From IMG/VR virus record IMGVR_UViG_3300042509_001112, positions 1-64,000 of that record: a stretch of DNA of 64,000 bases; one strand, written 5' to 3'. This document shows positions 1 through 64,000 of this stretch, piece after piece; the stretch's first letter is position 1, and every line of letters begins with the position of its first letter. The translations under genes were made by a program, and so were the position numbers. The notes beneath the pieces were generated by a model that was not told where the DNA came from, did no database searches, and saw nothing but the letters and a program-made list of their open reading frames with translations. Source of the DNA: a virus.

Positions 1-3000
1 GTCAGTTAATGTTATATAAATATTTTGAGTATGTAAAACAAGAATATCAAACTATTGTTAATAATTATTTAGATGGTTTAAATAATATTACTAAAGATAT
101 TGATAATCCCGATAGTCCTGAATATTTAAGCAATGATAAAATCCTTGATTTAAAAGCAGATATTACTATATTTAAAAGTATTGCAGCAAGTTCTTCAGAG
201 TTTCTTAAAACTCTTCCTAATTTATCAGAAGATAAAAAAATAGAGTATATGAATGCAATTAATATATTAGGTGGTAAGACTGATGCTTTAGCAAAAATAT
301 TACAACAAAAACTTATTGATAGAAATTTAAGTGCTAGTCAACAAGAACTTCTTAAAGGAGATAAAAGTATAAGTTGGTGGGATAAATATTTTAGAAAGTT
401 TAGTGGTATTAATAATACTATATTTAAAGAAGCTTATAATAAAATAAGTAAAGCTAATGATAATACAAGATTATCTTTACAATCATTTTCTAAAAAACTT
501 AAAAAGTTTGATCAAGAAATACAAAAGTGGGGTCAATCTAATGGAATGCCTGGTTTTAGTGTATATAAGTTATTAGTAAATGAAAAGACTGGTAATTTAC
601 ATACTAAAATTAAAGGTGACTTTTATGATAAACTTAAAGTTGCTAGAGATGCAAAAGATGATAGTTTTTTAAAAAAACATCTTAGGTTTAAAGATAACTA
701 TAAAGAAATTTATGAAGAACGTAAACTTAAGTTTATGGCTACTAATTCAATAAGTATTGCTGACCAAGATAATAGCTCAATACTTGATGACTGGATGAAA
801 GAAAATAATCCTGATAATATAAACAATAAAGTAAAGTATAGTGACTATTGGTATATTTATCAAGAAATTGATGAAAGTACTTTAATTGAATCTGATTTTA
901 ATCCTGACTTTTTAAAGATTAAAAATAATAAACCTTTACTAGATTATTATAATTTTTGGAATGATAGTATGGAAGAATTTAGAATACTTTTAGATTTACC
1001 ATATAACAAGATACCAAATAACTTTATTCCTAATATAAAAGCTGATTTAGTAGAGCAATATTTAACAGGTAACTTTACATTATCAACAGATATGATGAAA
1101 AATATGATGTCTGTTCAAGAAAATGTTACAACATATAGACAAGATACTATGACAGTTCGTACTGAAATAGATCCTGACACTGGTTTAGCCAAAAGAGAAG
1201 TACCTAGAATATTTGTTAATCCTTTAATTAATCAACAAGGAGAAATAGATAATACTTTAAAATCTTTTGATTTATCTTCAAGTATAGTGTTATTTGCTGA
1301 AATGGCTTATAATTATAACAATCTTAAAGAAATTGAAGCTAATATGGAAGCTTTAAAAGAAATATTAGCTACAAAAGGTGTTGTTGAAACTACTAGCGAT
1401 GGTACTACTAAATCAATTAGTGGTGTTAATACTCCTAATAGAGAGAAATCTAAACAAAGTGATGAATCTAAAACATTTGAACAGCTAGTAAATTTTCATT
1501 TATATGGTATATCTACTCAAGGTAATGAACTTGGTCAATTACTTTTAAAAGCTAAAAATTATCAACAGTTAAAACAATTAGCATTAGCTTTTAAATCAGC
1601 TACAGTTAACTTAATGGGTGCTAGAACTAATGCTTTATTTGAAGGTGAAAAAGGTTATTTTTATACTAAACAACAATTTAGAAAATCTTTAAATGATAGA
1701 TTTAGAAATAAAGAATTATACTTTGCTTTAGCTAACTTTTTTCAACCTTATGCAAATAAACGTGGTGCTGATATTGCTAAAGAGTTTTCATCTAAAAATA
1801 AAATTGCTAAATTAATAAATTATGATACTTTATTAGCTGCTTTTAGATCAGGTGATGAACATGTTGATGAACAGGTAATGTATAGTATGTTACAAAATTA
1901 TACTATTATTAATGGACAATTAACAAGATTAACTAAAAAAGATAGAGAAGCTGGTACTTATAAAAGTTTATTAGATACATCTAGACTTGAAGGTGATGAT
2001 CTTATTATAGATGGTATTATTGATAAAAATGGATTAACTAAAGAAGGTGTAAGATTATATTCTGAATTTAGAGGTAATGTTATGGCTACTGTTAATACTA
2101 TTAAAGGTGGTGTAAATGCTGAAGATTTAAATGCGTTTAATACTACTATGTTTGGTAAATTAGTTATGGCATTTAGAGGTTGGTTACCTGCTCTTGCTGA
2201 AGAAAGGTTTAGAGGTTTTGGTGAAGGACTTGTTAATATTTTTGTTAATAATTCTAATAGAAGTAGTTTAAAATATTCACCTAGAACTCGTACCATTACT
2301 GAAGCTAGATATACTGCTATATTAACTGATCAATTAGGTGTTGATGAAAAAGCTTCATTTAGATTACTTGGTTATATAGCACAAAATGTAGCTAGACTTG
2401 GTTTTGAAGTAGTTACGTTTGGTGGGTTTTTTGATAAAATGTCAGCAACATCACCTTTAAGATATCAAGTTAATGAGCATAGAGCTAGAGTAGCTTTTGA
2501 ACATTTTAAATTACAAAATCCTAATATACCTGCAATTGCTAATGGTACTTATAGATTTGAAGATTTCTTAGAATATAAACAAGGTCAAATAAAAGCTCTT
2601 GCTACAGAATTAAGATTTATTCTTGGTATATACTTTTTATTAGGTGCTTTAGCAGGTGGAGGTGATGATGATGAGAAGTACTATAAAAAAAACTTAGCCA
2701 CGCGAGAATTTTATAGAACTCTTAATAGATACCGTAGAGAGTTAGTTGGTATAATCAACCCTGCCGACTGGTATGCTTTATTTAAAAATCCTATCCCTAT
2801 TATGGCTTTAGGTGATGACTTTATTAAAACTCTTGGTAATACTTTTGATGAATCTTTAGATATTTTTGGTGAAGCTGAAGGTAGGTCATTAATTCATCCT
2901 CTTGGTAAAACAGGTAAAAAAGCTAAGAAAAAAGATGACACTCCTCTTTTTTATTATAGTTTTAAATGGTTATATGGTTTTCAACTTGCAAAATTATTTG

Positions 3001-3035
3001 AACCATTTGAAAGAGATAAGAATAATGAGTATTAA
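1..3035 (+). CDS. C-terminal part of a very large, probably virion-packaged (cargo/ejection) protein; 5' end lies outside the window
   Basis: Frame is open upstream of the ATG at 9 (cag tta atg). >1000 aa, last gene of a + strand block converging on the replication block, where crAss-like phages place giant virion proteins. No catalytic motif recognised. Confidence 0.55.
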   Translation, partial: QLMLYKYFEYVKQEYQTIVNNYLDGLNNITKDIDNPDSPEYLSNDKILDLKADITIFKSIAASSSEFLKTLPNLSEDKKIEYMNAINILGGKTDALAKILQQKLIDRNLSASQQELLKGDKSISWWDKYFRKFSGINNTIFKEAYNKISKANDNTRLSLQSFSKKLKKFDQEIQKWGQSNGMPGFSVYKLLVNEKTGNLHTKIKGDFYDKLKVARDAKDDSFLKKHLRFKDNYKEIYEERKLKFMATNSISIADQDNSSILDDWMKENNPDNINNKVKYSDYWYIYQEIDESTLIESDFNPDFLKIKNNKPLLDYYNFWNDSMEEFRILLDLPYNKIPNNFIPNIKADLVEQYLTGNFTLSTDMMKNMMSVQENVTTYRQDTMTVRTEIDPDTGLAKREVPRIFVNPLINQQGEIDNTLKSFDLSSSIVLFAEMAYNYNNLKEIEANMEALKEILATKGVVETTSDGTTKSISGVNTPNREKSKQSDESKTFEQLVNFHLYGISTQGNELGQLLLKAKNYQQLKQLALAFKSATVNLMGARTNALFEGEKGYFYTKQQFRKSLNDRFRNKELYFALANFFQPYANKRGADIAKEFSSKNKIAKLINYDTLLAAFRSGDEHVDEQVMYSMLQNYTIINGQLTRLTKKDREAGTYKSLLDTSRLEGDDLIIDGIIDKNGLTKEGVRLYSEFRGNVMATVNTIKGGVNAEDLNAFNTTMFGKLVMAFRGWLPALAEERFRGFGEGLVNIFVNNSNRSSLKYSPRTRTITEARYTAILTDQLGVDEKASFRLLGYIAQNVARLGFEVVTFGGFFDKMSATSPLRYQVNEHRARVAFEHFKLQNPNIPAIANGTYRFEDFLEYKQGQIKALATELRFILGIYFLLGALAGGGDDDEKYYKKNLATREFYRTLNRYRRELVGIINPADWYALFKNPIPIMALGDDFIKTLGNTFDESLDIFGEAEGRSLIHPLGKTGKKAKKKDDTPLFYYSFKWLYGFQLAKLFEPFERDKNNEY

Positions 3036-3040
3036 AATAA

Positions 3041-3065
3041 AAAGGGGAGTTATTAGCTCCCCTTT
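3041..3065. terminator. Bidirectional intrinsic terminator between convergent gene blocks
   Basis: AAAGGGGAG-TTATTAG-CTCCCCTTT 9-bp stem flanked by A/T runs, between stop codons at 3035 (+) and 3070 (-). Confidence 0.8.
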
Positions 3066-3069
3066 CTTA

Positions 3070-3312
3070 TTATGCCTTATTAGCTTGTTTAATAGCCTTT
3101 TTAGCTCGATCAATTGATTTAAAACTACCTAGGTATACTCTAGTACCATTAATAGTAGGACGTGCCATATAAGTCACATTATCAGGGTTATTGTTAGAAA
3201 CATAGATTCCTTTAGGAAGTGTTTCACCTGTATTTGTAACACGCTTACCTTTAATAGTTTTAGTAGTTACACATTTAATTTTACCTTTTGTAGTTCCTTT
3301 ACCTTTCTTCAT
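3070..3312 (-). CDS. Small AP2-like DNA-binding protein
   Basis: LPKGIYV...YMARPTINGTRVYLGSFKSIDRAKKA resembles the AP2 domain of phage HNH-AP2 proteins; start placed at MKKGKG (3312) to avoid overlap with phoH. Confidence 0.55.
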   Translation of the reverse strand: MKKGKGTTKGKIKCVTTKTIKGKRVTNTGETLPKGIYVSNNNPDNVTYMARPTINGTRVYLGSFKSIDRAKKAIKQANKA

Positions 3313-3334
3313 AATCTTTAATTTAAAATTGTTA

Positions 3335-3997
3335 TTACTTACCATTATATTCATAATCTAATATCTTACCTACTAGATCAGATCTGTGATTTTCTTTAAG
3401 TTTAATCCACTTAATTCCATCTATTGACTTAGACAGTTCAATAGCATAAGAAAGTCCGTTAAACTCATCCTTTATGTCTTTCTGCTCATTATCACCATTA
3501 ATAATTATCTTACCAGTTTTTCCTAATCTTGTAAGTACAGCTAACATTTCAGCTTTAGTAGTGTTTTGTGCCTCCTCAACAATTAATATATCATCAATAG
3601 TTTTACCTCTAATAAACTGAATAGGTGAAGCTTTAATCTTTTCACTCTTCAATAGAGTATCAATTTCTTCTTTATTAGTACAACACTTATTAAGGTTATC
3701 TAAGAAAGCTTCCATATAAGGATCAAACTTTTCATTTAACTCACCAGGTAAAAAACCTAATGATTTACCTACTTCAATAGCTGCTCTTGTATTCCAAATG
3801 CAATCTACTTGTTTCTTTTTTAAGAAGTCTAGTGCTGTTTGAGCACAGACCAGGGATTTACCTGATCCTGCTCTACCAGTCACTATAACTATTTGATTGT
3901 CTATTATTAATTGTTTAGCTTTCTTTTGTTCTTCATTTAACTGAATAGCATTGATAGCTTTAATTTCATTTTTTCTTGGTCTATTTGGTGTTTTCAT
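3335..3997 (-). CDS. phoH: PhoH-like ATPase
   Basis: GRAGSGKS Walker A, LGFLPG, FIRGKT, EEAQN, GDNEQKD, HRS motifs. Confidence 0.93.
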   Translation of the reverse strand: MKTPNRPRKNEIKAINAIQLNEEQKKAKQLIIDNQIVIVTGRAGSGKSLVCAQTALDFLKKKQVDCIWNTRAAIEVGKSLGFLPGELNEKFDPYMEAFLDNLNKCCTNKEEIDTLLKSEKIKASPIQFIRGKTIDDILIVEEAQNTTKAEMLAVLTRLGKTGKIIINGDNEQKDIKDEFNGLSYAIELSKSIDGIKWIKLKENHRSDLVGKILDYEYNGK

Positions 3998-4003
3998 GAG
4001 ATT

Positions 4004-5875
4004 TTATTTTACTTCACAACCAGCTGCTCCACAAGCTATTTCATCAACTAATGTAGTATTATCATCAGCTTCAATAACTTTAGTAAGATCAATAGAATGA
4101 ACATGTTTAATCATTTCTTCATATTGCTCTTTAGTTATATCTTCAAAAGGAGCTTGTACATAACTACCACCATCATAAGGTAAAACAGATAGACCATTAA
4201 AATAAGATCTATTAATCCACATCCATTCACCTACAGTTTCCCACTCAGTATCTTTTACAGATATAGTAGCAGATATGTTGTGAGTATTTTCACCTGCATT
4301 ATGACCTGGTTTAATCCAAGTTTCATTTAAAAGCTTAACTTTATTAAGTAACTCTAAAGCTGTTTCTTTGTTTCTAATAGTAGCACCTTCAGGAGCTTTA
4401 ATAGGAATTTCTACTACAGCACTATTAGGAATCATCTTATAGTCTTGTACAATCTCAGGATGATTAACACTTAGATACTCATAGATAGCTTCAGATTTAT
4501 TCATTTGCATTCTTCTAATGTAGTAATCATTATGCCAAGCATGAATACCTGAACTTACACCTAATACTAAACTAGTAGTACCAGATGGTTTAATACAAGT
4601 TGTTCTAGCTGCAGAATTAATACCTATATAGTTAGCTACTCGTTTATTAGTTTCAATAACAACTTCTGTAGCTTCTCTAGGACTATACTTAAATACTTCA
4701 TTAGAAGCAATACCAGTCATTCCTATACCTATTAGAGCATCTTTCTCAGTAGTTTTCTTCCAGATAGGTCTTAAGTAATGAAAATCTGTAAAACCTGCTT
4801 GTAATGTACCAAAGAATGCAGCAGCTTGTGCTCTTTCATTATAGTCTTGTTGTGATTCTAAATTTGATACATTAATTTCAGATAAATTACAGAACTGATA
4901 AGGTCTTAATGCAATTTCACAGCAAGGATTAGTACCCCAATCTGGGTTATTAGTAAAATAAATACCTGGTTCTCCACTATTAGATAACTCAATTTTCTTC
5001 CATAAGTTTAAGAAAAATTCTTCTGATATCTTATGTCTTACTAAGACAGCAGAGTTATTAGCTCTACCTCTTTGAGGATTTTGTTCCCACCAATTACCAA
5101 ACTTACAAGTAAGCATAGCTTCATCATCTGCATTAAATAAACAGATTAATGCTGCTCTACGAATACCTCCTGCTAGTACTGAATCAGCTAAGTGACATAC
5201 AATATCATGTACTTCTAATGATGTTAATTTTTCACCATTATTCTTTCTATCAAGAATTCTTTCTATTTCAAATAAACACCTCATAAGGGGCTCAGGCCCA
5301 GGGGCTTTTCCCCCAGCAGTAATAAGTCTTTGTCCTTTAGGTCTAATATCACTAAAATCAAATTTAGGTTTAGTAGTTCTAAGCCCAAAATAACTAGCCA
5401 TAAGATGTCTTACAGCATCAGCCCAACCTTCAATACTATCACCTACAAGATACTTTTGTTCCTTAGTAGGTTTATGTATTTCAGGTAACTTATCAACATG
5501 ATTATTCTGAACAGAATATCCGACACCTGTACCTCCTAATAAGAGAAACATAATTTCACTAAAACTTCTATAGTCATCTATAGGTAAATAACAACAATTA
5601 TAAATTCTAGCTTCATTCTTTTCAATAGCAGGACCAGAAAATTGCATAGCTCTCATACTAGGCAACACTTTCTTATCATATATAAATTTTGATTGATGAA
5701 TAATATCTTCTTTTAAATGAGGATATTTCTTCAACATCATATTTATATACCTGTCTACTACTTCACTATAGGTTTCTCTTCTTCTTAAAGAAGAGTTATA
5801 CTTCGCATATTTGTTAAAAACTACGATGTCACTTAATACTTCAATTGAGGTTTCTTTTTGTTTGTTTTCTATCAT
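4004..5875 (-). CDS. nrdJ: Class II (adenosylcobalamin-dependent) ribonucleotide reductase
   Basis: PSMR, YNCC, GTGVG, GGIRRAA, TNPCCEI, CNLSEIN, TTCIKPSGT, C-terminal CGAAGC; no small subunit gene nearby. Confidence 0.92.
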   Translation of the reverse strand: MIENKQKETSIEVLSDIVVFNKYAKYNSSLRRRETYSEVVDRYINMMLKKYPHLKEDIIHQSKFIYDKKVLPSMRAMQFSGPAIEKNEARIYNCCYLPIDDYRSFSEIMFLLLGGTGVGYSVQNNHVDKLPEIHKPTKEQKYLVGDSIEGWADAVRHLMASYFGLRTTKPKFDFSDIRPKGQRLITAGGKAPGPEPLMRCLFEIERILDRKNNGEKLTSLEVHDIVCHLADSVLAGGIRRAALICLFNADDEAMLTCKFGNWWEQNPQRGRANNSAVLVRHKISEEFFLNLWKKIELSNSGEPGIYFTNNPDWGTNPCCEIALRPYQFCNLSEINVSNLESQQDYNERAQAAAFFGTLQAGFTDFHYLRPIWKKTTEKDALIGIGMTGIASNEVFKYSPREATEVVIETNKRVANYIGINSAARTTCIKPSGTTSLVLGVSSGIHAWHNDYYIRRMQMNKSEAIYEYLSVNHPEIVQDYKMIPNSAVVEIPIKAPEGATIRNKETALELLNKVKLLNETWIKPGHNAGENTHNISATISVKDTEWETVGEWMWINRSYFNGLSVLPYDGGSYVQAPFEDITKEQYEEMIKHVHSIDLTKVIEADDNTTLVDEIACGAAGCEVK

Positions 5876-5974
5876 ATATATTATTTAATTCCTACATTTA
5901 ATTGAATAGGGGGATACAATTTATCCCCCATATTCTTCATTCCCAACTTATTCTAATAATATATAGAATAGTAA

Positions 5975-6301
5975 TTACTTATTTTGTTTAAGAGCTTGAA
6001 TAGTATCTCTTAATATAGCAGCTCTTTCAAAATCTTGATTTTTTATAGCTTCATTCAGCTCATTTGACTTTTCTTTTATAAGTCTAGTATTATTAGTAGA
6101 ATTATTCTTATAACTATAAGTAGTTTCTGAATAAAAACCTCCATTAGCAGTTCTACCACTAATTTCTGTTACAACAACACCATCTTTTTCATATACTTTT
6201 TTAGTCATTTCAGATTCATTAAGTTCTGATTTAATAGATTCTTCTAATGATCTATTTGATAACATCTTATTAAGATATTGACTTAAATAATTTGGATACA
6301 T
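5975..6301 (-). CDS. Small protein with C-terminal UVR (UvrB/UvrC) coiled-coil motif
   Basis: LNEAIKNQDFERAAILRDTIQAL matches the UVR consensus; start moved to MYPNY (6301), just after the upstream stop. Confidence 0.7.
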   Translation of the reverse strand: MYPNYLSQYLNKMLSNRSLEESIKSELNESEMTKKVYEKDGVVVTEISGRTANGGFYSETTYSYKNNSTNNTRLIKEKSNELNEAIKNQDFERAAILRDTIQALKQNK

Positions 6302-6302
6302 A

Positions 6303-7067
6303 TTACTTTTTATTAGGATTTTTAATTGAAATTGAATGATACTTACCACAATCATTACATCTATACTGTTGAGTATATCTACCAGCAGCACTTATACGTA
6401 GTTTAACTTTTCTAATATTAGTTGAGTTACATTCTACACAATGAATACCGTTACCTTCTATACGTACAGTTTTTGTAATTTTGTTCTTTAAATAAGGATT
6501 AAGTTTTAAGAATACTTTTTCTAATAAAATAACATCGTTTTTACAATATTGTACCATTTTGTACAAAGAGTGTCTGTTATTTCTTAAAATAATATCATCC
6601 CATAACTCTAATCCACCTGTTTCTATTTTACCAGCAAGACCTATAAACTTACTTATATAATCTAATTTATTAGAATTAAATAAGAATAATTTCTTAGCTT
6701 CTTTTAAGGTATCAATAGATTGAATATAAGGAGTTAATGCTATTCCATGGTATAAACATCTAGTTCTAAACCACTTGACGTCAAATTTATCACCATTATG
6801 AGTTACCACTTCATCAGCTGAATTTAAGATCTCTGAGAACTTAAGAATCATGCTACTATCATCACCTCTATTCCATGTTAAACATTTAACATTTTTATCA
6901 CCTTCCCACTTGTAACAGATACAAATTATGGCTCTTTCTTTAATTATACTACTAGGATCTAGCTTAATATCATAACCAATCCTCCAGGATTTTACAATAT
7001 TATAACTAGTTTCTATATCAAAGTATAATCTTTTGATCTTATTAACTCTCTTATCAGTTACTTTCAT
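6303..7067 (-). CDS. DnaQ/RNase H-like 3'-5' exonuclease with C-terminal Zn ribbon
   Basis: YFDIETS (ExoI), HNGDKFD (ExoII), YCKNDV (ExoIII), CVEC...CNDC. Confidence 0.82.
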   Translation of the reverse strand: MKVTDKRVNKIKRLYFDIETSYNIVKSWRIGYDIKLDPSSIIKERAIICICYKWEGDKNVKCLTWNRGDDSSMILKFSEILNSADEVVTHNGDKFDVKWFRTRCLYHGIALTPYIQSIDTLKEAKKLFLFNSNKLDYISKFIGLAGKIETGGLELWDDIILRNNRHSLYKMVQYCKNDVILLEKVFLKLNPYLKNKITKTVRIEGNGIHCVECNSTNIRKVKLRISAAGRYTQQYRCNDCGKYHSISIKNPNKK

Positions 7068-7275
7068 TCTTTAAATATTTATTAATAATTCCTTCAATAT
7101 TAGGTTTACCTTTATCAGGATCAGTTATTAAATATTCTTTAATAATAGATTTCTCTTCCTCACTACAACTATTATAAAGAGTCATAACTTGATCAGATTT
7201 TATACCTAATAAATGAGCTGTGACTTCTATAAAGCCACCAGTTTCATTAGTTTCCTGAACTTCCAAATCCTCCAT
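7054..7275 (-). CDS. Hypothetical protein
   Basis: 73-aa ORF overlapping both neighbours in the operon. Confidence 0.5.
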   Translation of the reverse strand: MEDLEVQETNETGGFIEVTAHLLGIKSDQVMTLYNSCSEEEKSIIKEYLITDPDKGKPNIEGIINKYLKNESN

Positions 7276-7732
7276 GTCCTCTATCAGTTATAGGTAATTC
7301 ATGTACTTCACTAAAATGAATAGTAGGTACAGGCATTACAATTAATTGACCTATCTTATCTCCTACATTATAAATCTTAGGATTAGTTTTATACTTAAAA
7401 CGTAGTTTAAGTTCTCCTACATATCCTGAATCTACTACACCAACAGCATTACTAAGATACAAATCTTTCTTAGAAATACTACTTCTAGGATAAATAAAAC
7501 CTGCGTAACCTTCAGGAATCTTTACAGCAAGTCCAGTACCATATTCATAATATGCAGCTTCTTCAGGTGTAGCTGGTACATGAGTTACACTAACTGCTGT
7601 TAAATCTGCTCCAGCATCACTAAAATTAGCATATGATGGCATCTTAGCATCAGGATGTAACTTTTTTAATTTAACATAAACATAATTAGTTTTAATGTCT
7701 TCTGCATACTTTATTGTTTCTTCTTCATTCAT
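7247..7732 (-). CDS. dut: Trimeric dUTPase
   Basis: AGADL, PRSS, GVVDSGYVGE, IGQL, RGHGGFGSSG (motifs I-V). Confidence 0.95.
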   Translation of the reverse strand: MNEEETIKYAEDIKTNYVYVKLKKLHPDAKMPSYANFSDAGADLTAVSVTHVPATPEEAAYYEYGTGLAVKIPEGYAGFIYPRSSISKKDLYLSNAVGVVDSGYVGELKLRFKYKTNPKIYNVGDKIGQLIVMPVPTIHFSEVHELPITDRGHGGFGSSGN

Positions 7733-7733
7733 T

Positions 7734-8123
7734 TTATTCAAATATTAATTCTGTTTGTTTATTACTACTTATTTTGTAACTAATATTTCTATCATCAATT
7801 ACAGTACCAGTTAAAATACCATCTAAAGCCATCATTGCATTACAAGCCACTAAAGCTAAATGATGTACATTAGATTCATCTATATCATCTTTATCAACAT
7901 TAGTTAGATATTGATTTAAATGTCTATGTAATGCATCTAAATATCTAGTTACAGGCATTGGTTTAGAATAATTAAATTGTCCATATTTATTTAATCCAAC
8001 CGTAAAACCTTTTGCTACTTCTAATAAAGCTTTTTGAGGTATACTAGTAAAACTAGGTTTACCTTTATCAAACTTTGTAGCCATCTCATTAGTCTTTAAA
8101 GTGTTCATCTTTATAAATTTCAA
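7734..8123 (-). CDS. dATP/dGTP diphosphohydrolase-like (DUF5664-type) protein
   Basis: KFDKGKP...KYG..NY...YLDALHRHL...DESNVHHLALVACNAMM pattern; true start probably MATKFDKGK. Confidence 0.75.
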   Translation of the reverse strand: MKFIKMNTLKTNEMATKFDKGKPSFTSIPQKALLEVAKGFTVGLNKYGQFNYSKPMPVTRYLDALHRHLNQYLTNVDKDDIDESNVHHLALVACNAMMALDGILTGTVIDDRNISYKISSNKQTELIFE

Positions 8124-8655
8124 TGTCTAAATTTGGTATACTCATAATTTCTGCATCAACACTTAATTTCTCATTAAGTTCATCTTCAAGTTTTTTTCTA
8201 GCTTCTTTAGTAGGATATAAGCATTCTTTAATTTTCTTATAAACTATTTTAGTAATATCATACTTTAACAAAGTGTTTAGTAGATTTTCTTTATAGTCTT
8301 CAGACATCTTAGAATACTTACCCTCTATAAATTTATAATAATCATTCACATATTGCTGAGGTATATTCATCTTAATAATGTGCCAATTATTTGTAGATTT
8401 AGTTCCACAATAATATTCATCTGTATTTAAAGTATCATTAATCTTATTAAAGTTATAAAAATCTTTAATAGGTTTCTTAAATACAAGATACATTACAGGA
8501 TCTGTTTTACCTATGTAGCAATTGTGAAAATCTTCACCATAAAAATCAAAAGGATAACTTAACATACACCTAATAAAAACTCTAGCTTTTGTTAACTTAT
8601 CGTAATCAAAGTTAGATTTTTTATTATTAGTTTCCTCATTCTCCACAACAATCAT
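8089..8655 (-). CDS. Hypothetical protein (replication module)
   Basis: 188-aa ORF with F..GKYSKMS motif; no function recognised. Confidence 0.6.
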   Translation of the reverse strand: MIVVENEETNNKKSNFDYDKLTKARVFIRCMLSYPFDFYGEDFHNCYIGKTDPVMYLVFKKPIKDFYNFNKINDTLNTDEYYCGTKSTNNWHIIKMNIPQQYVNDYYKFIEGKYSKMSEDYKENLLNTLLKYDITKIVYKKIKECLYPTKEARKKLEDELNEKLSVDAEIMSIPNLDIEIYKDEHFKD

Positions 8656-8672
8656 CCTTAATTTATTAATTA

Positions 8673-9551
8673 TTATATATTTAAACTAACTTCAAAATTA
8701 ATGATTTCTTCTATCTTATTAGGAATAAAAGTTTCACAATCTTTGATATTATCTAATAATTTAATTAAATTGTAGTTTAAAGCAAATTCAGTAATGCCTA
8801 TTTGTTCACCTAATACATCAGTATAAGCATCAAGAACTACTGTTCTCATAGATGCATTATCATCTAAATTAAGTAATAATTTATAAGCAAATGCTATACC
8901 CTTACCTTTTAATCCTTTAATATTATCAGTAGAATCACCAACTATAACTTGTGTCCATAAACTATAGGATGCTTCACTATCATCGACTTCATAGAAATCA
9001 TTAGTTTTGTAATTAAAATGGCTACCTTCAATTTGATTTAAATCCTTATCTGTATGAGCTAATACTGTAGAAATCTTTTGAGTTTTGAAATAGTTATTAG
9101 CCACATTAACTAAATCATCAGCTTCAAATCCTTCTATCTTAATAAAATTCCAATTATCTATACAATAGTTAGTTAATTCTTTAAGATATTTAGGCTTTTC
9201 TAATTTCTTTCTATTAGCTTTATACTCTGGATATAAACTATATCTATGAGAGCCACCTGTTAATAGAGCTACATAATATATACAACCTGAGTTAATTAAG
9301 ATATTAGTAAAATGAATATTAAATTCATTTATTATATCATCTAAAGTTCTTTCAGCTTGATTACCATATTGTTCTATTTGTTCATCAGACTGTTTTTTAT
9401 CAACAGCTGTTGCAAAAATTATACTATCAGCATCTATAACAGCCACTTTATAGTCACCTTTTTGTATAATTTTTATATTGTTAATATAGTCAACTAAGGA
9501 ACTCCTTAGCTGACTATTAACATTAATTTTTGTGTTATTCTGCATATTCAA
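8673..9551 (-). CDS. 5'-3' exonuclease / flap endonuclease (T5 D15/T7 gp6-like)
   Basis: IDADS, YPEYKANR, EADD, DKDL, GDSTDNIKG motifs. Confidence 0.9.
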   Translation of the reverse strand: MNMQNNTKINVNSQLRSSLVDYINNIKIIQKGDYKVAVIDADSIIFATAVDKKQSDEQIEQYGNQAERTLDDIINEFNIHFTNILINSGCIYYVALLTGGSHRYSLYPEYKANRKKLEKPKYLKELTNYCIDNWNFIKIEGFEADDLVNVANNYFKTQKISTVLAHTDKDLNQIEGSHFNYKTNDFYEVDDSEASYSLWTQVIVGDSTDNIKGLKGKGIAFAYKLLLNLDDNASMRTVVLDAYTDVLGEQIGITEFALNYNLIKLLDNIKDCETFIPNKIEEIINFEVSLNI

Positions 9552-9873
9552 TAACTTCTGTGTAGTTTTCTACATCTTCAGTATGCATTGCTTCTAACCA
9601 CATATTATAGATTTTTCTATAATCTTGATTTTGTATAAACATTTGATAATAACGCCATAATTCGTTATCACCTTGTTCATAAGCAATTATAAACTGATCA
9701 GCAGGAATTTGATCAGGATAACAGTATTCTTCAATCATACTACCTAAAGCATAATCACCATTAATTGCTGCTTCATATTCATTTGAATGTATTCCAAATT
9801 TAAGTTCAACAGCATTTAAAAGTTTCTCAGAATAAAAAATTCTATTCTTGTCTTTTGTATTTATCATATACAC
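9535..9873 (-). CDS. Hypothetical protein
   Basis: 112-aa ORF in tightly packed operon. Confidence 0.55.
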   Translation of the reverse strand: MYMINTKDKNRIFYSEKLLNAVELKFGIHSNEYEAAINGDYALGSMIEEYCYPDQIPADQFIIAYEQGDNELWRYYQMFIQNQDYRKIYNMWLEAMHTEDVENYTEVIEYAE

Positions 9874-10111
9874 TAATATTACTATATTGATTAATTAAAT
9901 AGTCATTTAAATTATCAACAATAGATTCATATTCAAGTTGAATATCTTCTTTATATATGTAACAATCATTTGTTTCATCATAATCAAATATTTCTTCAGA
10001 AGACTTATACTTATCTTTTATAAAGATATCAGCTAAATCTTGAGCTATTGTTAATGAATTTAAAGTGACTTCAACACTTTTAATTGCTTTTTCAGCATAG
10101 TTATTTATCAT
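9842..10111 (-). CDS. Hypothetical protein
   Basis: 89-aa acidic ORF in operon. Confidence 0.55.
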   Translation of the reverse strand: MINNYAEKAIKSVEVTLNSLTIAQDLADIFIKDKYKSSEEIFDYDETNDCYIYKEDIQLEYESIVDNLNDYLINQYSNISVYDKYKRQE

Positions 10112-10688
10112 TTATAGTATAAATTGTTATAATGAGTTTTTGACTTTCATCTGGACTAGGACTATATCTAGTAGGTATTTCTCTAATAAACTCAATAGAA
10201 TCGTCAGCACCTATTATAGTTTTTAAACAATCTAATAATACCTTACGATATATTAAAGCTAGATTATCTAAATCCCAATTGTTACTCCCTATTGGTTTAA
10301 TAAATTTTATATCAACACCTATTGGAAATAATTGTCTAGGTATTACTTTTAAATCTTTTAGATGTTTATAAAAGAACTTTTTAATTTCATAAGCAATTTT
10401 ATTTCTAAGATTATGATTAAGACCTACCCATATGTTTTGTCCAGATATTTTTTTATATCTTGGTTTACCTACACTACGGATATTTTTTAATATTTTTTCA
10501 TTTGTTTCAATATTTATAAGTTCACCTGCTTTATTAAAACTATGCTTATTATTTTGATACTTCTTAGGTATCTTATCTGTCTTCTTATAATAAACAGGTC
10601 TTCTTTTGTTACTAAGAGTTACATATTCTATGTAGTCCTCAATACTTACCTGATAGATTATATCTTTCTCTTCTATTCTGTATCCCAC
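10101..10688 (-). CDS. RusA-like Holliday junction resolvase
   Basis: WDLDNL...KVLLDCL...ADDS acidic catalytic pattern of the RusA family. Confidence 0.65.
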   Translation of the reverse strand: MGYRIEEKDIIYQVSIEDYIEYVTLSNKRRPVYYKKTDKIPKKYQNNKHSFNKAGELINIETNEKILKNIRSVGKPRYKKISGQNIWVGLNHNLRNKIAYEIKKFFYKHLKDLKVIPRQLFPIGVDIKFIKPIGSNNWDLDNLALIYRKVLLDCLKTIIGADDSIEFIREIPTRYSPSPDESQKLIITIYTINDK

Positions 10689-10708
10689 AATAATCTATAT
10701 TAAATGTG

Positions 10709-11731
10709 TTATAGTAAGCTATCTATCAACATTTGAGCATCATTTAACCCATATACTCTAATAAAGTCGCTAATATCTTTTACACCATATTCATCAGGAA
10801 TAAACTTAGGTATTATATCTTTATATGTATTTGTAAGGTGAGCAGTACCCTGCTTACCACTTTTATCATTATCATATAAAGAATATATATGTTCAATACC
10901 ATTTTGTTTTAGCTCTTCATAAATCTTATTAGATAATGAATTCATTTCACCCTGTAAACTTATACTTTGGTAACCCAATTTATATAGACACATAACATCT
11001 TTTAAACTCTTGGTTATGATTAGGATGTTTTCAGAAGTAAACTTCTTACTAGGATCTAAAAAACACTTGGTTTTAAAATAGTTATATCCCTCTATATCAT
11101 TTTGACTACCAGAAAACAGCCATTTAGTTTTCTTGTTTTTAGTTAAAGGACAATAGATTTTGTATGATTGATTGAATTCATATGCATATACAGGATTATT
11201 TCTATTGTATATGCGACATAAACTACCATTTAACCATACATATTTACAACTATACACATTAAATAGTTTTAAAGTATCAATATCAATGTAATATTGACCC
11301 CAATATTCTTTATCTACAAGTGTATAATCTTGACTTTCTATTGTAATGATATTCTTCTTAACAGATAACTTAATACTATCACTAGAATTAAATAACATTC
11401 TAGTAGCATTAGTACTAATATCTTTTAATTTAAAATCATTAGAAATAATTTTAAGAGCTTCCTGAAAATTACAGTTGTATAATTTTTGTACTATACTAAA
11501 ACAGTCAAATGTTTCATTAGTACTAAAATCTTTAGCAATAAATTTATCACCGACATACTTTATACCAAAACTAGGATTTCTATCTTCCCTAAAAGGTGAA
11601 GATATTAGATTACTATATTGTAGTTTAGTGTTAAGATAATACTCTATAATTTGTTGATCAGATAGCTTACTTAACACAAAATCTTTGGTTATGTAAGAAT
11701 CTTCGGAATTAATATTTGAAAAATCAAACAT
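10709..11731 (-). CDS. dnaG: DNA primase (TOPRIM, crAss-like type)
   Basis: SPFREDRNPSF N-terminal motif, ITKSLKDVM, YDNDKSG, KDISD. Confidence 0.85.
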   Translation of the reverse strand: MFDFSNINSEDSYITKDFVLSKLSDQQIIEYYLNTKLQYSNLISSPFREDRNPSFGIKYVGDKFIAKDFSTNETFDCFSIVQKLYNCNFQEALKIISNDFKLKDISTNATRMLFNSSDSIKLSVKKNIITIESQDYTLVDKEYWGQYYIDIDTLKLFNVYSCKYVWLNGSLCRIYNRNNPVYAYEFNQSYKIYCPLTKNKKTKWLFSGSQNDIEGYNYFKTKCFLDPSKKFTSENILIITKSLKDVMCLYKLGYQSISLQGEMNSLSNKIYEELKQNGIEHIYSLYDNDKSGKQGTAHLTNTYKDIIPKFIPDEYGVKDISDFIRVYGLNDAQMLIDSLL

Positions 11732-11785
11732 AACCTAGATTTATGTTAATTAATAATTAATTTAATTTATTTAATTTAGTATTGA

Positions 11786-12334
11786 TTAAAATGGTAGCGA
11801 ATCTATTTGATCAGTTACTTTAGCACCATTAGCTTCTACAGTAGCTTTATTTACACGTTTAAGATCATACTCAATATTTGGATTATAAGTAAGAGCACTC
11901 ATCTCAGATGTAACTGTCATAGGTTCAGCAAAATTAGGTAAACCTAATACAGTCTTAACATATACTTTACCATCACGTTGAGATACATATTCCTCACCTG
12001 TAAATTTCATTCTTAGTTTCTTACCACTAAGAATCTTATTAATATCTTGTAAAGTTGTTGCAGAATTAACTACATTCTCATCAACAACTTTAGTCATCAT
12101 ATGTTTTAGTTTCCTCATAGTATATTGAGGAGCATTACCTTCCATAGACATATCAATATTAAGTTCTGCACCATTATCTAAACTAAATGGTACACGAATT
12201 ACTGCTTTACCATTAGGAGTTGTTTCTGATGTGATTGTACCTATTGTTACATTATCATGTACTCCTGGTTTAACAGATGGTTTAACACTTGAACCTGATT
12301 GAACGTCACTGAAATTAAATGTAATATTACTCAT
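11786..12334 (-). CDS. Putative single-stranded DNA-binding protein
   Basis: Between AAA ATPase and primase; acidic C-terminus ending DSLPF typical of SSB tails; start moved to MSNITF. Confidence 0.6.
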   Translation of the reverse strand: MSNITFNFSDVQSGSSVKPSVKPGVHDNVTIGTITSETTPNGKAVIRVPFSLDNGAELNIDMSMEGNAPQYTMRKLKHMMTKVVDENVVNSATTLQDINKILSGKKLRMKFTGEEYVSQRDGKVYVKTVLGLPNFAEPMTVTSEMSALTYNPNIEYDLKRVNKATVEANGAKVTDQIDSLPF

Positions 12335-12398
12335 ATATTTGTTGTTTAAAAAGTTAAAAATAAATTGGATTATACTTATGTAAATTATTATATATCTA

Positions 12399-13145
12399 TT
12401 AATCAATATAGATTTTATCCCAATAAGTTTCTAGCTTATTGTTTTTCATAGTTGCTACTACAAGTTCTTGATTTCTCAAGTGTTCTGGTCTAGCACCGCA
12501 TGTTATTAAATCACTACTATTAAAATTAAGTATGGTATTATCACCATCTCTAGATAAGAAACCAATAGCATCTGCAGTTGAACACAATAAACTTTTAAGC
12601 TTACCTGTTAAATCAATATCAGCAGCCATAACTTCTTTACCTTTAATCTCAATAGATTTGTCTTTTAAATGACCTAAGAATATTACATTATGAGATAGAC
12701 TTTTAATATAGTCTACAACATCAAAGAATGCTTCTCTTAAGTATAAATAACCAGCACCGTTTGGTAATTTGAGTACACTTTCTCCATCAAAGTTCTTACC
12801 CATAGGGGTTTCTTTGTACTTTTTTATAGCAAGTGGCATTACCATATCTTCTAAAGCTGTAATAGTATCTACAGCAATATACTTATAAGGTCTGCCTGCT
12901 TTTTTAATTTCTTCACCATAAGTTTTAAGATCAGCTAGATCATTAATAGTTACCTTCATAGCATCTACAAAATCACTACCTTTCTCAAAATCTAGTAATA
13001 AACAATTATCTAATTGTGCAATTAGACTTGTTTTACCTGCTTTTGGTTTAGAATAAATTACCAATACTCCTGGAGATTTTCTACTAGGAGGAATCCTACT
13101 AGTTGGTAAAATAACCTTACTACTCTTTTCTACTTCTACACTCAT
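12399..13145 (-). CDS. AAA-family ATPase (Sak4/AAA_24-like)
   Basis: YSKPKAGKT Walker A, LLLDFEKGS, IAVDTIT Walker B, LPNGAGY. Confidence 0.8.
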   Translation of the reverse strand: MSVEVEKSSKVILPTSRIPPSRKSPGVLVIYSKPKAGKTSLIAQLDNCLLLDFEKGSDFVDAMKVTINDLADLKTYGEEIKKAGRPYKYIAVDTITALEDMVMPLAIKKYKETPMGKNFDGESVLKLPNGAGYLYLREAFFDVVDYIKSLSHNVIFLGHLKDKSIEIKGKEVMAADIDLTGKLKSLLCSTADAIGFLSRDGDNTILNFNSSDLITCGARPEHLRNQELVVATMKNNKLETYWDKIYID

Positions 13146-13163
13146 CTAGTTATTTTAATTGTT

Positions 13164-14216
13164 TTACTTTAATTTACTTAAATACTCTTGATATAAAGCA
13201 TCAGTCATTTCATCTACTTTAGGTAATTCTATAAATGTACCTGCTCTAGCATTAAATAGAGTACCTATTGCAATATTGTCAATAGATAATCTGTTTTTAA
13301 TAATCTTTAGCATTACAAAATTACTTCTAAAGTCATGAAGTTTATACTTTAGGCATTCTCTCATATCTAATTTCCAAGGATTCATTAGACCAATAACAAC
13401 ATCACTATCGTCATATGGATTTCTAGTATTCTTAAAATCAGATTGTTGAGGTGATATATCAACACCTTTAAGTTTACTACGTTCCACACTAGATAGTGAG
13501 TCATTAAATTGGCTAATATTAAAGAAACTCATACCAAACTGGTTGGACAATTCTACGCAATATTCAGACCACTTATCAATATTTTCCTTAACAGAGAAAC
13601 CTCTCTCTAAGCTCATTAAAGATAAGTGATCTAAAACTACTACGCATTGCCAATTTGGATTATAAGGTTTAAAGCTTACAATCTTTTGTTTCTGTTTACC
13701 TTCATGATCAGTATATGTTTCATAACTAAACTTACCATGTTTCTTACCATGTTCCCACAATGTAAAGTACATTCCAGTAGGGTTCTCTGGTTTAAAATAG
13801 AAGTTTATTCTAGAAAACATTTCTTCCATAAAAGGTATTTCCTTATTAACTATTTCTAGCTCAGATTGAGATAACCTATTCTGACCTAAGCCTTTAATTG
13901 TTTCAGGAGGGATTATAATTCCATATTTGTTGTAAATGATACTACTTAACCAATTACATTGTTTAGTAACTTTATCAATCTCATAAGAGTAATAAAACAC
14001 ATCTAGTTTTATACCTTTCTTATCAGCATCTTGAATAGCATTACTAATCATATAATCACATAAAGTTGTCTTACCAGTACCTGAATTACCACCGATAAGA
14101 GTCTTACACTTTCTTTGTACACCAAATATGTAATTATTCAATCTATTAAAACCATTAGATAGACCTTCATATTTACCTTCTAACCCCTCTTCTATCCTAA
14201 GTTTTAAATCACTCAT
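13164..14216 (-). CDS. dnaB: Replicative DnaB-like helicase
   Basis: GGNSGTGKT, YSYEI, VLDH, ISQFN, DSDVVIGL, KIIKNR. Confidence 0.85.
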   Translation of the reverse strand: MSDLKLRIEEGLEGKYEGLSNGFNRLNNYIFGVQRKCKTLIGGNSGTGKTTLCDYMISNAIQDADKKGIKLDVFYYSYEIDKVTKQCNWLSSIIYNKYGIIIPPETIKGLGQNRLSQSELEIVNKEIPFMEEMFSRINFYFKPENPTGMYFTLWEHGKKHGKFSYETYTDHEGKQKQKIVSFKPYNPNWQCVVVLDHLSLMSLERGFSVKENIDKWSEYCVELSNQFGMSFFNISQFNDSLSSVERSKLKGVDISPQQSDFKNTRNPYDDSDVVIGLMNPWKLDMRECLKYKLHDFRSNFVMLKIIKNRLSIDNIAIGTLFNARAGTFIELPKVDEMTDALYQEYLSKLK

Positions 14217-14225
14217 TCTTTACCT

Positions 14226-14870
14226 CTATACCCCTTCTAAATCATTACTTATTTTATATGTATCTTGATTATCATTAATACCTTGGACATAGGCTTCACA
14301 ATAACCAGATAACATACTAGTTCCATCTTTAATTATAAAGTATGGAGCTAATTTCATTTTATCATAGTTCCTTGCTTTACAATCATTAATATAATTCTTT
14401 GTGGCTTCTAGAATTATATCTTTTGTAAATTGAGGATTATCAATGATAAACTTATTCATTTTATTACTACAATCTTGTATACTACTCCTTACATAAAAAC
14501 CACCTGACTTTATACCTTTAGGAAACAAATCATAATATTCTTCTATCCAAGATACTTTATAAGGTATTAGTTTTTCATTACTAGGAGCACTCTTAACAAA
14601 TTCTTTAAAGATTAATTCTCCTTTAGAAGTTAATCTAAGATTGTTTGAATACAAATCTTCTAGTGATATCTTATTTTCATTTTGAACAATTCTACATATA
14701 AATTGTTTTTGTGTTAAATTACTTATTATATAATTAGTATAGGGTTCTACATCGTGATAATCACAAATAATATCAATATTTTTATTATATAACGAGTATA
14801 ATAAAACATATTCTTGAAAATCTATATTATTATTTAATAAGTTTTTAACTAATAAATGTAATTGACTCAT
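14226..14870 (-). CDS. Putative replication initiator / helicase loader-like protein
   Basis: Directly upstream of helicase; N-terminal winged-helix-like segment (LTSKG) and C-terminal IILEATKNYI..KLAPYFI segment. Confidence 0.45.
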   Translation of the reverse strand: MSQLHLLVKNLLNNNIDFQEYVLLYSLYNKNIDIICDYHDVEPYTNYIISNLTQKQFICRIVQNENKISLEDLYSNNLRLTSKGELIFKEFVKSAPSNEKLIPYKVSWIEEYYDLFPKGIKSGGFYVRSSIQDCSNKMNKFIIDNPQFTKDIILEATKNYINDCKARNYDKMKLAPYFIIKDGTSMLSGYCEAYVQGINDNQDTYKISNDLEGV

Positions 14871-15901
14871 AAATCATCATTATCAACAGATTGTTCAGCT
14901 TCATCATAACTTTCTAGCATATCAAAAAATGGATCATTAGCTGGAGGTTGTTCTACAGGAGTACTATTAACAGGAGTATTTTCAACAACAGCATTATTTA
15001 TCATTGCAGTTAAATAATCATTCATTGCATTAATAGATGTTCCAGTTGTAGAAGATAAATTACCAGTATTTAAGTGTCCAGACTTTAGTTTTATAGTATC
15101 AAATGCACTTTTATACATATTTATCTTTTTTTTATAATCTAAAGCTTTATATTCTTCACCCTCATTATGTGATTTAAAAATACTATTAAAACATTTTGAT
15201 TTATAGTTATAAAAATCATTTCTAGCTTCATCAATAAGATTACCATTTATAATTGATTCTTCAATATCTGATAATTCATTATCAATTTTATCAAGTTTAT
15301 TAGTATGTCTTTCTAAATTACTAGTTAATTTATTCTTTTCATTAAGTAGTTTATGATAATTAGAATCACTTCTTAAAATACATTCTTGAACATTTTTATA
15401 AGTATTTAGTCTAGAAGTATAATCTTGAAAAGTAACTGCTATATTATCTATTAAATTAGATATTTCTGAACTATTAGAATTAAAAAATACAATTGCAAAA
15501 TCAGAATTTTTATCTATTTTAATATCATAATCTTCTTCTAAATAAAAAGGAAAGTGATTATGCATACTATTAAAGTAAAATTCTACTCTTAATTTAGCAT
15601 TAAATATAGGTTGTAGTATATTTCTAATTAGTTCTTCAGCAAGATTATCGTGATTTGTATATGGACTAAAACCATCATTTACATCAACATTTACTAACTT
15701 TAAAGGTACTAAAATAGCTCTTTTATTTTGTGCTAATTTTATAAAATTAGTAATTTGATTGTCTTTTTTATTATCTTTAAAATTGTTATTTAAGTAATAT
15801 TTTATATTACTCATAACTTGAAAGTTTTTGTAAGTGGAATTAATAACTTCCCACACAGCGTTAAAAACAGTTTCTACGTTAGCTTTATTTTTATTATCCA
15901 T
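14867..15901 (-). CDS. Hypothetical protein with coiled coil and acidic tail
   Basis: 344-aa ORF. Confidence 0.6.
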   Translation of the reverse strand: MDNKNKANVETVFNAVWEVINSTYKNFQVMSNIKYYLNNNFKDNKKDNQITNFIKLAQNKRAILVPLKLVNVDVNDGFSPYTNHDNLAEELIRNILQPIFNAKLRVEFYFNSMHNHFPFYLEEDYDIKIDKNSDFAIVFFNSNSSEISNLIDNIAVTFQDYTSRLNTYKNVQECILRSDSNYHKLLNEKNKLTSNLERHTNKLDKIDNELSDIEESIINGNLIDEARNDFYNYKSKCFNSIFKSHNEGEEYKALDYKKKINMYKSAFDTIKLKSGHLNTGNLSSTTGTSINAMNDYLTAMINNAVVENTPVNSTPVEQPPANDPFFDMLESYDEAEQSVDNDDL

Positions 15902-15912
15902 ATTTTTAATTA

Positions 15913-16404
15913 TTATTCATACCAATTATTATAATCATCATAACTTCCTTGATTATAAGATTTTCTAGTTTTAAACATTTTTATTACATTAGTATAATCA
16001 TCAATATCTTCCATATCTGACCATACTATATTATACTTAGTTAATAAAGTATTTTTAATTGCGTTTGTTGTTATAACATCTATAAAATAAAAACTATAAT
16101 TATTTTCTGTAATTATTTTACTTATTGTTTTTAATAACACACCTTGACTTACAAATATCTCAGGAGTTTCTAAATTATATACACAAAAAGATTCAACAGA
16201 TAATAATTTTTGTATAACATTATCTAAACTAACATAATCATTATAAGTGTAATAATTTAGATTAGATGCTACTTGATAAATATTAGAGAATAAAACTGAT
16301 TTGGTATCAGCTTTATTCTCTTCAATTGTACTAACATAATCAATCGTATAATCAAAAGAAGTATTTACAATACTTTTTATATTTTTTTCAATAATTTTTA
16401 CCAT
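15913..16404 (-). CDS. Hypothetical protein
   Basis: 163-aa ORF. Confidence 0.55.
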   Translation of the reverse strand: MVKIIEKNIKSIVNTSFDYTIDYVSTIEENKADTKSVLFSNIYQVASNLNYYTYNDYVSLDNVIQKLLSVESFCVYNLETPEIFVSQGVLLKTISKIITENNYSFYFIDVITTNAIKNTLLTKYNIVWSDMEDIDDYTNVIKMFKTRKSYNQGSYDDYNNWYE

Positions 16405-16406
16405 AT

Positions 16407-17939
16407 TTAAGAAGTTAATATTTGTTCTAATCTAGATTTAATTTTAGGTACTTCTTCTTTATAAAAATTCTCATAAAACATAATCAAAGCTTTAGAATTA
16501 AATTTAGTTTTATAGAAATTATTTACATTATTAACTTGTAAATTAGTATTTCTACTAATTGTATCATAAAGTGCTCTTAATTTCTTTCTTTTATTATTAG
16601 AAATACTTTCTCCATATAAATTAACTAATTTCATGTAATCTTTATAAATACTTACATAAGCTTTCTTAGGTATTACTTGAAACTCATCATTTAAACTTCT
16701 AGCACTTACAACACAACTAAGATCATCATTAAAATCTATAGATTTAATTGTTAAAGCATGAGTAACATCTGGATTTTCACTAGAATTATAACAATTAAAA
16801 ATATAATACAACTTATCAGCTTTAATTTTAACATTGAATTTATCAATATCTTTCTTAGCTCTTAAGAAGAAGTGATCTTTATTACTTTTATCAATATTAA
16901 TATAAACATCTAAGTTAGTATTAGTATTATCATCAGTATCACTATCACTAAAATTTATAAAAGTTTTAGGTTTTTTTCTAAAAGAAGTTTGATTACTATT
17001 TTTAGTATTACCTATAATTTTTAAATCAGACTTAGGAGCTTCTAGAATTTCTATTGTAAAATCAAAGTTAGTATTAACTTTTCTTTTAATCTCAGTATTT
17101 GCTTTATTATCAATACTAATAATTTTAGCTTCTGATGGTTTATCTTTAGGACCTTCTAGTTGTAATTGACTAGTTGGAGTTGGTGAATTACGAATAGAAT
17201 TTAAAGCTTTACCCCACCAATGAGAGTAAATACTATTTATATCATCATAATCATCAATATCATTACTAGTATTTTTTATTTCAACACCTCCTCTATCATT
17301 ATAAAGACCATTAGAATAACCTTTATTACTAAATAAGAAGCCTTTCTCAGAAACAAAATTACCTGCTCTAATCAACTCTCTATCAGGAAACATAAAACAT
17401 ACTTTCTGACCTACTAAGTCTTGATTAATACTACTAGTAAAAGCATCTTCACCTTTTAGTTTTAACTCAGCAATCTCTTTATCTGATCCAAAATTAGTAT
17501 AAGCCCAATTAAAACTATCACTTAAATCTGAAGCAATATCATAATAACTACTATGATAGAAAATACCATTATGAGCAAATACACCTGTTTCTATATTATC
17601 ACTATCTAAAGTTAAAATAGAACCTTTAGGACCTTCAGTAGGTAATTCTCCTAACACATAAGGATGTTGGTTATAAGTACTTTTATTACCAGCAGTGCCT
17701 TGTCTAAGGTGAATCATTAACTCATCACCAGGTTGAATATCACAAGATTTTAACCACTTATAAAATTCATCTACAGTTTGATTATAATAACCTTTATTTA
17801 GCATAAGAGTGTTGGAGAGCTGTTTTCTAACAGCTCCGCCAATACCATCTCTATTAAAAGTTATTCCATTATTTACAGACCAGATTACAAATTCATGGTC
17901 ATACACTACATTACTTGGTTTTATTATCAGTAAACACAT
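16407..17939 (-). CDS. Class II (Ntn) glutamine amidotransferase with long C-terminal extension
   Basis: N-terminal MC nucleophile, NRDGIG, IHLRQGTAG, NQHPY, FAHNG, SDS. Confidence 0.8.
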   Translation of the reverse strand: MCLLIIKPSNVVYDHEFVIWSVNNGITFNRDGIGGAVRKQLSNTLMLNKGYYNQTVDEFYKWLKSCDIQPGDELMIHLRQGTAGNKSTYNQHPYVLGELPTEGPKGSILTLDSDNIETGVFAHNGIFYHSSYYDIASDLSDSFNWAYTNFGSDKEIAELKLKGEDAFTSSINQDLVGQKVCFMFPDRELIRAGNFVSEKGFLFSNKGYSNGLYNDRGGVEIKNTSNDIDDYDDINSIYSHWWGKALNSIRNSPTPTSQLQLEGPKDKPSEAKIISIDNKANTEIKRKVNTNFDFTIEILEAPKSDLKIIGNTKNSNQTSFRKKPKTFINFSDSDTDDNTNTNLDVYINIDKSNKDHFFLRAKKDIDKFNVKIKADKLYYIFNCYNSSENPDVTHALTIKSIDFNDDLSCVVSARSLNDEFQVIPKKAYVSIYKDYMKLVNLYGESISNNKRKKLRALYDTISRNTNLQVNNVNNFYKTKFNSKALIMFYENFYKEEVPKIKSRLEQILTS

Positions 17940-19801
17940 TAGGATATTAGTTGTTTAATATTAAGTTTTTCATTTGTTGACTCTACATCAATATCTTCAT
18001 CAGCTGTTACACTAAAGATTTGTGTTCTAGAATCAATGAATTCATTTAATTTTCTATAAGATTTAGGATAAACTTTTTTAATTACATTTTTAAGTGTAAT
18101 AGGTTCTTTATTATTATCAAACATAATATAGTTATTAATTATATCTTTATGATAATTTTCAGAAAAGTTTACAATAGCCATACAAATCTTTACCCAGTTC
18201 TTAATTTTAATAAAATTAGTACTAGCATTAAAAGGTCTAAATTCTACTGTATAACAAGGAGGATTAGTATTTCTAGTATTAAATAAAGCTGGAATAAAAT
18301 TAATCCAACAATATCTAATATTACTATGATTGTAACCTACTTTAGCACCTCTAGGATGATTTTTAGTTTTATTAACTTTATCACTAGGAGGACAATCTGC
18401 TGCTAAAGTAAACAATTCTGTGTAATAATTATCTATTCTAATCTTTAAATCCATAACACTTGTGCAGTTATTGAAATTAAAATCTAGATTAGGTAACTTT
18501 CTACAATATTCATTATTACCTCTACTTGCAGGTAGCATATTGAAAATATCTTTTTCTAATGCTTTAGCAAGTTTAAAGAGCATAACGATATTAGCATTAT
18601 TAAAGTTAGCATTACCAATGTGAGTATGAATACCACATGTATAATTAATCTCACTTCTTTTAGCTAATTCAGTACAAATGTACTGCAGATGTTCAAAGCC
18701 TTTATCGCCTTTAAGAACACCTGTAATGACTTCTGGACCATACTTTTCACCTCTAGTATTTTTAATACTACCGTCTTTCTCTACTTTAATATTCATATCA
18801 GTAAAGAAATGTGGTGGAAAGCAACAGTCAGCCATTTCTATTTCTACACCGAAGGTATATTTAAGACCTTCTGTAATAAGATGAGTATTAGAATCTAAAC
18901 CAAATCTATAATTATGATTTATATCATTAGTTTTATCTTGAAGATTACTAAACTCAGGAAAATAATAACCATTTGGATATTGGCAATAATTATCATCCTT
19001 TTTCAATCTATCTTTTCTAACTATCATACCTGATTTTGGACCTATTATAAATATTTTTTTATAAGCTTCTAAAAATTCTTTACCATTTATTAAAAAAAGT
19101 TTTGATTGACTATCAAGACCTGCTAAATTTGGAAAATACTTTAAAGGTATTGTTAATAAATTAGAAAAATCATTATTATTTACAGATACCTTAGTAAAAG
19201 ATGTTAGAGCATTTATATTACTTTCAGTAATAATCTCTGGATTATCTACTAAATTTGCTATATAAGCATTTTTAATTTTATTATAAGGATAATAGATACC
19301 ATTAATATAACACTGTGTATAAGCAGCATATGCTCCATATTTCATTACTTCTGTTTTAGGAACAACTGTAATATGATTAATACCAATACAAACTTGAACG
19401 CAATTAGATTTACTTACCAACTTACCTTGGTATACTATCATATTGCTAAGTTTATCTTCACTACCAAAACAATCTTTAACCATAATATCAGGATCGTTTT
19501 CATATACTCTTTTCTTCTTTTGTAAAAAGTATTTTTTATAATCTTTTTTATAATAGAATTCTAAAACATTTTCACAAAGCACTTCTACAATTTGTTTTTT
19601 ATTATTGATTAGACCTATTCGATAAAATTCAGTTTTATTAGGTTGAGAAATAGTATTGAATGTTATAATTTTCCACTTTTCTTTAGGATTTTGAGTTATT
19701 TTTATAAAATCACCTATAAAGTATTTTACATCATTTATTTGAATATAATCAAATCCATTTATTGTACCTCTAGTTACTACGCCAACATTTGTTTTTTCCA
19801 T
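17939..19801 (-). CDS. Putative amidoligase (Amidoligase_2, glutamine synthetase-like fold) with N-terminal extension
   Basis: TFGVEIE, KDGSI, GPEVIT, CGIHTHIG, RYCWIN, TVEFR. Confidence 0.85.
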   Translation of the reverse strand: MEKTNVGVVTRGTINGFDYIQINDVKYFIGDFIKITQNPKEKWKIITFNTISQPNKTEFYRIGLINNKKQIVEVLCENVLEFYYKKDYKKYFLQKKKRVYENDPDIMVKDCFGSEDKLSNMIVYQGKLVSKSNCVQVCIGINHITVVPKTEVMKYGAYAAYTQCYINGIYYPYNKIKNAYIANLVDNPEIITESNINALTSFTKVSVNNNDFSNLLTIPLKYFPNLAGLDSQSKLFLINGKEFLEAYKKIFIIGPKSGMIVRKDRLKKDDNYCQYPNGYYFPEFSNLQDKTNDINHNYRFGLDSNTHLITEGLKYTFGVEIEMADCCFPPHFFTDMNIKVEKDGSIKNTRGEKYGPEVITGVLKGDKGFEHLQYICTELAKRSEINYTCGIHTHIGNANFNNANIVMLFKLAKALEKDIFNMLPASRGNNEYCRKLPNLDFNFNNCTSVMDLKIRIDNYYTELFTLAADCPPSDKVNKTKNHPRGAKVGYNHSNIRYCWINFIPALFNTRNTNPPCYTVEFRPFNASTNFIKIKNWVKICMAIVNFSENYHKDIINNYIMFDNNKEPITLKNVIKKVYPKSYRKLNEFIDSRTQIFSVTADEDIDVESTNEKLNIKQLIS

Positions 19802-21366
19802 GAATCTACAGCATTTATTAATAAACTACTTGTTTTTTCTTTTAATTCATCTAAAGTATTACTTGCAGCTTTCATTGCAGCTATACTCATAGCATCAGCT
19901 TCTTCTGCTAATACATCTGTAAGATCATTGATAGTTATAATCATATCTTCAGCTATATCAAATAAAGCAGACATTTCTTTGTTATCAAAAGTTTTCATCA
20001 ATTTTGTTAACTCATCAGAAGTTAATAAATGATTATCTACTATATATTGACCTATAAAAGATTCTTGTGTAAATAAATTAGTTTGAGAATCAGATTCACC
20101 AAATCCATTTGTTTTATTTTTTAAGAAACTATTAATAGTATCATCATAAACATTGTATTTAGATATTTCTGTAGTTTCAGTAGGTCTTAAATACTTAGCT
20201 TGTACATCATAGTATTCATTATCCATAGAACTTAAACAATTAAGCAATTTCTCACCTTTACTGTTAATACGTTCTATATGTCTAATACTAACTACATCAC
20301 CTCTATTAAATACAATTTTATCTGGGTTATTAACATCAGTTAACTTCTTCATTACTACAACATAACTATCAACCATAGCATCTAATGGTTTATTAGGTTG
20401 ATTATAATAAAAATTAAAAGGTAACGAAGTCATTGTTTTACCTTCACTATTTTCAATAGTAAGAGTTTGTTTCTCATGATTTACTTCTTTTAATAAATAG
20501 TAACTATTTGTAGTTATATCAAAATCTGTATTATTTTTAGCTGGTATATATCTATCAGATTTAATCCAATTATTAAGATACTTACTCCAATAGTTAAAAT
20601 GAGCTCCTGTTAAAGCATTGTCGCTGCTATTATTATTGTTATGACTATGATTATTATTGCTGTTATTTTGATATAATCTATAGGGTCTACAGGGAATAAT
20701 AAGTTCTTTAATTATTTTACCCTCAAAGATAGTATATAAAGTATTAGTATTAAATTCTTTAATATCAGTACAATCAATAGCTTCTAGAGATTCTTCAAGA
20801 CTACTAATATACATACCTTCATCACTCATACCATAAAACAAAGGTCTTTGATTATTTAATCTAAAAGTCATTAAGAAACTATTTTGTTGACCTTTCTTTA
20901 ATTTAATATTCTTATCACCAATTAATAAACTAGCAGAACCATCAATTTCAGAAAGTATCTTAGTATTAAAATTAGTATCTAAGATTTTGTGCAAAACTTG
21001 AGTATCTGTTGTATAATCAGAAGCACTAATTCCATGTTTATATGCTAAATTAGTATAGTTATTTAATGTACCGTTATGAGCTAAAACAGCATTATCACCT
21101 ACAAAAGGATGTGCTACATTTAGCATATTTTTACCTATAGTACCTTGTCTAACATGACCTATAAGCATATAATCCTCTTGAATTGTTTTAAAGTCTTTAG
21201 TAAGAAATTTAGTTGCTTGATCTAAAGATTTTACTAAATTATTTTCAGGACTCCAAAAACCTGAAGCATCTTTACCTCTATCTTGATTATAAAGAAATAA
21301 AGTCTTTATTTTATTTTTATCAAACTTTTGACCTTTATGACCTGAAAAACCTAATAATCCACACAT
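19777..21366 (-). CDS. Class II (Ntn) glutamine amidotransferase with long C-terminal extension
   Basis: MCGLLG, RGKDASG, GHVRQGT, AHPF, AHNGTL, TDTQ, RPLF. Confidence 0.88.
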   Translation of the reverse strand: MCGLLGFSGHKGQKFDKNKIKTLFLYNQDRGKDASGFWSPENNLVKSLDQATKFLTKDFKTIQEDYMLIGHVRQGTIGKNMLNVAHPFVGDNAVLAHNGTLNNYTNLAYKHGISASDYTTDTQVLHKILDTNFNTKILSEIDGSASLLIGDKNIKLKKGQQNSFLMTFRLNNQRPLFYGMSDEGMYISSLEESLEAIDCTDIKEFNTNTLYTIFEGKIIKELIIPCRPYRLYQNNSNNNHSHNNNNSSDNALTGAHFNYWSKYLNNWIKSDRYIPAKNNTDFDITTNSYYLLKEVNHEKQTLTIENSEGKTMTSLPFNFYYNQPNKPLDAMVDSYVVVMKKLTDVNNPDKIVFNRGDVVSIRHIERINSKGEKLLNCLSSMDNEYYDVQAKYLRPTETTEISKYNVYDDTINSFLKNKTNGFGESDSQTNLFTQESFIGQYIVDNHLLTSDELTKLMKTFDNKEMSALFDIAEDMIITINDLTDVLAEEADAMSIAAMKAASNTLDELKEKTSSLLINAVDSWKKQMLA

Positions 21367-21406
21367 ATTTTTATTTTTAAATTTATAATTTTGTTTTTAA
21401 TTTTAA

Positions 21407-22291
21407 TTATCCTACTACTACTTTAGTAGCTGGTTCAGCTATTGTTTGATTAATATTATATTTATCACAAAGATATTGAGCTATTTCAACGTCATTGTTA
21501 TTAATACAATTAATAATTGCTTGACAATCTTCAATATGTTCATCCATTACAAAACCATTATTAATAGCTTCAATAGCTGCAAAAGTATTATCAAATACCC
21601 ACTTAACATGTTCTGGAGATTGAAACCAGAATTGACCTAGAGTTCTAAGTTCAGTAGTTACGCTACCAATTCTATGTTCACCAGCTTTACCATAAAGTTT
21701 TCTTCTTAAACTACCATTAGTATTAATTAGAATACTTGGAATAGTAAGATACAAATCCAATACTCTAATAAGATTAATAGAAGTTTCATAATTCATATTA
21801 GCATATGAAATATGTAAATGACCACCCACAGATCTAAGATTACTATCTGTAGCACTAGGTCTTGGATTTACTTCTAAATCCCAAGCATTCATACTAGGAC
21901 TGCAACCAAATTCTTTAGCAATAGGATTATCTAATTCTTTATCACTAAAGACAGCAGCATCTGGACTACCATCATTAATTACTTCAATATTTAATCCTTT
22001 AGAAGCAAATTCTTTATTGATAAAATCAATAATAAACATACAATCATTATACATCTTAGTATAATGATTAGTTGGAGGTAAAGTAAGCTCTAATGCTACG
22101 TTATCCTCTTGTACACCATAACCATCTTTAATAAATCTAGGTGAATCTTTACTACCACCTATAAGACCAATACCTGATACATATTCTTTTGTTGTTTTAT
22201 CTCTTAAAAAGAATTCTGGATCACTACCTAATCTTACATTTTCAATTTTAGTAAGATTATTTTTATCTAATTTTATTACAATATTTTTCAT
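21407..22291 (-). CDS. phiEco32-like COOH-NH2 ligase type 2
   Basis: LGSDPEFF, QEDNVALE, FGCSP, RSVGGHLHI, RRKLYGKAG, ELRTL. Confidence 0.87.
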   Translation of the reverse strand: MKNIVIKLDKNNLTKIENVRLGSDPEFFLRDKTTKEYVSGIGLIGGSKDSPRFIKDGYGVQEDNVALELTLPPTNHYTKMYNDCMFIIDFINKEFASKGLNIEVINDGSPDAAVFSDKELDNPIAKEFGCSPSMNAWDLEVNPRPSATDSNLRSVGGHLHISYANMNYETSINLIRVLDLYLTIPSILINTNGSLRRKLYGKAGEHRIGSVTTELRTLGQFWFQSPEHVKWVFDNTFAAIEAINNGFVMDEHIEDCQAIINCINNNDVEIAQYLCDKYNINQTIAEPATKVVVG

Positions 22292-22299
22292 AGTATAAT

Positions 22300-23055
22300 T
22301 TAAAAGTTTAACAAATTTAATTTTTTATTAGTTTTTTTATTGCTTTTAGACAATAGATACTGAATCAACGTATTACTAAAGTCATCAAAAGTCATTCTTT
22401 CAGGATGATATTGCACACCTATAATATTTAATTCATTATGCATAAAAGCTTCTACAATGTAATGATTACCTTCAGTAAAGGTATATTCTACATCTTTGTT
22501 TACAAGTAAAGGAGTTAAATCAGGATTTTTAGATAAGCTTTCTAGAGTAACACCTTGATGATGATAACTATTAACTTTATATACATTTTTAAATGTAGTA
22601 CCATTAAATTCTTGATATATTTTGTTAACTGCAATAGAATTAACTTTACAAGTATTTACATCTTCTTTATCACTACTACCACTATAACCATGGTAAGCAC
22701 TAACATTTTGAATTAAAGGCACACCAAAATGTATTGCAAGTTGTTGCATACCTAAACAAATACCAAAGATAGGTATATTAGCATTAATATACTGAGGTAA
22801 ATTTACTTTAGCAAAATAATCCTTATAAGGATCTGCCATACTATTTTGAAAACTTGGTACTTGATTGTAGTTATAAGACATAGTATCTGCACCACCTGGT
22901 AATACTACTAAATCTAAATCAGTTCTAATATTACTATTTGGTGTTAGTATTTCTACTTGACCAAAATTACTTAAGTATTCTAAATATGCTTTTTGTACAC
23001 CAAAACTATTATCACCTAATGACCAACCTGGTATTCCTATTAATTTTTTACTCAT
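22300..23055 (-). CDS. Class I glutamine amidotransferase-like (peptidase C26 / gamma-glutamyl hydrolase family)
   Basis: LPGGAD, GICLGMQ nucleophile elbow, VNSYHHQ, GVQYHPE (Cys-His-Glu triad). Confidence 0.9.
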   Translation of the reverse strand: MSKKLIGIPGWSLGDNSFGVQKAYLEYLSNFGQVEILTPNSNIRTDLDLVVLPGGADTMSYNYNQVPSFQNSMADPYKDYFAKVNLPQYINANIPIFGICLGMQQLAIHFGVPLIQNVSAYHGYSGSSDKEDVNTCKVNSIAVNKIYQEFNGTTFKNVYKVNSYHHQGVTLESLSKNPDLTPLLVNKDVEYTFTEGNHYIVEAFMHNELNIIGVQYHPERMTFDDFSNTLIQYLLSKSNKKTNKKLNLLNF

Positions 23056-23056
23056 T

Positions 23057-23965
23057 TTAATTTAATTTATTTGCTTTTAATAATCTTAATTTTGAATATA
23101 AACTTTCAGCTGATTGTGGATCAGTTAAAAGTTTATACAATTTTGTATATTCTTTTAAAGTATATGTTTGAGAATAAGTACTATCTTTAGTAAAAAAGTT
23201 TTTACAATTATCTTGATCTTTTAATTTTAATCTTAAATTAGATGTATTTATAATTCTATTAATTTTACTAATAACAATAAAACTTTGATCAAGAGTTAGA
23301 CCTACACTATAACTAATAAAACTATTATAGTTACTAATGCGATGAAAACCTTTATGACCAGTTACACAATCAGTAGGTATCATTCTATTAGCAACTTGAT
23401 ATAAAAAGAAAAGATCTAATTTATTTTCAAATAAATCACAGAGTTCAATAAATCTTGCTGGAACATGTAATTGATAGTTTAAAATTAAACTTCTAATAGC
23501 TTGCCAATGAAGTATTAACCAAGATTTTTCATTTGGTTCAATATCACTATAATCCATTTCTATATAGACATGAGTTTTAGTTATATTCTTAATACTCCAA
23601 GGTGACCCCATCTTTTGTAATAAAGATACATATTTTTCTATATATTCTATATTAGAATATTTATCTTTTAATGGGTTAACAAACTTATCTAATTCAATAA
23701 ACATCTGAAGATATGTATCACTATAAATATATTTAGTACCAGCATAGTAAGCATCTGATAATAATAATTTATTATTGTAAGATTTTTGAAAGTCTTGCCA
23801 TATAAATTGACAACAATTTTCAATACATTGTTTTAAATTTATTTTAGATGTTTTATCAAATAACAATAAGTTACCTAATGCTTGATCACTTTTACTTAAA
23901 AAATCATCTGGTAATGTTTTTAAACAAGATTCAATTTTTACACTAACTGCTTCTTCAATTTCCAT
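23057..23965 (-). CDS. Hypothetical protein within amidoligase cluster
   Basis: 302-aa ORF overlapping the ATP-grasp gene. Confidence 0.6.
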   Translation of the reverse strand: MEIEEAVSVKIESCLKTLPDDFLSKSDQALGNLLLFDKTSKINLKQCIENCCQFIWQDFQKSYNNKLLLSDAYYAGTKYIYSDTYLQMFIELDKFVNPLKDKYSNIEYIEKYVSLLQKMGSPWSIKNITKTHVYIEMDYSDIEPNEKSWLILHWQAIRSLILNYQLHVPARFIELCDLFENKLDLFFLYQVANRMIPTDCVTGHKGFHRISNYNSFISYSVGLTLDQSFIVISKINRIINTSNLRLKLKDQDNCKNFFTKDSTYSQTYTLKEYTKLYKLLTDPQSAESLYSKLRLLKANKLN

Positions 23966-24824
23966 TATTATTTCCTTTTTTAATAATTAACTTAGGTAAT
24001 ATTTCAATATACTTAGTAGCTACAATACTAATATCGTCATTAGTACTAGATAAACTACTTGCACTATTACATTCTAATAGAATATATTCTTGATATTCTC
24101 TTGGTTTACCATTACCTTTAGTAGCACTTTGTACTCTAACATCAAAACTAAGAATATCAGCTTTAATATGTTTTAAAGCTTTAACACAATCTTCAACAAT
24201 ATCATTCCAAGAATTAGGTTTATTAAATTGAGGATTAGATTCAAGTAACCAAACACAATTAGAATCATTTCTATACCAAGATTCTTCTTCAGCAGTATCA
24301 CTCTTTAAAGCTTTTCTACAAGTATAAAAACAACCATCTTCAGTTACATGTAATCTATATTCTAAAGCATAGTTATAGAACTTCTCAAAGATATAGTTAG
24401 ATAAATTCTTATTGTTTATCCACTTATTAAGTTGTTCCATATTATGTAATAAAGTATTACCTTCACCGCGACTACCATATATATGTTTAGCTACAATAGG
24501 AAAGTTTTCATTAGCCCAATCATTTAGAGCTCCATCTGTCCACATATCAGCTGTACAAACATCTGCTTGTATAAAAGCTTGTTTCATTAGTTTTTTATTA
24601 GAGCTAATTTTAATAGCATCTACAGTATTAATCTCAATCCTTTTACCACCATGAGCTACAGTATCATACATTTCAGTAGTACTACCCAATCTAATTACAC
24701 TTTTAAAAGGTGTAAGAGAAAGGTTAGTTCTAAGTATAGAATGACTAGGATGTCTTGATTTAATTTGTGGTCTAAATTTTGTAAATTTGGGTTTAAGCTG
24801 TTTGGACTTCTTTACTGTTGACAT
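23955..24824 (-). CDS. ATP-grasp amide-bond ligase (RimK/YheCD-like)
   Basis: SSNKKLMK, FPIVAKHIYGSRGEG, IFEKF, EYRLHV, SFDV, ILLECNSAS. Confidence 0.8.
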   Translation of the reverse strand: MSTVKKSKQLKPKFTKFRPQIKSRHPSHSILRTNLSLTPFKSVIRLGSTTEMYDTVAHGGKRIEINTVDAIKISSNKKLMKQAFIQADVCTADMWTDGALNDWANENFPIVAKHIYGSRGEGNTLLHNMEQLNKWINNKNLSNYIFEKFYNYALEYRLHVTEDGCFYTCRKALKSDTAEEESWYRNDSNCVWLLESNPQFNKPNSWNDIVEDCVKALKHIKADILSFDVRVQSATKGNGKPREYQEYILLECNSASSLSSTNDDISIVATKYIEILPKLIIKKGNNNGN

Positions 24825-25551
24825 TGTTATTATTAATTAATTGTGAGTAATCTAACTTATATCCTATTATACCTAAGTTATGAGTACTAGTATCACCTCT
24901 AAGATTACTAAAATCTTGTGGTAATGGTCCGTACTTTAATATATTTTTAAGTTTAGGTAAAGCTTGTTTAACCAAACTTATATCATCCATAAAAGCATTA
25001 AATTTTTCTAACCATTCAATAGGATCTTTCATAGTATTATCATAAAATTGTCCTACTCTAAGTAATAAAGAGTATAAACTTATCATGTAAGTACTTGTAG
25101 TCCATATTATAGGTACTTCTATAAAGTATAGATTATCTGATACTTCAACAATTGTTGTATTATCAAAAGCATCAAGATCTAAATGTTCTTCTATTTGATT
25201 CATAAAGAACTCTAAGTTTTTATAGTTCTTTTTTAATCTTTCAACATCTTTTAAATATGTAGTAGTGTTGTATTGATGACTATATTTATATGGACATATT
25301 GATATTGCGATATAACCAAACTTTTTATCAAATATGTCTTGTTTACCTTCTAAACGACAACCATATGCACTAATAGGTTTATTAGTATGTTCAGCAAATA
25401 TAACATCATTTAGATAATCTTTACAAGGACTAATAGGTTGTATTGTTTCAAATACATCATTTTTTACTTTCTTCAAAAAAGCAAAACCCATTTGATTACT
25501 TCTACCTTCAGAAAGTTTAGAACGGCATTGTTTGTTTACTATTTGTATCAT
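24793..25551 (-). CDS. Hypothetical protein within amidoligase cluster
   Basis: ORF with CKDYLND and W..STYMISLYSLLLR segments; start probably MIQIVNK. Confidence 0.6.
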   Translation of the reverse strand: MIQIVNKQCRSKLSEGRSNQMGFAFLKKVKNDVFETIQPISPCKDYLNDVIFAEHTNKPISAYGCRLEGKQDIFDKKFGYIAISICPYKYSHQYNTTTYLKDVERLKKNYKNLEFFMNQIEEHLDLDAFDNTTIVEVSDNLYFIEVPIIWTTSTYMISLYSLLLRVGQFYDNTMKDPIEWLEKFNAFMDDISLVKQALPKLKNILKYGPLPQDFSNLRGDTSTHNLGIIGYKLDYSQLINNNNVNSKEVQTA

Positions 25552-26209
25552 AAATAACTTTTTTAACGTTTTTAATAAGAGTTGGATAATGTTTACCATT
25601 GTATTCTAAATAAACTATATTTGTATTGTTAATTAATTTACCTGTTTTTTTATCTGCGTATTTATGCTTACGAGATATTAGATTAATAACTTTACAAATA
25701 GTATTTTTAGATATAGGTAATTTTTTAGAGTTAACTAATTTAACAAAATCACCTACTCTAATATTTAAATTAGGTTTATGTACTTGTAATACTATTTTAG
25801 GTTCAGTAAATAAATACTCACAATCACTTTCTACAAACCTAAGTTTCTTATTATCAGGTGTTGTTATTACGATTGTATTTCTAGATATACCATCAATTTT
25901 ACATACATAATTTTCTTCTAATTTAAAAGGAAACTCTTTACCTACTAATTTTGATTTAATTTTTCTATAATTAAAAATATTTGCAGATTCTTCAAAATTT
26001 TTAATTTTTACTTTTTTAGAATAATATTTTATTACTGTTGTGTTATCAATAGGAAAACAATTACTCCTATAAATAAGCCTATATGTATTTTTTGATAAAT
26101 CATATATAATATATTCATTATCATCGTTAGGCTTACTAGCTACAATACCGTATACTGGGATAACAGATATTAATTTAACTAGACTTCCGAAAGGTAATGA
26201 CTTTAACAT
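25517..26209 (-). CDS. Hypothetical basic protein, possibly tandem SH3/KOW-like beta domains
   Basis: Repeated short beta-rich units (FGSLVKL, IRVGDFVKL). Confidence 0.5.
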   Translation of the reverse strand: MLKSLPFGSLVKLISVIPVYGIVASKPNDDNEYIIYDLSKNTYRLIYRSNCFPIDNTTVIKYYSKKVKIKNFEESANIFNYRKIKSKLVGKEFPFKLEENYVCKIDGISRNTIVITTPDNKKLRFVESDCEYLFTEPKIVLQVHKPNLNIRVGDFVKLVNSKKLPISKNTICKVINLISRKHKYADKKTGKLINNTNIVYLEYNGKHYPTLIKNVKKVIYDTNSKQTMPF

Positions 26210-26601
26210 TATTTTAATTTTTTAAATTCTTCATAAAGATAATCTATTAAATGAATTTTATGTGGTTTTTTAGTATACATAGTATTAATTGCCCAGTTTA
26301 AATGAGATCCATACCAATTATCTTTTTCTCCTAATTTAAAAAAAGTTTTATAAATTTTTTCAGATAAATGTAATAAACAAAATTCAAACCAATGAATATT
26401 AATTAAAATACATCTACCTGTTTTTATTGTATCATCTGAAAAAGACAATATATTACCAAAGTTTGGAGTATCAGACCAATTGTCTGTAAAATATTCATCT
26501 GTATTAAATGTAAATTTTATTTCTTTATATTCAGGAAATAATGTTTTACACATTTCTAATAATTTAGATTTGTGCTTTTCTGTTAATGCTAATGGTTTCA
26601 T
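26209..26601 (-). CDS. Hypothetical protein, paralog of 28529..28846
   Basis: LTEKHKSKLLEMCKTLFP...IHWFEFC...LYEEFKKLK shared with 28529..28846. Confidence 0.7.
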   Translation of the reverse strand: MKPLALTEKHKSKLLEMCKTLFPEYKEIKFTFNTDEYFTDNWSDTPNFGNILSFSDDTIKTGRCILINIHWFEFCLLHLSEKIYKTFFKLGEKDNWYGSHLNWAINTMYTKKPHKIHLIDYLYEEFKKLK

Positions 26602-26602
26602 T

Positions 26603-28519
26603 TTAAAATAAAGTTAATTGTGGATCAAGTATTGTATCTATTTCTTTCTGAGCTTCTTTAATATAAAATTGATAGTTTATATCATACTCATTCATTTGCT
26701 TCTCTATAAAGTCATTAAATATGGTTACTTGATAACCTTTATTAATAACTTCAGATGTGCCTTTAGAATAATATTTTATAAAGTTTGCTCCTTTATTAGA
26801 TATATAATATCTAACATTCTTTTGTTGCTTTTCAACTAATTCTACAGCTATACCATCTTTATAACCTAAATAATGTATTTGACCATAACTATCTCTACCA
26901 AATTTCTGTCTACCACAAAAATCATATATATTAGTATGATTCATAATAGTATTTCTAATAGGTATATTATTTACAAAGAATTGACTTAAAGCATAAGGTA
27001 TAATTCTAAAACTATTATCTTTATGATAAGCAGGTTCAGAACCAACTACTTTATCTACTTCAAATGCACCTTTATATTTAACTTTACCTTTAGTAGTTAC
27101 AGCCAAATAATTATTTACATCTCTAATTACCATCTTAGAATACTCTACATATTCTAATTGTAATTTAGTTTGTTGTTCCCAATTCTTACAAATGTTGTAG
27201 TATGCATTAATACTGTGTTGATTATTAGGTATTTTGAGAGTAATACCGTCAGTATTAATTTGCAATACAGTCATATCTTTAATTCTATCAACTAATTCTT
27301 CTGCTAACATAGTTAGTAATAGTTGACCATTAAGAGTTATACACATTGTAAATTTAGGATCATATAAGAAACTATTAATATCATTAGATTTACCATAAGT
27401 ACTATTAGAAGATAATTTCATTGCATCAGCAATAGAATTATTGCCTTCTTTTTTAGCTAAAGCTCTTAATATTGTTAATTTTTCATAAACATCCACAAAA
27501 ACATCTCCTAAATGTTCAGGATAAAATCTATTAGTTATTGCTAATCTGGGGTACATTTGTGCTACATCTGCATCAATTATAATATAATCTTCATCAGATT
27601 CATATACACCAGGTTTAATACAAGCATGAATACCACCAGTACCATAGTCATATTTAAAACCTTTATATATTACTGATTCACTAATACTACCTTTAGTTTC
27701 TCTAATAACTTTACTTTTTAACTTATTAAGTAATTTATTAAAGTCATCAGATTTAAACTTAATATAAGGTAATATACATTCATTAAGATTAATAGAATCT
27801 CTATGAGTACGCATCTGTTTAATATCCCAAGGATTTGTTTTAGTCTTATTAGTATATAGTTTAAGAATAAGTTGTTCACCTATTTTACTATCTGACCAAT
27901 TAATACAAGGAATATCAAATTGAGTTATTAATGATTTGCGTAGCTCTATCTTAGGAAGAGAATTAGTATAAAATCTATAAGTTGCTAATACATCGTTAAG
28001 ATTATATTCAAGTATAGGAGTAATCTCATCAAAAGAAATATCAGTTCTTTTGTGATCAATTGGCATTTCCATAACATTAGGATAATTCATACTTATCTCT
28101 AATGCTTTTAGACTTGTACTACGAGCTTTGTTGTTATAATGCCATATTTTAAATAAGTCTAATTGGGGTATTAATACTTCACGTTCTTTAATAGATACAC
28201 TTGTTACAAAGTTTTTCTGATTCTGTTCTTCAATAATACTTGTAGCTTTATCATGTATTTCTTTAATGATAAACTCTCTACTAGAATCTTTATTAATAGA
28301 TTTAAGTATAAAATGAATAACAGGATAATCAAAGTTAACATTGTTAAATCCAATATGTCCTTTACAAGATTTAAGATGCATTATAAGACTATTATAATCC
28401 CACCTATCTTTGTGAAGAACATATTGGACTATTTCTTCAGTATCAATATTAAAAGCTGTATAAGTAAAGCAACTAGCTAATGTTTCTATATCATATACCC
28501 ATACACTTCTATTTTGCAT
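26603..28519 (-). CDS. Family B DNA polymerase
   Basis: YDIETL, GFNNVNFDY, YNLNDV (Exo I-III); DADVAQMYP (A), KLSSNSTYGK (B), NTDG (C), KYKG. Confidence 0.9.
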   Translation of the reverse strand: MQNRSVWVYDIETLASCFTYTAFNIDTEEIVQYVLHKDRWDYNSLIMHLKSCKGHIGFNNVNFDYPVIHFILKSINKDSSREFIIKEIHDKATSIIEEQNQKNFVTSVSIKEREVLIPQLDLFKIWHYNNKARSTSLKALEISMNYPNVMEMPIDHKRTDISFDEITPILEYNLNDVLATYRFYTNSLPKIELRKSLITQFDIPCINWSDSKIGEQLILKLYTNKTKTNPWDIKQMRTHRDSINLNECILPYIKFKSDDFNKLLNKLKSKVIRETKGSISESVIYKGFKYDYGTGGIHACIKPGVYESDEDYIIIDADVAQMYPRLAITNRFYPEHLGDVFVDVYEKLTILRALAKKEGNNSIADAMKLSSNSTYGKSNDINSFLYDPKFTMCITLNGQLLLTMLAEELVDRIKDMTVLQINTDGITLKIPNNQHSINAYYNICKNWEQQTKLQLEYVEYSKMVIRDVNNYLAVTTKGKVKYKGAFEVDKVVGSEPAYHKDNSFRIIPYALSQFFVNNIPIRNTIMNHTNIYDFCGRQKFGRDSYGQIHYLGYKDGIAVELVEKQQKNVRYYISNKGANFIKYYSKGTSEVINKGYQVTIFNDFIEKQMNEYDINYQFYIKEAQKEIDTILDPQLTLF

Positions 28520-28528
28520 TAAATTTAT

Positions 28529-28846
28529 TTATTTTAATTTTTTAAATTCTTCATATAGAAAATTTATTGGGTGTGATTCATACCAACTATCTGTTAATTT
28601 ACTAAAAAATTCATATTCTAAAACATCTGACTTGTTTAAATTAGAAGCTACTATTAAAATTTGATTTTGTAAATGTGTCATACAAAACTCAAACCAATGA
28701 ATAAATGTTAAAAATTCATCTGTTTCTTCATTTAGAAATCTTAAGTCTTCTGTAAAAAATTCAAATTTACAATGTTTAGGAAATAACTTATTACACATCT
28801 CCAATAACTTCTTCTTATGTTCTTCTGTTAGTTCTATTGCTTTCAT
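28529..28846 (-). CDS. Hypothetical protein, paralog of 26209..26601
   Basis: LTEEHKKKLLEMCNKLFP...IHWFEFC...LYEEFKKLK. Confidence 0.7.
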   Translation of the reverse strand: MKAIELTEEHKKKLLEMCNKLFPKHCKFEFFTEDLRFLNEETDEFLTFIHWFEFCMTHLQNQILIVASNLNKSDVLEYEFFSKLTDSWYESHPINFLYEEFKKLK

Positions 28847-28853
28847 ATATTTA

Positions 28854-29066
28854 TCATGTTACAATGTCTACTCGATGGCTAAATTGTTTTAATAAACTAT
28901 CTAAACATTCAAAACAAGCTTCATTAGCATCTATTTTATTTAACCATTTGGCTCTAAATAGTTCTACATAATTCATTACAGCTTTCTTATGTTTAATAGT
29001 ATTGTTAGGATTACTAATAACATTAACTGTTTTAGTATAATCTTTTAAGAATTGGGGATTACTCAT
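28854..29066 (-). CDS. Hypothetical protein
   Basis: 70-aa ORF coupled to neighbour. Confidence 0.5.
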   Translation of the reverse strand: MSNPQFLKDYTKTVNVISNPNNTIKHKKAVMNYVELFRAKWLNKIDANEACFECLDSLLKQFSHRVDIVT

Positions 29067-29343
29067 TTATTTCAGTTTTAGATTCTTCTTTACTTAAATA
29101 TCTTTCCATAGCCTTTTGAAATACTAAAGGTCTATATACTTCATATAAAGCTTCTTTATCTGTTTTAGATAACTTAATTGTTTTATTATATACATCTTTA
29201 GCAAATTGATCTAATTCTTCAAAAGATAGTTTTTTATATTCTTCAAGTTTACTAATATATCTGTTTGCTATTTTAGTTTGTTGAGAACTTTTAAATAATT
29301 GTTTTAAAACACGTTTTTGGTGTCTATTTTGTGATTGAGCCAT
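29059..29343 (-). CDS. Hypothetical protein
   Basis: 94-aa ORF. Confidence 0.55.
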   Translation of the reverse strand: MAQSQNRHQKRVLKQLFKSSQQTKIANRYISKLEEYKKLSFEELDQFAKDVYNKTIKLSKTDKEALYEVYRPLVFQKAMERYLSKEESKTEINE

Positions 29344-29414
29344 AGGTTTATTTTGGGTTTAGTTTGTTGTGTATGCGAAATGAAGTAGCGGGTAGCGGGG
29401 AGTTATCGGCAACC

Positions 29415-29660
29415 CTAAACGACATCCAAGTATTGAGATTCATAATAACATTTAGCTGCATCTTGTTCATCAATAGGGCAAACCTCTAATTCGTAAATTG
29501 AACAGAATGCTTCCATATATGCCAACTCTATTTGCTCTCTTTCTTTTTCAAGGGCTTGTTTAAGCATTCCGTGAAATACCTTCATAGATATTTCTACGCC
29601 ATTGTTAAAATCCATTTCAACAATATCAATCATTTCCTGTGCTGCGGTTTTGTTTTTCAT
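29415..29660 (-). CDS. Hypothetical protein carried in the cassette (KxTA...EQI..A...YY family)
   Basis: MKNKTAAQEM...EKEREQIELAY...AKCYYESQY resembles 31112..31315 and 31296..31508. Confidence 0.6.
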   Translation of the reverse strand: MKNKTAAQEMIDIVEMDFNNGVEISMKVFHGMLKQALEKEREQIELAYMEAFCSIYELEVCPIDEQDAAKCYYESQYLDVV

Positions 29661-29744
29661 TTTTAAGTGTTTTATTTTGTTGTTAATCAATTATTTAATA
29701 TTTGTTTCCCTTATTGATAAGGTGAACATTCCGAAAGAAGGGCA

Positions 29745-29824
29745 GCCGATAACAGCAGTTTGGCGCAATAGCCGCCACGCTGCAAGCCAACCCTTCGGCT
29801 ACTGTCGCCAAGCTGCAACACGTT
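29745..29824 (+). repeat. attC-like imperfect inverted repeat
   Basis: GCCGATAAC-A-GCAGTTTGGCG-CAATAGCCG...CGGCTACTG-T-CGCCAAGCTGC-AACAC-GTT; long stem with an unpaired T; GC-rich in an AT-rich genome. Confidence 0.7.
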
Positions 29825-30039
29825 CAATCCCCCTCCTCATCATTTATCCGCTTAACTTTTGTATTACTAATTTTTAAGTATTCTATAATATCATTAACAT
29901 TTTTATGTTTGATAATATCTTTGTTATTAACTCCGTTAAAATAGTCATTTGAGCATTCTCTAGGAAAACCTGCCCATGTTTCAGTATATGGATTATAATG
30001 AAATACATATCCTTGTAGGAATTCTGCTTGTTTAGTCAT
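29824..30039 (-). CDS. Hypothetical protein
   Basis: 71-aa ORF with FHYNPYTETW motif; its stop codon overlaps the terminal GTT of the attC-like site. Confidence 0.6.
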   Translation of the reverse strand: MTKQAEFLQGYVFHYNPYTETWAGFPRECSNDYFNGVNNKDIIKHKNVNDIIEYLKISNTKVKRINDEEGD

Positions 30040-30040
30040 T

Positions 30041-30715
30041 TTATTTAGTTATTGATTTAATTGTATATTGAAATGGATTACCTTCAATATTTTGTATAAG
30101 ATTTAGCATTTGTTGTGCAATTTCTCTAATTTCAACTTGAGCATGTTCACTATTCCTAAGTTTTAGAAAGTTAGCAAAGCTTCTCATGTTAAACATTACA
30201 TCAGCTTGTATTTGAGAGTTATAAGTTTTAAAGAACCTTGCAGACTCTTTAGCTCTTTTTCTACCAAGAATAGGTGTTAAATCTTCTAGACATTGATGAT
30301 ATAGTTGATTGCTTAATTTTGTGTATTCATTTAATATATCAAACCATTTCATTTCACCTTCATCATACCATCCAAAATTAGTTTCCATATTTTTTTGAAG
30401 ATAAATATCTTTCCAATCTTCAGGTAAATAAAACTTATCTTCTTTCAACTCTTTATACCTAGCACTCTCTGCATTAATAGAGGCCATCCTATGCTTTAAT
30501 AAATGAATGTGTGAAGCAATATCACAATTCACAAGAAAATGCACTGTAGCCTTCTCAAATGGTGTTTCATGACCATTGCTCCATAACATATCTATTAAAG
30601 CAGGTATTCTAGCTTTCTTATCATCTGTTAATTCTCTAGATGTACTAGTCCATGCGCTGCAAGATATTACTTCATCAGAACCATAATAACCTAATAATTC
30701 TACTGTATTATTCAT
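30041..30715 (-). CDS. thyX: Flavin-dependent thymidylate synthase
   Basis: HETPFE, HLLKHR-x7-SARY (RHRx7SxR variant), LRNSEHAQVEIR; start probably MNNTVEL. Confidence 0.9.
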   Translation of the reverse strand: MNNTVELLGYYGSDEVISCSAWTSTSRELTDDKKARIPALIDMLWSNGHETPFEKATVHFLVNCDIASHIHLLKHRMASINAESARYKELKEDKFYLPEDWKDIYLQKNMETNFGWYDEGEMKWFDILNEYTKLSNQLYHQCLEDLTPILGRKRAKESARFFKTYNSQIQADVMFNMRSFANFLKLRNSEHAQVEIREIAQQMLNLIQNIEGNPFQYTIKSITK

Positions 30716-31119
30716 TTTTTTACTATTTCTATTAGTTTCTTTAAACATTCAAGTTCTGCTTCTTCATAAGATTTAAAACCTTGTAAACCTAAAATACCAT
30801 TACCAAAGTCAATGTTATATCTATAACTTTCATCATTCATATCTATATAACTATGTGTTTTTGACTTTAACCATAACCATCTAAATGCGTGTGAATAGGT
30901 TGGCGCTGTGGTTGATTCTTCTAATATTTCTGAATTAATATAACAAACACCTTCATCAACCCCTTCTTTAAATTCTGAGGGTGTGTAAGGGTCTCTAAAT
31001 GCGAAGACATCAGCATATAAAAAAGAACTATCTTCTTTAAATAAACCTAAACAAGGTTCATCAAATCCTAATTCTTTTAAAGCTAATGCTTGTTCGTAGG
31101 GTATAAATTCTTTATTCAT
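30712..31119 (-). CDS. Hypothetical protein (FIPYEQALALKELGF family)
   Basis: MNKEFIPYEQALALKELGF...APT...SYEEAELECL; related to 31508..31786. Confidence 0.6.
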   Translation of the reverse strand: MNKEFIPYEQALALKELGFDEPCLGLFKEDSSFLYADVFAFRDPYTPSEFKEGVDEGVCYINSEILEESTTAPTYSHAFRWLWLKSKTHSYIDMNDESYRYNIDFGNGILGLQGFKSYEEAELECLKKLIEIVKK

Positions 31120-31315
31120 ATTTATTATTATAATATTGTTCACATCTACCTTTATTAGGATCAAATCCTTGTGCTTGCATACCTTCATAACAAGCATCAA
31201 CTATTTGTTGTTTTTGTATTCTTTTAGCTTCTTTAAGAATAGCATACCATGTAAGCTTATCTTTTGGTGTATCCCAAAGCTTTTTAAATAAATAATCAAC
31301 TGCTGTTTCTGTCAT
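31112..31315 (-). CDS. Hypothetical protein (TAV...QI.DA...EQYY family)
   Basis: Paralogous to 31296..31508. Confidence 0.6.
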   Translation of the reverse strand: MTETAVDYLFKKLWDTPKDKLTWYAILKEAKRIQKQQIVDACYEGMQAQGFDPNKGRCEQYYNNKYE

Positions 31316-31508
31316 TGTTATTGTAGGTTTCTTTGTAGTATTGTTCGGCTGTTTTATATGGGTTCATTCTATCGTGCCAAGATTGATTATGAGCATCAAT
31401 TATCTGCTCCTTTTCCATTGCTTTGGCTTGGTCGATAATATCATCACAATTTAAAGTTGTAATACCTTTTATATAAAGTCCTAACCACTCAACTGCTGTT
31501 TGTTTCAT
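31296..31508 (-). CDS. Hypothetical protein (TAV...QI.DA...EQYY family)
   Basis: MKQTAVEWL...EKEQIIDA...AEQYY. Confidence 0.6.
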   Translation of the reverse strand: MKQTAVEWLGLYIKGITTLNCDDIIDQAKAMEKEQIIDAHNQSWHDRMNPYKTAEQYYKETYNNNDRNSS

Positions 31509-31786
31509 TATATTAAGTTATTTAATGTGTATAAAATAGCTGCTTCGTAGGCTTCAGTAGGAGAATTAAAATCAATATTTGAAAAACAATGTCTAAAAAT
31601 TGTAGAATCATCTATTGAATACACACTAATCCAAATACCATTCTTCTCATACAACCACATTACCACACTTACGATTGTTGGAGCATTGAAACAATCCTCT
31701 AATCTCACAGTACCTAATATATTTTTGTCTTTATATTCTTTTTCTTTTAGCAACTTAGCTATTGGAAAGTTTACTGGTGTTGTCAT
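31508..31786 (-). CDS. Hypothetical protein
   Basis: VNFPIAKLLKEK...APT..WL...TEAYEAAI; related to 30712..31119. Confidence 0.55.
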   Translation of the reverse strand: MTTPVNFPIAKLLKEKEYKDKNILGTVRLEDCFNAPTIVSVVMWLYEKNGIWISVYSIDDSTIFRHCFSNIDFNSPTEAYEAAILYTLNNLI

Positions 31787-32070
31787 ATATCAAGTTTTAA
31801 GTTTGAGATGTAGTCTTCAGATGTTTTGTACTTATAAATTGTAGTTGCACCAAAACAAGTTCCTTCTGTGAAACCTTTTTTATGTGCCTTTTCAATTTCA
31901 GGAATTAAAGGAGTTGATTGAGATAGAATTTGATTTAAAGCTTTGATTTGTCCTATAAAATGTTGTAATTCTTGTGGAAATAATCCATCGTTATTAATTC
32001 TGTTTTCTAACTCTTCTATTCTTTTTTGAATAGCTGTTTTGTTTATGATAATGTATTCGTCTTTATTCAT
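31783..32070 (-). CDS. Hypothetical protein
   Basis: ORF with ATGA overlap to the next gene; start probably MNKDEY. Confidence 0.5.
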   Translation of the reverse strand: MNKDEYIIINKTAIQKRIEELENRINNDGLFPQELQHFIGQIKALNQILSQSTPLIPEIEKAHKKGFTEGTCFGATTIYKYKTSEDYISNLKLDI

Positions 32071-32090
32071 CTTGTTTCTTTTTAAATTGT

Positions 32091-32198
32091 TCAAACATCA
32101 TATATTAATTTAGTAATAAACATTCCAATGATAGCACCAAAAGCACTACAAATTATTGTCCATAAGATATATTTAATCCAATCAATATCATTTTTCAT
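32091..32198 (-). CDS. Small membrane peptide (35 aa, not in ORF track)
   Basis: Translated by hand: MKNDIDWIKYILWTIICSAFGAIIGMFITKLIYDV; one hydrophobic helix; fills the gap between two genes. Confidence 0.45.
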   Translation of the reverse strand: MKNDIDWIKYILWTIICSAFGAIIGMFITKLIYDV

Positions 32199-32199
32199 C

Positions 32200-32862
32200 T
32201 TATTTCTTTTTAAATTGTTCGATAAAATTTCTAAATTGTGCTTGTGGATTTCTATTCCAATCATCTTCATTAATTAAGATGTGCATTTCTAGTTTTTCAA
32301 TCATATCTTCTTGTTGCCATTTAGCACCATACACACAACCTTTTTTAAAAATAATCCTTTCATCTTGATTAAGATATTCCGTTGAATATAAAGAATTATC
32401 AGCAGCTTCTTCAAGTGTTTCTTGTTTAGGTTCTAATTTAGGCATTGCATCTGCCCACATTTTTGCTAACACATTTTTATCCATGTTGGGTAACTCGTCT
32501 AAATAATGAGTTTTGTTAGGTTTTTCTTGTGGAATGATGATTCCATAATTTCCTTTATCATTAAGGTTAAATTTTGGAAACACATTAACTTTAACAGACT
32601 CACAACTTGGATTCTTAACAAACCATTCTAAGAACTCATCATCAATAGCTTGTACACCATCATTTATCAAGTCTTGGTCTGTTGTTAGGATGATTTTTTT
32701 AAAAGTAATATCTTCAAATAGTTTATCAATAAAAGAGTATTTTTCTACACTACCTCCACCTTTGTAAAGAGTGCTCACTTTAATAACCCAATCTCCTTCT
32801 TTAATTTCTTCATCAGAAGTGATAAACAATTCTTTTCCTATTTTGTAGATATTTCTTTCCAT
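32200..32862 (-). CDS. Hypothetical protein
   Basis: ITSDEEIKEGDW...KKIILTTDQDL..DGVQAIDDEFLEWFVKNPSCE. Confidence 0.65.
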   Translation of the reverse strand: MERNIYKIGKELFITSDEEIKEGDWVIKVSTLYKGGGSVEKYSFIDKLFEDITFKKIILTTDQDLINDGVQAIDDEFLEWFVKNPSCESVKVNVFPKFNLNDKGNYGIIIPQEKPNKTHYLDELPNMDKNVLAKMWADAMPKLEPKQETLEEAADNSLYSTEYLNQDERIIFKKGCVYGAKWQQEDMIEKLEMHILINEDDWNRNPQAQFRNFIEQFKKK

Positions 32863-33428
32863 GATGTATTATTTAAAATATGTGTTATACATGATTCACT
32901 TACATTGTATTCTTTTGACAGCTTTTTAGCTGAATACTTATAAGGAATATACTTTTGTCTTATTTCTAAAACTTGTTCTTTTTTTAATAATGAATTTGTA
33001 TTTTGTTCTCCTGAATAAGCTACTCTATACAAATGAAGTTTATTTAATCCGTTTTTAGAAGCGTGTGTATGGTTTTGTGAATTAGTACACCACTCAAGAT
33101 TGTTTATTCTGTTATTTGTTTTATCACAGTCTATATGGTTCACTTGAGGGTAATTACTTGTGTTTGTAATAAATGCTTCTGCAACTAATCTATGTACATA
33201 CTTATTTATTTTTTGATTATTAACTGTGAAACCAATAGTCATGTATCCAAGATTACTTTTAGATTGTTTACATATCTTACCTTTTCTAATATAAGAAACT
33301 CCACTAGGTTTATTTACAATTCTATCTAAAGATTTTACATTTCCGAAATTAGAAACTTGATACAATCCCTCATAATTCTTTATATCTTTCCAAACTTCTG
33401 ATGTTGGTAATATGTGTATGTTTTTCAT
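32838..33428 (-). CDS. NUMOD4-HNH homing endonuclease
   Basis: EVWKDIKNYEGLYQVSNFGNVKS (NUMOD4); VHRLVAEAF...VNHIDCDKTNN..NLEW (HNH); C-terminal HTH. Confidence 0.92.
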   Translation of the reverse strand: MKNIHILPTSEVWKDIKNYEGLYQVSNFGNVKSLDRIVNKPSGVSYIRKGKICKQSKSNLGYMTIGFTVNNQKINKYVHRLVAEAFITNTSNYPQVNHIDCDKTNNRINNLEWCTNSQNHTHASKNGLNKLHLYRVAYSGEQNTNSLLKKEQVLEIRQKYIPYKYSAKKLSKEYNVSESCITHILNNTSWKEISTK

Positions 33429-34051
33429 TGTTTTAGTGTTAGTTTGCCGTTAATAAATTTTACTTCCCATTCTGTTTTGGGTTGAAGAGATTTAATGGTT
33501 CTATCTAATACTTCTTCTTCGTTTTGAAGAGGTTTACCTAATTGGGCATATAATTCTTGGTTAATACCCAATTGAACTCCTACATAAAAGATTTTCCCCA
33601 CATCCTCCTCTGTATATTTCTTCTCCTTGTTATCTTCAAGGGCTTGGGTGTATGCCTCAACATAAGTTGAAACCATACTTCTCCAATAATCTGTGCTTCT
33701 TGTAGTTTGTCTTGTTGACCAATTATGTGCCTTCTTCTCAACATCAATCTCACCAATTAGTTCTTTGACTTCTTGTAAAGATATTGGCTTAGTTTTAAGA
33801 TTAAGTATCTTACCACAACACAACATAGTATTACACATCCATTGTTTTCCATTTACAGGTGTCCACATTCTATCACATTCAAGTGGTTGTGTTGAGTGGG
33901 TGATTTTTATTTTATATCCTCCAGTAACATGATTATTACTACCAGTTCTTATTTCTTTTTGTTTATCATCCCAATAATAATCTGTTTCAGAGAAATCTAA
34001 GGAATTATCTACAACAATATAGTAATCTGTGTTTATTTTTATTAGTTTCAT
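33425..34051 (-). CDS. Hypothetical protein
   Basis: 208-aa ORF, ATGA overlap with the HNH gene. Confidence 0.6.
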   Translation of the reverse strand: MKLIKINTDYYIVVDNSLDFSETDYYWDDKQKEIRTGSNNHVTGGYKIKITHSTQPLECDRMWTPVNGKQWMCNTMLCCGKILNLKTKPISLQEVKELIGEIDVEKKAHNWSTRQTTRSTDYWRSMVSTYVEAYTQALEDNKEKKYTEEDVGKIFYVGVQLGINQELYAQLGKPLQNEEEVLDRTIKSLQPKTEWEVKFINGKLTLKQ

Positions 34052-34052
34052 A

Positions 34053-34910
34053 TTAAAATATATATCTTATTGTGTTCCATGGTATTATTTTATTGTGTAA
34101 TTCAATCCATTGATTAATAAATTCAGCTTTTAATTTATGGTTGTATCTAATATTTTCCCCACCATATTGAGATATTTTAAATTCTTGTATTTCTGGTTTC
34201 CATAATAAATGCTCACCTGATAAGTTATTATCTAAATTATAATGATGTTTACTTGCATTATGAGTAAGAAATATTACTTCACATTTAACTATATCTTTGT
34301 AATCTACATAAGTATTAACATAATCAAATAAATCTTCATAATCTTGTAACCAATTATCATATACAACTACAGGACTAAAGTTAATATGTACATCATAACC
34401 TGCATCTATAAAAGCATCAATAGCTTTGATTCTATCAATTATCTTAGAAGTATTAGGTTCTAACTCATTTGATATGTTTTGAGGCATTAAACTAAATCTA
34501 ATACGTATTTTACCTTCAGGATTAAATTTAGTTAAATTAGGATTTACATATTTAGTAGCTAAGCTACCCATTGCTATTGGATGTTCTTTAAAGAATTGAA
34601 ATATTCTTTCCCATTCATGATATTTAGCATGCAAAGCAAAATCTTCATTACAAGATAAATCATATGTTACATATTGATGGTGAGTTTGATTAGGTTTATC
34701 TACACTAGCAAACCATGCATGATTATTAATTTCTGTTAATATATCATTAGTATTTTTAGATATAGATAATCCAGTATGGTTATGTCTTTTCATATAACAG
34801 TAAGAACAATTATATAAACAGCCATAACCAAAACTCGGACTAATAAAATCAGTAGACCTACCACTAGGTCTTATTAACATAGATTTTCTATTTATCTGTT
34901 TTATTATCAT
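34053..34910 (-). CDS. Spore photoproduct lyase-like radical SAM protein
   Basis: GCLYNCSYCYM (CxxxCxxC), YDLSCNED, ATKY, RIRFSL, RIKAI...GYDVHINFSP, IRY near C-terminus: SplB-like layout. Confidence 0.8.
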   Translation of the reverse strand: MIIKQINRKSMLIRPSGRSTDFISPSFGYGCLYNCSYCYMKRHNHTGLSISKNTNDILTEINNHAWFASVDKPNQTHHQYVTYDLSCNEDFALHAKYHEWERIFQFFKEHPIAMGSLATKYVNPNLTKFNPEGKIRIRFSLMPQNISNELEPNTSKIIDRIKAIDAFIDAGYDVHINFSPVVVYDNWLQDYEDLFDYVNTYVDYKDIVKCEVIFLTHNASKHHYNLDNNLSGEHLLWKPEIQEFKISQYGGENIRYNHKLKAEFINQWIELHNKIIPWNTIRYIF

Positions 34911-35094
34911 TTTGTTTAATCAATGAACTTAAAAATATTTTCATTGTTCTACCACCATCTTGCATACTAATTTCTGCAATATCAAAATCACCTAACTCTT
35001 TATATAGAGTTAACATTCTACCAACAGAATAATCATTTTTAGCATGATTAATTACTTCTATTCTTGTTATTTTACTATCATCAATTCCTTTCAT
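34888..35094 (-). CDS. Hypothetical protein
   Basis: 68-aa ORF (ITRIEVI...SMQDGGRTMKIF). Confidence 0.55.
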   Translation of the reverse strand: MKGIDDSKITRIEVINHAKNDYSVGRMLTLYKELGDFDIAEISMQDGGRTMKIFLSSLIKQNDNKTDK

Positions 35095-35618
35095 TATTTC
35101 ATATTTTTAAGTTTATAAATATAACTACTATCTTCAGCATATTTACCATCAATAGCTTTTAAATATCTATTTTGTATTTTTATATAATGTTCTAAACACT
35201 CAGTATAAGTATTATATACTCTGTATTTATTACCTTTTTTAATACCTAATAAGTTTTTATTAGTTTTAACTAATTTAGATGTATAATTACCTGATTCTAA
35301 CTTAATTTGAGCTAATGCTACATTAGGTAATACACAACCTAATTCTACTAATTTAACAGTAATAGCACTATCATTTAATTCAACATCTTGAACTTTATTA
35401 GTTTTAATAGTTTTAAATATTTTATAATCATTAGCTGAATTACAAGTAAATACTAATACAGTAATAACTGTTATTACAAGAAATAGTGTAATTGCTGTTA
35501 CAACACTATCATTGTAAGTTTTACATTCATTTTTACATTTTTTACAAATGTATTTGTTGTCTACTACTTGCTTAACATTTTCATAACAACAACTTGATTT
35601 TAAGATTGGATTTTTCAT
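35094..35618 (-). CDS. Membrane-anchored glucosaminidase (GH73-like peptidoglycan hydrolase)
   Basis: Cys-rich N-terminus, one TM helix, then ALAQIKLESG...NKNLLGIK...KYAED. Confidence 0.65.
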   Translation of the reverse strand: MKNPILKSSCCYENVKQVVDNKYICKKCKNECKTYNDSVVTAITLFLVITVITVLVFTCNSANDYKIFKTIKTNKVQDVELNDSAITVKLVELGCVLPNVALAQIKLESGNYTSKLVKTNKNLLGIKKGNKYRVYNTYTECLEHYIKIQNRYLKAIDGKYAEDSSYIYKLKNMK

Positions 35619-35637
35619 ATTATTTTATTTAATAATT

Positions 35638-35728
35638 TGTAGTCAGGACGAGATTTGAACTCGCATCTCCTATACTAATATAGGGCGTTACCAATTGTGG
35701 TATTTATTCCCACTTACGCCACCTGACC
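35638..35728 (-). tRNA. Atypical tRNA-like element 1 (tRNA-Leu-derived scaffold, 19-nt D-loop insert, non-canonical anticodon loop)
   Basis: Acceptor GGTCAGG/CCTGACT, D-stem GCG/CGC, T-arm GCGAG-TTCAAAT-CTCGT; anticodon arm CCTAT-ATTAGT-ATAGG has a 6-nt loop; no encoded CCA. Confidence 0.65.
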
Positions 35729-35747
35729 ATTTTGCCACTTATTCTCT

Positions 35748-35808
35748 TACCCTTTTATATCGTGACTAACCTGCTTTACTTAAACGAGTTTTTCAAGGGT
35801 ACAGGTTA
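35748..35808 (-). ncRNA. Pseudoknot element between tRNA-like elements 2 and 1
   Basis: TAACCTG/CAGGTTA and TACCCTT/AAGGGTA interleaved 7-bp helices. Confidence 0.45.
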
Positions 35809-35810
35809 TT

Positions 35811-35894
35811 TGTAGTCAGGACAGGATTGATAGAAGTAACTACTCATCCTCACTTACTTTTGATTGGATAAACTACCAATTCCGCCACCTGACT
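35811..35894 (-). ncRNA. tRNA-like element 2 (acceptor ends retained, interior replaced)
   Basis: 5' AGTCAGGTGGCGGAATTGGTAG and 3' AATCCTGTCCTGACTACA flank sequence lacking the 3' D-stem, anticodon arm and 5' T-stem. Confidence 0.55.
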
Positions 35895-35901
35895 ATATTA
35901 T

Positions 35902-36156
35902 TTATACATTATGTGTTAATTCATCCATTGTTGGTGTGAACCTATACGCAGCTTCTTGAAGAATTGAAAACTGAACCATCATCATACGTTCGTAAGTCTC
36001 TCCACCTGCAATCTTTTGAACCATTTTACACTTTTCCCTTATAATACCTTCCATACGGATAATACCTTGGGGACCATCTTCTTTCATTTCTTGAATTACC
36101 TGAGCCAATTCTTCATCGGACATTTCAGAAAATACTTTTGTTACTTCGTTTACCAT
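35902..36156 (-). CDS. Hypothetical protein bracketed by tRNA-like repeats
   Basis: 84-aa ORF, visibly more CpG than the genome average. Confidence 0.6.
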   Translation of the reverse strand: MVNEVTKVFSEMSDEELAQVIQEMKEDGPQGIIRMEGIIREKCKMVQKIAGGETYERMMMVQFSILQEAAYRFTPTMDELTHNV

Positions 36157-36175
36157 GTTATTTGTTTTTAAATTT

Positions 36176-36337
36176 AGTAGTCAGGACAGGATTCGAACCT
36201 GTATGATAGTAGGGTATGTACACTCCCCATTTGAAGAACTACCTTAAGCGTCTACCAAGTTACATTGACCTCGTAGTGGATTCTAACCACATTATTTTTA
36301 CGTCTAGAACGAGGTTGTAACATTCCGCCACCTGACT
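36176..36337 (-). tRNA. Atypical tRNA-like element 3 (64-nt structured D-loop insert, expanded anticodon region)
   Basis: Acceptor AGTCAGG/CCTGACT, GGCGGAA[64 nt]TTGGTAGACGC, perfect T-arm ACAGG-TTCGAAT-CCTGT. Confidence 0.65.
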
Positions 36338-36340
36338 ATG

Positions 36341-36420
36341 TTGAGGATGAGAAGTCCTCTGTGTTGTAGTGGCTTTTCCATTCCCACTCTCATTCATTCC
36401 TTTCTCAAGGGAACAACACA
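36341..36420 (-). ncRNA. Three-way junction plus hairpin with potential kissing loops, immediately 5' of tRNA-like element 3
   Basis: TGTGTTGT/ACAACACA, TCC/GGA, AGTGG/CCACT, GAGGA/TCCTC helices; loops TGAGAA and TTCTCA are complementary. Confidence 0.5.
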
Positions 36421-36427
36421 TTAATTA

Positions 36428-36453
36428 AGAGAGTAGTATTTCTACTACTCTCT
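36428..36453. terminator. Hairpin (terminator or processing site) after 36463..37062
   Basis: AGAGAGTAGTA-TTTC-TACTACTCTCT perfect 11-bp stem, ~10 nt after the stop codon. Confidence 0.55.
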
Positions 36454-36462
36454 ATTAATTGA

Positions 36463-37062
36463 TTAAGCTAAAGACTCTAATACAGCTTTAGTACTAGCTG
36501 CTACTGTAGCAGTAGGTACAGATACTTTAGTTTCAACTCTCATATCTACATCACCAAATACATTAGCATTTGCAGATTCTTTATGATTGGTATAATCATT
36601 TACAAAGAATCCAGTAGAATACTGAATAGGTTGAACTACATTACCAGCACTGTCTTTAATTACATGCTTATCTTGCAACTGTTCTTTAGTTACAATACCA
36701 GCACTTAGAGCATACTTTTGCTCATCTGTTAATACATCAACAAGTTTATTGCTGTATTTCTTGCAGATTCTAGCTTTAGGTTTAGTAGCAAGCATTGCTT
36801 CTACTTGTTCTTTAGTTACACCATTTGGAACTAATACCCATGCCATACGAGTACTCTTGTACTCAGTTCCTTCGATATTAAATGCTTCAATATCAAATAA
36901 ACTATCAGACATACTATTCTCTACTTTCTTACCTGGATAAGTAGAAATAATTATTTGTCTAATTTGAGCTTGCTTAAATTCAGGCCCTTTTAATGAATCT
37001 ACAATACCATCTACAGTAATTGCGTTAAATTCTTTGCTGATTCCATTTACAGTTGTTTTCAT
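36463..37062 (-). CDS. Hypothetical protein
   Basis: 199-aa ORF with genome-typical codon use. Confidence 0.65.
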   Translation of the reverse strand: MKTTVNGISKEFNAITVDGIVDSLKGPEFKQAQIRQIIISTYPGKKVENSMSDSLFDIEAFNIEGTEYKSTRMAWVLVPNGVTKEQVEAMLATKPKARICKKYSNKLVDVLTDEQKYALSAGIVTKEQLQDKHVIKDSAGNVVQPIQYSTGFFVNDYTNHKESANANVFGDVDMRVETKVSVPTATVAASTKAVLESLA

Positions 37063-37093
37063 CTTGATTTAGTTTTAATAATTAATAATTAGT

Positions 37094-37456
37094 TTAATAG
37101 TTTGGTTCTTGTATAGCAATTTTAACTGCTTGTTTAAACTTTTGTTGAAATTTAGGAAACTTAATAAACATAAAGCAATCAGCTAGTTCATTTCGATGAT
37201 TTAGTTCAATTTTAAATGCATCTAACCATTCTTTGCTATTACGCCCATTAATTTTATCCTTAGGCTTATTTTGTAATTGTTTAATACAACTTCTGATATG
37301 ATTGGTATCCATATATTTTAAATATGTATCACCCCATTTCCAGTTGCTAGAGCTACTAAATTTTCTAACAATACCATTTTCTTTTTGATAAATGCTAGAA
37401 TTTAATTTAGCAAATCTTTCTTTAGGACTCATCTGAGTCTGTTGCGTATTTTTCAT
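37094..37456 (-). CDS. Hypothetical protein
   Basis: 120-aa ORF (MDTNHIRSCI...W..AFKIEL..R). Confidence 0.55.
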   Translation of the reverse strand: MKNTQQTQMSPKERFAKLNSSIYQKENGIVRKFSSSSNWKWGDTYLKYMDTNHIRSCIKQLQNKPKDKINGRNSKEWLDAFKIELNHRNELADCFMFIKFPKFQQKFKQAVKIAIQEPNY

Positions 37457-37664
37457 TGTTTTCTAATTGTTTTATATCAACAATATTTTGCTGATTGGTT
37501 TGTAATTCGTTTTCTGATTTAGTTTTCCAAATAGGTAGTCTATTAACACAGATACCAATAGGAAGGTATAGAATACCTCCTATTGATTTTCCGTATTGCT
37601 TTAAATCAGACCATTTGCTAGCTTTAACAGTTAGCTTTGTATCTATATTTAAAGGTTCTTTCAT
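37422..37664 (-). CDS. Hypothetical protein
   Basis: 80-aa ORF with ATGA overlap. Confidence 0.5.
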   Translation of the reverse strand: MKEPLNIDTKLTVKASKWSDLKQYGKSIGGILYLPIGICVNRLPIWKTKSENELQTNQQNIVDIKQLENNEKYATDSDES

Positions 37665-37945
37665 GCTACTTTAAGTACTATGTTGAACATTAATTTTCTT
37701 TTGTATCCAACAATAGCTTCAATAAATTGATCTCTTAAAGTTTTATTGTAACTACTTAATTTAGCTTTTTTAATAAGAGCTCTTTCATTTTCAGATTTAG
37801 CTTCTCTTAAATCAGTTAATGGTAATAGGTGAGGAGGTCTAAGTCCTTCTTTAACCATTTGAGCATCATTAGAGCAATTAACTTGTAATTTAGCTAATTC
37901 AGGATCGTTTGGATGTCTTAATACAGATTTCATGTTATTCTTCAA
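37661..37945 (-). CDS. Hypothetical protein
   Basis: 94-aa ORF. Confidence 0.5.
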   Translation of the reverse strand: MKNNMKSVLRHPNDPELAKLQVNCSNDAQMVKEGLRPPHLLPLTDLREAKSENERALIKKAKLSSYNKTLRDQFIEAIVGYKRKLMFNIVLKVA

Positions 37946-38126
37946 TTAATTGGTTAATAATGTCTTCCTCACTATTTAAGATTTCTCTTACATCATATAA
38001 TTGTTCTTCTAAATCAGCTTTTTGTTCTAAAAAGTCTTCTTCAGTAATACCAATCATTTGATCATAATCAGATTGTAGTGAATCAATTTGATTTTGTAAA
38101 TCTTTTTCTAATTCAGATGCTGTCAT
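37935..38126 (-). CDS. Small highly acidic coiled-coil protein
   Basis: 63 aa, very rich in D/E. Confidence 0.5.
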   Translation of the reverse strand: MTASELEKDLQNQIDSLQSDYDQMIGITEEDFLEQKADLEEQLYDVREILNSEEDIINQLIEE

Positions 38127-38142
38127 GTTATTTGTTTTAAGG

Positions 38143-38367
38143 TTAATAATTAGATTTCAATACGTGGTCAATGTAACTACCTGCAATTAGTGTACCTACA
38201 AATGTTGATGCCCAAAATGGAGGACAGCATACTGTACAATCTGCAATTGTGTAATCTGTACCAATAGCTACAAAGAATGCAATTACAAATGGTACTAATG
38301 CTCCTAAGAATAGGGTAGATAGCAATATTACAGTTGCTTCTAATACTTTGTTTAATAGTGTTTTCAT
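38143..38367 (-). CDS. Small two-TM membrane protein
   Basis: Two hydrophobic segments; start moved to MKTLL because the upstream ATG lies inside the 38382-38417 hairpin. Confidence 0.55.
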   Translation of the reverse strand: MKTLLNKVLEATVILLSTLFLGALVPFVIAFFVAIGTDYTIADCTVCCPPFWASTFVGTLIAGSYIDHVLKSNY

Positions 38368-38381
38368 GTATTTTAGTATTA

Positions 38382-38417
38382 ATAAGAACAAGACTTAATT
38401 AAAAGCCTTGTTCTTAT
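38382..38417. terminator. Intergenic hairpin
   Basis: ATAAGAACAAG...CTTGTTCTTAT 11-bp stem between two - strand genes. Confidence 0.45.
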
Positions 38418-38426
38418 AGTTAATAA

Positions 38427-38882
38427 TTAGATATTTAAATAACTAGCTGATATCCATGAATTACGTGTTTCCAATTCACCTTTTTTATTAGGTATTTGGT
38501 ATTCTACGTGTAGTTGATTATCAGCATATTCGTTAATATCAATTACTTTTACTTGTTTTACATAACCATAAACAGTATTATTTTGCTCTTTACTTTCTTC
38601 TGTCCAATAACCATATACTTTATAATCTTTAGTATGATATGTATTACCTATTTCAGCAATAATTTCTTTTCTAAAGCCATTCATAGCAGACATTATTCTG
38701 CTTAGTAATATGGTATCTTTTGAAGATGCTCTACCAATAATTTGTTCTACAACAGTATCAGCATAAGGTGAATCTTCTTTAAACATTCCTCTTAATTGTT
38801 GAGCAATAGCATCTACTTCTATTTCAATGCTAATAGTTTGATTAAATCTTTTCATTGTGTTTTGTGTTTTAATTGTTTTCAT
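38427..38882 (-). CDS. Hypothetical protein
   Basis: 151-aa ORF. Confidence 0.6.
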   Translation of the reverse strand: MKTIKTQNTMKRFNQTISIEIEVDAIAQQLRGMFKEDSPYADTVVEQIIGRASSKDTILLSRIMSAMNGFRKEIIAEIGNTYHTKDYKVYGYWTEESKEQNNTVYGYVKQVKVIDINEYADNQLHVEYQIPNKKGELETRNSWISASYLNI

Positions 38883-38914
38883 GTGTTTTTATTTGATTGT
38901 TAGTTAATTATTGT

Positions 38915-39176
38915 GTTTTACACCTAAAACTTTGATATAGTACAGCAAGAGTTCTCTATTGTACTTTCATTCTTACTACCTTAACAGCTTCCTTTGTGCA
39001 TATCTGCATCAACATCAGAGTTTCAGCTAATTAAGCTAAGGAGTATAAGACCGACCTTACACTAACTTGTAATTAAATCTCAAAATATACCTTATAGGTG
39101 CTGAATGAGTATTACAATATTGTTAGTATATCAAAGAAACTGGTGTCCTCAACATCTTGGAAAGTTATTGAGTTTT
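38915..39176 (-). ncRNA. Candidate structured RNA with pseudoknot and ~190-nt enclosed domain
   Basis: Hairpin CTCAATA/TGTTGAG (G.U only on - strand), ACACC pairing with the loop of GTTTTA-GGTG-TAAAAC, 10-bp CTTTGATATA/TATATCAAAG helix. Confidence 0.4.
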
Positions 39177-39189
39177 TTAAAAATCCCTT

Positions 39190-39314
39190 TGCACTCAGTT
39201 GTAATAGAAAGACTGACGTCTTTTGAGTTGTAGTTCAGGGTGTTAAAGGTCCTGGTGGGCTACACATACTTACCCTTCAATTGGATATTACAACTGTTAC
39301 CTTACGGTAGTGCA
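39190..39314. ncRNA. Candidate multibranch structured element
   Basis: TGCACT/AGTGCA closing helix, CAGTTGTAATA/TATTACAACTG 11-bp helix, TACC-TTAC-GGTA and AAAGAC-TGAC-GTCTTT hairpins. Confidence 0.4.
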
Positions 39315-39409
39315 TTGAGATGTGAGAAACAATAAGGCTGTTTATCCACAAACAACAAACGCTTTGTATTTAACACTACGGTTGTTTGTATAACACTTAT
39401 AGCACCTTA

Positions 39410-39745
39410 TTAAATGTATTTCCTAGGCATAGGCATTTCACCTCCTTGACGCAAACACCAATGGTAAGAACCAGAACTACATTCAGTTCGATAACCTGTA
39501 CCAAGTTTACCATCAAAGACACAATCTTTAATTTCAGGAAGATAATTCATAGATAAAAGTTGTTTGTTTGTTACAAACATTATTTTATACCATTTATTAT
39601 CTCCATTGAAATTATTATTTGTCTTAACACGCTTAGCCGATATGTCTTTAAATACATAAATAACCTTCTTATAATAATCTTTATAAGCTGGTTTATTATT
39701 GTATAAGCCATAACTGTAATTTGAGTTTGTGTTATTAATAATCAT
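39410..39745 (-). CDS. Hypothetical protein
   Basis: 111-aa ORF with A-rich leader. Confidence 0.5.
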   Translation of the reverse strand: MIINNTNSNYSYGLYNNKPAYKDYYKKVIYVFKDISAKRVKTNNNFNGDNKWYKIMFVTNKQLLSMNYLPEIKDCVFDGKLGTGYRTECSSGSYHWCLRQGGEMPMPRKYI

Positions 39746-40106
39746 AATTTATGGTTTAAATTGTTGAAAATAAAAAATGGATGTGTTTAACCTACACATC
39801 CGTAGAACCTGCATTGTTTGGTTGATGCCAAAATACAGCTTATATACTCTTTCTCATATCACTTTGCCAGTTTTGAAAGAATGTAAATCTCAGGCTGTTA
39901 AGAATAACAGTATTACTAATGCTCTAATTTCGTTCATTCAGCTGTTGGTTATAAATCAACAGCTCAGTCTTCTACGTTAGTTTGTTTCAACATAAAGAGT
40001 ATCAATCTTTACGTTATACGCTTTTTAGCTCATAGTGGAGCCTGTTTATTTTGAAACATGGTAGGACAGAGCTCACGAAGAGATGTCCTTTAAACCATGC
40101 AATATT

Positions 40107-40316
40107 TTAGAATATACTTGGAACAGCAATCCATTGTAAAGCACGACCTTGATATTCTTTATCAACAATAACATATTGTATTGTATTACCTGCTAGTAAA
40201 CTATTAAAGTGTTTACGAGAGATAAAGTAAGTATCCCATGTATTATCAATATGAATACATACTGAAGCTCTGTTCATACGAATGAGTTGGATTTGGTTTT
40301 TAGATAGTGTTTTCAT
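40107..40316 (-). CDS. Hypothetical protein
   Basis: 69-aa ORF. Confidence 0.5.
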   Translation of the reverse strand: MKTLSKNQIQLIRMNRASVCIHIDNTWDTYFISRKHFNSLLAGNTIQYVIVDKEYQGRALQWIAVPSIF

Positions 40317-40379
40317 TGTGCTATATGTTTAGATGGTTAGTTTTTAGATAGATAGATAAAAAAGTTTTAGTAATGTCCG

Positions 40380-40655
40380 TTAGGACACTACTAAAAACTC
40401 TAACTCTTTAAACTTGCAGACTTGGACAAGACCTGTAAGGTCGTCTAGGTCTGCACCACTCTTAACAGCAAGGCGCCAGCCGCCTGGCATTTGCAAATAG
40501 TAACTATCTTCTTTCTTCCCAGCCGTAGGCTCGGGAAGATTTTCAGGGTTGCTAATTTGCACCAAATCAGTGTACTCCGTTAAACTTACTTTATAACCTG
40601 CAGCTTCAGCAAAGGTTTTAAGTTTTTCAACGGTAGTTGTGGGTAATTTTTTCAT
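40380..40655 (-). CDS. Hypothetical protein, first gene of the leftward block
   Basis: 91-aa ORF, visibly higher GC than neighbours. Confidence 0.55.
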   Translation of the reverse strand: MKKLPTTTVEKLKTFAEAAGYKVSLTEYTDLVQISNPENLPEPTAGKKEDSYYLQMPGGWRLAVKSGADLDDLTGLVQVCKFKELEFLVVS

Positions 40656-40770
40656 AATTTTATTTATTAACTTGTTAATAATCTAGGCAGGGCACTATGC
40701 CCCGCAATATTTAGGGTGAGTGGGCTTAAAGGAGGAGGTCCTCCCACATATATTCTCAAAACAATTTTTA

Positions 40771-40801
40771 AAATTTTCTAAAAAATTTTCTAAAAAATTT
40801 T
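40771..40801. repeat. 12-bp tandem A/T-tract repeat (AAATTTTCTAAA x2.6)
   Basis: Seen directly at the switch between divergent gene blocks. Confidence 0.7.
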
Positions 40802-40857
40802 ATTTTTTTAATTACATTTAGCTATTTATTGCTTAACATTCTTTAACAATAAATCAC

Positions 40858-40886
40858 TTGACTTTTTAATATTATGATATATATTG
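40858..40886 (+). promoter_or_regulatory. Candidate promoter for the rightward block
   Basis: TTG-N19-TATATTG resembles the Bacteroidota housekeeping -33/-7 (TTG..TAnnTTTG) layout, with one T fewer. Confidence 0.35.
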
Positions 40887-41233
40887 TACACGTATCATAA
40901 TTAGTAAGGTAATGGCTTACGAATTATACCAGTGAATACTAATAAGTAGGATCTTAGAAGTTGGATAGTAATCCGCAGCCTTGAGATAATAGGTAAACAT
41001 AGCAGATGAGGTTTCTCCAATAGGTACACAAGGACTTGAGTAAAGTAAGGTATGGCACTCTAGGGTAAAAAACAACAGTAGTAGAGATACTCCCCTAATG
41101 GTTATGATTGAGTGTGTAGGCTAAAAACGGATACTTGAAATAAAACTTAAGTCTGAATAATTTAAATTACTAGGGGTAAGTGTGTCTTATTCTGAAGTAG
41201 TATATAAGAGTATTAATATTCTAACTTAGGGAA

Positions 41234-41617
41234 ATGAAAATAGAAATTAATAATACTCGTGATAAGATTATAGAGCAATACTATACTCTTGTTAATCCTT
41301 TATTAGGTAAGGATAAATTGGGTCCTGTTGAGATTAAAGTCTTGAGTAAAATGGCTTTAATATATAATACGTATCAACATCTAGGAGAAGAAGCTGCAAA
41401 TCTTCTATTATTCCATACACAAAGTAGAAAACAAATTAGAGAGGCTGTTGCTAAAGACTTACAAAGTGCTTTTAGTAGGAATAGTCATGAAGCTATTTTA
41501 TCTCGTCTTAGGAAGAAGAATTTAATTACTAAGAATAAGATATTATATTTACCTCCTATTAAGGATGGTAAGGTTAGTGTAGATATTAAACTTAATATTG
41601 TTAATGTAGATGAGTAA
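41234..41617 (+). CDS. Putative winged-helix DNA-binding protein
   Basis: ILSRLRKKNLITK wHTH-like end; first gene of the structural block. Confidence 0.5.
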   Translation: MKIEINNTRDKIIEQYYTLVNPLLGKDKLGPVEIKVLSKMALIYNTYQHLGEEAANLLLFHTQSRKQIREAVAKDLQSAFSRNSHEAILSRLRKKNLITKNKILYLPPIKDGKVSVDIKLNIVNVDE

Positions 41618-41858
41618 TAAGTTTATTGAGTCTATTATTAAGGAAGTAGCTGAAGAAGAAGGTTTACCTGAATATGTTGTAGAAGAAATCTACGATTCTC
41701 CTTTTAAGTTTATGAAAGAGAATACTAAAAGATTTGCTAGTTGGAAAATATACTTAGTAAATGGATTAGGTAAGTTTATGCCTTATAATACTATTCTTAA
41801 TAAGGTTAAGAATGGTGAGCATATTAATAATGTTAAAAAATTAGATTATGAAGAATAA
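41610..41858 (+). CDS. HU/IHF-like DNA-binding protein
   Basis: IIKEVAEEEGLPEYVVEEI...IYLVNGLGKF; IHF-like genes are typical near crAss-like terminase modules. Confidence 0.65.
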   Translation: MSNKFIESIIKEVAEEEGLPEYVVEEIYDSPFKFMKENTKRFASWKIYLVNGLGKFMPYNTILNKVKNGEHINNVKKLDYEE

Positions 41859-42273
41859 ATCAATTGATATTGATAAGCAAGATAATAAGTTAGTTATATC
41901 TGTTTATCCTAAGTTTTATAAAGATGAACAAGTAAATACCGTAACTCCTACTGTAATTACTTTAGATAGTAATAAGATTAAGGTTACTATGGATTTTGAT
42001 ATTAATATAACTAATAATGAGTACGATGAGATATTAGGTATAGATACTAAGAAAGATGAGAATTATCTTAATAAAGGTACTTGGATTAGTAAGAAACATT
42101 TTGTTACTAATATATCTAGTGTTGTAAATAGACTTGAGTTAGAAAATGATGAAGTTGATTTAGAATACGTAGTACAAATTACTACTTATGGTAATATAAT
42201 TAATATTAGAACTAAGAATGAAGAGATTCAAGATCAATTACTAACTTTATTAGAAGAGTGGTACAATGAGTAA
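41848..42273 (+). CDS. Hypothetical protein
   Basis: 141-aa ORF, overlapping neighbours. Confidence 0.55.
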   Translation: MKNKSIDIDKQDNKLVISVYPKFYKDEQVNTVTPTVITLDSNKIKVTMDFDINITNNEYDEILGIDTKKDENYLNKGTWISKKHFVTNISSVVNRLELENDEVDLEYVVQITTYGNIINIRTKNEEIQDQLLTLLEEWYNE

Positions 42274-42493
42274 ATACAGATATACAATAACTTTAGATAA
42301 TCCTGTAAGAGAAGAAGATGGTTATATTCATATTTATATAGATGATAGGTTAATAAGGATAGAAAGAGAAGCTCCTTTTGAATTTACTACTCCAGAACAA
42401 CTTTCTGATGATGAATTAAAAAGTAAATTAAATAAAATGAAACATAACTATACTGCAAAAGTTGGTTTAAATACATTATATAAAAATGAGTAA
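42266..42493 (+). CDS. Hypothetical protein
   Basis: 75-aa ORF, overlapping neighbours. Confidence 0.5.
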   Translation: MSKYRYTITLDNPVREEDGYIHIYIDDRLIRIEREAPFEFTTPEQLSDDELKSKLNKMKHNYTAKVGLNTLYKNE

Positions 42494-42779
42494 TTATACT
42501 GAAATAGTTGAAGGTTGGGGTAATTATATATTCCCTAATAAGAAGGTAGAATATATTGCTAAATCTAGAGCTTTAATATGTGCTGAATGTCCTTTAAATG
42601 TATTAGGAATTTGTAGTCCTTTAAAGAAAGGTAAAGTTGTTAAAGACTTTACTTATAAAAATAAACTAAGAAAAGAAGGAGATGAGTATGCTGGTTGTGG
42701 ATGTCCTATAGCTACTAAAACTAGAAGTTTAACAAGTAAATGTCCTTTAGGTAAATTCTTAGAAGAATCAATAGATTAA
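42486..42779 (+). CDS. Small Cys-rich putative Zn-binding protein
   Basis: R..ICAECP...C...GCGCPI..KTRS..KCPLGK. Confidence 0.6.
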   Translation: MSNYTEIVEGWGNYIFPNKKVEYIAKSRALICAECPLNVLGICSPLKKGKVVKDFTYKNKLRKEGDEYAGCGCPIATKTRSLTSKCPLGKFLEESID

Positions 42780-42812
42780 TAAATTATAAATAAACAATTA
42801 ATAAATTATAGA

Positions 42813-43151
42813 ATGGAAACAAAACAAAACGAGTTAAAAGGAATTACCCCATTAAATGGTACAGTTATCTTAGAAATGCCTACTAAAACTGCTAGTGGTA
42901 TTTTATTGAATACCGATGTTAATAAATATCAAGGTGTATTTAGAGTAGTAGCTGTAGCTGATGATGTTACTAGTATTAAAGTAGGTGACTATGTATTAGG
43001 AGCTGGTAGTGTTATGCCTTTAACTGTTAAACAAAATAATATTAAAACTGAGTATGCTCAAGTATATAAATCTGCTATCTATACTATTATAGATAAAGAT
43101 CTTGTAGAAGATGCGTACTTTGGTACTATTGAATCAGGTCATAATGATTAA
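42813..43151 (+). CDS. groES: GroES-like co-chaperonin
   Basis: ITPLNGTVIL, TASGILL mobile loop, VVAV, IKVGDYV. Confidence 0.7.
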   Translation: METKQNELKGITPLNGTVILEMPTKTASGILLNTDVNKYQGVFRVVAVADDVTSIKVGDYVLGAGSVMPLTVKQNNIKTEYAQVYKSAIYTIIDKDLVEDAYFGTIESGHND

Positions 43152-43153
43152 TT

Positions 43154-43675
43154 ATGAGAATATTCCAACAAAAGGATAATAATATAATTGTTTCTCCAGA
43201 GATACTAACTATACCAGAGTTTAGTGCTATTTGGAAAGCAGATAAAACTAAAGATAAGGTAGAGGCTTTCAAAGCCTTTACCTATATCTATCATACAGTA
43301 GATTATAACTCTCCTTATAGTAACTATCCTAAAGATAAAAAGGATGACTCTATTAAGCAAGATATGCTTGGTGATCCTCAATATAAAATAAGTGATAAAG
43401 TTACTAACGCATTAGCTAAGTATAAACAGTTACAAGAAACTCCTTTACAAAGGTTAATGCAAGCTGCTAAGAATAAAATAGATGATATAGCAACTTATTT
43501 AGAAACTACTAGTGTTGATGATGAATCAATTAAGTTAGTGTTAGAGGTATATAAAAATATATCAACTGCTGTAAGTAATTTTGATAAGCTACAACAAGCT
43601 GTTGAAAAAGAAGTAGAAAAACAAACTAGCAGAAACCGTGGTGATATACAAGTTAATAGTGAATATAATGAATAA
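43154..43675 (+). CDS. Conserved protein upstream of terminase (possible small terminase subunit)
   Basis: Position, helical composition, RNRG near C-terminus. Confidence 0.45.
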   Translation: MRIFQQKDNNIIVSPEILTIPEFSAIWKADKTKDKVEAFKAFTYIYHTVDYNSPYSNYPKDKKDDSIKQDMLGDPQYKISDKVTNALAKYKQLQETPLQRLMQAAKNKIDDIATYLETTSVDDESIKLVLEVYKNISTAVSNFDKLQQAVEKEVEKQTSRNRGDIQVNSEYNE

Positions 43676-43748
43676 GCTTAAACGTAAATTTAAGCGAGTT
43701 AAGCGAGTTAAGCAAACTAAACATTTTGAATCTGAATACGGATGTTAA
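43668..43748 (+). CDS. 26-aa basic peptide bridging to terminase (not in ORF track)
   Basis: MNKLKRKFKRVKRVKQTKHFESEYGC; overlaps the upstream stop and the terminase ATG. Confidence 0.35.
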   Translation: MNKLKRKFKRVKRVKQTKHFESEYGC

Positions 43749-45736
43749 TAGGAACTAATCAATTTCTTGAAACTAGACAATTCTTTGAAAAGCATGATAT
43801 GTATACTAAGGCTTTACCTGGTACTTATCAGTATAAAGAGTTTTGGGATGAACAAGTAAATAGATGTTTAAATGGATATCAAATAGGTAATCTATGGATA
43901 CCTGGTCCATACTACTTCTATTTAAACTTCTTTCCAATCTTAGGTAAGGATCCTGTTACTGGTAGAAAGAAAAAGATATTTCCTAAGTTTACTGATGTGG
44001 ATTTAGAATATTTTCTTATATTAGAAGAAGCTAGGAAACAAAAGAAAGGTGTTATTATGACTAAACCTAGACGTACAGGTTTCTCTTATAAGAATGCTGC
44101 TGTAGTAGTCCATGAATATAACTTCTATAAAGATGCTAAATGTGTTATTGGAGCTTATGAAAAGAAGCTATCTGAGAATACAATGAATATGGCTTTAGAA
44201 GGATTAAACTTTCTTAATAAGAGTACAGTGTGGTTTAAACCACGTAATCCTGATACTAAAGAACATGTTATGGCTAGACATCAAAAAGTAGTTGATGGTG
44301 TACCACAATGGGCTGGTTATAATTCAGAGATTAGACGTTTAACATTTCAAGATAATCCCTTCTCCTCAATTGGTTTAAGTGCTAACATATTCCTATTTGA
44401 AGAAGCTGGTCTATTTGCTAATATTAAGGAGTCTTATAATATATCTGAACCTACTTGGAAAGATGGTGATGATATGATTGGATTACCTATCTTATTTGGT
44501 ACAGCTGGTGATATGGATAAAGGCTCTTTACAGTTCTCTGAGATGTTTTATAATCCTGAGAAGTTTAATCTATTAGCTTTTGATAATATTTGGGATAAAG
44601 AAAAGACTGGTACTAAATGTGGTTGGTTCTTACCTGCTAGTAAACAAAGGTTTGGTAACTATCCTGATCCTAATAACAATAATAAGGTAACTCCTATGGT
44701 AGATGAAGATGGTAACTCTAATCAAAAGTTAGCTACCTTATCTATTCTAAAGTATAGAGAGAGTAAGAAAGGTGATATGAAAGCTTTTAGAGATAGTATT
44801 ACCCAGTACCCTCTTACTACCATGGAAGCATTCCTAGTTAAAGGTAATAATATCTTTCCTACTGATTTAGCTCAAGATAGATTAGCCGAGTTAGAATCTA
44901 ATAAGATAATTACTGATTCTTATTGGTCAGCTGATTTAAAACAAACTGAAACTGGTGTAGAATTTAAATTAACTGATAAATTACCTATATCAAAGTTTCC
45001 TTTACAAGCTGATGATGATAAAGAAGGTTGTATACAAATCTTTGAACAACCCTATACTGATAAACCTGTACATGGTATGTATATTGCTGGTATTGACCCT
45101 TATGATGATGATCAGTCTAGTACTGATTCATTAGGTAGTATATTTATTATGCATTCCTTAACAAGTAGAATAGTAGCTGAATATACAGGTAGACCACAGA
45201 CTGCTAAAGAGTTTTTTGAGATTTGTAGGAAGCTAATGGTATATTATAATGCTGTTGGTAACTATGAAAACAATAAAAAAGGTCTATTTGCTTACTTTGA
45301 GCAAAGAAATTGCTTACATTTACTCTGTAATACACCTAAAATACTTAAAGATCAACAAATTATTACCATTATAAGGGATTCTGGTAACACTAGTAAGGGT
45401 ACTAATGCCTCTAAAGAGGTAAATAAGTACGCTAGACAGCTAATTAGAAGCTATATGCTTGATCAAGCTTACAATAAAGAGGGTGGAATTACAAATACAC
45501 ACACAATTCCTAGTATTCCTCTATTAAAAGAGATAATTTATTGGAATGAAAATGGTAATTTTGATAGAGTTAGTAGTTTAGGTATGCTTTTAATACTTAA
45601 AGAAGATAGAATTAAACTAATTGTTGAAGAAGAGGAGGAAGAAGAGGATAAATTTAGATCTTTTTTTAATAGATATACCAATACAAACAATAGCTATATA
45701 CCCAGTGGAATAACTTTTGGACATGAATACCGATAA
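43742..45736 (+). CDS. terL: Terminase large subunit
   Basis: KPRRTGFSY Walker A, FLFEEAG Walker B, FGTAG, YIAGIDPYD nuclease, YENNK, NFDRVS. Confidence 0.92.
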   Translation: MLIGTNQFLETRQFFEKHDMYTKALPGTYQYKEFWDEQVNRCLNGYQIGNLWIPGPYYFYLNFFPILGKDPVTGRKKKIFPKFTDVDLEYFLILEEARKQKKGVIMTKPRRTGFSYKNAAVVVHEYNFYKDAKCVIGAYEKKLSENTMNMALEGLNFLNKSTVWFKPRNPDTKEHVMARHQKVVDGVPQWAGYNSEIRRLTFQDNPFSSIGLSANIFLFEEAGLFANIKESYNISEPTWKDGDDMIGLPILFGTAGDMDKGSLQFSEMFYNPEKFNLLAFDNIWDKEKTGTKCGWFLPASKQRFGNYPDPNNNNKVTPMVDEDGNSNQKLATLSILKYRESKKGDMKAFRDSITQYPLTTMEAFLVKGNNIFPTDLAQDRLAELESNKIITDSYWSADLKQTETGVEFKLTDKLPISKFPLQADDDKEGCIQIFEQPYTDKPVHGMYIAGIDPYDDDQSSTDSLGSIFIMHSLTSRIVAEYTGRPQTAKEFFEICRKLMVYYNAVGNYENNKKGLFAYFEQRNCLHLLCNTPKILKDQQIITIIRDSGNTSKGTNASKEVNKYARQLIRSYMLDQAYNKEGGITNTHTIPSIPLLKEIIYWNENGNFDRVSSLGMLLILKEDRIKLIVEEEEEEEDKFRSFFNRYTNTNNSYIPSGITFGHEYR

Positions 45737-45768
45737 TTATATATAAGTAATACATTACAATTTTTCAT

Positions 45769-48339
45769 ATGAACAAATTCAACTTAAATATTACTTTTCC
45801 TAACCAGAAACTACCAGAATCATCTAAAAATGAGGAATGGCGTAAGCAAAATGTAGATGCTGCTGAAACTTTGATATTGAATCAAAACCAATATACAAGA
45901 AATTCTAGGTATTCTAAGCTGGTTAACTACGATTTATATGCAGGTAAGCTCCATCCTAGTGATATGGAACTTATTATGAATCCTTTGGGGTTAAAAGATG
46001 TACATTTTCCTGCAAGACCTTTAAATCACTCTATTATTAATCCTTATATTAAGACTTTAATAGGTGAGGAAATTAAAAGAAGGTTTGATTACCATCTTAA
46101 AGTTAATAATGAAGATGCTATTAGTGAAAAAGAGAAAGCTCAAATACAATCTTATCAACAATTAATTGAGCAAATATTACTTGAAGGTTTAGAACAACCT
46201 CAAGAGCAAACTGAGGAAGCTAAAGCTGCTTTTGAAGCTGAAGTTGAGAAAAGACTTAGACAAAAGAAACAATACATGACCTATGAGTGGCAAGATGTTA
46301 GAGAAATTGCTGGTACTAGGTTATTAAAATATTATACACAAAAGAATAACTTACCTGATGCCTTTATGAGAGGGTTTGAGGATAGTTTAATTTGTGCTGA
46401 AGAAATCTATAGAATAGATGTAGAGAACAACGAACCTGTTGTTTACAAATGTAATCCTCTTAATACTTATTTTTTACTACCTCCTAACTCTAATAAAGTA
46501 GAGGACTGTGATATTATTATTGAGGAGGATTATGTACCTGTTAGTAAGATTATAGATGATTATTATGAATACCTTAAACCATCTGAAATTGATTGGTTAG
46601 GTGAACGTACTATGTATAAAGCTAAAGGTACTTATGGTGGACCTGTTAACTATGAGTTACAAGATCCTACCTTTGCAATACCATTTGGTTTTACTAATAG
46701 TATTAATATTAATCAAGTAAATGTATCTGCTAATAGTTATCTTGCATTTGATTCACAAAACAATGTAAGACGTGTTAAAGTTGTATGGAGAAGTCTTAAG
46801 AAAGTAGGTGTATTATCTTATATAGATGAGTTAGGACAACCTCAAGAAACTTATGTACCTGAAACATATAAGGTAAACAAAGAAGCTGGAGAATCAGTTA
46901 AATGGATTTGGATTGGTGAGTGGTGGGAAGGTACTAAACTTGCTAATGATATCTATATTAAGATGCAACCTAGACCAATCCAGTTTAGAACTTTAAATAA
47001 CTTATCTAAATGTGCTAGCGGATATGTTGGTACTATTTACAAAACTAATAGTTCTCAACCTCAATCTCTATTAGACATTATGAAGTCTTATCAATACTTA
47101 TATAATGTTATTTATCATAGAACCCAATTAGCTTTTGCTAAGAATATTGGTAAGGTAGCTAACTTAGATTTAGCTAAAATGCCTGCTGGATGGGAACCTG
47201 ATAAGTGGTTATACTATATGAGAGAGATGGGATTAGCTGTAACTGATAGTTTTAATGAAGCTAAAAAAGGTGCTGCTACTGGTAAGTTAGCTGGTAATAT
47301 GTCTAGTAATCAAGCTGTGTTAGATTTGGATATGGGTAACTATATTCAACAACATATTGAGATGCTACAATATATTAAAACTGAACTTGATTTAGTAACT
47401 GGTATTACTCCACAAAGACGTGGACAATATACTTCATCTGATCAAGGATTAGGTGTAACACAAGAAAATAAGTTAGCTAGTTCTAATATTACTGAATGGT
47501 ATTATAAGATCCATGATAACACTAAAGTTAGGGTATTATCCCACTTACTAGAAACAGCTAAATACTGTTTACGTAATGGTAATAAGAATATCCAATATAT
47601 AGAAGATGATTATACTACTAAAATATATCAAGTTGATGGAGAGCTTGTAAATGAATCAGAATACGATTTATTTATTAGAGATGCTGTAGAGGATGGACAA
47701 GCTATTGAAATGTTACGTAGAGCTACAGAAATAGGTTTACAAACTGGTCAGGTTAATATTATCCAATTGATGGATATCTATAGTAATCAATCATTAGCTT
47801 CTATTAGAAGAAAGATTGAGAGATCTGTAGCTGAAGCACAAGAGCAAGCTCAACAAGCTCAAGAAATGCAATTACAACAGCAAAAGGCTATTGAAGATCA
47901 AAAAGCTCAAATTGAAATGGAAAAGCTTAGACTTAAGCAATATGAAATTGATCAAAACAATCAGACTAAGATTGCTATTGCTGAGATGCAAGCTTATGCT
48001 ATGGATGAAGGATCTTCTCCAGAGTTAATTGATAGGACTGCAGAATATGCATTTAAACAACAAGAAATATCTCAAAAAGCATTTAATGAGCAAGAAAAGC
48101 TTAGACATGCTAAAGAAGTAAAAGATAAAGAACTTGATCTTAAGCGTAGAGAACTTGATGAAAGGATGAAGATTGAGAATAAGAAACTAGAGCAAATTGA
48201 AGTACAAAATAAAAACCAAGAGTACTTAAAAGAGCTTGATGTTAAGATGAAGAAAGAAGAACTTAACGCTAAGAAAGAGATTGAAAAAATAAAACTACAA
48301 GCAGCTAAATCTAAAGCTAGATCTTCAACTAAAAAGTAA
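45769..48339 (+). CDS. Portal protein (crAss-like)
   Basis: Follows terL; FPNQKL..KNEEW, NYDLY.G, LIGEE..R, WIGEWWEG, TGITPQRRG, long C-terminal coiled coil. Confidence 0.85.
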   Translation: MNKFNLNITFPNQKLPESSKNEEWRKQNVDAAETLILNQNQYTRNSRYSKLVNYDLYAGKLHPSDMELIMNPLGLKDVHFPARPLNHSIINPYIKTLIGEEIKRRFDYHLKVNNEDAISEKEKAQIQSYQQLIEQILLEGLEQPQEQTEEAKAAFEAEVEKRLRQKKQYMTYEWQDVREIAGTRLLKYYTQKNNLPDAFMRGFEDSLICAEEIYRIDVENNEPVVYKCNPLNTYFLLPPNSNKVEDCDIIIEEDYVPVSKIIDDYYEYLKPSEIDWLGERTMYKAKGTYGGPVNYELQDPTFAIPFGFTNSININQVNVSANSYLAFDSQNNVRRVKVVWRSLKKVGVLSYIDELGQPQETYVPETYKVNKEAGESVKWIWIGEWWEGTKLANDIYIKMQPRPIQFRTLNNLSKCASGYVGTIYKTNSSQPQSLLDIMKSYQYLYNVIYHRTQLAFAKNIGKVANLDLAKMPAGWEPDKWLYYMREMGLAVTDSFNEAKKGAATGKLAGNMSSNQAVLDLDMGNYIQQHIEMLQYIKTELDLVTGITPQRRGQYTSSDQGLGVTQENKLASSNITEWYYKIHDNTKVRVLSHLLETAKYCLRNGNKNIQYIEDDYTTKIYQVDGELVNESEYDLFIRDAVEDGQAIEMLRRATEIGLQTGQVNIIQLMDIYSNQSLASIRRKIERSVAEAQEQAQQAQEMQLQQQKAIEDQKAQIEMEKLRLKQYEIDQNNQTKIAIAEMQAYAMDEGSSPELIDRTAEYAFKQQEISQKAFNEQEKLRHAKEVKDKELDLKRRELDERMKIENKKLEQIEVQNKNQEYLKELDVKMKKEELNAKKEIEKIKLQAAKSKARSSTKK

Positions 48340-48340
48340 T

Positions 48341-50995
48341 ATGTTACTAAATAATAAGCATTACTATAATCTACCTCCACAAGAAAGAAAAGACTTGTGG
48401 AAACACTATAAAAAAGTATATCCTAATATGGGGTATACTGATATGGTTAAACATTTTAATGGTGAAGTAGAGAACTATCAATTTGGTGGTAGAACTGATT
48501 ATTTTGATAGTGATGTTAAGAAGTTTGCTGATGGTGGAGAAACTAATGATAATAAAAATAATGCTCCATATAGACAATTATCTATTCCAATGGAAGGATA
48601 TGAGCCAGATCCATTATTTTATAATACTTTATCTAAAACTGAAACTAAAAAACTAAATACAAAAACTAATACAAAAACTAATACTCAAAAATCTGAAACT
48701 TCAGATTTAACAAAATATTTATTAAATAAATATAAAAATCAAAATTCACAATATACACAACCTAGATATGTAGCTGAACCAAGTACTACAAGTACAGCTA
48801 AACCTGTAATTATTAATCAAGATTTAATACAGCAAAGTAATTTAAATAAAAATAAAGGTACTTTAAAAGGTATAGATAAAATGCCTGAACAACCTCTTAC
48901 TAGAGAAGAAGTTAGGAAAGGTATAAAATTTACAACTGATGTAGCTGGTTTATTATATCCTCCAGCAGCTATTGCTGGATCTGCTATGGATATGTATCAA
49001 GGAGATAAAACAGGTGCTTTATTAGGTTTAATACCTGGAACTAAAGATTTTTTAGCTAGTAAAAATATGGCTACTAAATTTGCTACAAAAGCTTTTAATT
49101 TAGGAATACCTAATAAAGTAATACAACCATCTAAAAAAGTAATTAGAGAAGCTGGTAAATATATTAAAGGATCTGCTGAAGTAGTTGATGCTAAAGATGA
49201 TATAGGTAAACCTATAGTAGAAACATTAAAATCTAAGTACAAACAAGGTGGTTTAATTAAAAAATATGAAGATGGTGGTACAGATAAACCTAAAGTAAAC
49301 TCTAAAATACTTAGTGGATTAGCAAATAACATACCAAAAAATAGACTTGAAGCTGAAAGTAGAGAAGAATATAAAAGAATGCATCCTGAAATAGAAGCAG
49401 CAAACTTTTATAATAAGATACAAAAAAATATAAATCAAACTTCTGAAATATATCAATCTGGTCCTAAAAAAGGTCAACCTACAGGTAAAGGTGCTTTAGA
49501 ACCATCTTATCCTGAAATGATGTTAATGCCAGGTAGTTTACCTATTAAAGCTGCTAGTAAAATAGGTAAGGCAGCCGTAGGTGTGGCAGAAGCATTAAAC
49601 CCTATAGGAGGAATGAAAAGTTTAAAACCTACATCTGTAAGTTCATCTGTAGATGATATTGGTAGAAATTTAGCAGATTTACAAAAAGCTCAAAAGTTTG
49701 CACAACAGTATGGGTATGAGTTACCTGCAAATTTAGAAAGAATATCTCAGTCAAATATGCTTACTGATAGAACTATTAGAGGTATGATGGATAGGCATAA
49801 TACTTTTGTAAGAGGTGTTAGTACAAATTGGGATGAAATTGCAAAAAGAAATCCAGAGATATTAAGACATCTTGAAAGTAAAGGAATTGATTGGCAAAAT
49901 AATCCTAAAGCAGCAGCAGAATATATGGCTACTCACATTCCTATTAATACTGGATATGGTAGAGCATCTTTAAATACTGAAGTTTTTGATAGAGGGTTAC
50001 AAGGATTATACACATCTAACTCTATACCTACAGCTGAAGGTTATACTTACGGTCAAGGTTTTATTACAAAGGTGAAAAAACCTACAGACTTTTTTTCCCC
50101 TAATAGACAAGATTGGATTACTAAAAATAATCCGCATTATAGAGATGAAGATAAATTTAGAGAATTAATGTTTCCTCTTTCAGATGAAACTAAATATGCA
50201 ATTCATTCTTCTAAATCTAAAATGTGGACACCTAAAAGTGCAGATGAAAAATTATTAAAAAATGCTACTTCTAAACAGAAAGCAATCAAAGAGGTAGAGT
50301 ATAGAATAGAACAACTTAAAAAAGATATTTCTGAAATTGAACCAAATAAAGATAAGTGGATTGATGCTCCAGAAGTAATTTATTCTAAAAAAGAATTAGT
50401 AAAACAATTAGAAAATGATATAAAATATTTAGAAAAACATGGGGATGAAATACTACAAACTCCTGGAGAATTTAATCTTTTAAGAACTGAAAGAAGTAAT
50501 CTACCTACAGATCCCTATAATTTTTTAATAGCTAAAGAAGGAAATGCAAAAAGACTTTCTGAATGGTTAAAAAAACAACCTTACCAAGAAAAAATGAGAG
50601 AGGTAAATGATCTTGGTGAATCTTTAAGAAAATATAGTTGGGATGAACAACAACCAATTAGAGCAAAAATAAAAGAGTTACAAGATGAAGTAAATGCTTT
50701 GTATAATCAAAGTGTTCAAGATTATATGAAAGCTAATCATCCTGACTATGATCCTATTAATAAATATGCTCATTACATACATTTAGGTACACCTGGACAA
50801 AAAGTATTAGAACCTATTAAAAGTTGGGAGATTACTCCTGAGATATGGAAAAATAAATCAAGGGCACACACTAATAAATATTCTAAAAAATTTAGTGCGT
50901 TAAAATATGGAGGATTTATAGGAATAGGAGGAGCAGGATTATTAGGAGCAGGAGCATTACAACAAAATAAAAAGAAGGGAGGATTAATTAAATGA
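48341..50995 (+). CDS. Modular putative virion cargo protein with repeated [YF]xxGG motifs and an ADP-ribosyltransferase-like segment
   Basis: YQFGG, KFADGG, KYKQGG, KYEDGG, LKYGG, KKKGG; TFVRGV...GLYTSNSIPTAEGY. Confidence 0.5.
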   Translation: MLLNNKHYYNLPPQERKDLWKHYKKVYPNMGYTDMVKHFNGEVENYQFGGRTDYFDSDVKKFADGGETNDNKNNAPYRQLSIPMEGYEPDPLFYNTLSKTETKKLNTKTNTKTNTQKSETSDLTKYLLNKYKNQNSQYTQPRYVAEPSTTSTAKPVIINQDLIQQSNLNKNKGTLKGIDKMPEQPLTREEVRKGIKFTTDVAGLLYPPAAIAGSAMDMYQGDKTGALLGLIPGTKDFLASKNMATKFATKAFNLGIPNKVIQPSKKVIREAGKYIKGSAEVVDAKDDIGKPIVETLKSKYKQGGLIKKYEDGGTDKPKVNSKILSGLANNIPKNRLEAESREEYKRMHPEIEAANFYNKIQKNINQTSEIYQSGPKKGQPTGKGALEPSYPEMMLMPGSLPIKAASKIGKAAVGVAEALNPIGGMKSLKPTSVSSSVDDIGRNLADLQKAQKFAQQYGYELPANLERISQSNMLTDRTIRGMMDRHNTFVRGVSTNWDEIAKRNPEILRHLESKGIDWQNNPKAAAEYMATHIPINTGYGRASLNTEVFDRGLQGLYTSNSIPTAEGYTYGQGFITKVKKPTDFFSPNRQDWITKNNPHYRDEDKFRELMFPLSDETKYAIHSSKSKMWTPKSADEKLLKNATSKQKAIKEVEYRIEQLKKDISEIEPNKDKWIDAPEVIYSKKELVKQLENDIKYLEKHGDEILQTPGEFNLLRTERSNLPTDPYNFLIAKEGNAKRLSEWLKKQPYQEKMREVNDLGESLRKYSWDEQQPIRAKIKELQDEVNALYNQSVQDYMKANHPDYDPINKYAHYIHLGTPGQKVLEPIKSWEITPEIWKNKSRAHTNKYSKKFSALKYGGFIGIGGAGLLGAGALQQNKKKGGLIK

Positions 50996-51285
50996 TAACT
51001 AACTTCAACATATTTGGACAACTTATTAAGATAGAAACTCGTAAGTCTTTATACAAAAAGAAGTGTTTAGGTATGTGGTTAGCTAATGAAAATACAATTC
51101 TTATACAAGAGAATACTGATAAATATCCTCTTAATGATGATATAATTAATCAAACTACTTGTCATGAAATTATACATGCTTGGTTAGATAAATGTAATTA
51201 TCATAAGCTTTCTGATGATGAACAATTAGTTGATTTACTAGGTAGTTGTTTACATGAATTCTTAACTTCACAAAGTAAAAACTAG
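50992..51285 (+). CDS. Small zincin-like metallopeptidase
   Basis: LGMW..NTILI...TTCHEIIHA...DEQLVD (HExxH plus downstream Glu). Confidence 0.7.
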   Translation: MITNFNIFGQLIKIETRKSLYKKKCLGMWLANENTILIQENTDKYPLNDDIINQTTCHEIIHAWLDKCNYHKLSDDEQLVDLLGSCLHEFLTSQSKN

Positions 51286-51363
51286 ATATTAAGCTATTAA
51301 CAGAAAAAATATAAAATAAATAATTATAATACAAATTATAAATAAACTAATATATTAACTAAC

Positions 51364-52515
51364 ATGACTGAAAAAAACGAATTATTTGAAGGGTTAGGGT
51401 CCTTTCTTTTAAATCAAGATTCTGTAAGTGTTGATTCTTTAGAAGGTGCTAATACACCACCTGCTGCTGAAGAAGAAACTACTACTACAGAAACCCCAAA
51501 TGCTAATGTTGTTACGCTAGATGAATTAGAGGCAGATCTAGCTGGACAAGCAGAAGAAACTAGTACTGAAGAAACAACTGTTGAATCTACAGATGATATA
51601 GATGATTCTGAAAAAGTAACTACTGAGTCTAAAGACTCAACAATCTACAAAACTTTATCTGAGTTTCTTAAAGAAGAAGGTATAGTTGATGAAGTGTTTG
51701 AAGATAAAGATTCATTATTTAACTACTTCAAATCAGTAGCTGAGAATGAAATAAAAGAGTGGAGAAGTAATTTACCTGAAGAGATTACAACTATTATTGA
51801 GAACTATGAACAAGGAGTACCTTTTGATGAGTTGCTTAGTATTACTTCTAATCAAATTAGATTAGATTCAATTGATGATGAAGTGTTATCTGATAATCTT
51901 GAATTACAAAAAAACCTAGTTAGAAATTATTACCTTAATAAAGGTTTTAATGAATCTAAGATTGAAAAGATGATTAGTAAGTCTTTAGAATTAGATGAAC
52001 TAGAAGAAGAAGCAACTGAAGCTTTAAGTGAACTTAAAGAATTAGAAGCTCAAAGATTAGAAGAACTAAAAGAAAGAACTAAACAAGAACAAGAAGAACA
52101 ACGTCTTGCTTATGAACAAACTATTAATAACTTGAATAACACTATTAAGGAAACTAAAGAAATTATTCCAGGTATTAAACTTGATGATAAAGCTAAGAAA
52201 GATCTTTTTAATATGATTACAAAACCTGCAACTCAAAAAGATGGTGTAAACTATTCTCAAGTAATGTTGCTAAGAGAGAAAGATCCTATTGGTTTTGAAG
52301 TAAAACTTAATTATTATGCTAAACTAGGATTGTTTGATGAAAACCCTAAGTTTGATTTAATAACTAAAAAGAGTGAAACTAAAGCATTAAATAAACTAGA
52401 AAAACAATTAGAAGAAGATTTAAAATCAAGAATCAACAAATCTAATGCTAATTCTAGAAATTCTGATGATAATTCAGATGTACTTGATGCTTTAAAAACA
52501 GTATTTAAAAAATAA
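51364..52515 (+). CDS. Putative capsid scaffolding protein
   Basis: Highly acidic coiled-coil protein immediately upstream of the major capsid gene. Confidence 0.6.
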   Translation: MTEKNELFEGLGSFLLNQDSVSVDSLEGANTPPAAEEETTTTETPNANVVTLDELEADLAGQAEETSTEETTVESTDDIDDSEKVTTESKDSTIYKTLSEFLKEEGIVDEVFEDKDSLFNYFKSVAENEIKEWRSNLPEEITTIIENYEQGVPFDELLSITSNQIRLDSIDDEVLSDNLELQKNLVRNYYLNKGFNESKIEKMISKSLELDELEEEATEALSELKELEAQRLEELKERTKQEQEEQRLAYEQTINNLNNTIKETKEIIPGIKLDDKAKKDLFNMITKPATQKDGVNYSQVMLLREKDPIGFEVKLNYYAKLGLFDENPKFDLITKKSETKALNKLEKQLEEDLKSRINKSNANSRNSDDNSDVLDALKTVFKK

Positions 52516-52548
52516 AATTAACCCTTAACAATATAAATTTTAAAATTA

Positions 52549-54042
52549 ATGAGTCAAATTATTAACCAATTGCAAAAATTTAGTCCTAAGGATTGGAGTG
52601 GTTTAACCACAAAAAATCACATTGGGGCTATGTATGGTGAACAACCTATCATGGTGTCTGAATTGATCAGTAATATCTACGATGTTAATCTAGGATTAGA
52701 TTTCGATAGATTTATGGAACAATTTGAAACTATGGAAATTGAAAGAGATGCTCCTTTTGAATGGATGCTTAACTCTCAATCACCTTTCAAAAACATTCCA
52801 TTACTTGCGTATTACACTGATGTAGCTTTAACTAGTCCTGCTACAAGTGCTACTCCTGGTATTGGTAATTCAAGTTTTTACTTGGAATTTCCTGATCGTA
52901 TTTTTGAGTATTCTGATGTAATTGCTCCTGCTAGCTATGCAAAAGAAACTTATCAAATGCGTGTTATGTCTGATCCTAAGCCTAATGGTGCTAACTGGTG
53001 CTATGAAGTAGCTTTAGTATCTGGTGATGCTAACTTGTTTGTTCCTGTAAGTGAACTTACAAATGGTGTACGTTTTGTTAAAATGTATGCTTTAGCTGAA
53101 CAAACTCTTTCTCAACGTGGTTCTAGTTCATTGAACTTCAGTTCACCGTTTAGAATGCAAAATCGTTGCTCATTCATGCGTTCTGAGTACTTAGTACCTG
53201 GTGATATGATTGATCAAAAAGAAAATGCTCCACTTGGATTCTTCTTTGTAGATGCTCAAGGTAAACGTCATACTACCTGGTTAGGTAAACTTGACTACGA
53301 CTTTATGGTATCTTGGAAGAGAATGAAGTCTATGGCTCAGTTGTATGGAAAATCTTTGAAAAACTCTCAAGGTTCTTACACCATGAAGGGAGATTCAGGA
53401 TATGAAATCAAAACTGGTTACGGACTTTTGGATCAAATTTCTCCTTCAAATGTACACTACTACACTACATTTAATATTGATGTATTAAGTGAAATCTTAA
53501 TGAGTTTATCAGTAGGTAAACTTCCTGAAGATCAACGTAGATTTGTACTTGGTACAGGTGAGTATGGTATGCGTCAGTTCCACAAAGCTGTTGAAACCAA
53601 AGCTGTAACATTTGCTCCTTCAAGAGAAGAAATTCGTATTGGTGGTACACTTACTAATATGAGTTATGGAGGTCAATTTAAGAAGTATTCATTTATCAAT
53701 GGTATTGAAATTGAATTGATGCACATTCCTTTCTTGGATGATCCTAGCTTGTGTGCTATTCAACATCCTGATGGTGGTATCTTAAGTTCATATGAATACT
53801 TAATTCTTGACTTTGGTACTTCACAAGGTAAACCAAACATTCAAAAAGTAACTGTAAAAGGTTCTCAAGATGTTTACAAATACATTCCTGGATTGCGTGA
53901 TCCATTTAGTCCATCTAATAGTGGTACTAAACCTGGTATGACTGTATCTAAGGTTGATGGTTATGAAGTAGTTCGTGCTTGTACCCTAGGTATTAAAGTA
54001 CATAATCCAATGAGATTAGCTCGTTTCATTCCTAATCTATAA
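52549..54042 (+). CDS. Major capsid protein (crAss-like, HK97 fold)
   Basis: WSGLTTKNH N-terminus, TGEYGMRQFH, YIPGLRDPF; strongly biased codons (CGT, TTC, TAC) implying high expression; followed by a terminator. Confidence 0.88.
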   Translation: MSQIINQLQKFSPKDWSGLTTKNHIGAMYGEQPIMVSELISNIYDVNLGLDFDRFMEQFETMEIERDAPFEWMLNSQSPFKNIPLLAYYTDVALTSPATSATPGIGNSSFYLEFPDRIFEYSDVIAPASYAKETYQMRVMSDPKPNGANWCYEVALVSGDANLFVPVSELTNGVRFVKMYALAEQTLSQRGSSSLNFSSPFRMQNRCSFMRSEYLVPGDMIDQKENAPLGFFFVDAQGKRHTTWLGKLDYDFMVSWKRMKSMAQLYGKSLKNSQGSYTMKGDSGYEIKTGYGLLDQISPSNVHYYTTFNIDVLSEILMSLSVGKLPEDQRRFVLGTGEYGMRQFHKAVETKAVTFAPSREEIRIGGTLTNMSYGGQFKKYSFINGIEIELMHIPFLDDPSLCAIQHPDGGILSSYEYLILDFGTSQGKPNIQKVTVKGSQDVYKYIPGLRDPFSPSNSGTKPGMTVSKVDGYEVVRACTLGIKVHNPMRLARFIPNL

Positions 54043-54052
54043 TTTAAAATTT

Positions 54053-54080
54053 AGTAGGGTGGGTTTTTACCCACTCTACT
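54053..54080 (+). terminator. Intrinsic terminator after major capsid gene
   Basis: AGTAGGGTGGGT-TTTT-ACCCACTCTACT followed by TTATTT. Confidence 0.8.
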
Positions 54081-54122
54081 TTATTTATATAAAAAGAAAC
54101 AAATTAATTATATATAAAAACT

Positions 54123-54977
54123 ATGGGGATAGTAGAAAAAGAACCTGTCACAATTGACAGTATTTTAAAAAACAAAAAGATTTTAGTAAAACCAATTCTA
54201 AGAAATAATGGTAACTTTCCTAAAGGACATGACGGAGAGTTTATGTATACTGATACAGTATGGTCTACAGATTTAAGACCTGAACCAGGTACAACCAGAT
54301 ATAAATCAGTATTGTCTGAACCAGAAAGAAAAGCATTTGAAGATGCTCTTAATCTTGAACCAGGTAATATGTCTTTTTATAAGAAGAATGGATTTTGGTC
54401 TACATTTAGAGTTAAACTAAATAAAGAAGGTAAGACTTTAGATTTAAATGACCCACTTCAATACTTAGAATATTTAGTATTAAAAAATGATAGAAGGATT
54501 GCTTCTAATTGGAATACTAAATATGATAGTGGAGAATACAAGTTTGCTTTAGTAGATGAAGATGAAACTATTAAAGATAATATAACTAAAACTGAAATTA
54601 ATAAGAAAGCTTATAAGTATTTTGGTAAGATTGAAGATTCTGTTGAAGAAATGGCTATGGTAATTAGATTAATTACTAATAGAATAGTTAAGAATAGTGA
54701 TGTAGAGTTTTTAAAATCTGAAATACAAAAAATAATTGATACAAATATTAAAGGATTTGTTGAAATTATGGAAGATAAACACTTTGCAACTAAAGCATTT
54801 ATTAGTAAGGCTGTTGATGCTAAAGCAATTGATAGAACTACTAAAGGTGGTTATTCTCTTAAAGGTGGAGATGAAATTGGTAGAACTTTACAAGAAACTG
54901 TAGAATTCTTAGAATCTCCTAAAAATCAAGACATCTATTTGAAGATTAAAGCTCAAATAGAAAACAGTAAAAAGTAA
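54123..54977 (+). CDS. Conserved crAss-like protein following the major capsid gene
   Basis: Synteny; FWSTFRVKL..TLDLNDP..YLEY motif. Confidence 0.6.
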   Translation: MGIVEKEPVTIDSILKNKKILVKPILRNNGNFPKGHDGEFMYTDTVWSTDLRPEPGTTRYKSVLSEPERKAFEDALNLEPGNMSFYKKNGFWSTFRVKLNKEGKTLDLNDPLQYLEYLVLKNDRRIASNWNTKYDSGEYKFALVDEDETIKDNITKTEINKKAYKYFGKIEDSVEEMAMVIRLITNRIVKNSDVEFLKSEIQKIIDTNIKGFVEIMEDKHFATKAFISKAVDAKAIDRTTKGGYSLKGGDEIGRTLQETVEFLESPKNQDIYLKIKAQIENSKK

Positions 54978-55042
54978 TTTATTAACCTACTTAGGAGTGA
55001 AACAATTAAACAGACCCTAAGTTAATATATAATTAAGTAGCA

Positions 55043-55759
55043 ATGACAAAACAAGAGTTCTTGAACAACTTTTATCTACAATTTGATAAATTAGCAAGTC
55101 AAGCTTTGCCAGGTTATGAGCCTGCCGAAATTTCAGCCATGGCAACAGAAGCTCAAGAACTCTTGGTTGTTACTTATTATACAGGTAATAACTCTACTGG
55201 AAAGTCTTTTGAACAGACTGAAAAAAGAATACAGGACTTAGGTGAGTTAGTTAAACATGCAATGCTAACACCACTTCCTTATAATCCTCTACTAAATATG
55301 CCTAATGGTGTATTTGTAGAGCTACCTAATACACTATTAGATAATCCTACAGATTATTCTGATGTTCACTGGTTTACTGTATATGAAGAAGTATTAACTA
55401 GTGATAAGTGTACTCCTCGTAAGTATGTTTTAGAGATTAATCATAACGAATATGTTAGAGCTCTAGACAATCCTTACAACAAACCTAATAAAAACAAAGT
55501 TTGGAGGATGAGAATTGAAGGTAGAAAACATGAATTAATTACAGATGGTTCTTATAACATACAAAAATATGTATTTAGATATGTTAAGAAACCTAACCCA
55601 ATTGATTTAACTACTAATTTAAATGATCAAGTAAGTCAACTATCTGATCATATTCATAGAGAGTTAGTTAGAAAAACTGTAGAAATAGCTGTTAAAGATA
55701 TTGAAGCTTATAATAGAATGCAAGCTGAGATTAGTACAAATAACACATACAGGGAATAA
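55043..55759 (+). CDS. Putative head-tail adaptor / tail ring protein
   Basis: FEQTEKRIQDL, YVKKPNPI, L..HIHRELV..V..A; synteny. Confidence 0.6.
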   Translation: MTKQEFLNNFYLQFDKLASQALPGYEPAEISAMATEAQELLVVTYYTGNNSTGKSFEQTEKRIQDLGELVKHAMLTPLPYNPLLNMPNGVFVELPNTLLDNPTDYSDVHWFTVYEEVLTSDKCTPRKYVLEINHNEYVRALDNPYNKPNKNKVWRMRIEGRKHELITDGSYNIQKYVFRYVKKPNPIDLTTNLNDQVSQLSDHIHRELVRKTVEIAVKDIEAYNRMQAEISTNNTYRE

Positions 55760-55839
55760 GCTATAGTTACACAAATTAATTCTTTAAAAATAACAATAAC
55801 AAATCAATTTATTAATATATTAATTAAAAAATCAAAGAA

Positions 55840-56274
55840 ATGTCTTTAAACAAAATTTCAAGTGCAAATAGAGCTGAAGTAAGAAGCTCATTAGATGAAG
55901 CTCTACCTGCTGTAGGTGGTGATGTTAATCCAATTGTAGATTATATCAACAATAGTTTTACACCAAGCACGGTTACTCAAGCTACTAGTATTACTACAGG
56001 AGTTACTTTAAACTCTAAATCTGGAGTTATTACTACAGTATCTACTACATTAGCAGCTGGTGCTTCAGCTAGTGCTTTTACATTAACAAACTCTACAATA
56101 ACTTCTAGTTCTGTTATTTTAACAAACTGTGAACAAGGAGCTACAGGTTCATCTGTAAATGCTTTAGTTAGTAGTATTGCTAATGGAAGTTGTAATATTA
56201 CATTAACTAATGTTGGTGGTACTACTACAGGAGCAGCTACTGTTAAAATTCACTTTTTAATAATTAACAATTAA
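55840..56274 (+). CDS. Putative capsid decoration / fibre-like structural protein
   Basis: TVTQATSITTGVTLNSKSGVITT, Thr/Ser-rich beta structure. Confidence 0.55.
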   Translation: MSLNKISSANRAEVRSSLDEALPAVGGDVNPIVDYINNSFTPSTVTQATSITTGVTLNSKSGVITTVSTTLAAGASASAFTLTNSTITSSSVILTNCEQGATGSSVNALVSSIANGSCNITLTNVGGTTTGAATVKIHFLIINN

Positions 56275-56312
56275 TTAATCAAATTATTTATAAACATTAA
56301 ACAAATTAAACA

Positions 56313-64000: not shown

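What the first reader, a model, noticed from the sequence alone, without database searches (positions are those of the whole stretch)
16407..25551. 9-kb cluster of three glutaminase-type enzymes and three amide-bond ligases of two folds
Seen: contiguous, translationally coupled genes for Ntn-GATase, Amidoligase_2, a second Ntn-GATase, phiEco32-type COOH-NH2 ligase, class I GATase/peptidase C26, an unknown, an ATP-grasp ligase and another unknown. Catalytic motifs look intact. Both Ntn-GATases and the amidoligase have ~300-aa extra domains. Established: amidoligase/GATase/ATP-grasp neighbourhoods are known from phiEco32-like phages and were predicted to make peptides or modify the cell envelope; to my knowledge the product is uncharacterised. 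Inference: an unusually complete pathway for a gamma-glutamyl/amidated peptide or envelope/protein modification (superinfection exclusion or anti-defence) inserted between helicase and polymerase genes.
Basis: partly seen in the sequence, partly recalled or inferred. Interest (0 to 1): 0.75.

Follow-up and report, generated by a model that had tools for sequence, protein, structure and literature searches.

The report
Phage amidoligase cassette, freshwater crAss-like variant
Eight back-to-back genes in an uncultured freshwater crAss-like phage are an enlarged copy of a cassette of amide-bond-making and glutamine-cleaving enzymes that hundreds of phages carry beside their replication genes; it has been known from genome analysis since 2009, but its product has never been identified.

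Summary
On the minus strand, 16407-25551 carries eight tightly packed genes. In order they are unknown B, a RimK-like ATP-grasp (C), unknown D, a class I GATase/peptidase C26 (E), a phiEco32-type COOH-NH2 ligase (F), an Ntn-GATase (G), an Amidoligase_2 (H) and a second Ntn-GATase-like protein (I). They lie between the DNA polymerase and DnaB genes of a complete 97.8-kb crAss-like phage.

This is the phiEco32/LUZ24-type "gamma-glutamyl amide / peptidoglycan-modification" cassette. It is already annotated in crAssphage cr108_1, and this scan has noted it in at least 159 genomes, including crAss-like ones. In 80 IMG/VR loci anchored on F, the ATP-grasp is present in 74, Ntn-GATase in 77, Amidoligase_2 in 77 and the C26 GATase in 60. 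Amidoligase_2 and Ntn-GATase are directly adjacent in 73 of 76.

New points:
- Unknown B belongs to an undescribed family of more than 140 proteins. Its confident model weakly resembles GS/GCS/PafA-type ligases. D shows a fainter version of the same resemblance.
- I is a real Ntn-GATase relative that Pfam misses.
- D and the roughly 300-aa extensions of G, H and I were found only in this small clade.
- This genome has no GGCT, no ThyA-type hydroxymethylase and no Tet/JBP gene.

The product remains unknown. This is a variant of a known kind, of modest interest.

The parts
24793..25551 (-). B: 252-aa protein of an undescribed family (the ORF is open to 25599, but homologues start at Met17). It is a candidate stripped-down GS/GCS/PafA-like fold and a cassette member usually next to the ATP-grasp.
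   Evidence: There are more than 140 homologues and none has a Pfam domain. The AF2 model has pLDDT 94.9 and pTM 0.91. Foldseek against PDB gave nothing. In VIA-align the top 16 rows are all GshAB, PafA, Dop, GS, YbdK or GCS, at Z 6.5-4.0 with 149-176 residues aligned. There is no profile similarity to F. It is found with F/E/C in diverged loci and is adjacent to C in 16 of 21 loci.
23955..24824 (-). C: RimK-like ATP-grasp ligase, 289 aa
   Evidence: phrog_2599 E 5.4e-21. NCBIfam hits are weak and below cut-off: CPS-like 5e-5 and rimK_fam 2.5e-4. It is 43% identical to the cr108_1 ATP-grasp. A family member in L022 carries PF08443 RimK. The family is present in 74 of 80 F-anchored loci.
23057..23965 (-). 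D: 302-aa protein of unknown function, restricted to this clade
   Evidence: Only 8 representatives exist among 1.84 billion proteins. The AF2 model has pLDDT 84 and pTM 0.87. The best structural rows are weak: PafA Z 3.8, Dop Z 3.4 and GshAB Z 3.2, with 176-182 residues aligned. There is no profile link to B or to the unknowns of other cassettes.
22300..23055 (-). E: class I glutamine amidotransferase / peptidase C26, 251 aa, with the Cys-His-Glu triad motifs present
   Evidence: PF07722 E 4.5e-22 and PF00117 E 3.4e-19. The motifs GICLG and HPE are in the sequence. E lies within 1 kb of F in 53 of 60 loci. A sister genome carries a group I intron at the active-site codons.
21407..22291 (-). 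F: phiEco32-type COOH-NH2 ligase (GCS/GS superfamily), 294 aa
   Evidence: PF14395 E 2.6e-11 and phrog_3815 E 6.4e-57. It is 40.5% identical to the cr108_1 COOH-NH2 ligase. Invariant residues are D24, E26, D63, N64, E68, H158, H160, R196, R207, E214 and R216.
19777..21366 (-). G: class II (Ntn) glutamine amidotransferase domain (aa 1-220) plus a 300-aa C-terminal region without a family
   Evidence: GATase_6 E 3.4e-9, TIGR01134 purF aa 2-218 E 7e-15 and phrog_4736 E 1.2e-17. Cys2, Arg73, Asn98-Gly99 and Asp121 are present in the sequence. G overlaps H by 25 nt.
17939..19801 (-). H: Amidoligase_2 (GS/GCS superfamily) domain at aa 339-544, preceded by a 330-aa N-terminal region found only with this domain in 15 proteins
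   Evidence: PF12224 E 1.7e-17 and phrog_2443 E 1.8e-23. All N-region homologues carry PF12224. The Atlas gave no hit for aa 1-320. H is adjacent to an Ntn-GATase in 73 of 76 loci.
16407..17939 (-). I: second Ntn-GATase-like protein (aa 1-220) plus a 290-aa clade-specific C-terminal region
   Evidence: No family or PDB hit. Only 18 homologues. The catalytic set is invariant. Atlas: GATase_4/6, score 0.95. hhalign to G covers the motif region only, probability 54%. Iterated HMMs from I and from G give near-equal hit counts. A second Ntn ORF downstream of Amidoligase_2 is found in 17 of 80 loci.

Best explanation
This is the crAss-like, enlarged version of the phiEco32/LUZ24-type phage amidoligase cassette. 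It is a co-transcribed set of soluble cytoplasmic enzymes made with the replication genes. The enzymes build, amidate and trim glutamate/glutamine-type amide bonds on a substrate that is still unknown.

Inferred working model: the enzymes act as couples.
- The Amidoligase_2 (H) activates a carboxylate with ATP as an acyl-phosphate. It is served by the flanking Ntn enzymes (G and I). These either deliver ammonia from glutamine, converting carboxylate to amide, or remove a gamma-glutamyl handle.
- The COOH-NH2 ligase (F) works in the same way with the class I GATase/C26 hydrolase (E). This matches the experimentally known logic of a GS-like ligase paired with a GATase-like gamma-glutamyl hydrolase, as in PuuA/PuuD and EgtA/EgtC.
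- The RimK-like ATP-grasp (C), together with its usual neighbour B, adds a further amino-acid residue.

What is shown: gene content, intact catalytic motifs, conservation and adjacency. What is inferred: the coupling, the chemistry and the nature of the target. The most likely target is a small glutamate-derived amide or peptide, or a peptide tag on a protein.
For: - Family assignments. Intact motifs.
- Synteny: the same gene order is found in crAssphage cr108_1 (ATP-grasp, two unknowns, GATase, COOH-NH2 ligase, GATase II, amidoligase homologue). Related sets occur in UFV-P2, GAP52 and Lbo-JY46.
- Co-occurrence in 80 F-anchored IMG/VR loci: C 74, E 60, Ntn 77, H 77.
- Adjacency: H next to Ntn in 73/76 loci whatever the order, B next to C in 16/21, E within 1 kb of F in 53/60.
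- All eight proteins lack a transmembrane-grade hydrophobic stretch.
- The whole 9.1-kb block is kept without frame-breaking indels in lake metagenomes from other studies. One contig spans it with 32 differences. In the 40 best-supported variant sites shown, the catalytic parts of G, F and E carry only synonymous changes.
Against: - No experiment anywhere defines the substrate.
- Adjacency fits both ammonia channelling and ligase/hydrolase cycles, and does not choose between them.
- The ATP-grasp call for C rests on PHROG and sub-threshold NCBIfam scores.
- The GS-like fold of B (Z 6.5) and of D (Z 3.8) is below the level at which the aligner's own notes allow a firm fold call. Neither has any sequence-profile support.
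- GGCT, frequent in other versions of the cassette, is missing here.
- No RNA data were available.
Confidence: 0.6

Rival explanations
1. Peptidoglycan-precursor modification for superinfection exclusion, as proposed in 2009 and 2013. The ligases and amidotransferases would alter the peptide stem of cytoplasmic murein precursors, for example by amidation of D-Glu or mDAP or by addition of residues. The infected cell's envelope would then change and exclude other phages.
For: This is the reading given in the literature (PMC5498523; PMC10580990; Pfam's description of PF14395). All proteins are soluble, so they could act on cytoplasmic precursors. Amidation of a stem-peptide carboxylate by a ligase plus a GATase has an experimental precedent in MurT/GatD (established knowledge).
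Against: None of the ligases is a Mur-ligase homologue. No envelope-directed gene is seen in the cassette. The block is expressed within the replication operon of a lytic-type phage, where late envelope remodelling would give little benefit. Nothing found here ties it to murein.
Confidence: 0.15
2. Protein tagging. The GS/PafA-like and ATP-grasp ligases would attach glutamate-type residues or a short peptide to a host or phage protein, in the manner of RimK-type glutamylation or Pup-like gamma-glutamyl isopeptides. The GATase-type enzymes would act as the matching deamidases or de-tagging hydrolases.
For: C is RimK-like, and RimK glutamylates ribosomal protein S6. PafA and Dop are among the top structural rows for B, and are the top two rows for D. 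The clade-specific extensions of about 300 aa on G, H and I could be target-docking domains.
Against: The structural scores are weak. No Pup-like small protein or precursor ORF lies in the block, because the genes abut. Both Ntn enzymes keep the Arg and Asp that hold a free alpha-carboxylate and alpha-amino group of Gln or a gamma-Glu moiety. That fits small substrates as well as tags.
Confidence: 0.15
3. Nucleic-acid or nucleotide modification. The cassette would decorate a DNA base or a nucleotide or cofactor with an amino-acid-derived amide, protecting phage DNA or restoring a depleted cofactor.
For: The cassette sits constantly among replication and nucleotide-metabolism genes in unrelated phages. 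Amidoligase and amidotransferase genes are reported next to thymidine-hypermodification genes in viral contigs (PMC8989533). In GAP52 and Lbo-JY46 the cassette lies beside NAMPT/PncB and PRPP synthetase genes.
Against: The complete genome has no ThyA-type hydroxymethylase and no Tet/JBP. It has only ThyX, so no known route to a 5-hydroxymethylpyrimidine precursor. No kinase- or transferase-like family was found in the cassette or in 20 unknown neighbours from other loci. NAD-salvage genes are not seen among this window's replication neighbours that I scanned.
Confidence: 0.1

Closest known systems
phiEco32 / LUZ24 / PaP3 / RIO-1-type phage amidoligase cassette. Predicted by Iyer, Abhiman, Burroughs and Aravind in 2009; named 'gamma-glutamyl amide or unusual peptide bond operon' by Hardies et al., and 'peptidoglycan modification cassette' in PMC5498523.
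   Same: It has the same five enzyme families: PF14395 COOH-NH2 ligase, PF12224 Amidoligase_2, Ntn-GATase next to the amidoligase, RimK-like ATP-grasp, and class I GATase/C26. The genes are co-directional, tightly packed and lie in the early/replication arm. It includes accessory proteins of unknown function. The product is unknown.
   Different: The gene order is B-C-D-E-F-N-H-N rather than E-F-x-H-N-C. This genome has no GGCT. There is a second Ntn-GATase. The H, G and I proteins are larger, with clade-specific regions of about 300 aa. The host phage is crAss-like and from fresh water, not a small podovirus of Proteobacteria.
crAssphage cr108_1 (NC_055878, Steigviridae, Pipoluvirus) genes gp028-gp034
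   Same: This is the closest annotated relative: F is 40.5% identical and C 43%. The order ATP-grasp, two unknowns, GATase, COOH-NH2 ligase, GATase II, amidoligase homologue is the same, and it lies within the replication module.
   Different: cr108_1 has no I-type second Ntn gene, and no sequence-detectable B or D. Its two unknowns are paralogues of each other. One 300-aa cr108_1 protein is a weak Foldseek match to B, E 0.11, which is a lead only. In cr108_1 a UDG gene follows the cassette; this genome has no UDG match.
Gamma-glutamylation pathways of bacteria: PuuA/PuuD (putrescine), EgtA/EgtC (ergothioneine), and GS-like ligase plus GATase-like hydrolase pairs for aniline, isopropylamine and 1-naphthylamine
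   Same: A GS/GCS-fold ATP-dependent ligase is paired with a class I (C26) or class II (Ntn) GATase-type gamma-glutamyl hydrolase. E's best Pfam family is Peptidase_C26. The 1-naphthylamine GS and gamma-glutamylmethylamide synthetase are among B's structural rows.
   Different: There is no orthology. All scores to these enzymes are far below family cut-offs. No oxidase, decarboxylase or other intermediate-modifying enzyme is recognisable in the cassette. This comparison concerns working logic, not membership.

Membership tests
phiEco32/LUZ24-type phage amidoligase cassette | A PF14395 (phiEco32-like COOH-NH2 ligase type 2) gene | tested here: met
   F scores 43.7 bits against a cut-off of 25, E 2.6e-11. 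The own-genome search gives 39.2 bits, over the cut-off.
phiEco32/LUZ24-type phage amidoligase cassette | A PF12224 Amidoligase_2 gene directly adjacent to a class II (Ntn) glutamine amidotransferase gene | tested here: met
   H scores 64.5 bits against a cut-off of 22. G overlaps H by 25 nt and I by 1 nt. The same adjacency is found in 73/76 loci.
phiEco32/LUZ24-type phage amidoligase cassette | A RimK-like ATP-grasp ligase in the same co-directional block | tested here: met
   phrog_2599 E 5.4e-21. C is 43% identical to the cr108_1 ATP-grasp. Pfam gives no hit for C itself and the NCBIfam hits are sub-threshold.
phiEco32/LUZ24-type phage amidoligase cassette | A gamma-glutamyl cyclotransferase (GGCT/AIG2) gene. 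This member is frequent but not universal. | tested here: not met
   PF06094 and PF13772 give no match at E <= 1 in the complete genome. GGCT is present in only 30 of 80 sampled cassettes, so it is optional.
phiEco32/LUZ24-type phage amidoligase cassette | Location in the early/replication arm of a tailed phage | tested here: met
   The block lies between the DNA polymerase and DnaB/Sak4/primase genes. The phage has crAss-type terminase, portal and capsid genes.
phiEco32/LUZ24-type phage amidoligase cassette | A defined biochemical product | not testable with these tools
   No product is known for any member (paper searches).
Class II (Ntn) glutamine amidotransferase, for protein I | N-terminal nucleophile Cys directly after the initiator Met, plus the Arg, Asn-Gly and Asp glutamine-binding set | tested here: met
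   Arg79, Asn124, Gly125 and Asp141 are invariant in all 15 homologues. Cys2 is present in 13 of the 15; the other two rows start later. The residues align with the R73/N98-G99/D121 set of G.
Class II (Ntn) glutamine amidotransferase, for protein I | A score over the threshold of a curated GATase model | tested here: not met
   There is no Pfam, NCBIfam or PHROG hit. Support comes only from the Atlas (0.95), hhalign at 54% and near-equal hit counts from iterated HMMs.
GS/GCS/PafA carboxylate-amine ligase superfamily, for proteins B and D | Shared fold with solved members | tested here: inconclusive
   For B, the top 16 VIA rows are all from this superfamily, but at Z 6.5-4.0. For D, Z is 3.8-3.2. 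Foldseek finds nothing. The tool's notes say Z under 8 may reflect only a common arrangement.
GS/GCS/PafA carboxylate-amine ligase superfamily, for proteins B and D | Sequence-profile similarity or the metal/ATP-binding Glu/His/Arg motifs | tested here: not met
   hhalign gives probability below 1% for B family against F family and for B against D. The PDB profile search is empty. B does have invariant charged residues (R10, E15, D45, E54, R165, with H224 nearly invariant), but I could not map them on an active site.
Phage thymidine/cytosine hypermodification pathways | A source of 5-hydroxymethylpyrimidine (ThyA-type hydroxymethylase or Tet/JBP dioxygenase) | tested here: not met
   PF00303 and PF12851 give no match at E <= 1 in the complete genome. 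Only ThyX is present.
Phage thymidine/cytosine hypermodification pathways | 5-HMUDK kinase and aGPT-Pplase transferase genes | not tested
   I did not have reliable accession numbers for these families. None of the scanned neighbours matched any kinase or transferase family.

The most novel reading that the evidence does not exclude
B, and possibly D, are miniaturised GS/PafA/Dop-fold enzymes. The cassette would then contain four or five ligase-fold proteins and would work as a phage-encoded, Pup-like gamma-glutamyl tagging and de-tagging system for proteins. The clade-specific 300-aa extensions would serve as target adaptors. This would be the first such system in phages of Bacteroidota.
Probability: 0.08. 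Interest if true: 0.8.

Novelty: new variant of a known kind. Interest (0 to 1): 0.3.

Why it matters
The cassette is one of the most widespread enzyme sets in tailed phages whose product is still unknown. In IMG/VR, 339 stretches encoded a relative of the anchor ligase alone.

This copy adds comparative constraints rather than a solution:
- It shows which genes travel as couples: Amidoligase_2 with Ntn-GATase, COOH-NH2 ligase with C26 GATase, and ATP-grasp with B.
- B is a large undescribed family with a confident, possibly ligase-like fold.
- A complete genome with the cassette can lack every known entry point to DNA hypermodification.

These points help in choosing experiments in cultivable carriers. 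The window's own phage is uncultured, so it does not make the question more testable by itself.

Tried and rejected
- PDB sequence or profile searches gave nothing usable: none for I, C, F and H, and only a designed helical protein at E 1.2 for B.
- Foldseek against PDB gave no match for B or D.
- The Atlas search for H aa 1-320 gave no usable hit.
- hhalign found no link (probability below 1%) for B against F, B against D, or B and D against the unknowns of the cr108_1, UFV-P2, GAP52 and Lbo-JY46 cassettes. Those unknowns fall in unrelated PHROGs or in none.
- Pfam on 20 unknown ORFs inside other cassettes found only ATP-grasp, C26 and DUF6501.
- B and GGCT look mutually exclusive (1 locus with both; Fisher p 1.8e-4). 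I considered B a functional substitute for GGCT. On the F tree the pattern follows two large clades and the independent-pairs test has no power, so this stays a lead only.
- u214 (14226-14870) co-occurs with the cassette in 20 loci. It is a winged-helix-like protein just upstream of DnaB, so I rejected it as a cassette member.
This genome has no UDG match.
- The promoter/terminator scan was at or below shuffled background.
- No RNA holder was listed among sequencing runs, so expression was not assessed.
- The Iyer 2009 paper (PMC3268129) is not held. Its content is cited through later papers and Pfam descriptions.

Full report
**What is there.** The window is the first 64 kb of a complete 97,846-bp IMG/VR virus record. 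Terminase, portal and a 497-aa major capsid protein are present. The capsid protein matches only crAss-like phages of Bacteroides, Flavobacterium and Cellulophaga, at about 32% identity.

Genes from about 3 to 40 kb run leftward. From 16407 to 25551 eight ORFs abut or overlap:
- B, 252 aa from Met17
- C, 289 aa
- D, 302 aa
- E, 251 aa
- F, 294 aa
- G, 529 aa
- H, 620 aa
- I, 510 aa

Upstream are ThyX, a DNA polymerase and two unknown ORFs. Downstream are three unknown ORFs, then DnaB-like helicase, Sak4, primase, exonuclease and RNR genes. No promoter or terminator signal above background splits the block.

**Checking the calls.**
- Pfam, PHROGs and NCBIfam confirm H as Amidoligase_2 (aa 339-544), G as an Ntn-GATase (aa 1-220), F as a phiEco32-type COOH-NH2 ligase and E as a class I GATase/peptidase C26.
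- C is a RimK-like ATP-grasp by PHROG only; its NCBIfam hits are sub-threshold.
It has only 18 homologues in 5.8 billion proteins. Its N-terminal 220 residues keep Cys2, Arg79, Asn124-Gly125 and Asp141, which is the set found in G as Cys2, Arg73, Asn98-Gly99 and Asp121.
- Three further results support I: the Atlas places it next to viral GATase_4/6 clusters; hhalign links the motif region to G; and HMMs iterated from I and from G reach 95 and 94 ORFs in 77 loci each.
- I accept I as a divergent Ntn-GATase-type enzyme.
- The extensions of about 300 aa on G, H and I are real. By my searches H's and I's are confined to 15-18 proteins and G's to 6 of the 80 sampled loci.

**It is a known cassette.**
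- F's best annotated match is crAssphage cr108_1. There an ATP-grasp, two unknowns, a GATase, the COOH-NH2 ligase, a GATase II and an amidoligase homologue stand in the same order inside the replication module.
- LUZ24-like UFV-P2, 7-11-like GAP52 and Leptolyngbya phage Lbo-JY46 carry related sets.
[quoted passage not shown] It traces the idea to Iyer et al. 2009. I found no experiment on its product.
- Earlier notes of this scan describe the same cassette in at least 159 genomes, crAss-like ones included. I treated these as leads only.

**Distribution and internal structure.** A scan of IMG/VR with F found 339 stretches that encode a relative, of which the best 80 loci were kept. Among those 80 loci:

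| Component | Loci with it (of 80) |
|---|---|
| ATP-grasp (C) | 74 |
| Class I GATase (E) | 60 |
| Ntn-GATase | 77 (17 with two copies) |
| Amidoligase_2 (H) | 77 |
| B | 21 |
| GGCT | 30 |

- Two layouts dominate: E-F-x-H-N-C(-B or -GGCT), and (B-)C-x-E-F-N-H(-N).
- Whatever the order, Amidoligase_2 and an Ntn-GATase are adjacent in 73 of 76 loci. B touches the ATP-grasp in 16 of 21, and E lies within 1 kb of F in 53 of 60.
- This is the basis for the 'three couples' model. The window's N-H-N arrangement and its full set of parts make it one of the largest versions, but not a unique one.
- It lacks GGCT.

**The unknowns.**
- B belongs to a family of more than 140 proteins with no Pfam domain. 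B also occurs beside F and E in minimal trios such as F-B-E.
- Its AlphaFold model is confident (pLDDT 94.9). Foldseek finds nothing in the PDB.
- The exhaustive aligner lists, as its first 16 rows, only GshAB, PafA, Dop, glutamine synthetases, YbdK and GCS, at Z 6.5-4.0 over 149-176 residues. That is consistent, but below a safe fold call. There is no profile similarity to F.
- In the viral library the only strong match is another uncharacterised phage protein. Weak rows fall on a 290-aa GAP52 protein and a 300-aa cr108_1 protein, sizes that fit unknowns of those phages' cassettes. This is a lead, not a result.
- D has only eight representatives in 1.84 billion proteins. Its model is good (pLDDT 84), with similar secondary-structure order. 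PafA and Dop are the top two rows and GshAB the fourth, but at Z 3.8-3.2.

**What it probably does.**
- All eight proteins look soluble.
- Both Ntn enzymes keep the residues that hold the free alpha-amino and alpha-carboxylate of glutamine or a gamma-glutamyl group.
- F and H keep the metal, His and Arg motifs of GS/GCS ligases.
- The best-supported reading is a cytoplasmic pathway that forms acyl-phosphate-activated amide bonds. It then either amidates carboxylates with glutamine-derived ammonia or uses and removes gamma-glutamyl handles, as in the PuuA/PuuD and EgtA/EgtC pairs.
- The target is unknown.
- The known routes of DNA hypermodification are unlikely here. The complete genome has ThyX but no ThyA-type hydroxymethylase and no Tet/JBP, and no recognisable kinase or transferase in or near the cassette.
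- Murein-precursor and protein-tag targets remain open.

**Conservation in nature.**
- The 9.1-kb block occurs nearly identically in 19 further lake or freshwater runs from about 13 studies.
- One contig spans it with 32 substitutions and no indel. The only indel seen is an in-frame 3-nt insertion in H.
- Of the 40 best-supported variant sites shown (72 more were not listed), I counted 18 synonymous and 23 non-synonymous effects, because one site lies in two overlapping genes. The changes in the catalytic parts of G, F and E are all synonymous, and 8 of the 9 changes in H are non-synonymous, 7 of them in its N-terminal extension. This is a small sample.

**Verdict.** It is a clade-specific variant of a known, biochemically unsolved cassette.

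Noticed in passing
L007:11366-11620 (sister genome IMGVR_UViG_3300011113_000265); the equivalent window position is about 22747-22755, inside gene E: A near-identical sister phage carries a group I intron (Rfam RF00028, 91 bits, E 4e-24) inside the class I GATase gene. It is inserted directly behind the codons of the nucleophile motif GICLG. The window's copy has no intron. The DNA polymerase gene of that sister genome is also split into two ORFs.
   Followed up: partly
window 14226-14870 (-): A 214-aa protein just upstream of DnaB has weak MarR-type winged-helix matches in its N-terminal part. It is conserved downstream of the cassette in 20 of 80 loci. It is probably a replication initiator or helicase-loading protein rather than a cassette member.
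   Followed up: partly
window 25517-26209 (-): A 230-aa unknown directly upstream of B has a hydrophobic N-terminal stretch (Kyte-Doolittle 19-residue mean 1.77). Homologues lie near the cassette in 8 of 80 loci. It may be a membrane-anchored partner, or it may be unrelated.
   Followed up: no
window 26209-26601 (-): This 130-aa unknown has a 40%-identical homologue in Leptolyngbya phage Lbo-JY46. Homologues lie near the cassette in three further loci (L027, L028, L075). In the B-anchored locus L009, which covers the same contig as L027, one lies between B and the ATP-grasp.
   Followed up: no
window 20372-20676, inside gene G: An Asn-rich low-complexity linker (NNSNNNHSHNNNNSS) separates the Ntn domain from the C-terminal region. 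This bin attracts many unrelated metagenome contigs, giving a depth spike, so depth there is not informative.
   Followed up: no
L002 (Leptolyngbya phage Lbo-JY46, PP438436) 8444-20508 and L003 (GAP52) 1-2289: In these two cultured phages the cassette lies next to PRPP synthetase and nicotinate/nicotinamide phosphoribosyltransferase genes. The two unknowns upstream of the PRPP synthetase gene in Lbo-JY46 (L002 8444-9187 and 9191-9949) are paralogues of each other, as are the two unknowns inside the cr108_1 cassette.
   Followed up: no

Follow-up and report, generated by a model that had tools for sequence, protein, structure and literature searches.

A likely integron-like gene cassette in a complete freshwater phage genome and related cassettes in Bacteroidota and their phages

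Introduction

Is the small ORF that lies between a GC-rich palindrome and a pair of complementary boxes in this phage DNA a mobile gene cassette, and if so, to what kind of exchange system does it belong? We addressed this question for the 64,000-nt stretch shown here (hereafter, the window), positions 1 to 64,000 of the IMG/VR record IMGVR_UViG_3300042509_001112. The phage record itself (G000) is a complete virus contig of 97.8 kb with a GC content of 28%, which could be traced to freshwater lakes via sequencing runs. An initial sequence-only reading of the locus had proposed an integron-type cassette in a window devoid of an integrase. Our analysis supports the cassette idea, with the caveat that the system is not the canonical attC/IntI one. 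We consider it likely that the unit at 29402-29821 represents a mobile cassette with a single gene, and that it belongs to an integron-like system of Bacteroidota and the phages that infect them, in which cassettes would be exchanged by an Xer/IntI-like recombinase.

Results

Anatomy of the cassette

Genes at 26-33 kb of the window run on the minus strand, and the cassette is described along the same strand. The unit (29402-29821, minus) consists, in this order, of a hairpin, a 14-nt GTTA box, a leader, an ORF and a complementary 14-nt TAAC box. Directly 5' of the hairpin lies the AAC core (29822..29824, minus; GTT on the plus strand), and the upstream boundary is AAC|G. The leading part of the cassette is the GC-rich, imperfect hairpin H (29754..29821, minus; 68 nt). 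Its predicted fold has five unpaired nucleotides on the 5' side, a stem of about 24 bp interrupted by one bulged A and one C.A mismatch, and a single unpaired nucleotide before the 5' box. The initial description of a GC-rich imperfect palindrome ending in a GTT that overlaps the stop codon of the next gene thus held: the GTT at 29822-29824 shares one base with the TGA stop of gene 29824..30039. The base composition sets the element apart, since window positions 29720-29840 form an island of 58-60% GC in DNA of about 25% GC; a second, smaller island is present at 29360-29410.

The 5' box, GTTATCGGCTGCCC (29740..29753, minus), pairs across the ORF with the 3' box, GGGTTGCCGATAAC (29402..29415, minus), at the TAAC| of which the cassette ends. 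Two exact 9-bp complements enclosing one ORF had been claimed at this place, and the claim not only held but could be extended. GTTATCGGC (29402-29410) and GCCGATAAC (29745-29753) are exact complements and the sole two copies in 64 kb, compared with 0.03 expected; two copies were seen in none of 100 shuffles. The complementarity reaches 14 nt (29402-29415 versus 29740-29753), and when the box pair is read on the minus strand 13 of its 14 positions pair, with a T.T mismatch at position 10 and a G.T wobble at position 11. The junction as a whole fits a scheme in which TAAC is separated from the hairpin by about 5 nt, and the hairpin from GTTA by about 1 nt.

An A-rich leader (29661..29739, minus), partly conserved among the type-1 cassettes described below, separates the 5' box from the ATG of the cargo ORF. 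The ORF (29415..29660, minus) starts at 29660, encodes 81 aa and has a GC content above that of the neighbouring genes; its TAG stop codon (29417-29415) abuts the 3' box. The cargo protein has no Pfam or PHROG match and, used as a query against viral contigs, finds no relative, although homologs of the ORF are present in metagenomes at 72-89% identity. Kinship of this ORF to the phage genes 31112..31508, as initially suggested, is not supported (BLASTP E 0.04-0.6). An ORF borne by a cassette in another phage, G001, is related to window gene 31296..31508.

On the other side of the last TAAC, AGCGGGTAGCGGGGA (29387-29401) had been taken for the remnant of another site. This part of the initial interpretation failed, as AGCGGGTAGCGGGGA belongs to a conserved array-end motif, TCCCCGCTACCCGCTAC (29385..29401, minus), composed of two direct repeats of 7 nt immediately adjoining the last TAAC. 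The motif recurs at array ends in G005, G001 (twice) and G003 (locus L007), with variants in L135, L137 and L067, and is absent before the recombinase gene in the phage contigs L288, L289 and L291. It occupies the position that attI has in an integron, but the likeness is one of position only and no function has been shown. The motif is followed by the leader (29344..29384, minus) of the next gene, 29059..29343, which is conserved with L007 and G005 up to the ATG. G003, a 36-kb phage unrelated to the window phage, shares this leader (L007 1207-1248), and the ORF that follows it differs, being 94 aa long in the window and 64 aa in G003. A conserved leader in front of differing ORFs might represent another kind of exchange boundary.

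Copies with other cargo and covariation of the boxes

If the hairpin and the boxes are the frame of a mobile unit, the same frame is expected around other genes; the sequence-only reading would have been refuted had the palindrome no homologs flanking unrelated ORFs. Such homologs were looked for and found, so this refutation does not apply. The hairpin together with the boxes is present at 87-97% identity in five other IMG/VR contigs (L005, L067, L069, L010 and L064, the viral contigs with the type-1 frame) and at 24 metagenome loci. In all, there are about 27 distinct copies besides that of the window, residing in phage or metagenome contigs and each having its own cargo; the enclosed ORFs are unrelated and 72-128 aa or more in length. 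One of the carriers, the contig of L005 (G001), was found via an exact piece of the hairpin. It is a complete phage of 35 kb with terminal repeats and 39% GC, in which a hairpin 97% identical to that of the window and both boxes enclose a different ORF of 72 aa. BLAST searches against GenBank phages with the hairpin and with its 3-kb neighbourhood revealed no copy of the element.

The boxes covary. Examples include the pairs GTTATAAGCCGTTT/AAATGGCTTATAAC, GTTATGCTTCGTAA/TTATGAGGCATAAC and GTTATACGCTGCCC/GGGTTGCGTATAAC, and a further one is GTTATACGC.../...GCGTATAAC. A partner box with at least 13 of 14 pairs accompanies 16 of 22 distinct copies, as opposed to 0 of 440 shuffles. Across a set of 43 cassettes, several Watson-Crick pair types occur at positions 5-10 and 12-14; position 5, for instance, has 23 T, 12 G, 5 A and 3 C, and positions 6-7 vary as well. 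Since GTTA, TAAC and G.T at position 11 were required for inclusion in this set, it is no test of those features. A less restrictive search asked only for GTTA/TAAC ends and at least 13 of 14 pairs, and in every box pair read from it position 11 was G.T, with the G in the 5' box. All box searches required TAAC/GTTA, and the claim that these ends are conserved rests on the type-1 copies retrieved by the hairpin.

Two side observations concern unusual units. In L005 (G001), positions 9839-9886 and 10277-10324 contain apparent cargo-less units between cassettes, in each of which the 5' and 3' boxes are separated only by a loop of 4-13 nt and form a simple hairpin; these might be empty cassettes or scars. 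In the L007 (G003) cassette at 207-1191, the reading frame for a protein of about 290 aa begins within the site, the 3' arm of the hairpin and the 5' box specifying its N-terminus, so that here the site sequence is also coding. From reading its translation, without a check against family libraries, we take this protein to be PAPS-reductase-like.

Unit boundaries, arrays and turnover

Comparison of identical cassettes in different contexts shows that the element is a discrete unit with definable boundaries. A stretch of about 530 nt that starts at TAAC|GGTAGG and finishes at GATAAC| is 100% identical in L141 and L010, which are unrelated outside both ends; L138 and L147 likewise share an identical cassette in different contexts. 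The 3' breaks fall directly after TAAC, and identical cassettes break at TAAC|G. Some of the 5' breaks sit 12-17 nt inside the hairpin (L147; L143 versus L145), the difference between L143 and L145 being confined to the region upstream of the hairpin. Such internal breaks are a sign that some homologous recombination or template switching takes place as well.

The units also occur in tandem. Junctions in which 5 nt lie between TAAC and the hairpin and 1 nt between the hairpin and GTTA are found in G002, G003, L137 and others, with the 3' box of one cassette followed directly by the hairpin of the next. Array stems are 15-28 bp long, and their sequences vary while the shape stays constant. ORFs in arrays start after the 5' box or within the hairpin loop, their stop codons abut or overlap the 3' box, and a short direct repeat, TAACG(G/T)T, borders every array cassette. 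The complete 100-kb phage G002 (contig of L067) has three separate arrays, at 2674-4463, 13692-16009 and 99009-99819, two of which end in the motif TAAC|TCATCGCTAAG. The array at 13692-16009, as read in L067, is followed by an intrinsic terminator together with a promoter of the Bacteroidota type (TTTG ... TAtaTTTG).

The genome of the window phage itself has only one convincing cassette and no tandem array. A second GTTA/TAAC box pair on the minus strand (39897-40466), which has 13 of 14 positions paired and G.T at position 11 and follows a GC-rich stretch, was set aside as probably due to chance because it lies inside an ordinary 91-aa ORF and lacks a proper hairpin junction.

Replacement of the unit is shown by a relative of the window phage. 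G005 is 97 kb long, and its genes flanking the locus are 93-94% identical to those of the window. The homology reaches no further than the AAC core at one end and TAGCGGGTAGCGGG(G/T)A|GTTA at the other, and between the AAC core and the array-end motif G005 has at least two different cassettes. A lack of precise presence or absence in relatives had been named beforehand as a refuting observation; G005 offers replacement whose ends fall precisely at the GTT/AAC cores, so this refutation does not apply either. Contigs from four lake metagenomes provide a further view of the locus. There, the flanks 29340-29447 and 29718-29879 are covered at 10-60 times the depth of neighbouring genes, and the cargo ORF is missing from two of the four runs. 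In one lake metagenome contig, the window cassette, at 97% identity, is followed by another cassette. One short contig (run X11) joins 29405 to 29824 with only 20 nt on the shorter side, which might be a weak hint of an empty site but is not proof.

Fold and strand

The element folds preferentially on one strand. Its predicted fold energy is -53.4 kcal/mol for the minus strand (z -4.0) and -35.3 kcal/mol for the plus strand. The rebuilt 96-nt site, computed with DNA parameters, is predicted to be a single hairpin of -30.6 kcal/mol, versus -24.1 kcal/mol on the other strand. The same tendency is seen for the inter-cassette sites, as the strand with the G.T (the folding strand) is more stable in 25 of 28. 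The relation of the genes to this strand differs between phages and chromosomes. According to the sequence-only reading, the ORF is antiparallel to the site, and this held: like the window cassette, phage cassettes as a rule have their ORF on the folding strand (35 of 46). In chromosomal cassettes, the ORF lies opposite the folding strand in 40 of 62 cases and on it in only 4. Because the ORF orientation is reversed between the two groups, the structure is kept whichever strand is transcribed. The strand specificity of the predicted fold is shown here, and its independence of the transcribed strand favours a single-stranded DNA substrate, as in integrons, over a role in mRNA; the single-stranded substrate itself is inferred. 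Searches of Rfam, both at the gathering threshold and at E<=10, returned nothing relevant, and no terminator-like tail was found at the element. A promoter scan gave only weak sigma-70-type matches, the sigma-70 model being unsuited to Bacteroidota promoters.

Recombinases are absent from the tested phage records but linked to arrays elsewhere

The claim that the window has no integrase held, as no PF00589 match was found in G000. More broadly, no PF00589 tyrosine recombinase is present in G000 and seven other cassette-bearing phage records, four of these eight being complete, and neither serine recombinases nor Y1 transposases (PF01797) were detected in the five of these eight records searched for them. 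All-against-all BLASTP of G000-G004 identified only one small-protein family in at least three genomes, and G000-G003 have no protein in common at E<1e-4 except one small-protein family.

We also looked for relatives of the system in cellular genomes. The exact 24-nt pattern of the type-1 hairpin gave 0 matches in a collection with one genome for each of 185,579 prokaryote species, and a looser junction pattern was needed. This degenerate pattern gave matches at over 120 loci in genomes. Bacteroidota account for 69 of the 80 listed, whereas matches due to chance would spread over all phyla. By manual tally, at least two box pairs are present at 31 chromosomal loci. Many chromosomal loci hold arrays with sites of about 119 nt; in L208, L270 and L271 there are about 114-122 nt between cassettes.

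The commonest neighbour family at the chromosomal loci is a tyrosine recombinase having PF00589 and PF13495 (N-terminal SAM-like domain). Its gene is included in only 11 of the 120 chromosomal segments of 8 kb, and six of these 11 contain a cassette too. The linked recombinases are 256-280 aa long and have NF040815 as their best NCBIfam match. Against TIGR02249 (integron integrase) they score 137-209 bits, below the cut-off of 265, and most of them match this profile in two pieces that skip positions of about 180-237. We read the skipped positions as the absence of the IntI-specific insertion, an inference based on sequence alone. The link between arrays and the recombinase is shown in phages too. 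In the phage contigs L288, L289 and L291, 3-7 cassettes showing the G.T-11 signature are directly followed, on the same strand, by the gene for a homolog of 256-270 aa that is 40-44% identical to the chromosomal query. The earlier inference of a host or phage tyrosine recombinase fits these arrays, which adjoin an Xer/IntI-like recombinase both in Bacteroidota chromosomes and in other phages. As a separate observation, in L242 (3582-4720; Ferruginibacter MAG) and L191 (5700-7663; Arundinibacter roseus) the recombinase gene is 0.4-2 kb from the first cassette, and the cassette genes are oriented as in canonical integrons, the reverse of the phage arrangement.

Discussion

Comparison with known systems

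The closest parallel is with integrons. Both systems have single-gene promoterless units in tandem arrays that may occur without an integrase, and in both an imperfect palindrome, folded on only one of the strands, serves as the site and has inner AAC...GTT cores, with the unit boundary at the core. As in integrons, the first bases of the cassette are complementary to the far arm of the site, so that a circle would rebuild it, and a tyrosine recombinase of the IntI/Xer clade lies at one array end in relatives. There are, however, differences. Integron boxes are RYYYAAC/GTTRRRY and 7 bp long, whereas here they are nnnTAAC/GTTAnnn and 14 bp long (GTTATCG in the window). Other features that integrons do not have are the invariant G.T at position 11, often next to a T.T at position 10, a junction loop of 5 nt versus 1 nt, and a linked recombinase of 256-280 aa without the IntI-specific insertion; the window phage has no IntI. 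Also unlike in integrons, phage ORFs are on the folding (bottom-like) strand and the recombinase is encoded downstream on the same strand, although chromosomal relatives do show the canonical ORF orientation in 40 of 62 cassettes. In the predicted fold of the site there are a bulged A, a C.A mismatch and a T.T mismatch, which may or may not be equivalent to the extrahelical bases of attC. Taken together, the element is likely an integron-like variant and not a canonical integron. So far as observed, the system is confined to Bacteroidota and their phages, and a full-text literature search did not reveal any description of such a Bacteroidota/phage cassette system.

Sites of the attC type do occur in virulent phages. 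Qi et al. 2023 (PMC9892861) reported that IntI1 recombined five attC sites from three virulent phages, one of the recombined sites being from a Polaribacter (Bacteroidota) phage. We inspected Polaribacter phage P12002L, for which a CALIN has been reported, and observed no GC-rich islands between genes and no box pairs above chance; its CALIN therefore differs from the window element. According to IntegronFinder 2.0 (PMC9024848), complete integrons are rare in Bacteroidetes.

The nearest recombinase-free analogue is known from T4-type phages, in the form of the PeSL (promoter-early stem-loop) cassettes (Arbiol et al. 2010, PMC2839356). In those phages too, small accessory ORFs are bracketed by conserved stem-loops, and related phages differ by insertion or replacement of units. 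PeSLs, however, are modules of a promoter and a terminator that act through homology, and they have neither long-range covarying pairing across the ORF nor a TAAC/GTTA core or a linked recombinase. The dif/pdif modules and IMEXs resemble the present system in their dependence on tyrosine recombinases of the Xer family, which the host often provides in trans, but Xer sites are double-stranded, 28 bp long and organised as 11-6-11, whereas here the sites are strand-specific hairpins of 40-120 nt with a split, cassette-specific arm. Elements of the IS200/IS605 type have subterminal hairpins at both ends and a Y1 transposase; the window element has one hairpin, and five phage records gave no PF01797 match.

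Proposed mechanism and alternative explanations

In the mechanism that we propose, the 3' box of an excised circle would abut hairpin H and pair with the 5' box, and the site rebuilt in this way would be one imperfect hairpin of 96 nt with TAAC/GTTA at its inner end. Its layout would be that of the folded bottom strand of an integron attC, with crossover at AA|C. A short Xer/IntI-like tyrosine recombinase would recognise the folded single strand and exchange cassettes at the core. The window cassette would then be an orphan in a phage without a recombinase of its own, delivered and possibly removed in trans by an enzyme from the host chromosome or from a co-infecting phage; action in trans must be assumed because no recombinase was found in the cassette-bearing phage records tested. 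Catalysis by the Xer-like recombinase, the single-stranded substrate, the circular intermediate and the action in trans are all inferred, and no recombination has been observed directly. Also counting against the mechanism are the 5' breaks inside the hairpin, the lack of an exact type-1 match in the prokaryote genome collection, the small share of chromosomal loci that include the recombinase and the missing array-end motif beside the recombinase-bearing arrays of phages.

It could be argued that no dedicated recombinase is needed at all, and that cassettes are exchanged by homologous recombination or template switching between hairpins of co-infecting phages, as proposed for PeSL, the folded junction merely bringing TAACG direct repeats together. 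In favour of this explanation are the PeSL precedent (PMC2839356), the absence of recombinases of the searched classes from the tested phage records, the chimeric hairpin 5' ends in L147 and in L143 versus L145, and the TAACG(G/T)T direct repeat around each array cassette. It leaves unexplained, however, the covarying 14-bp helix, the invariant G.T at position 11 and the constant GTTA/TAAC core, as well as the strand-specific fold that is independent of the coding strand and the repeated adjacency of IntI-like recombinases in chromosomes and phages; the 3' breaks right after TAAC also speak against it. We regard it as unlikely. A role in mRNA has still less in its favour. The structure might, for example, form a stem at the close of each cistron that helps to process or stabilise the transcript, and mobility would be a by-product. 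In phages the folding strand is indeed the coding strand and folds much better than its complement, the wobbles are compatible with G.U, and the leader is partly conserved. Yet chromosomal ORFs are opposite the folding strand (40 of 62, versus 4), where the structure cannot be in the mRNA; there is neither an Rfam match nor a terminator-like tail, and identical units in different contexts would have no explanation. This makes the mRNA explanation very unlikely.

Equally hard to sustain is the view that the element is a canonical attC cassette, a CALIN like those in virulent phages, moved by classical IntI. The inner AAC...GTT cores, the palindromic fold of a single strand, the 5' end complementary to the cassette's own site and the activity of IntI1 on attC sites of virulent phages (PMC9892861) would all agree with it. 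On the other hand, the 14-bp nnnTAAC/GTTAnnn boxes with G.T at position 11 do not fit RYYYAAC/GTTRRRY, the linked recombinases are below the IntI cut-off and without the IntI insertion, complete integrons are rare in Bacteroidetes (PMC9024848), and P12002L has no such element. Finally, a passenger-carrying derivative of the IS200/IS605 type, inserted 3' of TAAC by a Y1 HUH transposase, would account for an element that follows TAAC, ends in TAAC and has a subterminal hairpin at one end with a strand-specific fold. With no Y1 transposase in five phage records, no second subterminal hairpin and a tyrosine recombinase as the linked enzyme in relatives, this possibility is all but excluded.

We thus return to the integron-like cassette as the preferred reading. 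If the proposed mechanism is correct, integron-type exchange is not limited to IntI-bearing bacteria, and a parallel system with a simpler recombinase operates across a whole phylum and its viruses, including lytic phages of crAss size. It would also offer a concrete route for the fast turnover of small accessory phage genes, and the opposite orientation of genes in phage and host cassettes may show how the two pools stay apart or exchange. In practical terms, cassettes in metagenomes could be annotated by a signature that consists of TAAC, a hairpin and GTTA, together with covarying boxes that have G.T at position 11. It is tempting to go further and to propose that Bacteroidota and virulent phages share a second, undescribed integron lineage with a short Xer-like recombinase and strand-specific hairpin sites, in which the phage and host pools mirror each other, their genes being on opposite strands relative to the site, and lytic phages without a recombinase, such as this one, gain accessory genes from a common pool and return them to it during infection by means of enzymes provided in trans. 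For this bolder proposal, taken as one joint claim, we see about as much reason to doubt as to believe.

Other features of the window

Several features of the surrounding DNA may be mentioned for completeness. No tRNA was called by ARAGORN anywhere in the window. A direct repeat of 50 nt (35611-35660 and 36149-36198, 76% identical) includes the sequence GTAGTCAGGAC..GATT.GAAC, similar to what is found at the 3' end of a tRNA. Two genes upstream of the cassette is a gene for the thymidylate synthase ThyX (30041-30748; PF02511, E 1e-34), and farther on gene 32838..33428 encodes what we take to be an HNH-type homing endonuclease, judging by eye from the translation. The gene for a family-B DNA polymerase (26603..28519) is flanked by two small paralogous genes, at whose 3' ends lies another direct repeat, of 40 nt and 93% identity (26209-26248 and 28529-28568).

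Follow-up and report, generated by a model that had tools for sequence, protein, structure and literature searches.

What are three tRNA-like repeats doing among the small protein genes of a phage in which no tRNA can be recognized, and are they tRNAs at all? The window (the whole stretch of DNA analysed, 64,000 nucleotides) comes from a complete, 97.8-kb lake crAss-like phage, and neither the window nor the whole genome contains a canonical tRNA (ARAGORN, default settings: 0 genes). The three elements, E3, E2 and E1, lie in the same orientation on the minus strand, alternate with small protein genes and are, by whole-genome search, the only copies of their sequence frame in this phage. Within the window, the 11-mers GTCAGGTGGCG and GTCCTGACTAC each have three exact copies confined to E3, E2 and E1, with no further match having fewer than two mismatches, and a blastn search of positions 34000-38000 against GenBank phages returned no match. 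The locus is laid out as follows, with scores from R1, a provisional family model built in this analysis whose members typically reach 50-80 bits.

36428..36453, minus strand: perfect hairpin 3' of the upstream 199-aa gene, kept in contigs L003, L004 and L005
36343..36420, minus strand: upstream structured RNA module ending 4-5 nt before E3 (predicted fold), kept in L005
36178..36337, minus strand: E3, a tRNA-Leu-like frame of 160 nt, with AGTCAGG from 36337, the discriminator A at 36178 and C at 36177
36259..36321, minus strand: D-loop insert of E3, 63 nt, a nested minihelix
36157..36177, minus strand: C74 and A/T-rich leader from E3 to the cassette-gene ATG (minus-strand reading)
35902..36156, minus strand: accessory "cassette" gene encoding 84 aa, with its TAA at 35904-35902
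35813..35894, minus strand: E2, a degenerate frame (R1, 34.6 bits; predicted fold)
35730..35811, minus strand: structured spacer between E2 and E1 (fold z = -2.15), kept in L004 and L005
35640..35728, minus strand: E1, a tRNA-like frame (R1, 53.7 bits; cloverleaf fold, z = -2.9)
35619..35639, minus strand: C74 and A/T-rich leader from E1 to the following ATG (minus-strand reading), 8 nt longer in L005
35094..35618, minus strand: downstream gene for a 174-aa glucosaminidase-domain protein of lysis type (Pfam PF01832, E = 9.6e-13)

The hairpin at 36428..36453 is possibly a terminator or an RNA-stabilising stem, and in the spacer AACCTG/CAGGTT and ACCCTT/AAGGGT could pair, on a by-eye reading, in a pseudoknot arrangement. 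A 77%-identical copy of the upstream module lies in L112 between tRNA-Met (11751-11820) and tRNA-Thr (11916-11988). A sub-threshold Rfam match to CRISPR-DR6 at 37716-37752 (E = 0.39) is regarded as chance.

Several measurements bear out the original observations: E3 and E2 share their ends (ATAGTCAGGTGGCGGAAT, 18 nt, at the 5' side and AATCCTGTCCTGACTAC, 17 nt, at the 3' side, both on the minus strand), 22 nt run from the last acceptor base to the next ATG behind both E3 (36179 to 36156) and E1 (35641 to 35618), and E2 begins, with AGTCAGG, 7 nt past the cassette-gene stop codon. The 84-aa gene is also CpG-richer than the genome, as had been suspected (observed/expected 0.81 versus 0.22, in the top 2.9% of 255-nt windows), on a count of only 6 CpGs. 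Its product has no Pfam or PHROG match.

None of the three elements is a decoding tRNA. Rfam searches over the window gave zero matches reaching gathering level; E3 scored 27.7 bits against the tRNA model (RF00005), below the gathering score of 29 and aligned with insertions of 69 and 36 nt, while E1 and E2 were absent from the Rfam tRNA matches even at E <= 10. ARAGORN found no tmRNA, and with regard to Y RNAs and YrlA-Ro60 there was no Rfam YrlA match and no TROVE domain in the complete phage. A standard anticodon arm, with its 5-bp stem, 7-nt loop and usual distance to the D and T arms, is absent from all three elements: E1 has a 16-nt hairpin with a loop of 4-6 nt at that position, E2 has nothing, and in E3 the loop is interrupted by a hairpin and six extra bases follow the D stem. 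What they do possess is the frame of a tRNA. The acceptor stem AGTCAGG/CCTGACT is exact in E3 and E2 and reads GGTCAGG/CCTGACT in E1, giving a G1-U72 (G-U) pair, and each element carries T at -1, A73 and C74, the ends typical of the family described below. The family D arm, TGGCGGAAT..GGTAGACGC, and T arm, ACAGG-TTCGAAT-CCTGT, are both found in E3, where the D loop holds the 63-nt insert, and both in variant form in E1.

The interiors of E3, E2 and E1 are mutually unrelated. E3 is predicted to fold as a cloverleaf with extra hairpins, and R1 splits it in two (29.3 + 15.6 bits). Its interior, unlike that of a tRNA, has a stem bearing the loop CTTCAAA and an inner hairpin, a type also seen, with a compensatory change, in L022 and L117, and its D-loop insert forms the helices GTTACA/TGTAAC and ACCTCGT/ACGAGGT and the hairpin GTGG-TTAGAAT-CCAC. 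L112 and L127 have frames with this D-loop module too, at 92.6% and 86.7% identity respectively, and there ACCCCGT/ACGGGGT replaces ACCTCGT/ACGAGGT. E2, of which L004 holds an identical copy, retains the acceptor stem, the 5' part of the D arm and the 3' part of the T loop (AATCC) without the 5' half of the T arm or the 3' strand of the D stem, and its predicted fold is a long hairpin (z = -4.0). E1 bears a further hairpin of 17 nt in its D loop; its ortholog in L005 is without that hairpin, and its acceptor (AGTCAGT/ACTGACT), D and T stems have all undergone compensatory change. We read E3, E2 and E1 as tRNA-Leu-framed RNA genes in which unrelated folded inserts replace the anticodon region. 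The likeness to class II tRNA-Leu extends to the D arm TGGCGGAATTGGTAGACGC, A73, C74 without CCA, the TTCGAAT T loop and the 7+5-bp acceptor/T stack, whereas the frames lack both an anticodon arm and a regular variable arm.

By membership and by fold, E3, E2 and E1 belong to a large, essentially phage-only RNA family, a description of which we found neither in Rfam nor in the literature searched; the motifs of three tRNA-mimic families described in a bioRxiv paper differ from those seen here. The 16-mer AGTCAGGTGGCGRAAT matches at least 120 IMG/VR contigs and is followed 60-190 nt later by the 3' frame in 108 of 142 copies, and R1 gave 219 matches from 100 sources. The tRNA-Leu-like frame (acceptor AGTCAGG/CCTGACT, D arm, T arm, U-1, A73 and C74) is near-invariant, the invariance of the acceptor stem being due in part to ascertainment by an exact 16-mer, and it is combined with hypervariable, structured interiors, which fall into 119 classes among 141 copies, are 25-140 nt long and are unrelated across classes. 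Frame helices are 97.4% paired with double-sided changes in 14 of 15 pairs, in a model-fitted alignment with some true tRNAs among its sequences, and stems covary within interior classes as well (for example, GTTGAA/TTCAAC versus GAGCAA/TTGCTC). The frame ends are U-1 in 84%, A73 in 88% and C74 in 97% of copies, with an encoded CCA in 3%; true tRNAs on the same contigs have C74 in 97% and CCA in 9%. The tRNA genes of Flavobacterium and Sediminibacterium MAGs likewise have C74 without CCA, and the D arm of the frames is identical to that of tRNA-Leu(CAA) in the Flavobacterium MAG. A host origin of the frame was sought by scanning GTDB genomes with the 16-mer, and the matches are mostly chance (several hundred expected by estimate in 596 Gb). 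Among the 120 matches listed, out of at least that many, eight had the full frame; seven of these lie on MAG contigs of 1.7-33 kb, none of the seven in a cultured isolate, and a host tRNA with this acceptor stem may yet exist.

What sets this phage lineage apart is that the frames are interleaved with small protein genes and mark the places where relatives differ. Homology breakpoints with relatives fall exactly at frame ends. Relative to L005, the window carries a 528-bp insert (36340-35813) that corresponds exactly to E3, the cassette gene and E2; in L004 a different gene occupies the cassette position and homology restarts at 35894, the first base of E2; and L127 shares only the module 36201-35875, comprising the E3 T arm, the leader, the gene and the first 20 nt of the next frame. 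The left homology limit with L003 and L004 is the hairpin at 36428..36453. The 84-aa protein has homologs in L127 (89%), flanked by two frames, and in L128 (73%), with frames absent nearby. The leader ..TTTAAAAACAAATAAC-ATG is also found before the same gene in L127, there behind a frame with another interior, and before a different gene in L006. The expectation that relatives would carry differing genes between homologous repeats was therefore borne out, and the cassette idea is supported by these comparisons. Besides flanking genes, the interiors also appear to be exchanged within the family: among pairs of copies that share an interior across contigs, neither 300-nt flank is similar in 19 of 26. 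One contig, L068, has a collapsed "empty" frame.

The proposed constancy of the 22-nt spacing, in contrast to its presence at both E3 and E1, did not hold: the E1 ortholog in L005 lies 30 nt from its ATG, the E3-type leader in L006 measures 20 nt, and family-wide the distances range from 13 to 25 nt, peaking at 15-17 and 21-23. Tight ORF junctions are nonetheless enriched about threefold over true tRNAs on the same contigs, under a crude ORF calling (ATG, at least 30 aa): an ATG lies 13-25 nt past 41 of 134 frames (31%) versus 27 of 220 true tRNAs (12%, p = 4e-5), and the frame starts no more than 12 nt from a stop codon in 43 of 143 cases versus 26 of 218 for true tRNAs. In L127, five small genes form a chain with a frame before each, the junctions measuring 7-11 nt and 14-22 nt. 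Roughly two thirds of the family do not adjoin an ORF, and punctuation therefore cannot be the primary role of the family.

These observations led us to a proposal that we hold to be somewhat probable as a whole, in which the frames are tRNA-shaped RNAs, transcripts are cut at them by RNase P and RNase Z, and the frames serve as homology for recombination. Because they share a strand, the frames and the surrounding small genes would most likely be transcribed together. A sigma-70 promoter scan found fewer sites than in shuffled sequence, the sigma-70 model being uninformative for this host group. Each frame resembles a host pre-tRNA at its two ends: host RNase P would cut at the 5' end, and the 3' end would be matured by RNase Z and then by the CCA-adding enzyme. 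As the genome of the complete phage lacks genes for a CCA-adding enzyme, RtcB, Ro60/TROVE and RNA ligase, host enzymes would be needed. The cutting would release stable, tRNA-shaped small RNAs and thereby divide the transcript into mRNAs of one gene each, beginning about 20 nt upstream of the ATG. The tRNA-type flanks (U-1, C74, no CCA) make such processing of mRNA at the acceptor ends plausible, and from them we infer cleavage; co-transcription and any benefit of the frame to its downstream gene are likewise putative. At the DNA level, the near-identical frames could act as portable homology, recombination within or at them passing interiors, whole frames and between-frame genes among phages. 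It is possible, more tentatively, that the invariant frame is the "plug" of an integrase-free cassette system common to many phages, combining RNase P/Z cutting with shared homology for the trading of RNAs and genes.

Several points weigh against this proposal. E2, without half of its T arm, may be a substrate of neither RNase P nor RNase Z. After cleavage, the upstream mRNA would have no 3' hairpin and the downstream mRNA would start with a 5' monophosphate, ends that could be destabilising rather than helpful. The spacing varies, from 22 nt in the window to 30 nt in the E1 ortholog, and the 528-bp indel is clean, with no remaining frame copy, where simple homologous recombination of one direct frame with the other would leave one.

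Rather unlikely, in our assessment, is that the frames are tRNA-mimicking RNAs with a job of their own (decoys or sponges for host tRNA-targeting defences or tRNA enzymes, non-decoding Leu-charged frames, or a chassis for regulatory RNAs), with gene adjacency reflecting genome compactness and no punctuation of mRNA. Most members do lie in tRNA arrays or distant from ORFs, the interiors are structured and conserved inside classes, and the frame retains A73 and the tRNA-Leu D arm; charging by E. coli LeuRS needs A73 and the tertiary core of the D and T loops, not the anticodon. The threefold excess of tight junctions and the alternating frame-gene chains argue against mimicry as the full account, as does the complementarity of the window interiors, which together with two spacer modules matched the phage genome in antisense no better than shuffled controls. 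Mimicry is, moreover, not exclusive of processing, since the release of such RNAs requires excision anyway.

The clean indel would also fit a mobile DNA unit of which the frames are the ends, E3, gene and E2 having been inserted in one piece, either MITE-like with TAGTCAGG/CCTGACTA as terminal inverted repeats or at an integrase-type site such as those at tRNA 3' ends. We consider this decidedly unlikely. The 528-bp segment indeed runs exactly from the 5' end of one frame to the 3' end of another, with no copy left, the 3' ends of E3 and E2 form a 17-nt direct repeat, and the entire elements in unrelated flanks and the collapsed frame of L068 fit as well. Yet the junctions show no evident target-site duplication except a trivial AT, the compensatory stem changes and the conserved unpaired C74 and U-1 point to selection on RNA rather than on DNA ends, and the tRNA signatures of the T and D loops are irrelevant for a transposase.

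That the elements are decaying pseudogenes, functionless relics of a lost tRNA cluster, is strongly disfavoured and very improbable. The truncation of E2, the failure of default ARAGORN to find any of the three elements, the narrow shortfall of E3 under the Rfam threshold and the lack of a true tRNA in the phage would all be expected of relics, but decay is hard to reconcile with a frame kept near-invariant around unrelated interiors in more than 100 otherwise unrelated contigs, with compensatory change in 14 of 15 pairs, with an E1 ortholog whose fold is preserved through double changes and with C74 retained in 97% of copies. We reject the reading of E3 as a genuine intron-containing opal-suppressor tRNA (anticodon UCA) with E1 and E2 as odd decoders: ARAGORN calls E3 only when introns are allowed, as tRNA(tca) with a 68-nt intron, and the CTTCAAA loop conserved in L022 and L117 resembles a UCA anticodon loop, but its stem closes only past an inner 18-nt hairpin and is separated from the D stem by six extra bases, the E1 loop has 4-6 nt, E2 has no T arm, we know of no bacterial splicing route for a 63-nt D-loop insert, and the genes for terminase, portal and capsid all remain full length when translated with code 11, so that no UGA read-through is needed. 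Other intron-mode calls were likewise implausible (a tRNA-Phe reaching from E2 to E1 over an intron of 160 nt, and E3 as tRNA-SeC(tca)).

The closest precedent for processing at the frames is found in plant mitochondrial t-elements, tRNA-like but non-canonical structures that adjoin protein genes and have the conserved T arm GGTTCRANYCC, at whose ends RNase Z and RNase P generate the mapped 5' and 3' termini of mRNAs and which can persist as RNA once excised (Forner et al. 2007, PMC1920247). The t-elements, and mitochondrial tRNA punctuation generally, would share their mechanism with that proposed for the phage frames. The frames differ in being unrelated in sequence, in their bacteriophage rather than organellar setting, and in being near-invariant and multi-copy over hundreds of genomes, with hypervariable structured interiors and a coincidence with recombination breakpoints; cleavage is mapped for t-elements, whereas the frames offer tRNA-type flanks and ORF adjacency. 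Engineered tRNA scaffolds (e.g. PMC3753655), in which an RNA of interest takes the place of the anticodon arm and is processed and stabilised by cellular tRNA enzymes, are a laboratory device and resemble the frames in design only. Integron gene cassettes are similar in that small accessory genes lie between repeated folding boundaries and gene content varies among relatives, but the frame boundaries are tRNA-shaped RNA genes, taken to be without integrase and attC, and, judging from the breakpoints, exchange at frames appears to be homology-based. The family is of interest for a single frame that is recognisable by sequence in at least 100 uncultured phage contigs and surrounds unrelated structured interiors. 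If RNase P and RNase Z do cut it, mitochondrial tRNA punctuation would have a counterpart in bacterial viruses and the tRNA-scaffold trick for RNA expression a natural form, and if recombination at frames is general, it would give one concrete route by which phages exchange small accessory genes in a mosaic manner.

To our knowledge, small stable phage RNAs with tRNA-like ends have had no explanation since T4. The T4 species 1 and 2 RNAs (rnaC and rnaD), from the T4 tRNA gene cluster, are small, stable and phage-encoded, as the frame RNAs would be, and are annotated beside tRNA genes; the present phage differs in having no tRNA cluster and in the alternation of its frames with protein genes. 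As candidate homologs the two were rejected, R1 giving 18.8 bits on rnaC and nothing on rnaD. The 3' end of rnaC does consist of a T arm and an acceptor-like strand, and its score lies below most true tRNAs of T4 (15-35 bits) and far under the members of the family (50-80 bits), making rnaC an analogue of the frame family rather than a member.

The three tRNA-like elements (E3, E2 and E1) are the only ones of their type in a complete 97.8-kb IMG/VR phage genome, of which the window forms part and in which no canonical tRNA was found. PHROG matches for its terminase, portal and major head protein, and the identity of its capsid protein (about 32%) to those of gut and Flavobacterium crAss-like phages, mark it as an environmental crAss-like phage, probably of Bacteroidota. 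The genes around the cluster all lie on one strand, and the local features are as follows.

37716-37752, minus strand: weak Rfam hit to CRISPR-DR6, below threshold at 21.7 bits (E = 0.39) and probably due to chance
36343-36420, minus strand: structured RNA module, its 3' limit 4-5 nt upstream of E3
36337-36178, minus strand: E3, tRNA-like, co-oriented with E2 and E1
35902-36156, minus strand: cassette gene, an 84-aa ORF between E3 and E2
35894-35813, minus strand: E2, tRNA-like
35730-35811, minus strand: E2-E1 spacer, with interleaved complementary pairs AACCTG/CAGGTT and ACCCTT/AAGGGT
35728-35640, minus strand: E1, tRNA-like
35094-35618, minus strand: glucosaminidase-domain protein gene, directly after E1
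34053-34910, minus strand: SPL-like radical SAM gene (Pfam PF20903, E = 4e-21), downstream of the glucosaminidase gene

On the minus strand the layout first described, three elements with common ends and a bracketed gene, is confirmed. The 5' ends of E3 and E2 are identical over 18 nt and their 3' ends over 17 nt, E3 and E1 each have exactly 22 nt between the final acceptor base and the following ATG, and the cassette-gene stop codon lies 7 nt before the E2 acceptor stem. Core 11-mers of the elements occur in exactly three copies each, all at these sites. The gene is also CpG-rich as proposed, with an observed/expected ratio of 0.81 (top 2.9% of windows, from 6 CpGs only) against 0.22 for the genome, which at 28% G+C is strongly CpG-depleted.

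The outer part of these elements, a tRNA-Leu-like frame of acceptor stem, D arm and T arm, recurs widely among phages. Its 16-mer AGTCAGGTGGCGRAAT is present in at least 120 IMG/VR contigs, and among the matches listed 108 of the 142 copies are followed by the matching 3' strand, nearly always behind ACAGGTTCGAATCCTGT. Between the constant D and T arms lies an interior of 25-140 nt that varies between copies (119 classes in 141 copies among the matches listed), with stems that covary inside a single class. R1, a covariance model of the frame built here, gave 219 matches, drawn from 100 sources. Pairing across the three frame helices reaches 97.4%, and double-sided changes occur in 14 of 15 pairs, above every shuffled and slid control, in an alignment that was fitted to R1, includes some true tRNAs and derives from a seed set gathered by exact 5' word. 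Many copies sit within tRNA arrays of phages; contig L018 has as many as ten within 3.5 kb. In bacterial genomes the 16-mer matches are mostly chance, with a frame present at 8 of 120 among the matches listed; the seven of these eight with records examined lie in MAG contigs of 1.7-33 kb, none of them from a cultured isolate. We found no entry for the family in Rfam and no description in the literature searched, and E3, E2 and E1 belong to a phage RNA family that is apparently undescribed.

The flanks of the frames resemble those of tRNA precursors, with U at -1 in 84%, A73 in 88%, C74 in 97% and CCA encoded in 3%; for true tRNAs on these contigs the figures are 97% for C74 and 9% for CCA. C74 without CCA is likewise the pattern in tRNA genes of one Flavobacterium and one Sediminibacterium MAG, and the D arm of the Flavobacterium tRNA-Leu(CAA) is exactly that of the frame. 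Across these Bacteroidota MAGs (L256-L261) and the phages L003-L130, C74 stands at about 97% in tRNA genes and a full CCA is rare. Since C74 of the frames lies outside every helix, its conservation is best accounted for by a 3'-end maturation shared with real tRNAs. In bacterial pre-tRNAs lacking CCA, RNase Z cleaves at the discriminator before CCA is added, and RNase P recognizes the acceptor/T-arm stack and elbow; by analogy, RNase P and RNase Z with CCA addition may act on the frames. No CCA-adding enzyme, RtcB, Ro60 or RNA ligase is encoded in the complete phage.

An ORF of 30 aa or more that opens with ATG begins 13-25 nt past the acceptor end in 41 of 134 frames (31%) versus 27 of 220 canonical tRNAs (12%) at the same loci (p = 4e-5), and a stop codon lies within 12 nt before the start of 43 of 143 frames versus 26 of 218 tRNAs. 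The tight juxtaposition of frame and ORF is therefore real and frame-specific. Rather than keeping to the fixed 22 nt of the original prediction, the distance spreads over a range whose modes are 15-17 and 21-23 nt: the E1 ortholog in the relative L005 stands 30 nt from the same downstream gene, and an E3-type leader (the stretch from acceptor end to ATG) gives 20 nt in contig L006. The 22 nt of E3 recurs in contig L127 because the whole leader is homologous.

The cassette and recombination half of that interpretation is supported, the fixed ruler is not: relatives differ in the genes that lie between frames, and homology breaks at frame ends, as predicted. In the closest relative, L005 (identity 96.5% upstream, 87.7% downstream), homology ends at 36341 and restarts at 35812, so the window carries a 528-bp insert that is exactly E3, gene and E2. 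Against a second relative, L004, homology ends after a hairpin at 36427 and restarts at 35894, where E2 begins, with 99.3% identity; a chimeric frame and an unrelated gene of 54 aa occupy the stretch between the breakpoints in L004. The otherwise unrelated 59-kb contig L127 has only 36201-35875 in common with the window (93.6% identity), a module of E3 T arm, leader, 84-aa gene and first 20 nt of the next frame, and the flanking interiors differ on both sides. L127 chains five small genes with a frame before each (stop to frame 7-11 nt, frame to ATG 14-22 nt); its cassette-gene ortholog (3001-3255) has an in-frame TAA at codon 15, GAA in the window, and is either a pseudogene, mis-sequenced at this point or translated into a shorter product from an internal Met. 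A further homologue in contig L128 (73% identity) has no frames nearby. Of 26 pairs of family copies that lie on different contigs but share an interior, 19 show no relationship in either 300-nt flank. The E3 D-loop insert (63 nt, 36259-36321, minus strand) is itself a module, a nested minihelix that includes a T-arm-like hairpin (GTGG-TTAGAAT-CCAC), and it recurs in frames of L112 (about 4228-4292) and L127 (about 2668-2736), with ACCCCGT/ACGGGGT replacing ACCTCGT/ACGAGGT, other interiors and, in L127, even another acceptor stem (GGCAAGG/CCTTGCT). What the window newly contributes is the link between the frame family and exchange of small protein genes.

We propose that frames are co-transcribed with flanking small genes and that host RNase P, plus RNase Z with CCA addition, would excise them, freeing tRNA-shaped RNAs and leaving mRNAs that start about 20 nt before the ATG, while the constant frames would serve as shared homology for swapping interiors, whole frames and intervening genes. 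Processing at frames is plausible from sequence, and the reading as a whole seems to us somewhat the better bet. Against it, E2 is defective, cutting might destabilise mRNAs, the majority of family members do not adjoin ORFs, and the clean L005 indel suits insertion of a unit more than a simple crossover between direct repeats. An autonomous tRNA-mimic function with incidental gene adjacency is a possible but unlikely alternative. A little less likely still is that the frames are a mobile DNA unit or att-type site. That the elements are pseudogenes is very improbable, and that they are real suppressor tRNAs even more so.

E3, E2 and E1 are not decoding tRNAs. ARAGORN in default mode called none of them, the frames tested negative for membership of tRNA, tmRNA and YrlA, and the Rfam tRNA model scored E3 at 27.7 bits (threshold 29), and this only by passing over 69 D-loop and 36 anticodon-region nucleotides. 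The predicted folds are a cloverleaf with a large extra D-loop hairpin and odd interior (E3), a cloverleaf whose D loop bears a hairpin and whose anticodon arm is replaced by a 16-nt stub (E1), and a long hairpin lacking the 5' half of the T arm (E2). The UCA-like loop of E3 does not indicate recoding, as the structural genes are intact under code 11.

[quoted passage not shown] The closest phage system is the T4 species 1 and 2 RNAs, which are analogues and not family members, R1 giving 18.8 bits for rnaC and nothing for rnaD.

In L112 (11823-11911) a copy of the 36343-36420 module, with 77% identity, sits immediately between tRNA-Met and tRNA-Thr, and the module is thus probably a further small RNA freed by tRNA-end processing. 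The start of the E2-E1 spacer resembles part of it (CCCTTGAGAAA / CCCTTGAAAAA); the spacer is kept in L004 and L005, and its pairs could form a pseudoknot. On the minus strand of contig L068, at oriented position about 4099, lies a collapsed 'empty' frame, AGTCAGGTGGCGGAATCCTGTCCTGACTA, whose D-loop GGAAT is fused straight to T-loop AATCC, pointing to a deletion or insertion at the common GAAT microhomology; E2 is joined at the identical T-loop point.
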